Assembly: GCA_963693365.1 (NCBI GenBank)
Contig: CAVNZM010000011.1
Location: forward strand, 6,777,921 to 6,841,920
Source of the DNA: Amoebidium appalachense
Lineage: Eukaryota > Protista > Ichthyosporea
DNA length: 64,000 nt
Reading direction: 5' to 3'
Shown in pieces: positions 1 to 64,000 of the stretch. Every line of letters begins with the position of its first letter. Positions within the stretch are counted from its first letter, which is position 1. Under the pieces are notes generated by a model, which worked only from the letters and a program-made list of their open reading frames with translations, searched no databases and was not told the DNA's origin. The translations under genes were made by a program, and so were the position numbers.

Positions 1-1496
1 TCGAAAATCACAACGTCGTCATTGGACCCCTCCAAAGGGGGGCTCGGGTCACGACGGGGGGAAACCACCGCGGCTGGTGGGTGCGACTGGGGATTGGGGG
101 GGGCTTCCGACTTTCCCGAATTTTTCGATTTTTCCGTTCGATCAACAACCGCAGAATATTCCGGATTTTCAAGTTTGCCTTTAGAACCCCCTGGAGCGAA
201 ATTCGGTGGCGATTTTCGGAAAGGGCGAGGAGGGGGGTCAGGTTTCGGTGCGGAGGGACGACGTTGCTCGAAGTTGATATGGGCCCCCATGGCCGCGCCG
301 TCAAAGTTTCCAAAATTGCGATTGGCACCCCCCACACCTGGTGCTCTAGGTGGGAATTCCAGAGGGGTTTGGTTGGGCGTTTGGGTATGCACAAAGGTAG
401 GTGTTGGAGGTAGAGGGGGCTTTTGGTGTGAAATTTGGGGCGAAGAATTCACACGGGCCAGTGATTCCGGGCGCGGACGTATAGGCCGGTAGCGGGGTGG
501 TGGGGGGGGGGAGGAATGGGGCACATGTCTAGGCATTGTTTCGGGTAATGACGCTGTTTCCGGTGGTTTTGAAGTCGATTTTTGGTTTCCCGGTGTCTCG
601 GAATTCCCAATAATCCCAATTTTCCCGGTCGGTACCGATGGTCTTGGTTGGTATGCGGAAAAAGATGGATAACCACCAGGTAGAGAAACCGAAATTTCGG
701 GTTGCACCGTCGGTGGCGACCCTCGAGGGGCCGGTGTAGCCCCAAAACCGGAAATCGGAATTTGGGTTCCCGGGATTTGGGGGCGAGGTGGTTGGGATTC
801 CGCATTCAAAGGCGCAAGGTTCGGCTTGGGCGAGACGATTTGGGATTTTCCGGTTGATTCGCCAGGAATATTGGTGGTGGGGGGGGGAGAGACTTGGGTG
901 GGTGTTGGGGTTTTGGGCACGACACCTTGCGGAGAAAGGGTTGTGTTAACGGGAATTTGGGTAATTTGTGCGACGGGAGTGTGGTTGGGTGTCGTCGGTT
1001 TAGAAACGGGATTTTGCTTTTCAAAAGGGGTGGGGATGGGGGACGTCTGGACTCCTGGTGTGGGCGTCGGTGTAGGGGGGTTGGATGTTTTTGCCGCTTG
1101 GGGTTTTTTTGGTGAATTCGCGCTCGAATCCGACTCTTCGGAATCCGAAATTTCATTGAATACGGGTGCCCTGGTGGGGGTTTTACGCGGATCGTCTTTC
1201 TGCCAATTGAAAAATTTCCTTTGGCCAGAACTTCCACCCCACGAACTCACCGGTTGGACGCCCCCAGTGGATTCAGCCGTCTTGCCCAATCGTTGCTTGG
1301 GAAAAGTTTCCTTATTAGGCTGTATTTCGCTCGAAACAAAAATGACATCACTGTCCGAGCCCTCCTCCCCATCATCACCCTCGACTCGAATTTCGCGCGA
1401 TATTTTCCGTGTTTTTTCATCGTCTGGAGATGTGGCGGTGGTGATGGAGTCAACCTCCCCAGGGCCCTTTTGTTTCTTGGCCTCATGCTCGCTCAT
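1..1496 (-). CDS. Partial CDS running off the window edge: long single exon encoding a disordered Pro/Ser/Thr-rich protein with two SIM-like motifs
   Basis: A minus-strand frame reads open by manual translation from ATG at 1496 (gcaaacATG) to position 3: MSEHEAKKQKGPGEVDS...GSDSDVIFVSSEIQPNK...TPTPTPGVQTSP...PPLEGSNDDVVIF. It is absent from the ORF track because it has no stop in the window. The + ORFs 22-492 and 826-1530 are antisense shadows. Possible upstream exons near 2210-2325 and 2580-2645 (donor gtaaga) are unresolved. Confidence 0.7.
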   Translation of the reverse strand, partial: MSEHEAKKQKGPGEVDSITTATSPDDEKTRKISREIRVEGDDGEEGSDSDVIFVSSEIQPNKETFPKQRLGKTAESTGGVQPVSSWGGSSGQRKFFNWQKDDPRKTPTRAPVFNEISDSEESDSSANSPKKPQAAKTSNPPTPTPTPGVQTSPIPTPFEKQNPVSKPTTPNHTPVAQITQIPVNTTLSPQGVVPKTPTPTQVSPPPTTNIPGESTGKSQIVSPKPNLAPLNAESQPPRPQIPGTQIPISGFGATPAPRGSPPTVQPEISVSLPGGYPSFSAYQPRPSVPTGKIGIIGNSETPGNQKSTSKPPETASLPETMPRHVPHSSPPPPPRYRPIRPRPESLARVNSSPQISHQKPPLPPTPTFVHTQTPNQTPLEFPPRAPGVGGANRNFGNFDGAAMGAHINFEQRRPSAPKPDPPPRPFRKSPPNFAPGGSKGKLENPEYSAVVDRTEKSKNSGKSEAPPNPQSHPPAAVVSPRRDPSPPLEGSNDDVVIF

Positions 1497-2013
1497 GTTT
1501 GCGGCTTATAAGCAAATTGGTACCCGATGACAAACAAACATTGATGGTATCGTGGATGGGGTAACACTACTGTCGTTGTCTCATTCCCTGCCCACCTGAA
1601 AGTACCGAGGCAGATTAAACATAGAAATCCTGTAAGGATGCAGTCAACCCGTCGGTATTCCCGCATGCAATAATAACGAAAGAAAGCACTTCTTTTTGAG
1701 CAACTAAAGCCTCTCTCATGTATATTGTACCAACATGACAAGAAGTGAAGCAAGCGGGGCGATGAAAAAACATTCTTTCCACCAAAGCCGGCACCCCGTT
1801 TGCCTCTTCTTCTCAATTGTGTGTAAGGGTGGGTGTGGGTGTGTGGGTGTGTGTGGCGTGAGAGGGGGGGGGGGGGGGGGGAGGAGGCCGGGGAGGCCGG
1901 GGATTATGTGCTTTCAATTGGGGTACACAGAAAACAGAAAATAGTTCTAATCAGATAAGATGCCATAGAAAGCTGCAAGACGACCTAAGCGTCTATTGCC
2001 CCAAAACAACACG

Positions 2014-2056
<43 letters not shown>

Positions 2057-2432
2057 AAGGGGGGGGGGGGGGGGGGGGATGACCGACCATCACTCCAAAA
2101 CCAACAGGTACAAAGAAAAAAGTCAAAGAAAGAAAAGAAAACGAAAAAGAAAGAAAGAAAGAAAGAAAGGAAAGGAATAAGGGAGAAAGGGAGAAAGAAA
2201 GAAAACACCCCTGGTCTGGTTCGGCCTGGATAACAGTCTTGCCCACAGAATATCCCTTTCATCTTTCCCCAACAATCCTCCTCCTTTATATCCGAGCTCA
2301 AGTGATAACCGACGAAATGATACCCCTGTATCCCTCACCCTCGCCCCCTCTCCACCCGTCACCCTTCTCATCCCACACACCCTCCCTTCCCTTTCCCCCT
2401 CCCCCCGTTCCCTCCCCCCCCCCTCCCCCCCC

Positions 2433-2467
<35 letters not shown>

Positions 2468-3357
2468 ACAAACACACCAACACACGCACCCTCCGCCCAC
2501 CCACCCATCCACCCACCCGCCCGGCCACCTCAGAGACCTAAAGCCCCCCCTCTACCCAAACGAACACCCATCCTCTTACCTTCTTTCTAGGACGAGCTAC
2601 GCCCTTGCCTTCCTGCCTCTCATGGTATTCTCGTAATAGGGATCCTCAAATATAAAAAAAGCAAGAGGGACACAAACCTAAATGCGTACTACAAGTGTGC
2701 AAGCACGCATCGAGCAGGCAACAACAAACGAGGGACTCGGAAAGAACAAAAAGTGTTCATATACGCGTGTTCAGGTAAACGCCTGAACATGGAGCGAGCA
2801 TAAGCTAGAAAAGGAGAAGAGGGTAAAAACAAAACAATACCACAAGGGAAAACTCAGGTTTCTTTTCTAAAGGGGAAAAAGAAAAATAGAGCGAAAATGT
2901 TTGGGTATCAGGTGTTCAAAAAAGTGAGGGAAAGAGTCCGTCCAACTTCAAGTCCAGTTGAACGTGGCACGTTGGACAGCTCCCGGGCGTTAGCGTAATG
3001 TCAGGGTAGGAATTCTGTAATGCTGAAGGATATATCCCCGTATTTTTGAATGCGAATTTGGGAGAATGTGCTGCCAGTTATCGACATGTATACGTATGCG
3101 ACAATGCCTAAGGCCGATAGTATGATACTTACACCCAACAAGGCACGTATGTAGATAGCAAAAGTTACCAAATATAAATTATATGTGGAGATATTTTTTT
3201 TTGTTTTTTGTTTTTGTTATTATTTACTGCTTCACCTACATGTCGTTAATAAACAGCACATCTCCCCCCCCCCCCCCCCCCCCCCTTTGCACACAAGCAC
3301 ACCAACACCAGCCCACACCCACCCACACGCACATGAGCACACACACACACACACACA

Positions 3358-3465
<108 letters not shown>

Positions 3466-3953
3466 CATACACACAGGCGCCAAACCATGTAGGGGCGGGT
3501 TACTCAAGGACACCATTTTCAAAGCACATAAGCACACAGACACACAGGCGCAGTGCCGAGCCTGGAATAACACCAGCACAAGCAAACACCCACCACCTCG
3601 TGCTCTCCTACAAGCAACAGATCCATCCATACACACGCACTGTCACATACACACCAAACTCACAAAACACACACAACAAGACGTAAATGGTGACTTTATC
3701 TTGGATTCCCCCCCCCCCCCCCCCCCCCCAACACACACACACAGTCCCTTCCTCCCCGCCTCACTGACTTCTGGAAGAGGTGAAAAAGCCACCAATTACG
3801 CACACATGTTCCCCAAACTACGTACAGAACCCCATAATCATCCCACCCTCCTAAGGAATAACTTGTCTTTGCAAGTTATGGGCCCATCACACGAGCCAAC
3901 CATTGAGAGCGCTAACTTGCTCATCACCAGCAAGATCTAGTTCCTCCAGGAAG

Positions 3954-5356
3954 ATGGGCCGCATAGTTCACGGAACGGTCCATGTGACCATCCATGAGGC
4001 CCGAGGGCTCAAGAAACAGGACTACTTTGGCCAAAACGACAATGTCGTGTTTGTGTCTCTGGACAAGGGAAGGGTGTGGCAGACACCTATCAGTGAGGGG
4101 TGCGATCCGCAGTGGAATTCGACTGGAAGCACGATGGTGGGAATGTACGCAGGCGAGGTTAACGTCGAGGTATGATTCCGTCGAACCCCAACTCCCTCCC
4201 CCCCCCCCCCCCCCCCACCACCACCACCACCACCACCACCACCACCTCCCCCCCTACCCACCTCTATGCCCCCCACCTTATGCCAACACACATCAAATCT
4301 GGCAAACACACACAGACACACATACACACACCTTTGGCCGACTGGACATGTGTGTGCCTGGATTCAATCATGTTTCAGTCTGTTATCTGTAGCACAAACA
4401 TATTTGCCCCCCCCCCCCCCCCCCCCCCCCCCTCCCCGCACAGGTATTGTGTTCCGTCCGTCCATTCCCCCTATCCCCCCGCCCCCCTGCCCCCCCACCC
4501 TCTCCCCTTCCTCTCCCGCCACCACCCACCCATTGTAATGAAAACCTTTGATGTGTTTGGAACCACAAGCATGAAGCGATGAATGTGTCGGGAACCAAAC
4601 AATTTGGTGGAGGCGAAAAAGAAAAGGAGAAACGGAACCGGGAGCTCTCTCATCATTGGCTGTGTGCAAGTGTCTCTTTCCTGAACGGTTGTTGTCAATT
4701 CATCTGTTGGGTGATCTTGTCGTCTTTTCTACCTTTCTTCCTTTCCCCCCCCTTTCCTCGCCCTTTTTTTTTGCATGTATCATCCTCCCCCCTCCCCCCC
4801 CCCACCCCCCCCCCCCCCACCCCCCCCCCCCCCCCCCCCCACCATCCCCAACCACTCCCGATCCTCTGTTCCCTTTCCCTACACCAGAAGCATCTGTCCA
4901 CTCGAATAAAAGTACGCATAGACGTGTCAACCTCTTCAGGCCGGCACTAAATGATCTGGCCGGCAGCCGGCAAGCTCTAAACAGCTCTAAACAACTCTGT
5001 TGTGGCTTAAAAACGATAGGAAAAGCTCAGATAAATTGTAAGTATCGACACGTGTATGTCTTGCCTACATACGTTTCTAAGTTGGTTTGGGAAAAATTTC
5101 ATTATATCGTATACTTTTGTATCTGTTTTTGTGTTTCTGAAGTGTCTATCTAGGGAAATTTGCCGGTATGAACAGATTAAGATTAGTGCGGTATTCTCGG
5201 TCATGACACTTATCCATTGGATTCGCTTGTTCAGGTGTACGACATAGACACGGGCCGAGGCAAGGACGAGGTTGGCAAAGTGACATTTCCCATCGACGAC
5301 TTGATGATGGGAACTATAGAGTATGTGTGTGTGTGTGTGTGTGTACGTGTGTGTAC

Positions 5357-5387
<31 letters not shown>

Positions 5388-5441
5388 CGTGTGCGCGCGT
5401 GCGCGCGCGCGTGTGTGTGCGTGTGCGTGTGCGCGCGCACG

Positions 5442-5513
<72 letters not shown>

Positions 5514-6449
5514 CTGCGTGCCTGCATGCTTGCGTGCGTGCGTGCGTGCGTATGTTTGTGTATGTGTGTGTTTTCCCGTGTACGGTGCACGTACCTTTGT
5601 GTGTTCTGTTACTACAAGCTCGATCAAGTTCGCAACCCATATTCGCAACGATGCAACCTATATTTCCATACACTTTACACAAGCACTTCGCACTTTTCAG
5701 ACCCTCTGTTGCCCTTGCCATCCCCCCCTCCCCCCCCCCCCCCCCCCCCAATCCCCCCTCCCCATCCCCCCCCCCCTCCCCCCCCCCCCCCGCCTCCCCC
5801 CCTTCCCACCGGCCCTCTTTCCCCCCTTCCCCCCCCCCCCCCCCCCCCCCCTCCCCCCTCCCCTCACTCCCTTCCCAGCCTTTCCCACCTGTTCTCGAGC
5901 AACTCGCCCTTGTATTACTTGTGCGGTGTTTGCCTTACGGATTCTGTGTCTCTGCTTACTGCCTGGTCTCTGTATCTGCTTTTCTTGACTCAATTTCTGT
6001 TTTTAGATGGCCATCGGCTGCACACAATCCCCCCCCCCCCCCCCCCCCCCTCCCCACACCCTTTCCCTGGCGCCCCTCCCCCCTCCCCCCCCTCCCCCCC
6101 TCTCCGTCCTCCCATCCCCCTGCTCCGAGCCATGCTGCAAAAGTGGGATCATGGAAACCCTTTCTTTTTGTGTAGCATATAAGTACCTACCTCAAGGTTT
6201 CTCTGAATGTGCCTCACTCATCAAGTTTCTTCTGGCTTTTTCCGGTACGAACCTGCATTTCTTTTTTGTTGTTTTTCATCATGGTCTATTGTGCTATCGT
6301 CTTCATGCTCTAATACATCTCCAATCCCCCCCTCCCCCCCTCTCCCTTTCCCTCCCTCTCTCCTGCCCCCTCCCCCCCTCCCCCCCTCCACACACACCTA
6401 CACACCCACACACATGCTCACACGCACACACACACACCCACACTTCCTC

Positions 6450-6481
<32 letters not shown>

Positions 6482-6800
6482 CCACCCACCCACCCACCCA
6501 CCCACCCACCCGCCCACCCACACACACACACAGTGGTTGGTACAAGCTCGATACAGAGGGGGAGATTCGTCTGACGTTGTACTTTGAGCCAGCCAGACCC
6601 GCCCCGTGGGCAGGGGGTAGGAAGGACGTATTTCGAACCCCGAGAGGAGTGTAAAGTGACCCTTTATGGAGATGCCGAGGTGCCAGAGGGTATGTGAATC
6701 CTCCCCCTCCCCCCCCCCCCCCCCCCCCTTCCCCCCCCCTCCGACTCCGACGATAAATGTCCCATCCCCCATCTCCTTCACCGACTATTTTTCTGTTGAA

Positions 6801-6833
<33 letters not shown>

Positions 6834-7245
6834 CCTTTCCCACTGCCCTTGCCTGCATAAGCAACCCTGCTCGTCTCTGATCAAGACGGGTGACCTACCC
6901 ATGTTCAAGTGAAACAGTATCTGAGTTGGGTTTCGTTAACGAGGTGAATAGGTCGAAACTCGGGTACTGTGGATGACGTGGGCCCCCCCTGAGGATGGGC
7001 TCTGCTTGTTATGCATACTCTTTTTGTATGGCTTGCATTCTGCATCGTGTTATCCGTTTGTTCTTGTGTACTTCGTACTTTTTGACGCATTCAAACCCCC
7101 CCCCCCTCCCCCCCCCCCCCCTCCCCCCCCCCTTTCCACCTTACCTCCATCTCCTTCCCCAACTCCTTTAAAGCTAAACCCCCCGCCCCCCCTCCCGACC
7201 CCACCCAATAACCCCTTTCCCGGATTCCTTTTTGGTCAACCCCCC

Positions 7246-7276
<31 letters not shown>

Positions 7277-7882
7277 ACCCACAGACAGACACAGACCTCT
7301 AGACTGACTGTAACTCCTGGTCCTCATCCCTCCCGTCCCCCCTCCCCCCCCCCCCCCCCCAGCCGGCCCTTTTGCTTTTATTCTCATGTCTGCTTAGTAG
7401 CATCCCCCCCGCCCCCCCCAAGCCCCCAAGCCCCCCTACTGTAATTTGGCCGCCACCTGTTCCCTCTTGCAATCTATAACACTCGGAAGCCCATTCTTCG
7501 TCCCCCGGCTCCCTCCCCCCCCTCCCTCCCCTTCCTCCCCAAACACACACACCCCGCCGCCCAGAAAGGAAGCCAACACAAACATACACTCCACAAAAAC
7601 ACTGTTGCTTATTCCCCCATCCCCCCACGCCTCCCCACCACCACCACTCCCTCTTGCCTTCACCCCTGACATCCCTCCAATTACCACCAGTATCATTCCC
7701 CACACTTCCCCACACACAGGCCCATTTTGATAGACACATCAGGCCCCCCACCCGTCCCACACCCTCCCCCTCCCCCACTTCTCCCCTTCACTCCCCATAT
7801 CCCTCCAGATAACCAACCATTCTCATCATCCCCCCCCCTCCCTCCCCTCCCTCCTCCGCCTGCTCGTCCGCCCCACACGCAC

Positions 7883-7946
<64 letters not shown>

Positions 7947-9015
7947 CTCAATCAACGCTCACATCACTCTCGAAGACAACCACACCTACCGTCCCGCAAG
8001 CGCGTGGCGTGACCTCTCCAAAGCCATAAACGGGGCACAACACTTTATCTACATTGCCGGGTGGAGTGTGTACACAGAGATAACTCTCATAAGGGAACCC
8101 GGCCAGCCTACGCTAGGAGAGATGTTGAAGAGGAAGGCGGAGGAAGGGGTGAGGGTGTTGGTGATGCCTTGGGATGAGAAACTTTCGTTTGATGATCAGT
8201 AAGTGTTGACAGCCCCCCTCCCCCCCCTCCCTCCCCCCCCCCCAAAACAAAAGAAAGAAAGAAAAAAAAAAAAAAAAAACCAGCCCCCCCCCCCCCCCCC
8301 CCCCGGCGGCCTGCCCCCCTTTGAAGAACCGTGCACGTCTTTGCCCACGACTGGTTAAACTTGCCTGTTGCAGTTCAAGCATGGGATAGGTTAAGAACCA
8401 CGAGTGCAAGGTTAAAGGAGTCGGATTCCGTTCGTTTGTGAATGCATGTTACCCCCCCCTGAGGGGGGTAACCCTTAAACCTGTATAAGGGTTTCTTGTA
8501 TGCGCATTCCCCCCCCCCCCCCCCCCCCCCCTTCCCCTCCCCTCTTCTCAAGTTTTATATTTGGTCGTTGTATTGTTCTGACGGGTTGTGTTGTTGAATG
8601 TTTCTTCGTCTCCTCCATGGAATTTCAACCCTAAAATACGTACTTCCCCCCCTCCCCCCCCCCCCCCCCTCCCCCCCCCCCTTCCCCATCTTCTTTTTTC
8701 AAGAAGCTATGTTCAAGTGCCTCATCCCTGCATGTTTCTTGATGGTATCATTTTTAGCTTTGTCATGCAAAGGTTGTTTATGTCAGTAAGTTACTTTGCT
8801 TTCTTTTCGCTCCACCCTCTAATACTTCACATTACAGGAGGGTGGGTGAGCTGCTTGGGATGGAGAATGGAATGATGATGACCCATGACGAGGAGACGGA
8901 GGGATACTTCCGGGGAACGGGAGTGCACTGCCACCCGGTAGGGAAAAAACACATGCACATGCATGCATGTGTGTGCATGTGTGTAGACACATAAGTACAC
9001 GTATTCAGGCACATG

Positions 9016-9106
<91 letters not shown>

Positions 9107-10246
9107 CTCGCACCCACCCACCCACACACACACACACACCGAACACACGCGCACCCACACCCACACACACACACTGAACACACGCGCACCCACGCACACC
9201 ACACACACACACATATCCACACATGCACTTATAACGCACTAACCATATATATACGCATCACATGCTCGCATACCCACGTATACAAATGCGGGGCACTAAT
9301 CAGACAAAAGCCTTGTTTAGGTGCCTGCCTGGGAGTGCATACTCATTCAACAATTTGCACCTAAATGATTTAGAAAACAATTGGACTATTATACATTCTA
9401 ACAGCACGTTTTCATTGGTTCAGGTTGGCCGTATAGTGCGTGAGTCAGCCAAGGACAATGTCCGGGCACTTGCATGGGAGGGCATATGCATGCGGTCATA
9501 GGCATGAAAACTTAGTATGCATTCTAACGGCACGTTTTCATTGGTTCAGGTTGTGCGCATAGTGTGTGAGTCAGCCAAGGGCATGGTTGGGGTCTTACAT
9601 GGGAGTGCATACACATGTGGTTAAGCAAATAAACATTTATTATACATTCATCAAGCATGCCAAAATTTAATATACATTCTAATGGTGTGTTTCCATTGGT
9701 TTAGGTTGGCCACATATTGCGCGAATCAGCCAAGGACATTGTCGGGGTACTTGCCTGGGAGTGCATACACGTTCGTGCAATTCACACGTAAGAATTTAAA
9801 AATTATCTGACTATTATACATTCTAATGGCACGATTTCATTGGTGTAGGTTGGCCGTATAGTGCGCGAATCCGCCAAGGACATGGTCGGGGTGCTTGCCT
9901 GGGAGTGCATCTTCACGCACCACCAAAAGACCGTCGTGTTGGATGCCCCATGCCCAAATCGGGACGGGCGGAGGCGCGTGATTGGCTTCATGGGCGGCAT
10001 TGATCTATGCGATGGAAGGTGAGGGAAAATTCTGGTGGTTTCTGTTGTGTGTGCGCTGGGAAAATGTGTGAATGTGGGAATGAAATAGGTTTACATGTAT
10101 GCCTTTTTTACCGCGAAATGAAATGGATGTTATAGATAGTTTTGTTAACAAGGTTTTTTTTTGCGTGGGTGGGCCGGTGGTGGTGGCTGGGCGAGAGGGT
10201 TGGTGTGATGTAGGGGTGGGTGGGTGGGTGGGCTTGGGGTGCGCGC

Positions 10247-10285
<39 letters not shown>

Positions 10286-10654
10286 GGTGAGTGGGTGGGT
10301 GGTGGTGGTGGTGGGGGGAGGGGGGGGGGGGGAGGAAGGGGGGGGGGGGGGGGGGGGAGTAATGTAAATCTGTGGTAAAGTAGGGTGTATGTGTGTGTGT
10401 GTGAGTGTATGTGTGTGCGCGCGCGCGCGCGCGTGCATGCCTGTGCTTGTGCGTGTGTGTGCGTGCGCGCAAGTGTGGGTGAGTCTGTGCGTGCGTGCGT
10501 CTGATTTTTTTTATTTCAGGTGTTTGGGCAGGTTAGAGCACTAAACGTATGAAGTGTTCATCAAAATCTGACATAAATTTGCAGATACGACACCCCCCAG
10601 CACCCCCTCTTCCGCTCTCTCCAGGATGCACATTCTAACGACTTCCATCAGGTA

Positions 10655-10692
<38 letters not shown>

Positions 10693-10905
10693 CCCCCTCC
10701 CCTCTTTCCCCCCCCCTCCCCCCTTTCCCCCCTCCCCCCACAATCCCCTCTCCCCTCTCCCATATGAAACTCGGTACTGTGGATGACTTTGGCCACCCCT
10801 GAGGATGGGCTCTGCTTATTGTACATAGTGTGTGTGCGTTACATACAGTCTGCCTTGTGTTGTTTGTGGTGGATGTGTACCTCGTACTATGTAATCCCCC
10901 CCCCC

Positions 10906-10936
<31 letters not shown>

Positions 10937-12547
10937 ACACACACACCTTATTCCTGAACACACGCAGATGTCCACTAAACCCCTTCCCCCCTACATACAC
11001 ACACACGGACTCACAAGTACACACCCCCACACAAACACACACACACACACGCGCACACACGGGCAGCCGCGCACAAGCAGATACACGCCACATCCACCCA
11101 ACCACCCCCCGATCCCCCTACCCCCCCCCCACACACACACCCCCCTTCCCCCCCCCCTCTCCCCACTCAACCCCTCCCCTCCCCCCCCCCCCCTCCCCCC
11201 CACCACACACACACACCCTCTCCCCCCCCCCCCCCCCCCCCCCCCCCCTCCCCCTCCCCTCCCCCCTCCCCCCCCCCCCCCCTCCATCCCCTTCTCCCTC
11301 CCCGTCCCCCCTCCCCCTCTCGAGTTGGTGCTGCTGTCTGAGTTGGAGAGTCGTATATACGCGGGCTAAGGGGTCGAAACTCAGACGCAATTGATGACTT
11401 GGGCCCTCCCTGAGGATGGGCTCTGCCTATGACGCATACTGTGCGCATGGCTGATGTTGCATACTTGAATGGTTGCATTTGCATGTGTCCTGCACCATGC
11501 TTCTCATCGTGTATGCGTACTTCGTACCGTGTTCCGCATTCAAACCCCCCTTCCCCTCTCCACACACACCCATCCACCCACGTACACGTACACAGGCCAA
11601 CATTGCCGAGGGTGTAGACGTCACCAGTGGCCCTCGTGAGCCGTGGCACGACATCCACTGCAAGGTGGAGGGCATGGTTGCACGTGATCTGATGCAGAAT
11701 TTCCACGAGCGGTGGTCCCGCCAGAACAGCTCCTACGTATAGTGCCCCCCTTTAACACCCTCCCCCCCCCCCCCCCCTCCCGCTTCCGTCCCCCCCCCCC
11801 CCCCCCCCCTCCCCTCTCCCTCTCCCCCCCCCCCCCCCCCCCCCCCGATCCCCTTCCCCCCTTCACCCTATTGCCCCCCATCCGCACCCCCTCCCCTGCC
11901 TCCCCTCCCCATAACACTTGTTGACACCTCCCCGCCTGCCCCTCTTGTGCCTTTAACCTACACATAAATTCCCCCCCCTCTCCCCCCCTCCCCCCTCCCC
12001 CCCCCCCCCCCTCATTCCCTGCCTCCTTCCGTCCCTCCCTCTCTCCGTCCCTCCGTCCCTCCGTCCCTCCCTCCCTCCCATCCTCCGTCCCCCTCCCTCT
12101 CTGCCTCCCTCCATTCCCCTCCCTATATCCTCCCCTCTCCCACTTTCCACACACCCTTTTTTTCCGTGCTCATATGCCATACAGGCAGATGCTTTGTTTG
12201 ACGTCGACCGTTCAGGCTTCATCCGACCGGAGGAGGAGAGGTGGGGGGATGGGTCTGATTCGTGGAATGTGCAGCTGTTAAGGTCCATAGATTCGGAGGT
12301 GGCTAACTTCCAGCACAACGAGGTATGGTCGTCGTCAAGTAGAATGGCCCATACAGAAAGCATACATCCATTACATCTTTGCACCATAAAGCTAAGTGCA
12401 AATCAAGGCTTTCCTAAAATAGAAGCTACTGAAAAGAAAAACACCCAACACTCTCTGCTTATGATGCGTGCTCTTCATGTATGCTCTCCAATCTCCATGG
12501 TGTTCTCCATCAAAGCGTGTTCCTCGTACTTTATATTCTTATAACAC

Positions 12548-12611
<64 letters not shown>

Positions 12612-12645
12612 CAAACACACACACGCACGCACACACGCACGCACG

Positions 12646-12741
<96 letters not shown>

Positions 12742-13437
12742 CTAGTTGAACTGCGTGGGCGTCAAGTAGAGCGGCCCATACAAGACGCATACATCCACCA
12801 CATCTTTGCAAAAACACAGCTTTGCGCAAATAACAACTGAACCCCCCCCCCCCCCCCCCCCCTTCTCCGCCCTCCCCCCCCCCCCCCCCCTGCCCTCCCC
12901 CCCGGCCTTTTCCCCATCCTTCCTCCACTCCTCCCCCCCCCCCCCCTCCCCCCCCCCCCCCTCCCCCCCACACACACACACACATAGGGACTAGTTGAAC
13001 TGCGTGGGCGCCACGTAGAGCGGTCCATACAGGACGCATACATCCACCACATAAGGAGGGCAGAACACTTCCTCTACATCGAAAACCAATACTTCATGGG
13101 CTCATCCTTCGGGTGGGAGAAATCCATCGCTGGGTGCGAAAACATGATCCCCGCCGAAATTGCTCTAAAGGTATCTATCCCCTCTCCCCCTTTCCCTTTT
13201 AACACATACATCCCCCCCCCCCCCCCCCCCCCCCCTTCCTCCCCTTCAAGAAAACGCCCCGTCCCCCCCCCCCCCCCCTCCCCAACACCACCCCCTGCCT
13301 CCCTCCCACCCACAGGGGCCCGCCTGACCACCCTACCGTTATTTATGTATTCTTGTTGTTATTGTAAAGTTGGGGACTGGCACTTGATGGGGTCCTTTTT
13401 GGGTGGGAAAGAACGCGGGGCAACGGCAGCGGCAAAG

Positions 13438-13468
<31 letters not shown>

Positions 13469-14054
13469 ATTATTGCTGTCGGTGTTTTCTCCTCGTGCTC
13501 TAAACACCCCTCGCCCTCCTCGCCTCGCCATCTGTACATGCGCACACGCACACACACCAACCGGCCACACAACCAACAACCACGCAACTGCCCACCCACC
13601 CACACATCCACACAAACATCCACACACACACACACACCCGCACATACTGACACAAACACACATACACACATACCCCCCCCCTCCTCCCCCCCCCCCCCTA
13701 TATATCCCCTCAGATTGCCAGCAAGATTCGTGCCGGTGAGCGTTTTGCCGCCTACATCCTCACCCCCATGCACCCAGAGGGTGCCCCGTCAGCGTATGCA
13801 ACCCCCCCCCCCCCCCCCCCCCTCCCTCCCCCTCACATACACACACATTCTCTCTCTCTCTCTCTCTCCCCCCCCCCCCTTCCCCCCCCCCTCCCTTTCC
13901 CCTCCCTCTGTCATACGCTTTCTCCTTTCTCTCTCAGCTTCTCTGTTCCCCCCCCCCTCCCCCCCTCCCCCCGTCGTTTCGTGTCGTGTTTTTGGTTTGC
14001 CTTTTTTACTTTCAATTTGCTTCTCTTGCCCCATCTCCCAGCAGTGCAGTCTTC

Positions 14055-14089
<35 letters not shown>

Positions 14090-14312
14090 CATTCAAACCC
14101 CCCCTCCCCCCCCCCCTCCCCCCACAAAAAAAAAAAAAAAGAAGGGGAAAAAAAAAAAAAAAAAAAAACTCTCCCCCTGACAATGGCCGAATCATCTATG
14201 GTCTGGTTCATTTATGTTTTACCGGTTTTCTCCGTCATTTCTTTCGGAAAGCCACACACTCTGATGCTAAACTCAGAACTCTCCCCCCCCCCCCCTCTCC
14301 CCCTCCCCCCCT

Positions 14313-14404
<92 letters not shown>

Positions 14405-14531
14405 TCCCCACACACACACACCCCACCCCCTCCCACGCCACGATGCACATTGATGCACACGGGCGCGCAAAACACTGAAACCCACACCAATGGATATATA
14501 TGCAGCACACACCATTCACACCCAACACACA

Positions 14532-14629
<98 letters not shown>

Positions 14630-15579
14630 CATACACACACACACACGTACAGAAAACCCACACAAGAGCTACTCCAGTGGCAGTATCGCACAATGCAGTT
14701 CATGTACAATATCGTCTCAGAGGCTCTCAGGTAACTGCCCCCCCCCCCCTCTCCCCCGGCCCCAACCCACCCTCCCCCCTCCCCTTCTGTCTGCCCCCGC
14801 CGCTGTCCCTGCTCCCCCCACCCCCACCCCCCTGCCCGCCGCCAACCTCACCACCTTCCATCTTCCTCCGTGGATGCCAAACAAACAGACTCCTGGGGTT
14901 GAAACTTGTTTGACTGCTGACTGAATGAACAATGCTCTGCATGAAAATGTAGAACAGGCATTTGAAGCAGTCATCAACCCCTCCCCCCCCCCCCCCCCCT
15001 CCCCTCCCCTTTCCCCCTCCCCCCCCCCCCCCCCCCCCCCCATCCACCCACCCCCCTCCCTCCCCCCCCCCCCCCCCCCCCCACCCCCCCCCTCCCTCCA
15101 AAAAAAAAATGGGAGGGAACGAGAGAAAGAAAAGCAAAGGAAAGAAACCACACACAAACACACAAACGCGCACGTACACATCATCTCTTCAAACACACAA
15201 TACAGGCGCACATGCTTTCATGTGTGTGTTGCCCACAGCTCCAAACCAGCTACCACCATCACCCCATTCATAAACTGACTTTACCCCCTGCGCCCCCCCC
15301 CCCCCCCCCCCTCCCCCCCTCCTTTTTTTCATACACTGACTTTACCCCCTGCGCCCCCCCCCCCCCCCCCCCCCCTCTCTCCCCTCCGGCCCCCCCCTCC
15401 CCCCTCCCCCCTCTTTCTCCCCGCCCTCCTTCCTCCACCTTTCCCTTCCACATGTCCCCCCCCCCCCCCCCCCCCCCCCCCCCTTTTCAGCCCTCTCCCT
15501 ACTACTTTCTACCCACCCCTTTCCCTCCCTCTCCCCCCCCCCCTCCCCCCTGCGCCCCCCCCCCCCCCCCCCTCCCTCC

Positions 15580-15612
<33 letters not shown>

Positions 15613-15715
15613 AAGAGAAAAACTTTCAGCCACTACACCCCTAACCCCCCCCCCCCTTTCCCCGGTTTCCCAATGCCCCCTGTCCCCACCCTCCGCTTTT
15701 CCCTTCCCTTCCCTT

Positions 15716-15762
<47 letters not shown>

Positions 15763-15967
15763 ACCCAACCAACCACCCACGCACACGCCATCTCCCATAC
15801 AAACACACACACACACGTACGGAGTCGTGGGCTCGGACGACCACCCCACAGACTGGCTGACTTTCACCCCTCCCCCCTCACTTCCGCCCCTGCAATAAAA
15901 AAGAAACTCCTCCCACCTCTTTCCCCATCCCACTTCCCCAATACCCCCCCCCCCCCCCCCCCTCCCC

Positions 15968-16010
<43 letters not shown>

Positions 16011-16482
16011 ACAGAGACGTGGGCTCGGACGACCACCCCACAGACTGGCTGGCTTTCTTCTGCCTGGGCAACCGCGAGACTGCCTACGGGGGGCAGGAGT
16101 CAAATGCACCCAGTGAACTTGCTGGAACCCTCCAGAGAACACGACGCCACATGATCTATGTCCACTCAAAGATGTTGATCGTCGATGATGAGTACGTGTA
16201 CACCCCCCCCCCCCCCCCCCCCCCCCCCTCCCCCCCCCCCCCTCCCCCCCCCCCCCCCCCCCCCCCCCACACACACACACGCGCGCACGCGCACAATTCA
16301 CTCTACCCCCTTTCCTCCGAATGATGGACTCTGTTCAAGTAAATTCTGTCCGCACTTTAAAGTCTCATCTTTTTTGTTGTTTTCTTTGTAATTCTCCCGT
16401 GTTTTTGCTTCCGCAATAGCCACCCTTCATTGAATGTACCCCTTCCCCTCCCGCCTAATCTCATCACCAACACACACACATC

Positions 16483-16513
<31 letters not shown>

Positions 16514-16614
16514 CCACACCCACACCCACACACATAAGCACACGCGCACACGCACACGCACACGCGAACGCACACGCGAACGCGCACAGGCACACGAACC
16601 ACACACACACACAT

Positions 16615-16655
<41 letters not shown>

Positions 16656-16829
16656 CGCACACACGCATAAACACACCCTTCTCCCCCCTCCCCCCCCCCT
16701 CTCCCTCTCCCCCCCCCCCCCCCCCCCCCTCCCCTGCGCCTTCTTCCCTCCCTCTTCCCCCCCCCTCCCCACACACACACATGTATCCCCCTCCCTCCCT
16801 CCTACCCTCCACACACACACATTCACACG

Positions 16830-16894
<65 letters not shown>

Positions 16895-18001
16895 ACACAC
16901 AGGCTCATCATTGTAGGGTCAGCCAACATCAACCAGCGTTCCATGGCCGGCTACCGAGACACAGAGATAGCAACGTCCTCCTGGCAGCCCGCACACACAG
17001 CCACCCGCCACACAACCCCAAAGGGAAATGTCTATGGTTTCCGGGCACGTTTGTGGGCAGAGCACCTTGGTATTGTTCCTTCTTCCCCTTCTCCCCCTCC
17101 CCCCCCCCCTCCCCCGGGCATGGTTGCTCTGTGTCGTGCATCTGTAAGCATATACGCATTTTTCGCTGCACTGCATTAGTTTGCACACATATCTTCACCG
17201 TTTTGCTCACCTTGCTTGCATAAGCAACCCTGCTCGTCTTTGACCAAGACGGGTTGACCTTCCCAAGTTCAGTTGATGCTGCTGTCTGAGTTGGAGAGTC
17301 GTATATACGCGGGCTAAGGGGTCGAAACTCAGACGCAATTGATGACTTGGGCCCTCCCTGAGGATGGGCTCTGCTTATGACGCATACTGTGCGCATGGCT
17401 GATGTTGCATACTTGAATGTTTGCCTTTGCATGTGTCCTTCGTGTATGCGTACTTCGTACCGTGTTCCGCATTCAAACACACCCCGCCCCCCCCCCCCAA
17501 CCCCCTCTCTTGCCCTCGTCCTCCCCCCCCCCCCCTCCCTCCCCCCCCCCCTCCCCCCCCCAAATACCCCATACCTCATACCCCTCCCTGCCCCCCTTTT
17601 TTGTGTCTTTTACACTGTAAGGCTTTGAAAGATACAAATGGAGACGACTATATCATGTATGAGTGGAAGGGTTTCTCTGCTAGTGGGAAGGAGAGAGTAA
17701 CGATACTTGGTCTTAATGTGTTATCCCCCCCCCCCCCCCCTCCCCCCTCCCGCCCCACACACACACCCCCTCCCCGCCCATCCCCGCTTCTTCCCTTTAG
17801 TAACTACTAAACAGTTTTCCAACAATTCTACCCAACGAATAAATTCCAATTTATAATCCATGTAAGGTCCAGTTTTCTGTATTTTTAGGACTTCAATTTT
17901 TCTTATAGATTGTCACAATCCTATAGTAAGAGAGGGGGAGAGAGAGAGAGAGAGAGAGAGAGAGTGAGTGAGAGAGAGAGAGAGAGAGTGTGTGTGTGTG
18001 G

Positions 18002-18054
<53 letters not shown>

Positions 18055-18360
18055 AAAACTTACAAATGGGCCTAGCCCCCCCCCCCCCCCCCCCCCTCCC
18101 CCCCCCCCCCCCCCTCCCCCTGTCCCTCCCCACACCCTCCCCTATGGATAGGCTTTACCTATGATACGTATTCTTTGTGTATGCTTTGCCGAATGTGCAT
18201 TGCGGTGTCTGTCCTTCATAGTTGTGTGCTTCGTATCCTGTCGCACATACCCCCCCCCCCCCCCCCCCCTCTCTCCCTCCCTTCCCCCCCCCCCCCCCCA
18301 TCACCCCCCTCTTTCCCCCACCTCTTCTCCCACTTTTGCCTCTTCACAGCCTGTCATTTA

Positions 18361-18396
<36 letters not shown>

Positions 18397-18497
18397 CCCC
18401 GTACCTTTGCCTTCTTCTCTGAAGTGGCTCTTTCACCTCCTCCCCCCCTTGCCTTGTACCTACTATACCATTAATTGACTCTCCTCCATCCCCCCCA

Positions 18498-18528
<31 letters not shown>

Positions 18529-18891
18529 ACCTCCCTTCCCCTTCCCCTCCCTCCCTCCCCTCCCGCTTCCGCCCTCCCCCGCCCCTACACCTGCCCCCTC
18601 CTTCGGGCCCACCTCCCCATTCCTTCCCCCATCCCCTCCTCCTCCCCGTCCCCCCTCCCCCCTTCCTCCCTCCTTCTCTGCCCCCCTCCCCTCCTCCCCC
18701 CCCCCCCCCCCCCCCTCCTCTATTCAGGCCACTATGACAGTACCTACGACACCCCCTCCTCCCTCGAGTGTATCCGTCAGGTCAACGAAACTGCCCGTGC
18801 AGCCTGGCAGCAATATCTGGCCACAGAGCCCACAGACATGCACACACACCTCATGCCTTACCCCGTGGCCGTGCACCGCGATGGAACGTAC

Positions 18892-18932
<41 letters not shown>

Positions 18933-19087
18933 CGCCCCCTTCCCCTCCCCTCCCTTCTCCGCCCAGCCCCTGCGTCCTCCTGAATCTCCTTTCCAAACTT
19001 CCTACGCTCTCTTATGCTACCGTCCCTCTCTTTCCCCACTGCCTCCCACCCTCCCCCCCCCCCCCCCCCCCCCATCCCTCCCTCCTC

Positions 19088-19120
<33 letters not shown>

Positions 19121-19208
19121 ACGGTATAGCTGCAGAACACACTGACATGCACACACACGTCCCATATCCCGTAGTGGTGCATCATAGTATCACCATCGTT
19201 TTTTTCTT

Positions 19209-19243
<35 letters not shown>

Positions 19244-21542
19244 AAGGCAGCGCTGTTATCTAGATCTCCATATCCGAGCAACCAATCACGGCATCCACAC
19301 AAGCATATACAATAAACTCGATACCAGCACATATCCTAAACTCGCTATCGTTCGCTCTCCCTTTATCGATTCATTCATTTCTGACACCGCTAAATATGGT
19401 ATCATAACTAGTCAACTATGTAGCCATCACCGTAAGTGCTCCTCATTGCATGCTCTCTCCATTCACGCAGCTACCCTAATATCTAGACTACTAGCTAAGG
19501 GATATATCTACAATAAACTCATTCATAAAACCATATCATACATTAGAAACAATCCATCGATGTATTGCGGCACTCATTATTCGTCTATTCTCAAATCCAT
19601 CATTCGAAGAATTCGCACACCAATATAGTCTTACTCACACACACGATGTCAATATCATATGTGTGACACACACACATATATATAGACTACACTCCGTGCA
19701 TAATGGGTCTCGACATATGGCGTTTCACTTGTAGTGATACAACTTGGCTACCGTTTTGGCTTCCTAAAGCCCATGGGCACGAGGCGAATGCTGGCTGGCC
19801 GCCAGGGGCTTACCCACCCGTTCGAACACGTTAAAGTTCCACCCGGTCAGGTGCACTGCCCCCCAGTGGCATGGATCAAACCTATTGGTTTATTACGTTG
19901 GGTAACTCTCTAATAAAGCAATAGTTGCCAGGTTAAATTCCCCCCCTGTTTTCTCTGCCTCCATATCCCCCCCCCCCCCCCTCCCCCTTCCCCCCCCCCC
20001 CCCCCCTCTTCCCCCTTCCCCCCGCCCCCTTCCCCCTCTCTCTCCCCCCCTCCCCTCCCTCTCTCCCCTGCCCCCCTCCCCCCCCCCCCCCCCCCCCCCC
20101 CCTCCCTCCCCTTTTCTATAGGTTAGGGAGTCGGGGAGCTTTGTAGAAGCCCGGCTTATGCTCTATCTCTCTGCTTGCTTTCTTTGTTTTTTTGTCTGCT
20201 TGCAGATTTTGTAGACTCTGCGTTCTTAGATTGCTGCTCCTTGAACAACCCTGCTCGTCTTTGGCCAAGACGGGTGGACTCGCTTATTGCTGTTGAAACA
20301 AAGTATGGGTTGGGAACCACGCGCGAGAGGTTAAAGAGTCTGAACCCATGCTTTTGTGGAGGCATAGGAACCCCCCTGATGATGGGCTCTGTTCAAGTGT
20401 CTTCTGCCTGCACGCTTAAATTGTTTGTTTTTGGATTTCCCACCATTGTGACGCTTTGTTGTTGCTCTTTGTTGTCTCCTCCATATTTCCAACCCTCTAA
20501 CGCATACATCACCCCCCCCTCCCCCCCCCCCCCCCCCCCCCCCCCCCTTCTGCCCCCACTCCCCTGCCTCCTCTTCCCTTCCCGCCTCCCCTTAAACTAC
20601 CACCTCTTTCATTTGGGCACGGGACCACCTTTTTCAGTGATTAGAAACGAACTAAAACCCTAATACCACTCCAGTGTTTGTCTTCATATCTGATCAATGT
20701 TTTGTCTTCATATCTGATCAATGTTTTGTATACAATACCTGATCAATGTTTTGTCTTCATATCTGATCAATATTTGTATACAATATCTGATTAATGTTTT
20801 GTCTTCATATCTGATCAATGTTTTGTCTTCATATCTGATCAATGTTTTGTATACAATATCTGATCAATGTTTTGTCTTCATATCTGATCAATGTTTTGTA
20901 TACAATATCTGATCAATGTTTTGTCTTCATATCTGATCAATATTTGTATACAATATCTGATCAATGTTTTGTCTTCATATCTGATCAATGGTTTGTATAC
21001 AATATCTGATCAATGTTTTGTCTTCATATCTGATCAATGTTTTGTATACAATATCTGATCAATGTTTTGTCTTCATATCTGATCAATGTTTTGTATACAA
21101 TATCTGATCAATGTTTTGTCTTCATATCTGATCAATGTTTTGTCTTCATATCTGATCAATGTTTTGTCTTCATATCTGATCAATGTTTTGTATACAATAT
21201 CTGATCAATGTTTTGTCTTCATATCTGATCAATGTTTTGTATACAATATCTGATCAATGTTTTGTCTTCATATCTGATCAATGTTTTGTATACAATATCT
21301 GATCAATGTTTTGTCTTCATATCTGATCAATGTTTTGTCTTTATATCTGATCAATGTTTTGTCTTCATATCTGATAATGTTTTGTCTTTATGTCTGATCA
21401 ATGTTTTGTCTTCATATCTGATCAATGTTTTGTATACAGGTTGGGTGTGTTGGATGGTGTTCGCAATTTCCCGGACTATCCCGGTGAATGTCCTATTGAG
21501 GGCGCCGCAGAACTACTGCTACCGAATTTCCTCACATTCTAA
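3954..21542 (+). CDS. PLD: Plant-type C2-domain phospholipase D (PLD alpha/delta-like), 16 exons, about 757 aa after correcting one +1 frameshift in exon 3
   Basis: Exons, all GT-AG and phase-consistent: 3954-4169, 5235-5320, 6534-6689, 7946-8198, 8838-8937, 9849-10018, 10585-10651, 11596-11736, 12185-12322, 12988-13170, 13714-13793, 14653-14730, 16015-16191, 16903-17069, 18728-18887, 21440-21542. Motifs: N-terminal C2 ([14 protein letters not shown]...DPQWN), [18 protein letters not shown]1 [11 protein letters not shown]...[41 protein letters not shown]2 [13 protein letters not shown]...[17 protein letters not shown]-terminal FPD...LPNFLTF*. Confidence 0.95.
6847..7095 (+). mobile_element. 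Structured non-coding poly(C)-anchored element, family B, in PLD intron 3
   Basis: Carries the shared core gcataagcaaccctgctcgtc...aagacgggtgac...cctgaggatgggctctgctt and ends cgcattcaaa + poly(C). Related 5'-truncated copies lie at 10766-10895, 45969-46124 and ~59225-59314. Confidence 0.75.
8320..8645 (+). mobile_element. Degenerate family C element, interrupted by a poly(C) run
   Basis: ttgaagaaccgtgcacgtctttg...aaccacgagtgcaaggttaaaggagtc...cccctgagg matches the core of 20240-20390. tctcctccat...caaccctaaaatacgtac + poly(C) matches its 3' end. Confidence 0.55.
9315..9912 (+). repeat. Tandem duplications (126-155 bp spacing) of the 3' splice site plus 5' part of PLD exon 6
   Basis: The unit tacattctaa(c/t)ggcacgttttcattggttcAG|GTTGGCCGTATAGTGCGCGAATCAGCCAAGGAC...GGGAGTGCAT recurs with exon-like starts at 9424, 9550, 9705 and 9849, plus a partial copy at ~9320. 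Only 9849 continues into the HKD1 motif. Confidence 0.9.
10766..10895 (+). mobile_element. 5'-truncated family B element
   Basis: gaaactcggtactgtggatgactttggccacccctgaggatgggctctgctt...gtacctcgtactatgtaat + poly(C); collinear with 6955-7095. Confidence 0.7.
11323..11544 (+). mobile_element. 5'-truncated family A element
   Basis: Near-identical to 43385-43607; ends gttccgcattcaaa + C run; preceded by a C-rich tract. Confidence 0.85.
17114..17477 (+). mobile_element. Family A element, 5'-truncated with a small internal deletion, in PLD intron 14
   Basis: Near-identical to 43228-43607; C-rich tracts on both sides. Confidence 0.85.
19242..19939 (+). mobile_element. 5'-truncated Penelope-like retroelement: C-terminal RT/thumb coding fragment (19242-19628) plus 3' non-coding region, inserted in poly(C) in PLD intron 15
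   Basis: The frame reads ...[90 protein letters not shown]...RTPI*. This matches the PLE RT C-terminal pattern (F/Y)LDL.I...T..Y.K...YG...SQL.R..R.CS...L...GY. It stops right after the thumb with no downstream GIY-YIG. The segment is AT-rich, starts directly after a C run and ends ggttaaatt + C run. Confidence 0.8.
20122..20509 (+). mobile_element. Structured non-coding poly(C)-anchored element, family C
   Basis: Core cttgaacaaccctgctcgtctttggccaagacgggtggac...cccctgatgatgggctctgttcaag; ends aacgcatacatca + poly(C). A second 5'-truncated copy lies at 46133-46270. The 5' boundary is approximate. Confidence 0.75.
20676..21439 (+). repeat. Minisatellite of about 31 units of two variants (24-bp atctgatcaatgttttgtcttcat and 25-bp atctgatcaatgttttgtatacaat); the last unit supplies the acceptor of PLD exon 16
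   Basis: Directly visible tandem array. The terminal unit reads ...ctgatcaatgttttgtatacAG|GTTGGGT. Confidence 0.95.
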
Positions 21543-22314
21543 AGACACCCCCCCTGCCCCCTCCCTCCCTCCCTCCCTCCCTCTCTCCTTCCCTTCCTCT
21601 TCCCTTCTCTCCCTCTCACTCTCTCGCTCCCCCCTTCCTGTCCTTCCTTTCCCCATCCCTCTCCCGTTCACTTCTTCCCTCCCTCCCTGCCTCTCCCCCT
21701 CTCTTTGCCCCCCCCCCCCCCCCCCCCCCTCCCTCCTCTACCTGCCCCACCCTCCCACTCCCTTCCTTTTTCTTCTTTTTTTCCCCTACCTGAACTTTTC
21801 CTCTTTTCCACTGCTTTGACCACAACATACACAATGGCCTGCACATGTTCTTATGCATGTCTATATACAGTAGCCATAGGGGCATGCAGGAAATGGGTCT
21901 TTATGTAAGTCAGTGTAGTGCTATGATGTCAGGCGTATCTGCCACGTGTCCGTGCAAACCCAATGGTGATAGAAAAAAAGGTTTTTATAAAGCACAAAAA
22001 AAGTTAGGAATATGTATACATGCATCCATTGGTATATGGAAGACTTCATTCACTCCTTGGTGGGCTTGTTTCATAAAATTACATTAACTTCTGGGAATCT
22101 AGCCAAGTGTAAGAATACTTAGACTCCATTAGTGAGTTAGGTGCCCCGGCGGCCGAGTGTAGTGTTGTACTGTAAGTGGCAATTAAGAATTAATATAAAA
22201 GGAAAAATTGAGTCACTGTCGTAAAAAATATTTGCGAGGTGTGTACATGGGTGGCCTGAATTCAAGATTTCCTCATGTACCTGTGTTAATTCTGGTACCT
22301 GTGTGTGATGTATG

Positions 22315-22362
<48 letters not shown>

Positions 22363-22370
22363 TGTGTGTG

Positions 22371-22414
<44 letters not shown>

Positions 22415-22528
22415 TGTACATGTGCGTGTGTGTACGGTCTGTGTGTGTCTCACGTTTGTGCATCGCAGTGCGTGCACGCACTTGACGGCCACGGTATAGA
22501 ATGTGCGTGTATATGTGCTTTTTTTTTT

Positions 22529-22559
<31 letters not shown>

Positions 22560-22656
22560 GGGGGAAGGGGGCTTCAGACTCCACACTGTCAGCGTTTGAA
22601 AACAGGCCTTTTCCACCACCCCAATAAAGCACACACAAACACGTGCACACGCTCAT

Positions 22657-22690
<34 letters not shown>

Positions 22691-23697
22691 ACTCCCAGTT
22701 CCCCCCCGGCCCGAACCCCCTCTAAGCCCCCTCCCCTCAAAGAACACGTCCACACACGTCATATATACACGGGCTGAGCTCCACAGCCTCTATATCACCA
22801 CAGCGATCACCAACAGAACGCCACCCTTACCGACTTCAGGTGCCGTCTACCCTCCCCCCCCCCCCCCCCCTCCCCCTCCCCCCCTCTCCCCCCCCCCCCC
22901 CCCCCCCCTCGAGTACCCAGCAGCATCCCTTTCCCCTTCGCCTTACGTACCTCACCCTCACTCCAACAAGCACTAGAGTCTCCAGACTCCTCTTCTTCCC
23001 GCCCTTTCTAAGGTTCACGAGATATACTATGACCAAACTTTTATGGCATTTCCTAAATTATATACCGGGTGATGTTCTTTTTTTCTTTTTTCTTTTTCTT
23101 TTTTTTTGGGGGGGGGGAGGGACGTGCTGTACATGTTTATTAACGACATGCATATGAAGCTGTGATGAGTGTCGGCACCAAGGCCAACAGTATACTTCCA
23201 TGGACCAACCCATTGCAACAAGATATACAGATACCGCCCATCATTAAGATTAACTGCGAATAAGAATACGCTAGCGGCCAAGCCCGTATTTTTTTTTTTA
23301 AGAATATGCAACGACAGCCAGATTTTGGGATATTCTTAATGGCGGGACTGACCTATACACCTTGCTGGATCATGCATACTCATGCCCCCCCCCCCCCCCC
23401 CCCCCCCTCACCCCCCCCCTCCGCCCTCAACGCACACCCCAACCCTCCCCTGCCCATGTCTCGTCTCCCCCGGCCCGTCCCCCCCCCCCCCCCCCCCCCC
23501 CCTTTCCCCCCTTCCCCCCTTCCCCCTCCCTCCCCTCCCCCCCCCCCCCCCCCCCCCCCTTCTGGGAATAGCGGCCATGCAAAAACGTTAAGAATATGCA
23601 CCGTGACCACGTTTTATGCATAAATGACGTTACATTTACAAGATATACATCATATGATGTGGATATCAACCCTTTTTGGGTTTCATGATTCGAAACC

Positions 23698-23748
<51 letters not shown>

Positions 23749-25426
23749 GCCCCGATCCTGCGACCCAAACGATAAGATCCTCTTCTGCGCAAACTTATCC
23801 TCTTCTGCGCAAGCTTACACTGTGGACACTATGTTATGTGTGTGCATGTGGATGATGTGTGTTTTGGGTGTCTGTGGTGTGGCCCAGGCTGGTGGCTGGT
23901 GTACATGTGCACACACAGTTACTGCTTGTGTGTTAAAAAAATGACCTGGCAGTGCTTGTGTGCATTTGTGCGCTCATCATGTGTGCACCTAGACAATTTG
24001 TGCCACGGTTACGTTCTCAGAGTCTAGGTGCACGGGTGCCTGTGTAACACACACGGGTGCGCGTGCACATGCACACAGCAACCCATCATGTGTGTGTGTT
24101 TGCCCCTGCACATGTTTGTGACTTCAAGTACTATAACTTAGTAATTAATAAACCCCCCCACAGGGCTAGGGGCTGACATTCAGCCTGGTTTCACGCCTGC
24201 ACACAATATTTCTGTGTTTACTTAACTTGAATGTAAGCTCAGCCATTTTCAGTGCCCTACTACATACTGTAGACATGGTTGTGTACATTCACGTGCACAC
24301 CGTGCTGTTCCCCCACAACCAGTCTACGTGCCTTTGTGTCTTCTCGGCAGAGGCTGGAATAGAGCGGAAGCAGCGACCAATCGGCTGCATCACTTTTAGC
24401 TGTATTCCGTATTAGGGCAGTTACTCTGCACCTTAAGTATGCGGTTAGGAGCGATGCAAAGAACGTGAACACTTTGCCAGGATGTATCTTAGGTGCACGG
24501 CACACACTGTGTGCCGTAGACACTTTATTGGGCACTAGACATACACATGTAGCACTGTAGTATAACTTGAAGCTAGATTATGATCACCCAGGAGAAGCTC
24601 ATGTACTCATGTATATGTCATGTACTTTATTTTAAGTAGGGCCACATGCCTATTGGCTGTCGCCTTACAAAAGTATGCGAGCAGTGCTCTCCGGACCGGC
24701 GGAAACCAAGGGACTATAAAAGGCTGGTACATTCCAGACTTGGGTCACTTGGGCGGGGCTGTGTGTCCGAGTAAACGTTACACTAGTCGTGCGGTGTCAG
24801 ACTAGCTGTAGCACCCGCTTTCTTGTCTCTATACTTCACGGCGTGCTTCTCCTAGCCTGCATATGTTAACTAGGGCATAGTATGAGTGTATACACACCCT
24901 GGTTTTCAGTACGCTGGTAGACACTACCGCTGGTGACTAAGATCACTGCATACATCTAGATACGTAAAGATAACTTAATAATCATATAAATTACGTTAAT
25001 TTTCAACCCTGAACAATTAAGATAGTGAAGGCCCTGCCCTCTAGTGGATGTAATCTTTGAGAATATCCCCCTTCCCCCCCCCCCCCTCCCCCCCCCTCCC
25101 CCCCCCCCCCCTCCCCCCCCAAAAAAAAAAAAAAAAAAAACCGTTAACGTGACCACCACCAACGGGGAACTTCCTTAAGAACACGAGGGATACGGTCCCC
25201 GGAAATGAAAGTTAATTAGGCTAAAGTTCCCAAACCTGAAGCACCCATAAGCTGCAAAATTTAATTTCAGTGAATGGCACCCCCTGTACCCGTGGCCATT
25301 CTATTTTAAAGTTACTAATCAGTAGATTTTTAACCCAGTCCTACACAGGCCTTCATACATAGCACATGCACATGTGCTTGTGTACATGTATGCCCCGCTA
25401 CAGTACACGGTGTGTATGTGTGTGTG

Positions 25427-25479
<53 letters not shown>

Positions 25480-25480
25480 G

Positions 25481-25513
<33 letters not shown>

Positions 25514-25516
25514 GCA

Positions 25517-25548
<32 letters not shown>

Positions 25549-26013
25549 TGTGTGTGCGTGTGTGTGTGTGTGTGTGTCTGTGTGTGTGCGCGCGTGTGTG
25601 TGTGTGTGTGTAGTACTAGTAGTAGTAGTGTGTGTGTTTGTGTGTGTGTGTGTGTCTGTCTGTGTGTGTGTGTTGTGTGTGTGTGCCAGTGTTTGCGTGC
25701 ATGCGTGCATGCGTGCGCGCGTGTGTGTCTGTGTCTGTGTGTGTGTGTGTGTGTGCGTGTGTGTGTTTGTTCGCTCGTGTGTGTGCATAGGAAGAGGGGG
25801 GAAGGGCCCGGGGGGGGGGGGGAGGGGAGAGGGGGGAGGGGGGAGGAGGAGGAGGAGAGAGAGAATGGAACCTTGGCTGGGACCAGGATCCCAGAGGGTC
25901 GCCACGTCGATCGCGTGTACAATGACTATTAATATCAGGCTGTATACGTAACAAGTCACAAGTGGCACTGGAACGGGGGGAGCTATTATTACTATTATTC
26001 TTCCCCCGTGCAG

Positions 26014-26869
26014 CGCATGCCTCGCACCCCCCACTGGTGCCCAAATGCAGCAGCCGCCCTCAGGGGACGGTCAGCGCTGCGGTGGCCGCGGGCCTGCACC
26101 GGGCACAGCACGCAGATGAACACGTGTTTCGAGTGCATGCAGACAAACAGCGCTGCGCTGATTGCCGCCGGCTGCGACCACCTCAAGTGCCCTGCGGCCA
26201 TGGCAGCCACGTGTCCGGACTGCCCCCGCCCCGGCGCAAACGACAGCTGCCGTGCTCTGTGTGAGGCAAACCGCAACAGCACGGAATGCAGCGCCTGCCG
26301 CAGCAAGTGCCGCGCCTGCATCGACCAGAACACAGACGCCCTCATTGCTGCGGGCTGCAAGGCCCTTGTTTGCGCAAAAGTCATCAACACCACCTGCCCC
26401 GACTGTGCCTCCACCGATGCATGCCGCACTGCCTGCGACTTGAACCGCACCAGCAGCGAGTGCACACAGTGCGGCAACAAGGGTACCGGCTGCACCAAGT
26501 GTCTCACCGCAAACAACGCCACGTTAGCTGATGCAGGCTGCCCCCAGCCCCAAGGCCTCAAGGGGAGTGGACTCCAACCGAGATGGTCATATGGGACAGG
26601 GTGGTATGGGCAATAATATGGGTGATGCTATGGAACAGGGTAATATAGGTGGTATGGGTGGTATGGGCAATAATATGGGTGATGCTATGGAACAGGGTAA
26701 TATAGGTGGTATGGGTGGTATGGGCAATAATATGGGTGATGCTATGGAACATGGTAATATAGGTGGTATGGGTGGTATGGGCCCGCACGGTGGTATGGGT
26801 GGTATGGGACAGGGTGTTATGGGCAGTAATATGGGTGGTGACATGCAGGGCCAAAATGGGCCGCAGTAA
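26014..26869 (+). CDS. Cys-rich repeat protein (3 x CxxC-x3-N-x3-L-x2-AGC modules) with a C-terminal Gly/Met-rich 19-aa repeat; frameshifted as assembled, 5' exon not identified
   Basis: ORF 26008-26616 holds CFECMQTNSAALIAAGC / CRACIDQNTDALIAAGC / CTKCLTANNATLADAGC, TCPDC twice and several N-x-S/T sequons. ORF 26531-26869 holds 3 x 57-nt repeats (MGNNMGDAMEQGNIGGMGG). The two join if one base is removed at a C or G run at 26540-26566. Candidate acceptor gtgcag at 26008-26013. Confidence 0.65.
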
Positions 26870-27414
26870 TTGTTGGTATCAGCTAGTTAGCTAGCCGCAG
26901 TGAGTGCTCGGTGGTTCAGGTAATGATTACCTTTGCAAATTTTAAAATGTTAAATTTTAACTGAAAATGCAAGTGACTGGTCTACGTAGGTGCTGAGCAC
27001 CTAAATATGCCGCAGACATTGCCCGTCAGTTATTGTTGGTTTTTTTGCTGGTTTTTTTTTTGCTCCCCCATGGACAATATCTTCGGAGCCAAATGTACAA
27101 CCGGACCGAGCAGGCTGGCACTGTTACGGAAAGATGATGTATCCAGATTAATGGAAGGCCTAAAAAATAAATGTTAAATACACCTGAACACTTCAACGTG
27201 TGCCTGACCGTGCACATTCTGATATGTAGAGTCTTCCGGATTTCTGCTGTTACAGTAAACATTGTAGTCGAACCAATGAGAGCCCACGCTAAAATCGGAC
27301 AGGGTTGGTGTTTCATTTTTTCCTTATCTAAGTCTTTCTTTCCTTTCTTCATTTTTTTCTTTTTTTTTGTTTGTTTTCCTTTTTTTCGTTTCTCAAATTC
27401 ACCTGTGTGCGTGT

Positions 27415-27445
<31 letters not shown>

Positions 27446-27448
27446 GGG

Positions 27449-27527
<79 letters not shown>

Positions 27528-27531
27528 ACAC

Positions 27532-27585
<54 letters not shown>

Positions 27586-27629
27586 CGCGTGTGTGTGTGT
27601 GTGTGTGCGTGTGCGTACAGTGTGTGTGT

Positions 27630-27670
<41 letters not shown>

Positions 27671-27889
27671 CTGGTGGGTGAGCACCTGCACAGGTGTGTA
27701 TGGATGCGTATTGTTTGGGGGGCCGGGGGGGGGGGGGGGGGATATATTATTTAGCAGAGGGGGATTCACGTAAGGCAAAATACCCCCCTCCCCCCTTTCT
27801 CCCCTCCCCACCTCCCGTTCTCCCCCCCTCTCCCCCAACCCCCCCCCCCCCCTTCTCCCCCCCCCCATACACACACCCAGTATATTCAG

Positions 27890-27921
<32 letters not shown>

Positions 27922-28238
27922 CTTAAAACTTATTCATGGGTATCGGACAAACCCTCTGGGCCTAAATGTGCACTAATATTAGTATTTAGGGATCCTCAGC
28001 TACTAGAGTATAGTCGGTGTCAGCGAGAGACAGAAGTTCAATGGGAGATTCCAGGGCCTAGGGGTCTTCTCTGGGAACAATGTCGAAAGGTCGAACTACT
28101 ACTACACACTCAAAATTTAGTGCGGCCCCATCCGGCGCCTAGCACCCATTGACAATATTCTATTGTGCACACATATAATGGAAGTGTGTTCGTCTTGTGT
28201 GTGCGTGTTTGCCGCAGGTGTGTGACACGGTGTGTGAC

Positions 28239-28341
<103 letters not shown>

Positions 28342-28393
28342 ATGTGTGTGTGCATGTGTGGGTGCATGTGTGCGTGCGTGCGTGCGACTGCGC

Positions 28394-28464
<71 letters not shown>

Positions 28465-28468
28465 TGTG

Positions 28469-28499
<31 letters not shown>

Positions 28500-29120
28500 C
28501 CTCGGGCGGGCAGGCTGGCGGGCGGGCGGGTGGGCGGGAGAGGCGGGGGAGGAGGAAGGGTGAGGGGTGCCAGTGCCGAGGGGGGAGGGGGGGGGTGAGA
28601 GGGCACGGGAGTGATTGAGAAAAGAAGGGAGAGAAAAAATGTGTGTGCTTGTGAGCACAGCATGCACGTCTGCTGCTTGCCTTGCCATGATATACTCAGT
28701 GAGCGTGTGCGTCGCCTTCTAATGTGTGTGAGTATCTTTCTCTTGGCTGTCTGTTTATTAGCGAGTGAGTAGGAGGATGTGAACAGTGCGTATACATGTG
28801 ATCATGAGCAGGCGATTTTATTAGTTCTTCGGTGTGAGTGTACGTATAGTCTGCATGTGGGTGTACTTGCAGGTGTGCATGTGCACGTGCACTTCGGCTG
28901 TGCATGCAGTACCGTAGTAGTAAGTACGTGCCTACTACTTGTGTCAGGTGTAGATATGCTTGTGTGTATGCGAGCACGCGCGTGCGTTTTGTGTGTATGT
29001 GTGCGTGTGTGTGTGCGTGTGTGCGTACATACGTGCATTTGTGTATGTGTGTGTGTGTGTGCAGGCGCACATGCGTTTGTGTATACGTATGTATGTGTGT
29101 GTGTTTGTGTGTGTGTGATT

Positions 29121-29245
<125 letters not shown>

Positions 29246-29413
29246 TGTGTGTGTGTGTGTGTGTGTGAGGGAGAGGGAGAGCGGAGAGTGGATGAGCGAG
29301 AGCTGAGAGGGCGGGGGGGGGGGGGGGGAGCGACACACACACACACACATACACACACACACACACGCGCGCGCGCACACACACACACACAGAGAGAGAG
29401 AGAGGGGGGGGGG

Positions 29414-29467
<54 letters not shown>

Positions 29468-29476
29468 GGGGGGGGG

Positions 29477-29507
<31 letters not shown>

Positions 29508-29678
29508 GGGGGGGGGGGGTGCACAGGTGTGTACGTTTGTGTTGCTGCGTGTGGCACTGTGTTCCGCTGATGAGAACTTTGAAGGGGTATAAGGGAGGCC
29601 GCATGGGAAACTCTGGACGGCGGTGCGGGGAATATTGCTGTTTTTTTGGTGATGGTGGTGGTATTTGGGGGAAGGGGA

Positions 29679-29719
<41 letters not shown>

Positions 29720-31938
29720 TGGTCTGGACGTCACTTGGAGGGTGATCGGTAACGAAACCTTTAAATTTGACAAGCTTAGATCTAAGAGCCTGCATGCATG
29801 CTGCATCATCATCGTCCTGTTCATGTTCTGAATGTTCAAACCCTGGTTCAAAAACGAGTCAGACCGCGCCAGCCGCCAACTTACACCAAGCGACGTTGAA
29901 CCCGGCGATTGCAATCTCAAAGTGAGTGCTATCCTTTCGCTCTGTTATAGTGACTTTGTCTTTTTTCTGTTTGCGTTACGGTATGCATAAGGATCTGACG
30001 ATGTGTCTGAATATGGCAGGTGAGCTACCATAAAAAGAAGACACTTTTCTGGTTGGTTCAATGAGGATCTTTAGTGTACCAATCGTGTGACGTAGATATA
30101 CATCGAGTCACCCCAGACACGGAAGCCCCCCAGATCATTAAACATCACGATGTAAATGGGGCTTCCGGGACCTGGCGTCCTCAGTCTTTTCCTTGTCCAA
30201 AACATATTTCTTGTCAACGAAAGCTGTGACCATCCGTCCCCCATCCGACTTTCATCCGTGTTCAAATTCATGTTCCCATCACATTTCAATGTCGCAATTG
30301 CAAGAAAGTAATCTGATTGGCGCATACTGCATCTGAGCTTTTGTTGACTCAAGGAGGGGCCACTGCGGCTCCAAAACTTCCTTGTGAGCCTCGGGATATG
30401 TATGCAAAGCAGATTTTCGATACTTTTTTATGCCCATCAATAAACATTGTTCCATTTTCAGTTGCAGCAGTCAAAAATAAAGCAGGGGTGGGGATATCTG
30501 GGGGATTTTATATATGCTTGTGGAGTCCAAACTTAGGTAGCGAGCTAATTTATGTACAGGCTGCGGTGCTACGAGGGTGCAACCCAGTCACGGGTCGAAT
30601 TCCAGACTGGCACAGCCCGGCCCTCTGTGCCGTGACAGATCGATATCGGATGCATTTGGAAGGTCTCACGCATACGCACATTACAGCCTACATATGTACA
30701 TTACTGTTTTTTCACAGCACTGGCACGCACGGATGCCAGTTATTGCCACATTTCCTAAAATTCCGATAATCTGGATCATACGGTTCAAGAGACGTACACG
30801 GTGCTGTACACCTTACTACGGCGGCTTGTCTTCTCTTGTTTGACGAATCCGACATGGTAATTTCAAAGCCCGGAAGGTCAAAATCGACTTTTGTCTGATT
30901 GGTTGAATTGTGATGCTGCATTAGCCAATGAAAATGGGGCAACCCCTTCACCCCACGCAAACAAACAAACAGACATGTTGCAAAGTAAAAACATAATGAT
31001 AACGACAGAGCTCAAACCCTGCAGCTGCAGGAATTCCCGGCAAATCACAATGTGCACGTACACTGTGACTACTGGTTTACCTGCGTAAATGGCAACCAAC
31101 ATCATGAATTAATATACGTGTATGTTATTGTTTTTTTGTACACGTATTGTTTTCGAAGCATTTCGGACCAGCTGCATGCTGCGCTGTGCTTCATGACTCA
31201 TGAGCCTATTATGGCCTTTGATTTTGTGCACTGAGATCTTCACCGGGCAAGCATCTGCTACAACTGGCTTGTACCGTGACGTACATACACACGGTTGCAG
31301 ACTTGCACTGCGCCAGCGGTTGTTAAAGGATATACACTACGTGCACCTCGAGCTCGTCTTAATATACAACTTCAATAGCGTATACATATGTTTGTGTATT
31401 AAAGGTCCTATACCGAGTGACTACTACTATGAATGCTTGCACGTATACATAGTGCAAAATGGCCGAAATTTAACCTCCGAATTCAAACCTGAACCATATG
31501 GCCAGTGCCTATTTTTTTTTTGTTTATGTACGTGAAGCCACTGTGGCTGTGCAGGGCCACCCTCCGGTGGGCTCCCGGAGGAAATCTATAAATGAATCCA
31601 CACAAAAGTTTAAAACGACGTGCCAACAGCTTGAAGTCCGTCAGTTTTTGCTTTACGTCAGCTAAGCAACAATCTAATTAGCAACGGTTGATCAGACTTA
31701 CATTATTATCCTAAGGTAGCTACAGATATCGATACACCCAGACCTCCACTTGAGGCCTCGGGAGTCAGGAGGCTCAATAGGGATTCGCGGGCTCATGATA
31801 GTGTCCTTGTAACTAATGATCAATCAGCTCCAGCAGGAAGTATCACTGACGAATGCACCTGTAAATATTTTGAAAAAGAAAGAAAAAGAAAAAACCTTTT
31901 GGTGACGTGTACGTGCATATACTGAAGCAAATTTAAGA

Positions 31939-36270
<4,332 letters not shown>

Positions 36271-36712
36271 ATTTAATCACAAACTTCAATCTCAATCGCA
36301 CATCCGATTTGGGATTATCCGGTTACGAAAAAACTCATGGCATGGCGTCTAGCCTGGCGGTTAACTTGCTGTGTGATTACATATTCCTGTTCAACGTATT
36401 CAAAACGATCCTACAACAAGAGTAACCAACATTTATCATACAACATCGAACCCCCCCCCCCCCCCCCCCCCCTCCCTCTCCAGGCTCCCCCCTCTCCCCC
36501 GCGACAATTGTTTTTGTATCTGGAATCCCCCTCCCCCCTCCCCCCCCCCCCCCCCCCCCTTCCCACCCTTTCCCCTCCTTTGGAATTCTGGGTAAATACT
36601 GTTTGCCACCCACTCCCTTTTCTTTTCTTTTCTTTTTTTTTTTAATTAAAGTCTCCCCCCCTGCCCCCCAGGCCTTCCCTGTTTAGGAATACACATTCCC
36701 CATTTGTCTAGT

Positions 36713-37087
36713 ACTGTAACATTCCCGACCCCCGCCTTTCATTATTAACATTTAACCTTATAGCCTCCCGAATCAGAAAGGACAATCTTTACGGTTACAT
36801 TGAATAGACCGTCATCTTTGTACCAAGGCAATGAATCACTGTAACATTCCCAATCCCCGCCTTTCATTATTAATATTTAACCTTATCATCTCCCGAATCA
36901 GAAAGGACAATCTTTACGGTTACATTGAATAGACCGTCGTCTTTGTACCAAGGCAATGAATCACTGTAACATTCCCAATCCCCGCCTTTCATTATTAATA
37001 TTTAACCTTATAGCCTCCCGAATCAGAAAGGACAATCTTTACGGTTACATTGAATAGACCTGGTCTTTGTACCAAGGCAATGAATCA
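36713..37087. repeat. Three near-identical tandem copies of a 125-bp unit downstream of the SLC1 gene
   Basis: actgtaacattccc...ccaaggcaatgaatc starts at 36713, 36838 and 36963. Confidence 0.95.
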
Positions 37088-37316
37088 AGTGACGTGGCCG
37101 GGCCACCTGTGAAATGCTAGTAGCCACTTGACCGCACAATCGTTGTGTGTGTGTGCCTGTACATGTCTAAGTGTTGGAATAAAAGGTCAATTAAACCCAT
37201 TCACGGCCGTATTGTGCGCTACTAAGGTCAAACCCCCTCCCCCCCCCTCCCCCCTCCCCCCTCTTCTCCCCTTTAGACACACGGGGGGACCCCGACGAGG
37301 AGGGGGCAGGGGGTGT

Positions 37317-37394
<78 letters not shown>

Positions 37395-37540
37395 TGTTGG
37401 GAGGCAGGTGTGTGGGGGAGGGGGGGGGGGGGGGAGGGGGGGGGGTAATAATAGATTTGGCTCCCGCCAAGGATGCTTCGAAAATTGTTCACTGAAGCTG
37501 CTTTTACATGTGACGTAATAACGGTTGAATGTGTGGTGCG

Positions 37541-37664
<124 letters not shown>

Positions 37665-37934
37665 ACTCTGTGTGGGGTCTTTGTGTCTGTGTGTCTGTCT
37701 GTGTGCGTGTGTGTGTGTGTGTGTCACTCTGTGTGTGTCTGTGTGTCTGTGTGTGCGTGTGTGTGGGTGGGGTGTGCGTGCGTGTGTGTGTGTCACTCTG
37801 TGTGTGTGTCTGTGTGTCTGTGTGTGCGTGTGTGTGGGTGGGGTGTGCGTGTGTGTGCGAGCGGGTGCGCACTGCTGGTGTGCATGTCTGTGAGTGCGGC
37901 ACGGTATGTGGATGTAGCGTCTCTGTGTGCGAGT

Positions 37935-38026
<92 letters not shown>

Positions 38027-38379
38027 GCGCGCGCGCGCACGTGTGTGTGTTTGTGTGTGTGTGCCTGGGTGTGGTGTTTGTCATGCAGCCTGCGTGTTTC
38101 TGCACGTGCTGCACGGTGTGGATGCGAGATAACAGGTAAATCAGGGCTAGAGCATGAAAGGGCCAACAACACCAACAGAATAAATCTGCTGCTGGCAGAA
38201 TTATTCTGCTTGCAGGAGAATTTTTCTTTTTGCACAAAAGCAGAATTTTTCTCCAAAAAGTGGAACAATTATGCAATACAGCTGTAAATTTCAGAGCAGA
38301 AATATTCTGCAAAAGCATAAACGATTCTTCAAAAAGCATAGCTAAATATTCTGCAAAAAGCAAAAAGCAAAAAGCAAAA

Positions 38380-38423
<44 letters not shown>

Positions 38424-38888
38424 CAAAGAGCTGAATTATTCAGCAACTTTGGAATTGAATTGTTCAGCAAGTTGACTCATGATGCGGCGAATTTGTGTTT
38501 GTTCATGTGCTTGCGCTTTACTAGATATAGTATTGAATTCGTTCGACGTGTTGTATGAGAAACCCAGAGCAGTCTCTTCCGCTTGTTTTTTGTCATGGAG
38601 CAAAAACCAACTAAATGCTGGTCTATCTCAACATGCTTTTGTCTAGTTGTGCACCATGAAGTTAAGGGTCCCCCCCCCCCCCCCCCTGGGCCCCCTCCCC
38701 CTCTCAGCCCAGCTATATGTGGTTCCCTGCAGAGCTACCTATTGGGGGGGGGGGGGGGGGGGGGGGGCACCCTCCAGAAAGAGCCCCCCCCCCCCCCCCC
38801 CCCTCCCTCCAGCTCCCCGGAGGGCGGAGAGTGGGTACCAGCGCCGTACCACCAGGGGGGACGCATCCCCCCTCCTTCCCGCCCCCCT

Positions 38889-38933
<45 letters not shown>

Positions 38934-39036
38934 TTCCCATTTCAAAATCAAATAACCCTGTACTATGGCATGTACATGTTGTGTATGCACATGTGTGTGT
39001 GCGGGTGTGTGTGCGGGTGCGTCTAGGAACTCCCTT

Positions 39037-39068
<32 letters not shown>

Positions 39069-40580
39069 CCCCCCCCCCCCCCCTCCCCCTGACAAGTTGG
39101 GTCACTCCAATGATAATCAGGTGTGCATGCACACGTATCTGCAGTGTGTGCGTGTGTGCGTGTGTGTTTGTATCTGACATGTGTGTGTCAGTGTGCCACT
39201 GCCATTGTGTAATGTGCGTCGGAGTGTACACCAATTGCCTGTGCCAGCCACTCACTCGACTCAGTCGACCAATCAAACTAATGGTATGCAAAAGCCTCGT
39301 TGATTGATCTGGTTGGAAAGCAATCACGCACCTTTCAATGCCGCGGTTCGCCATCTAATTATAGCACATTCAAAGTCTTCAAATCTAAACATAGAATGTC
39401 CCTAATTTGGCTCTCCTGGCTTGCTCCCCCTTGCCACCAGCGTGCACGCACAGCGCTCGCCCGGGCCCTCCCCCTGCTCGCTTTCCAGCACACGCACACA
39501 AGTTTTATGGAGAGAGGGGTAGGCCAATTTCCACGTTCGTTAGCATTAATCCTGTAACACAAAAAGGGTAGAAGGGAGGCGTTTAGCCTGTTGCTACGAA
39601 GACTCGGTTGGCCTAACACCCTTTCCATAGCTTGAAGCGGCGCTACCAACATAGAAGGTTAGTGTCTTTTTCGCAGCGATCTTTTTACCATATCATGGGC
39701 GAGGGAAGAGATGAGATGTAATTACGTGATTCCGGCAAGGTTGCGAGGGCACTAAGAAGCGGAGTCAAAAAATCGTTGCAACTAAAGAGACCCTCAATTC
39801 GCTTTTATTTTTTTCTAATGCCAGGGTCAGCGGGAAGAAATTGTCAAAACTACGATTCTGGACTCCGAGGCTCCTAGGTCACGTCGAGGGAGCGTGAAAC
39901 AATAGTGCTCAAAGGGATTCCTTATGTTCTTAAAATTCTCTCAATCGGGATACGTTTCGTTATCCCCAAGCGTTAAGCTTGATCGGATTCAGTTCTGGGC
40001 GTGGTAAACCTTAAACGAGAATACGAGGGAGGGAGGGAGTAGGACGTTTCATAGCAGTGGTTATGAGGGGAGGGAGAAAGTGCATAGGTTTTGGTTATTT
40101 AGTGGTATCTAAGCCTATGGCGGAGATAGAGGACGGAAAGGGCAACATGTATCAGAAGGGATAAAGTGGAACATGGTAGTTTGATTGACATAACACTGCC
40201 TACAAATCACATATATTGCAGAGCACAAGCATGGTTGTGTTGGAGCATGTGGGAACGGGTGGGCCTACGAGAGAGATGAGAGGGAGGCATTCACAGACAG
40301 GGAATGTGTTGGTCCACTTTTGTTAACCGGGGGCGTGTATAGACCCATCAGCGAACCCAGCAGTGGAATTTTAATTTGGAAACAGTGGTGACATTCCGAG
40401 CTCCAACTAGATTCATACCACAGGTTCAGGTTCCCAACAACATGCGTATAGTTTTCGTGGTTGGAGTGGGAGAGTTTATGGGCACCTTGGTGGGAGCTTT
40501 TTTCAGGCGCCCATGGTTTTGTTATTTTTTTTGACGTGAGGGAGTGCACCTGCAGTTGCTAAGAAGGTTTTTTTTGGCAG

Positions 40581-46577
<5,997 letters not shown>

Positions 46578-46852
46578 TTTGCCAAACTTTTTTTCTCCCC
46601 GAATTTTCAAAGGCGGGAGAGAGGGGGGTTTCAAACTTGTGCATGGTGAACACATGGGGGGGATGTATAAAGATATCTCACTGTTAGTGAGTGCGCGGCT
46701 GTGCGATGTGTCCTGAAGAATAAAGTTTAAGTTCTTTGTTGGTATGCCGTGTGATCATGCATGCAGTGTTTTGGCAAGTGTCTGCGTCGTGACTGTGTCG
46801 CACACGCACGAATGCACGGACACACGGACCTGCTGAAGCTTTCGCACACACA

Positions 46853-46896
<44 letters not shown>

Positions 46897-46914
46897 CTCA
46901 CCCTCTCTCTTCTC

Positions 46915-46971
<57 letters not shown>

Positions 46972-46982
46972 CTCCACCCTCT

Positions 46983-47042
<60 letters not shown>

Positions 47043-47060
47043 CTCACCCTCTCTCTTCTC

Positions 47061-47091
<31 letters not shown>

Positions 47092-47222
47092 ACCTCAATC
47101 TCTATCTCCCTCTCTCCCTCTCTGAGACTCTGTCTCTGTCCCTCCCCCCCCCTCCCCCCCCCCCCCCCCCTTTTGTCTCTACTCTCTCTCTCTCTCTCAT
47201 CTCTCTCTTCTCGACTCCCCCG

Positions 47223-47816
47223 GGGTCCTCCCTGAGGATGGGCTCTGCTTATGACGCATACTGTGCACATGGCTGATGTTGCATACTTATATGTTTGCCT
47301 TTGCATATGTCACTGCACCATGCTTCTCGTCGTGTATGCGTACTTCGTACCGTGTTCCGCATTCAAACCCCCCCAGTCTTCTTTCAGAGGTGTCCTTTCA
47401 GGACAGACCACTGTGTGGAGACCGCTGTACTTCCATGCAACCGGGCATGGTTGATGTGTCGTGCATCTGTAAGCACATACGCATTTTTCGCTGCACTGCA
47501 TTAGTTGGCACACACATCTTCACCGTTTTGCTCACCTTGCTTGCATAAGCAACCCTGCTCGTCTTTGATCAAGACGGGTTGACCCGCCCAAGTTCAGTTG
47601 ATGCTGCTGTTTGAGTTGGAGCGTCGTATATACGCGGGCTAAGGGGTCGAAACTCAGACGCAATTGATGACTTGGGTCCTCCCTGAGGATGGGCTCTGTT
47701 ATGACGCATACTGTGCACATGGCTGATGTTGCATACTTATATGTTTGCCTTTGCATATGTCCTGCACCATGCTTCTCGTCGTGTATGCGTACTTCGTACC
47801 GTGTTCCGCATTCAAA
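47223..47816 (+). mobile_element. Family A element as a head-to-tail 1.3-mer
   Basis: cctgaggatggg at 47231 and 47682. Includes the same junction segment (C7-agtcttctttcagaggtgtcctttcaggacagaccactgtgtggagac) as 43608-43662. Ends cattcaaa + poly(C). Confidence 0.9.
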
Positions 47817-47821
47817 CCCCC

Positions 47822-47860
<39 letters not shown>

Positions 47861-47950
47861 CCTCCCCCCCCCCCCCCCCCCCCCCCGGCCCAGGCTCTCT
47901 TGACATCTCTCTCTCCTTACTAGTCCCTCTTCAGCAGGTTCTTCCTGCCC

Positions 47951-47992
<42 letters not shown>

Positions 47993-48693
47993 CCGTTTTT
48001 CTCTAGATCTCTCGCTAGCGCGGCGTACACTGGCATCTAGCTGGCACATGTGACATGCATGTCACACGTGCACCGACTCACACGTGCCCACTGGATTTCC
48101 GGTTTATAAATTTACGCTGAGCTGCTGTGGAATGCTTTGCTTCGCTCTTGAAGATCTATTTTGTACAATTTGTGCGGGTGAACGGTCTGGTTGGCGGAAC
48201 CCATGGAATCAGATAGCCAAATATAGCTTTAGAGCTCTGGAATGCAAAAGGGATAATTGCAATACAGGCTCATTGGATAAAAGTATCAACATCTGGAATG
48301 CTTCTCGCAGCAAGTATGGTGTTCTGATTGGATATAGGATGGAGCTCCCCCGGGAAGTCACAAAATTTGCGTTCCGATGTTCCCCCTTGTAAGCTGTCCT
48401 AGTACTGCTGAAGCGTGGCCCTTCATCCATCGTGAATAAAGGTTATCACCTCTTTGACCCTTTCATAACTTCTGCATTTGTGAAGTTTTTAGCAGTCGAA
48501 TAATGGGGATCATATGCCTCGGAAAAATTTAGAAGTGCACGTGATAAAACAAAGGGCTGTGAAAGTGCCATCACTGACATTCCCATAGGACTTAGTATAG
48601 GGAGATCAGTTCGTTTTTAGACTCCGAAATTCCCCCGTAAAACATGCGACACACGCAGGGCTTACGTGCGTCACTGCCATGCACGGAGTGCAG

Positions 48694-48701
48694 TATATAA
48701 A
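48694..48701 (+). promoter_or_regulatory. Candidate TATA box for the 48820 gene
   Basis: tatataaa about 120 nt upstream of the ATG. Confidence 0.4.
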
Positions 48702-48819
48702 GCGTCCATCTGAACTGTGTTTCGTGTGCAGTGCTGCAAACAAACAAAGCCGTGGGGTCTAACGTCCAACACGCTTCTTTTCTCTTTCAACAACTACAGC
48801 AACATCACATTTCGCAAAA

Positions 48820-49596
48820 ATGTTTTCCCACGCCCTCCTTGCACTCTCAGTTCTTACTGTTACAGCAACGGCCCAGCAACAACCGCTCACTGCCGCAGCA
48901 AAGAAACCGGCTCCTGTCATTCCCCCCTTCAACAAAACGAAATGCGTCAACACACCCTACACCAATACCCCTCTTACGGGGGACATCCTCACCGGAACCA
49001 TCAACTGCGGCGGCAAGGGGTTTTTCTGCACTTGGATGCCCACATCCCAAGCAACTCCCTTGCGCACACAACTGAACGTCACCGACTCCAAGCTTCGCCG
49101 TGCTCGAAATGCAGACCAATGCTGGGAGACGGACGCTAACGGGGCGAAAAACGACTTTCACTGCCACGGTTCAGACAACGATGCCCTCTATTCCCGCGTG
49201 CAAATCAAGCACTATAAGAGGAACTACAACGGGCAGATGCTCTGTCAATGCGGTTGGCCCCCAGTGAACATCACCACGCACTGCGACTACACCGGCAAGA
49301 AAACGGAGTATGACGGAGCATGCCCCACTGGCGCACCCGCGCCTACACAGGCACCTTGGATAGATGGGCAGATGTGGGGGCTAGATTGCTGGGGCCCACT
49401 TTACATCAACGTAACTAATGTTACAGCTCAGATGCCTGCTACCAAGAAACTGCTCATGACTAAGTTGCTGACCGCGGCCGATGTTCCCCTCCCTGCGGGG
49501 GTGAAAGATAGCATGGATATGAAGGGTGAGGGGTCAGATGGTGGTAACGAGAATGCGAACTTTGCAAACCACGCTGTGATTCGCAAGAAGAAATAG
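48820..49596 (+). CDS. Intronless secreted Cys-rich protein of unknown function, 258 aa
   Basis: Complex-sequence ORF with aaaaATG context, signal-peptide-like MFSHALLALSVLTVTATA, 10 Cys, several N-x-T sequons and an upstream TATA. Confidence 0.85.
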   Translation: MFSHALLALSVLTVTATAQQQPLTAAAKKPAPVIPPFNKTKCVNTPYTNTPLTGDILTGTINCGGKGFFCTWMPTSQATPLRTQLNVTDSKLRRARNADQCWETDANGAKNDFHCHGSDNDALYSRVQIKHYKRNYNGQMLCQCGWPPVNITTHCDYTGKKTEYDGACPTGAPAPTQAPWIDGQMWGLDCWGPLYINVTNVTAQMPATKKLLMTKLLTAADVPLPAGVKDSMDMKGEGSDGGNENANFANHAVIRKKK

Positions 49597-50533
49597 ATGC
49601 GGCCAGCAGCACTAAGGTTTGATTATATACCGTTCAAAGCAGGCTGCAGGCGGCACACATACACACTTGTGTTGGATAGTTTCTGTGTAACATTGAAAAG
49701 TCACGGTTTGCATAGCTGTATATATATAGCCTTTGCGTTTCAACTTCCTAAGGTGCAACCTGGCTGCTGGCAGCTATTCTGTGCGTGCAAATCACTCGTC
49801 AACACGAGGTGACATACTGCATCGGTCACGTGTCGTGTGTTTCATTGAGAGTTGAGAATAAATTATGAGTCTATAACACGACTTGGCATGGCGTAATGTG
49901 TCTGGGATACTCAGCCATGTGGAAAAAAACAGTCTGAGAGGCTACACGTGGCCGTGTTACAGCCCGAGACATGTAGAATAAGGCTCGAAGTACAAGTGAA
50001 CTTCACGGGAGGCACCATGGGATGTACATATTCCGTCAGGTTTCTGGCCGGCGCTCTTGTCATGTGTAGGAGGGGCACGATGCTGCCAGTAGATGTTTTC
50101 AAACCACACGAAAATGCACCATCAGCTCCAAATATGCATACGACTCTTGAAGATCAAGATCACATCCTTGTCGAAAGGGTTGCAACTGCTATTCAAGTCT
50201 AGTGCTGTCTCTTATGCCATTTAAATTGCTCCCCTGCCCAATCCTAGATTTCTTGACTGATCCTGAGCCTCAAGCGACAAGACCTCGACTCTCTGTTGCT
50301 TCCCGTACCCTACCCCACCCCGGGCCCAACCCATTCCCTCTCTAGATGCTGTGTTTGGATAGGTGGGTGGGGGGCTTGGTGGAAGGAGGGGGGGGGTGGG
50401 GAGCTGGGGGGAGGGGGGAGGGGAGGGGGGTTGTGCGTGTGTGCGTTTGTGCGTGTTTGTGTGTGTGTATGTGTGTTTGTGTGTGTGTGTGTACGTGTGG
50501 GCGGGTGTGCGTGTGTGTGTGTGTGTGTGTATG

Positions 50534-50582
<49 letters not shown>

Positions 50583-51336
50583 GCGCGTGTGTGCAGGCGT
50601 GCACGCATAATAGTGTAAATGTGACACTGTGCAAATGCTTATGGGTTTACGATGTTTACTCGAGGCAGAGATGTGCACGGTAGTGTGTTGTATGTAGGTG
50701 TGTGTTGCATGTGCAAGGAGAATATAGTGCGTACCTGCGTGCATTCGTGTGCGCCTTAGTACGTGCGTGTGTGCGTGCGTGTGTGTGTACGTGCGTATAA
50801 GCCACGTATTTCCCTGCGTACGTGTGTGACCAGTGACAGCGACGGCCGGCTGCGCCCACGACGGTGCACTTGGCACTGTCACATACGTACTCCCACGCGC
50901 CCTAATATTAGCTTAAGAATTCACCGCCAAATTCACAAACATGGCTGATGCGCAACGTGCGAATAATTAAACTACATTAAAACATAGCACAATGAACGTT
51001 TATACTTCTTTAACTAAGAAAAAAACCACAATAATAATATCACGCGTAATCAACGTCCACATTCCAGAGTGGTGCGCATATGCCTTTCAAGGCTTAGCCC
51101 GGGCTGCTGGGGCTGTGCTCAACAGTTCAAGTCGTTGCCGGTCCTCAAGTCTGGAAAGCCGAGTAATCATGTGAAGGCAGATGCGGTTACAGTAACTAAC
51201 TCAAAACTCTTCCAAAACACCTGCTGCTTGTAATAACTATTCGTCATATGTTGGCATTTGAAGCATTCGCTGTGTAAATCAATCGAACTTAAAAGTTCTG
51301 CTTGCACTTATTTCATCGAATTCGGACATCAGAAAA

Positions 51337-52170
51337 ATGGTTCCCGAGTCCACAGTTACAGCAACGTCCATCACCTCTGAAGCCACTCTTGAGCAGCCCA
51401 TAGAGATGGCTGACATCAGTAGTTTGACTCTTCCGAGCGTGGACCAGCTCTCAACAACGACCATTACCACGGCTCCGGTTGCCACCATTAAGGTAGATGC
51501 CCATGCTTTGCGAGATTCGAATTGGTCTGCGATGATGGCAGCAAAAAACCAGTGTGTGTGTGTGCTGTGTATGGTTGCTCGCGCGCGCGCGTGTGTGAAT
51601 GTTTATGTGCGTGTGCCTAAGTGTGTATGAGTATTTGTGCCGTCCGGGCGTGTGTGCGTTAGCGACGTATATCGATAACACTTGTCCATGTGTGCACATA
51701 TGTTTGCGTGATATTGTCTAACACTATAATTTCTGGCGTGTGTGTGCAGGGGTCTCTGTATCATGGTGTGTGTGTGTGTGTGTGTGTGCATTGTGGACAG
51801 CCTAGTATAAAGCCTATGGGCAACTAAAGGCCAACAAAAACTCTCTTGTTGAATCAGCCATAAGAACCACGCCTTTCTGGTTCGTCTCGGCTCACTTTTT
51901 CCTACACAGATCCAGGTAGAGGCGTATGACGGCACAGATCTTTCCGATGCATGCGACCAGAAGGCAACCAGCGAAAGTCTCTCCCTTGCTGATCCGGAGT
52001 TCCTGATTCTTGAAGACGATGACGCAGTGGGCAAACAGCAGGTCTTTCTCAGACTGATACAGACCATCGGCGTGTGTGTGCCAATACCATTTCGCCAGTG
52101 TTGGACTGACAACGGCACAAATGCCCAGAACCAGACCATGGCGGGAGAGGGAATCTTTGTAAACAACTAG
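51337..52170 (+). CDS. Hypothetical 2-exon acidic Thr/Ser-rich protein, about 138 aa
   Basis: Exons 51337-51492 (AAG|gtagat) and 51910-52170 (cacag|ATC) join in phase 0: MVPESTVTATS...VATIK|IQVEAYDGTDLSDACDQK...GIFVNN*. No family recognised. Confidence 0.5.
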
Positions 52171-53694
52171 GTTAAACTGTGAGTGATATTATGTGAGCAC
52201 GGGTGTGTGAGCTGAAGCACTTGAGCTCTATGATTGTCCGAAGCACGCTTGAAACGGTGTTGAAAACTTCGACACCGTCAACCTTCACTCGATTTAAAGG
52301 TTGCCCGTAGAAAGTGAATCTCAATGCGAGTGTTAATAAACGTCGGTTTCGATCATCCACATGGCAGCTGCAAGGGCCATTGAAGTAGATTGCTTACGCT
52401 CGATTGAAACACAATACACCAAAGCCTTCACATACGGAGAAACACACACACACACTCAACACAGCCAACATACACGTCGCACGCACTAGCACACACTCAA
52501 CCACACGCACATTCCTTGCACGAGCGAGATCTGGCACCAACAACTGGGGATCTAATATTAACCTTTCTTCCTTGCTTATACGCAGAGATAATTAAGCGTT
52601 ACTTACCTTGGAACACAACGTGGTCTGCGCATTTGCGTGCTCGGAAATCAAGCATGGGCCGAGAACCTTTTCTTGCGAAGATTCCCCGGATGGCAACACC
52701 GATCAGAAAGCAAGACCACACCCGTATTATGTGACACGTAGCGATTGCACAAATGTATACATAAGGAAGATTTGAAAAGGCCCTTTGACAATACTACTCA
52801 AGAAGGGGCATCATATTGATTTCAACAAAGTTATGCGTCTGCAGAGATGCCATTGAAGTCCAACAAAGTTGTACAAAAGTTGTACTTCTATTAGAAATCG
52901 TGCCAGGGGTTCCTTGATAACCAAAGACACCTACACAAGAATATAAACTGCTGGCAGAGTGTGATGTATGCTTTTACGTGCAGGAAAAGAGAGATGGCGG
53001 GGGCGGCGGGTGTATGAAGGGGGGGAGGGGGGGGAGGGGGGGGGGAGGAAGCTCATAGCATGTAATGGTAATAAAGAGTGCGGATAATTGGTGAACTGAA
53101 AAGCTCTAAACATTCGTGTGAGTGTGTGGTGATGATCGTGTTGATTCTTTCGTCTTCTTTTCAAGTCCGCCGAATTCGAAGTCCACACAAGTGCACCGAG
53201 GCCGTGTGCCAGACCACGACTATGACGTCATACATCCCTGCACTATATACGATGCAATCGATAGATCATAGGAACAGAAGAAGCGTTGTTGGACTACTCG
53301 GGCATTTGAAAGTGGAGGCCTCGGAGCGCGTCACAGTCGCACGTGTACACTTCACTAGGCCCCTAAAAAAGGATTTTGGCCGGACATCTATGTATAGGAA
53401 GCTTGTAGGGATGTTTTTGTAGTGTTTCGAGCGTTACACAGCGGTTTGGGGCTTAGTGCAGTTGAGAGCAATTGTGAAGGTTGAGGTGGGGCACAACACA
53501 TCCATTCTAGGACTAACGATTCATCGCGAGGTGTACGCGAAACGGAGTAGAGTAAAGAACATTTCTACACGCATACCCACATGCTCACACACACGCACTC
53601 GCACAGGTGAAAATATAGGCTGAAACGTTGACAGGAATACACACACACACACTTCACACACATACGCTTAGGGTCGCGCATACACACAGCAAAA

Positions 53695-54814
53695 ATGGCG
53701 AGGGATGGCTCAACCGGCAGGATGTCGAAAAAGCGCAAGCAGGTTGATGAGGGAGAGGAGGAGGTGAAAAAGAAAGTGAAAGTAGAGGCAGGAGCACAAC
53801 ACGAAGAAACACCAGTAGTCGAAAAAAAACCCAAACAGGTTACTGAGGGAAGGGAGGTGAAAAAGGAAGCGAAAATAAAGGCAGAAGCACAACATGAAGG
53901 AGGGGAGGGAAAGAAATCTGGAAAGAAGAATCAGATCAAGGTGGAGTATGAAGGGGACGAAGGGGAGGAGGCAGGGCAGCAGAAGGGCGGTAAAGGGCGC
54001 AAGAAGAAGGAGGAAAAGGTATTTGGTTAATGTTTTTGGATGAATCTCTATTCAATTTTGTATGCTGTGCTTTGGTCCCCCGTTCTCTCCCCGGCCTTCC
54101 ACTTCCTCTTTCCCTCTTCTGTTTGTTTTCGTTTTCTAGCATACTATCAGACCTTGCCCATCCGCGTCATCCATGACCCTTTGCCACCTACTTATCCTCG
54201 CGTCCCCATGGCAGTGTTTCGCGTGCTCGAATCCACTATAGTTCAACATCCACTGATCATAGATCCGCTCCCCCCTCCCTCCCCCCAACCCCCCTCCTCC
54301 TCCCCCCCCCCCCCCCCTCCCCCCCCTCCCCCCCCCCCCCCTTCACGTTTGCTTTCCCTTTCTCCCTTTTCAGATGGGGTATTGCCCACGTCATGCTTAT
54401 GTCTTGAATGCATGCCCTCCCCCCCCCCCCCCCCCCCTTCCCCTTCCCCAGCGACTGAACCTTTTCCTGGACCTAACTTTCAATTCCTTTGCTCCATATA
54501 TTTTGAAGCAAAAAGAATGCCTTTTTCTCGTCTCTTTGTTGACCGTCTTTTTCCTAAACACCAGGTTCTATATATAGCATTTGTTGGCCAGCTGCCCTAT
54601 ACGGCCACCACCGAGACCATATCGAAATACTTTAAGGAACAGGCCAAGCTGGGCCCTAGCGAGTTAAAGAGTGTACGGGTATTGACGAATAAGGAGACGG
54701 GACAATCAAGAGGTGGGTTATAGTATATACTTGCGTTTTGCATCGTGTATTTAACATGGTCGAGGGAGGAAGAGTGTTGAAGAGACGCTGGTGGGTGGGG
54801 GTCTGGGTGGGTTT

Positions 54815-54846
<32 letters not shown>

Positions 54847-55334
54847 GGGGGGCAGGGGGGGGGGGGAGGGGGTGCTGAATAAATGTTTGGATTGGTCCAG
54901 CTTAGTGGTGGTGGATAGTTGGGTGGAAAGGATAGGGTGGGGTGGGGTGGAGGGGGGGTTTGGTTGTCGGGGGAGGGAGGGAAGGGGGAGGCATGCTGTT
55001 TGGGTCAGGGAAAGGGGAAAGGGGAAATGGTGTTGAGGGAAAAGATTACATTTTTCTCCCTCCTCATCTCACTCTATCCCACCAGTAGGGCAGCCACCCA
55101 CCAGGAAATGGGGCAGGGGCAGGGGAGGCAGAGGGGGAAGGATAAGAGGCGGGGAGGGGGGAGGGGGGGGGGGTCTGGGAGGGAATGGGGCACAGGGGGA
55201 GAGGGAGGAGGGGGGGGGGGATATATTTTGAGGGAAAGTGGATGGGTATGGTGTTTGGGTGGGAAAAAAGAAAATGCAGTCAAAGATTTGACGGGAAAAA
55301 TCCCCTTGCCCACCCTCTCCCCTTCCTCCCCCCC

Positions 55335-55383
<49 letters not shown>

Positions 55384-55775
55384 ACACACACACACCACCT
55401 CCACCCCACCCCACCCTACCACCACCACCACTAGTACCACTGCAACCGCCCGGACTTGCCTCCCCAATATCTGCCGTGATGTCGGGTGTTTCTGTTTTTT
55501 TTTTGTTTTTTTTTTTGTTTTTTTGAGGTTTTGTTCTTTTCTGCCATCTGGGATTATATGTTCCAAACACCAACCCACCATGCCTACTCACCATCACCAC
55601 GAGGGGCCACTTTCTTGTTGTCGACATCTCCTTTAACACAAGCTGACGTGATTTTGGCCAATCAGGGATGGCGTTTGTTGAGGTGACGAGTGGGGAGGCA
55701 CTTGCCAGGGTCGTTGCCCTTCACCACCACAAGTTCGACGGGTATGTGCACTCACTGTGTGCACTAAATAACTTG

Positions 55776-55858
<83 letters not shown>

Positions 55859-56136
55859 GGTGTGTGTGTGCGCGCGCGCGTGTGTGTAGGTGTGTGTGTT
55901 TACGTGTGTGGCTGTGTGTGTGTGTACGTGTATGTGTGGTTATGAGGGCGGGTCAGCGGTGATAATATGTGTATGTGTAGAAAAAGTGTGTGCATGGATC
56001 GATGTATGTGTGTGTTGGCGTGCCTGCCTGCCTGCCTGCCTGCCTGCCTGCATTCATGCTCGAATCAGGCATGTACACGCCTAGTCATCCCACCAATCCG
56101 TCGTAAAGTTGTGCTTTCAAGATATACCCCCCCCCC

Positions 56137-56174
<38 letters not shown>

Positions 56175-56421
56175 CGCCCGTGCCCCTGACAAGGGCACTA
56201 ATCGCTAATCTATGATGCCTGTGCCTTGTGTCTGTCTTCTCTTATGCAATGGCTGCACTGTGATGTCCGTCGTGTTATAAACTTAGTGTTCGATTTAGCA
56301 GGTTCCCCCCCCCCCCCTCCCTCCCCCCACAAACACACCCACGCATACACACGCAACGCTTGCCCGTACGCACATGCGCGCGCGCACACACACACACACG
56401 CACACACACACACACACGCAT

Positions 56422-56491
<70 letters not shown>

Positions 56492-56539
56492 CCAGCTTCT
56501 CTCCAGCCGTACCGCTACTATGCGACCCCCCTTATTCAC

Positions 56540-56570
<31 letters not shown>

Positions 56571-58478
56571 TTTTTGCTTTCTTTTCTTCCCTTCTTTTTT
56601 CTTTTCTTTCTTTGTTTCCATACCTCTTTTCCTTTTTCTTTTCTTTTTCCCCCCCTTTCACGTTTTTTTTTTTTTCAGGCGGAAGATCAATGTAGAGGAG
56701 TCAGGGCAGGGAGGCAAAGCAAAGAGGAAGTTGGAAGCAGCAGAGGCCCGGCTAAAGCTCAAAGAGAAGAGGAAGAAGGAGGTGGACAAGATGATTGAAA
56801 AGTACGTGCCAGTATCCCCCCCCCCACACACACACATACACACACACACACGCACACACGACACACAACCACAAACACACACCTCTCCCCAACTCCAACC
56901 CCAACCCCACCTCTCGCCCTCGCTCAATGCGTCGCCATGCAAACATCCCTCCCTCCGCTCTTTCCCCTCCTTCTCTGCTTAGATTGCACACTGCGCGCGT
57001 TGCTGATGCTGCATACTTGAATGGTTGCTCTTGCATATGTCCTGCACAGCGTTTCTCATCGTGTAGGTGTGCTTCGTAGCCGTGTCCCACATTTAAACCC
57101 CCTTCCCCTTCCCCCCCCCGCCCCTCTCCCCCCCCCCCCCCCCCCCCCCCCTCCTCCCCCCGTCCCTCCATCTTCGACCTGACTTTTGATAGACTACTGC
57201 ATATGGTGGAATGCCACAAGGAAAGGGGATGGGAAGAGAACTTGGGGTCTTAAAAGGAAGGGAAGGGAGTCACTAAACGAAAGAGAGTATGGGTGGGTGG
57301 GTGGGTGGGGTTTTTTTTTTTTTTTTTTTGGGGGGGGGGGGGGGAGGAGGGGGGGGGGAAGAGATATAGGGATGTTACGAAAGGAGAGGGAGGGGGGTTG
57401 AGGTCTACATTTTTTTTGGAGTGTGGATGGGTGCGTGTGTGTGGGTTCTTGTCTGTGGCGTGTGTGCGCGGGCGTGCGTGTGTGTACGTGTTGATGCGTG
57501 TGTGGATGTGGTGGCCACTTTGCGGGGCGGGGGGGGGGGGGGGGGGGGGGGGAAGGGAAGGGAAGGAAGAGGGTAAGGAAGGGGGAAAATAATCCGAGCA
57601 CAACCAAGACTAAGTGGCGGTGTCTGTGTGTCTGTGTGTCTGTGTACAGATTGATATCAGAGAGGGGGAGAGGGAGAGGTAGATAGGGAGGGAGGGAGAG
57701 AGTCAGAGAGAGAGAATGAGGTGGGGGAAGAGGGAGAGGGAGAGAGAGGGGGAGGGGGGGGAGGAGGAGGAAGATATGGTGAATGCAAGCACAAACTGAG
57801 TGGTTTTTACTTGTTTCCCTGTGCGTGTGCAGGTTGGTATTGGGAAGGGAGAGAGAGAAAGAGAGCGGTAAGGGAAGATGGAGGGGGGGGGGGGGGGGGG
57901 GGGAGATATGGTGAATGCAAGCACAAACTAATTGGTTTTACTTGTTTCCCTGTGCGTGTGCAGGTTGGTATCGGAGAGCCCTGAGGCGTTGAGTCACGAT
58001 GACTTTGACGAACAGCTAATGAAGATGTTGTATACGGACGTGCCTCTTAATGTGGGAAAGGCTGCATTAGAGGAGGTGGGTGGTATTTTCTTAGTTTGTT
58101 TTTAATTTTAGTTTTTTGTTTTTATTTACTTTTTCTCACATTGTTGTATACCGACGTGCCTCTTAATGTGGCTAAGGCTGCATTGGAAGAGGCGGGTCGT
58201 ATTTTCTTTCGTTTGTTTTCGTTTTTGTTTTTGTCTTCGTTTCACTATGGTGATTGTTGTTTACTTTGTTATTATTATTGAGGTGGTGGTGACGGTGGTG
58301 GTGGTGGTGGAGGTAGGTGGGGAGAGAGGGGGGGGGGGTGGGGGGTGGGAGGGGAGGGAGGGAGAGAGAGAGAGAGAGAGAGCTTTGGTTGGTAAATGAT
58401 TTTTTTTTCTTTTTTTTCCCCTTTTTTTAGAGGGGGAAGGCGGAGGGGGGGGGGGTCTTGGTAGTGGTGGAGGTAGGT

Positions 58479-58557
<79 letters not shown>

Positions 58558-59135
58558 GTTGGTAAATGATTTTTTTTTATTTTTTATTTTCCTCCCTTTT
58601 TTCCCCCTTTTTTTGGAGGGGCAAGGCGGAGGGTGTGGAGGGGAGGGGGGGGGGGGGGGGGGGGGGGGGGGTTCTTGGTTTGCATATGCTTGCAAATTGT
58701 TGTGTATGTGCTTTTGGATTGCTGGTTGGTAAACGACTCCTCTCGAGTTTAGCTAAAGCTGTTGCCGTTTCAAACTTGAAGCAACCGGATTCTTCGCAAG
58801 AGTTTCGAGAGTCCAAGCCTGGGGGGTTGCGGGGGCATAGAAATCCTTTGGATGATGGGCTCCGTTTTAGTAGTCGTGCTCTCTTTGCTCGATCGTTTCG
58901 TTTCCTGTTTTGCGTTTTCAGTTTTGTGGTGTTTGCACGTCTTTGCCGCTAGGCTTGACATCTCTCAATCCCCCCCCCCCCCCCCCCCCCCCCTGGGCCC
59001 TCCCTGAAAATGGGCTCTGCTTATGACGCATACTGTGCGCATGGCTGATGTTGCATACTTGAATATTTGCCTTTGCATGTGTCCTGCACCATGCTTCTCA
59101 TCGTGTATGCGTACTTCGTACCGTGTTCCGCATTC

Positions 59136-59204
<69 letters not shown>

Positions 59205-59697
59205 ACCCACCCGCCCATCCGCCCTTTGCTTCTCATATATACTCTTGCTTAGTTTGCACTCTGCAGTAGTTGTCCGTTATGCATGTGTACTTCGTACTCT
59301 ATTGCACATTCTAACCCCCCCCCCCCCCCCCCCCCCCTCTCCCCCTCCCCCGGCTCCCGATCTCTTTTTTTTTTTTTCTCCTAACCGTTCTATTAGTATG
59401 CCTACCCCTCTCGCTGACCTACTTCTCGCCCCCCCCCCCCCCCCCCCCCTTTTTTTCCTTTCTTTTTTTTCTTTTTTTTTTTTTTGCGTGTGCGTGCTGC
59501 AGTTTGTCACTCTCGACACCAATGTACGCAAAGTCAAGAACCGAACAGCGTACCTAACAGGAATTGTCAAGAAACACCACTTAGCCACCGACACCTTCCG
59601 AAAGCCGGCGGAAGGAAAGAAGAAGAAGAAGGGCACAAACAGATGGGGTGGAGGGGGTGCAAAGGGGCCGCGGCGCCCTCAGAGTTTCGATTATTGA
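53695..59697 (+). CDS. Nop6-like single-RRM protein with a Lys/Glu-rich N-terminus and a C-terminal hnRNP-Q/R acidic (NURR)-like domain; 6 exons, about 325 aa
   Basis: Exons 53695-54018, 54565-54712, 55666-55741, 56679-56801, 57964-58075, 59503-59697. RNP2 [11 protein letters not shown]1 [28 protein letters not shown], then [10 protein letters not shown]...ALEEF...[14 protein letters not shown]. Confidence 0.88.
56973..57097 (+). mobile_element. Diverged 5'-truncated family A element
   Basis: gctgatgctgcatacttgaatggttgc...cgtgtcccacatttaaa + C run. Confidence 0.7.
58672..59314 (+). mobile_element. Stack of three poly(C)-anchored elements: family D (~58672-58969), family A (58994-59137) and a family B remnant (~59225-59314)
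   Basis: Family D has aaacgactc...gagagtc...ggatgatgggctccgttt. The family A copy starts tgggccctccctgaaaatggg. Each ends at a C run. Confidence 0.7.
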
Positions 59698-59821
59698 AAC
59701 GATTTTATTTTTATTTTTTTGGAAAGTGATTTTTTGTTGGCCCTCGATTTTTTTTGATTTTTTTTTTTAAAGGGGTTTCTTTATTCATAGTGTTTGTGGA
59801 CGGCGTGTGTGTGGTGGTGGG

Positions 59822-59861
<40 letters not shown>

Positions 59862-60355
59862 CTGTCTTGCCTTGCCCTTCTTATGTCTCATCGATATCCC
59901 TTGCTAATTGTACGATTGACGGTTTGAGGTGTGTACATACATACCACCATTTTAAACGGAACGGTTTACTAAATTAAAAAATTAAAAACTTTAAAGGTAT
60001 TGTTGCGGCCAATATCCATGATGCATTTATTTGCTATATTCGTGAGTTCCGACGCTCAGCATCTACTTAAGTGTAAATGTAATAAATTTCGGCCCATCTC
60101 TAGGGGCGTTCTCGGAGCTTCAGCCTTCAGGGATCTTTTTCGCCGACTTTGAGGCTCACAAGCACTCGCTCATTGACAAGGAATATGTATGTTTGCCACC
60201 TGTGTTTAAAATTGCGATTAAAAAATTACTACTGCGTTAAACTGGTATCGACATGCAGATCTAAACAAGTTATTTAAATCGGGGCCCTGGGACTTAGGTG
60301 CGGCCAACAGCAATAGATGTTATTTACTAGGCTATGGGGTAGCTACCGAGATGCG

Positions 60356-60401
<46 letters not shown>

Positions 60402-61359
60402 CTGGGCTCTGTAGCAGCTTCCTGGGCACTACTAGAGGATTGAAAAGGGGATTCAATTGAGTGCAGTGATTATATCATATGTGGCCGAGGCTTAATATGA
60501 ATACTTAAAAGTCTTCTAAAGTTTTTTTTTTCCAACCTTGGATGCTTTTACTCAGGAATTTCGAAGATTCTAATGAATGTAATAGGCGAAAAGTATCTTC
60601 GTGTGTGTGTGTGTGTGCACGTGCGTGTGTACGCACATGTGTGTATCTTCGTGTGTGCGTGTGTGTTTTCAACGGTGCGCATGCGTGCGTGTGTTTGTGC
60701 ATGCTCCAATTGCAATATAGCTGTGTGTGCGTGGTCCGGCACTGGTACGACGTCTGTTTTCTTTGGAACAAAACACACGAACCTCAGCCCTAGCGCTACT
60801 GAATTCCCGCCACGGCCAATAACCGAAAGAAAACAGAGGGGCCGGGAAAGAAAAAAGAAAGAAAACGAAAGAGAAAAAGCGCGGGATATTTCAAACCGTT
60901 TGAAAGTCAACACAAGGCACAAAAGCTGCCGAACATCATTTCGCATACATTAACTTCAGTTGCCCGCGGGCATGCTCTCTCTTCCCCGCACGTACCGTGA
61001 CACCTAGCTACTAGGCACACCGGTAACACTCCGGATCCCCAGATCTAGAAAAAGGTCCCAGGAAGAAGGGAAGGGGCGGGGGGGGGGGGGGGGGGGGGGG
61101 GGGGGGATGTCACTGTCACGGTGCACGCGATGTGTACAGGTGTATACGTGTGTGTGTGTACGGGCGCCGCGGTCGGCGTGTGTCTATGTGGCCAAAGTTT
61201 TCAATAAAAAGCTTAATCTATGTAACCAACACATCTAGTTCTGTGCTTCATAAAACCCACAATTCCCAAAAAAAATAAAAAAACGATAGCTTCTAGACTG
61301 CACTGAAAGGCAAGTGTACAATCATGTGGTTTTCACTACCGTTCGGATTTTGGGGAAGT

Positions 61360-61432
<73 letters not shown>

Positions 61433-61573
61433 CTGCCGACATGTATGCATGCGGGGGGGGGGGGCTGCCGACATGTATGCATGCTGTGATGAGACGAAGT
61501 TCAGTTGGCACCCAGGCAACAGGAAGTTCCAGCCAACAATATGGGCCCGATGTGAAATAAAACGCTACAAGAC

Positions 61574-61912
61574 TTGCATCATATGTAGGTGGAGATATAA
61601 CTTTTTTTCCTTCTTTTTTTTCCTTCTTGGATTCATACCGTATATGTAGTAATGATTTTACGTTTTGCGAATTTAAATTTATACACAAAACAAAACAAAC
61701 AAAAAAAAAAAAAAGACATGCATCATATGTATGTGGAGGCATACCTTCCCTCCCCCCAAATTTTTTTTCCTTTTGGATTCATACCGTATTAGTAGTAATG
61801 GTTTTATGTTTTGCGAAAAAAAAAACAAAAAAACAAAAACAAAACAAAACCAAAAAAAAAACTTTGTATCTCCACATATGATGTCTGTAACGATACGTTA
61901 TATCTCCACATA
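61574..61912. repeat. Degenerate direct duplication plus inverted copies of a catatgtggagata-like motif (possible foldback/MITE remnant)
   Basis: tgcatcatatgta(g/t)gtggag...ttggattcataccgtat...gtagtaatg..ttttgcgaa occurs twice (61575, 61719). The inverted gtatctccacatatgatg is at 61866 and atatctccacata at 61900. Confidence 0.55.
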
Positions 61913-62671
61913 AAATTTGTATCATGTAAGTGTAACATCGATGTTTACATGTATATTTTGTCGGGTGGAAGTATTGTTGGCCTTGATGCCAACAACTCAT
62001 CACAGCTCACCTACTTGTCGTGTGTGTGTGTGTGATCTGGTTTGCATGTCTCGGTTACGTTGTGTGTCGTTATCTGATTAGTTAACATTAACAAAGGGGT
62101 GTATTTCGTATGTTTCAGTATCAAGATGTACAAATCGATACATTTTTATGGGAAACATGTTGTGTTTTTCCGGATTGGCCGGAGGGAGCGGTCAACAAAG
62201 TGCAATGATCCTATAAACAGCATACTGTTCCCCCCCTTTACACATACTGCATCCATATGCATGGCCGGCCCCGGTGACTTTAAAGAGCTGTCAGGGTGCA
62301 GTGATGACGTCATACACAACAGGTGTTTGATTAAAACTTCCCATCTCCCCATTCCTCCGGCCCTCCTCAGTAATATGCCTCAAACCCCCCTCCCCCCCCC
62401 CCCTTCCCTCCCCTTCCGCCTACCTCCCTCCCTCCCTCCATCCTGGGGCCCAGGGTGCCTTTTTTTTTTTTTTAACAGGTAGGAAGGTATGCGTGAATTT
62501 GGGGGGATGGGTGGGTGGGTGGGTGGGTGGGTGGGTGGGGGGGGGGGGGATTTGACTCGATCATCGACGAAAACAATTTTAGGGACACAGCCAAGGGGGG
62601 AAAAAAAGGGGAAAAAAGAAAAATGAATTGGATAATAACCAACAGGCACACTTCACGCTCACAACCCTCAG

Positions 62672-62706
<35 letters not shown>

Positions 62707-62944
62707 CCCTGGCGGAACCCCCGTCCGAACTGGTATCATCCAAACCAACACCCTCCATAGAGCTGCTCTTTGTGAGTTCCAACGTCATCGACTTTGCAAG
62801 TTCACTACATATGCTTCTCTTACTCCCACTGTGAAGCACCGGAACACTACCGCCCCCGCCTGCGCTGTTTTCCCCTCCGCCCACAGAAATGCTCCTCCGG
62901 AAAATTTAGAGGCTCGTGTTGCTCCCATCACCACACCCCTCGCA

Positions 62945-63094
62945 TCATGTTGCTTGCGGACTCAGTTTCATCCGGGAGTCCCTGTGGTGATGTTCTGATT
63001 GTACGTAACGCTCTTTCGTATATTCAATTTTTGGGGGATACGTGTGGGATACGTGGGTGGGTGGGTTGGTGGCCGTATGTGTGCGTGTGTGTGC

Positions 63095-63157
<63 letters not shown>

Positions 63158-63308
63158 TGTGTGCACGATGTGTGCCACGATGTGTTTGATAAAGAGGGGG
63201 CGGGGGGAGGGGGGGGGGGGGGGGGGGGGGGAGCTCGCACATGCGCGCAAGCAAGCGCACTGAGTTTTGAATCAGGTATTTGCCTTTTCCCATATTTCTG
63301 GCCCTGCC
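62945..63308 (-). other. Possible terminal exons of a minus-strand gene entering from the right
   Basis: Candidate GT-AG intron 63260-62995 filled with (CA)n/poly(C) on the minus strand, flanked by complex sequence. All frames stop soon after, so the reading frame is unresolved. Confidence 0.25.
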
Positions 63309-63435
63309 TGTTAACATTCAGTTGCAGCAGCGTGTGCAGCATGGTTTTTAAAATGGAAATCTAAAGTGAAATTTGAGCAACGCTTTTTGTGGGGGAATGT
63401 GATTGGGTGGAAGGAGGGATGGGGGGAGGGAGGGA

Positions 63436-63472
<37 letters not shown>

Positions 63473-63644
63473 GGGGGGTAGTGCTGATTACACGCGCACA
63501 CACATGCACACAAACACGCACCTATGCGTGCACGGGCATATATACACACACAACGTAGCACACAAACACATCCACACGCACACACACAAGCTTGGTGCAT
63601 GCAAAGACACACACACACGCGCGCGCGCGTACACACACACACGT

Positions 63645-63680
<36 letters not shown>

Positions 63681-64000
63681 CACACACACACACACACACG
63701 CGTCCACCACCCCTCTCCTCCACCCTCCTTCCCCCTTTCCCCCAAAAAACACAAATGCACACCGTGGACACACACACACACACAGACACACAGACATTAG
63801 CACACACACACACACGTACACGCACGCACACGCACGCACACACACACACACACACGCACGTACACGCATGCACAAACACACACACACACATGTAAAAAAA
63901 CACACACACAAGCGCGCACTGAAGCACACTCACCCGCACACGCACCAACACACACACGCACACACACACACACACACACCATTACAAAAGCTGGTTGCAC

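Follow-up and report, generated by a model that had tools for sequence, protein, structure and literature searches.

A candidate hammerhead ribozyme with a split, non-circular order in poly-C-ended repeats of Amoebidium appalachense

The window analysed here, a stretch of 64,000 nucleotides of the Amoebidium appalachense genome (contig CAVNZM010000011.1, positions 6,777,921 to 6,841,920), is intron-rich eukaryotic DNA with many (C)n and (CA)n tracts, and its plus strand carries exons of a phospholipase D, a dicarboxylate symporter and a Tim17-family protein; used as a query, the host transporter exon retrieved 13 homologs at 34-42% identity. Self-comparison of the window yields repeat families A (most copies), B and C and the single-copy D. 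Repeat copies stop at runs of C and the majority are 5'-truncated; the repeats of families A to C are non-coding. Their 3' motif, the 12-mer GANGAUGGGCUC, occurs 13 times in the window, always on the plus strand (shuffle mean 0.86; none of 100 shuffles reached 13).

Family A includes a plus-strand tandem of 1.9 units of 453 bp (43202..44067), whose units are identical at 406/406 bases compared and which contains two intact motifs (43333-43493 and 43786-43946) with predicted cuts at 43406/7 and 43859/60. It sits upstream of the Tim17-family exon on the same strand, in sense within a likely intron, where cutting by the intact tandem could harm the host transcript. Further plus-strand sequences of family A are a copy with an intact core between phospholipase D exons (17114..17485), a partial tandem consisting of a 5'-truncated copy plus one full unit (47223..47830), and a 5'-truncated copy that lacks the 5' strand of stem II (11322..11545). 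Family B contributes a plus-strand motif with an intact core (6856..7010; predicted cut 6927/8), and family C the focal plus-strand copy at 20240..20397, which bears private changes at G12 and A13. Eight truncated copies were mapped; none starts at the predicted cut and several read through it, which together with the identity of the tandem units fits a circular or uncut template.

The first-pass annotation had proposed that four divergent families conserve one RNA junction. This holds in part: a covariance model of families A to C recovers, beyond its training families, a decayed, C-like copy absent from that annotation (E, plus strand, 8320..8479; E about 1e-4), but leaves family D unmatched at E<=1. 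The sole copy of D (plus strand, 58731..58867) retains the 3' 12-mer and, by eye, several helices; its sequence holds no CUGA, GAAA or NUH triplet, and D does not share the catalytic core described below.

In family C, read on the plus strand, the motif is closed by helix P0 (20240-47/20390-97; 8/8 paired) and helix P0b (20249-51/20384-86; 3/3 paired), inside which hairpin H1 (20253..20275) carries a palindromic loop. There follow the 5' strand of stem II (positions 10.1-10.5; 20277..20281), which pairs with 20336-20340 and stands apart from CUGANGA; the 5' strand of a return helix corresponding to the C helix of a k-turn (20283-91); a 3-nt bulge (20292-94) and then G.A, A.G and A.G pairs with 20358-60, the region ending at 20297; and the 5' strand of stem III, or NC helix (20298..20311), which ends in U16.1 (20310) and U17 (20311). 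By analogy with known hammerheads, the cut is predicted after GUU, between 20311 and 20312, at the base of a tip loop (20312..20340) that comprises the 5' strand of stem I (20312-14), a small hairpin and the 3' strand of stem II (20336-40, the last base being C11.1). Downstream lie G12-A13-A14-A15.1 (20341..20344); the 3' strand of stem III, the non-bulged strand of the k-turn and the 3' strand of the return helix, all within 20344..20375; the 3' strand of stem I (20373-75); and, in 20376..20389, the C3-A9 core CUGAUGA, an extra U, the GGG of P0b and a conserved CUC. The corresponding plus-strand parts of family A are P0 (43333-40/43486-93), P0b (43342-44/43480-82), H1 (43346-68), stem II (43370-74/43433-37), the return helix (43376-85/43457-65), the 3-nt bulge with tandem G.A pairs (43386-90/43455-56), the GUU triplet (43404-06), stem I (43407-10/43468-71), GAAA (43438-41), the A15.1-U16.1 base pair of stem III (43441/43405) and CUGAGGA (43472-78).

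Judged by these sequences, the hammerhead core of families A to C is complete and its parts are arranged in a non-circular, split order. CUGANGA (C3-U4-G5-A6-N7-G8-A9) adjoins stem I in A, B and C and is missing from D; GAAA (G12-A13-A14-A15.1) lies between stems II and III, directly in A and B and by way of sequencing reads in C, and is missing from D and from the window's own C copy. The pairs G10.1-C11.1 and A15.1-U16.1 are present, as is an NUH triplet, which reads GUU in 6/6 full copies examined. The parts run from the 5' strand of stem II through the cleavage block and the GAAA block to the 3' strand of stem I with CUGANGA, and stems I and II cross stem III, making two pseudoknots. The conserved ACCC, GUC and CUGA-N-GAUGGGCUC listed by the first-pass annotation, and its CUCGUC..GACGGG hairpin with the trailing GAC, are all found where it placed them, and its GUC proves to be the 3' strand of stem II. 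Its statement that GAAA is lacking is incorrect, GAAA following GUC directly in A (GAAA at 43438-41) and B (GAAA at 6955-58), both of which read GUC-GAAA-C; nor do G-U wobbles identify the functional strand, which is set by the core motif instead. The pseudoknot stems I and II, the GUU triplet, the k-turn-like motif and the palindromic loops had been overlooked.

The helices are paired and covary among families, upholding the earlier proposal of structural selection. The 5' strand of stem II forms 5/5 Watson-Crick pairs in A, B and C with two two-sided changes, stem III shows three two-sided changes among its first 8 pairs, and stem I, of 3-4 bp (3 bp in B and C), shows one in 4 positions, these counts being drawn from three families of one genome. 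Pairs were counted by coordinates because in the MAFFT alignment family C is displaced by a single base in the stem II region. The closing helix covaries as previously claimed (8/8 positions pair in both A and C, with two-sided changes at three of them; in B the inner positions pair 5/5), and the long arm is indeed remodelled while remaining paired at 12/13, 13/13 and 13/13 positions across the three families; core and k-turn are separated by 16 layers in every one of them despite their sequence divergence. Each has the C helix, 3-nt bulge and tandem G.A/A.G pairs of a k-turn, followed by A.G (B and C) or U.U (A). The resemblance to standard k-turns (Kt-7, box C/D; PMC4316175), which share the 3-nt bulge and the G.A and A.G pairs, is a match of sequence, the kink itself and binding by L7Ae-family proteins being putative. 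The H1 loop contains a 6-nt palindrome, UGAUCA in A and B and UGGCCA in C; the palindrome is disrupted in one A copy (17219).

A descriptor written for this arrangement matches 6 copies on the plus strand of the window, none on the minus strand and none in 60 shuffles of the window, and 0/3000 upstream shuffles match for each of A and B; the descriptor was written from these very sequences and so serves as a control for chance only. Among contigs of family A, 10 motif sites vary at >=3% in at least one run and none of them is a core base; 6/10 fall on unconstrained bases (p about 0.02), and of the other four, two take the letters of family B, one changes a C-G pair to a wobble and one affects a terminal pair. 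Fold z-scores on the plus strand range from -2.6 to -0.2, with a lower value (-3.3) for the minus strand of the A motif at 43333, and folding alone is weak support.

The focal C copy was compared with public contigs from four runs (X1, X4, X11 and X13) aligned to 20115-20510; X1 and X4 may derive from the source of the window's DNA, whereas X11 and X13 belong to other studies and X11 is possibly an RNA run. Where the window reads UGAA, about 99% of depth in 4/4 runs has 20341 T>G and 20342 G>A (G at 20341: X1, 92,999/93,904; X4, 14,492/14,801; X11, 1,092/1,096; X13, 11.5/11.5), and record 17 of X13, from another study, covers 20232-20419 with 5 differences and has the letters GAAA. This near-total depth indicates that the copy in the window is a mutant. 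The change 20284 T>C, at about 99% in X1 and X4, converts a wobble of the return helix to a Watson-Crick pair; C3>U at 20376 makes up 45% of X11 depth, with no matching G8 change listed.

The motif could descend from a hammerhead yet no longer cut, acting instead as a signal for binding of reverse transcriptase, dimerisation or priming. GUU is a less usual hammerhead triplet, and it and the short stem I would suit such a relic, as would the retention of helices without core bases in D and the apparently strained geometry of the monomer in the rod model described below. Hammerheads of Penelope-like elements (PLEs) are also only weakly active in vitro (PMC4209133). Nevertheless, three diverged families retain every catalytic base, and none of these bases is among the variable sites of family A, which is hard to explain without catalysis; loss of cutting is thus an unlikely account of families A to C. 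Binding of the reverse transcriptase, a role that the first-pass annotation had also raised, may or may not accompany cutting.

The link drawn by the first-pass annotation to PLEs with an N-terminal endonuclease holds up. Naiad elements are reported to lack canonical hammerheads, with only 'core' or 'half core' flags (Craig et al. 2021; PMC8557442). Ten NNCGAAAC words were located in the consensus sequences of that study, and the sequence around them was inspected by eye. By this reading, at least 14 of 54 Naiad consensus sequences carry non-circular hammerheads, seven of the known CSG type (Naiad-2_Nbra and -3_Nbra, names confirmed; Ppac, Parc, 1_Nbra, Hpol and Smim, named by file order) and seven of the split type (Bfor, Amil, Aacu, Anas, Plae, Obim and Ovul, named by file order), the latter with the ribozyme at the 3' end. 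Visual inspection further places a closing helix and hairpin before G10.1 in Bfor, Plae and the corals (Amil, Aacu and Anas, which are nearly identical to one another), and finds UG-CUC..GGG-U shared by Bfor, the corals and families A to C; Obim and Ovul have the split order and a k-turn-like bulge, their closing helix not being confidently placed. The arm of these Naiad examples is 5-7 or 12 bp, compared with 16 layers in the window. No such motif was seen by eye in the Chlamys consensus among the matches listed, and exact searches of the Craig et al. supplement gave no relevant match to the window's 3' motif.

The repeats also share with Naiad and Chlamys elements their partial tandems, 5' truncation and microsatellite targets (PMC8557442), (C)n targets having been reported for Chlamys in the same work. 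They differ in having no open reading frame of their own: the combination of N-terminal GIY-YIG, CxC motif and reverse transcriptase with IFD was not found in the frames scanned, and no reverse transcriptase or GIY-YIG domain was detected when the 150 candidate frames of highest complexity, out of 256 in the window, were scanned, so that we infer a partner reverse transcriptase. In this they approach non-LTR retrozymes and minimal PLE hammerheads, whose tandem units are non-coding, 150-450 bp long and furnished with a single hammerhead (PMC7229834, PMC4209133); the 453-bp non-coding unit of family A, likewise with one hammerhead per unit, lies at the upper edge of that range. PLE and retrozyme hammerheads also have an extra base between positions 9 and 10.1, and some of them depend on dimers for cutting; those of PLEs often work in dimeric form (PMC4209133). 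Non-LTR retrozymes are further characterised by expression as linear and circular monomers. They are, however, circular permutations of type I that dimerise with a short stem III, whereas the window motif is non-circular with a long stem III.

The block order of hammerhead types I-III (CGS, GSC, SCG) differs from the split-C, S, G order found here, and among the closest known systems is the HRIMA-1 set of non-circular hammerheads, which cleave in vitro (Eckert et al. 2023; PMC10085705). HRIMA-1 types SGC and CSG agree with families A to C in their cyclic order, S-G-C, in having two pseudoknots, in the short connection from stem I to stem II and in a helix that bridges these stems on their outer sides; S precedes G and G precedes CUGANGA in the window families, with a joining helix, as in type SGC. 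In HRIMA-1 block C is intact, and Eckert et al. assumed it to be uninterruptible beyond 1-2 nt, whereas here the molecule ends, the closing helix and a hairpin fall between A9 and G10.1. Unlike HRIMA-1 types, the window families would have a joining helix continuous with stem III through the k-turn. HRIMA-1 examples come from metatranscriptomes and metagenomes, with no known organism except one weak GCS case, in contrast to the high-copy eukaryotic genomic repeat described here.

The motif might nevertheless be a known SGC hammerhead with an intact C block, in which stem II would be made with GGCUC, located two bases downstream of A9, and the 5' GACNN strand would act as an off-switch. An intact block with a stem II strand within 1-2 nt of CUGANGA can be drawn if a UG insert is allowed, without covariation. 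Pairing of GGCUC with the 3' strand of stem II (5/5, 4/5 and 5/5 in A, B and C) would account for the invariance of CUC, and canonical tandem hammerheads in metagenomic locus L093 read CUGAGGA-U-GGCC..GGUC-GAAA, also with G.U at position 2. The predicted energies of this duplex are -5.6, -2.3 and -7.1 kcal/mol, compared with -8.5, -7.0 and -6.4 kcal/mol for the 5' strand, so that it is the more stable of the two in C only. The GGCUC stem shows no two-sided changes against two for the 5' strand and must break P0b, and by eye no more than two pairs can be formed by the bases that follow A9 in the seven Naiad examples of the split type. An intact SGC ribozyme is therefore quite improbable, and the motif, not being of types I-III, is likely not an intact SGC either.

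Rfam gave no match at gathering score in the 64-kb window, and on 43202-44060 none at E<=10. By eye D had suggested a twister-like fold, an idea dropped after Rfam returned only two weak, irrelevant matches on D; SAM-I, HDV-like, hairpin, pistol and box C/D folds were discarded because their parts come in an order that does not match. In viral contigs the gapped motif gave 59 loci, none with stems III and I, the family-specific hairpin gave no locus, and the 40 loci matching a short motif look like chance coding matches. Metagenomes gave 64 loci, of which L093 and L095 are canonical tandem hammerheads and none matches the covariance model. The descriptor matched one (L088) of 163 loci, and no convincing relative was found among the viral and metagenomic contigs scanned. 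The earlier suggestion that the motif, with CUGANGA but no GAAA, represents a ribozyme class of its own and no kin of the hammerhead draws on these Rfam results and on the absence of GAAA from D and from the window's C copy, but Rfam models are nested, so that a match to a non-circular order is not expected, and the presence of GAAA in A, B and C-family reads with stems I-III in hammerhead register makes such a class highly improbable; the self-cleaving role proposed with it remains likely.

In the literature covered, which included few subscription papers, non-circular hammerheads were found only in Eckert et al. 2023 and papers citing it, and neither a split C block nor a link between such hammerheads and Naiad or Chlamys elements was found there, including in the available parts of PMC13725137 and PMC10162972 and the main text of bioRxiv 10.64898/2026.07.22.740005. 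The split-order layout passes every sequence test for a hammerhead and, on that footing, is a new form of this ribozyme.

The reading that we favour, with good though not full confidence, is that families A to C are non-coding, poly-C-ended repeats whose complete split-order hammerhead core likely cuts itself after GUU, releasing unit templates for a reverse transcriptase that is likely of the Naiad/Chlamys PLE type. By comparison with retrozymes and PLEs (PMC7229834, PMC4209133, PMC6765202), tandem transcripts would be cut to units; the 453-nt unit would be released, circularised and then copied by the PLE enzyme, with copying proceeding from the internal C-run of the unit into G/C tracts. 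Within the core, A9 and G10.1, normally neighbours, would be held together by a four-way junction that includes the closing helix and hairpin H1, and the helix that connects stems I and II at their outer ends would continue into stem III via the k-turn.

The least certain step of this scheme is that two tandem copies may swap arms and cut together, leaving the product of a single copy uncut. An arm of 16 layers would be too long to fold back within one copy, and the two copies would therefore swap arms. In a crude rod model with a k-turn angle of 50 degrees (PMC4316175), the gap between return helix and stem II in one copy is 25-53 Å, compared with a reach of about 14 Å for a 1-nt linker; short, Naiad-like arms give a gap of 3-28 Å, and a swapped dimer with two-fold symmetry forms a closed parallelogram. 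The palindromes of H1 and of the tip hairpin are compatible with a dimer and are not universal among the Naiad examples, the H1 palindrome being absent by eye from the coral and Plae sequences. Cofolded dimers lie 11-14 kcal/mol below two monomers, a difference not counted as evidence since any hairpin with a palindromic loop would give such values. The arm-swapping dimer is accordingly offered as a tentative model, its chance of being right falling somewhat short of even.

More speculatively still, the split-CUGANGA hammerhead built on a four-way junction may constitute a seventh natural hammerhead topology and the ribozyme that has gone unnoticed in much of the Naiad/Chlamys clade; in the present genome the extra helical turn and k-turn would turn it into a dimer with swapped arms, able to cut tandem transcripts only. 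Both the position of the cut and the mutations expected to abolish it are predicted to the base. If the reading is true, the published assumption of an uninterruptible CUGANGA block would no longer hold, and non-circular permutation of RNA would extend from anonymous environmental RNAs to abundant eukaryotic retroelements.

All motif copies lie on the + strand, which is also the strand of three host genes in the window: a C2-domain phospholipase D gene (3855-19260), a dicarboxylate symporter gene (31906-35512), which stands at 34-42% identity to its matches, a distance of bacterial level, and a Tim17-family gene (43000-46580). An intronless frame of 277 codons (48763-49593) is cysteine-rich, has a start resembling a signal peptide and found no match in Pfam. 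Other tandem repeats in the window comprise units of about 126-130 bp (9298-9918), three units of 125 bp (36713-37087), three units of 57 bp (26599-26782) and a TGATCA-rich 24/49-bp satellite (20677-21438).

Among 163 contig loci, a descriptor of the non-circular core arrangement, written from the window copies, matched only L088 (reverse strand, about 540-600), a match that may be due to chance. Units of ~72 bp in tandem array occur at two metagenomic loci, L095 and, at about 1310-1860 on the reverse strand, L093; these units carry canonical minimal hammerheads with a U between A9 and G10.1. In File S5 of the PMC8557442 supplement, what look by eye like clean type-CSG hammerheads occur at the ends of nematode and spider Naiad consensus sequences; until now this type was on record from two metagenomic sequences.

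Copy E, a decayed family C-like copy inside a phospholipase D intron (8320-8479, + strand), has altered core bases yet retains GUU and GAGUC. The lone copy D (58731-58867, + strand) keeps a 10-nt palindrome and helices that correspond by eye to the return helix as well as to stems I and II; the catalytic core is absent, and D could be a relative that is either remodelled or dead.
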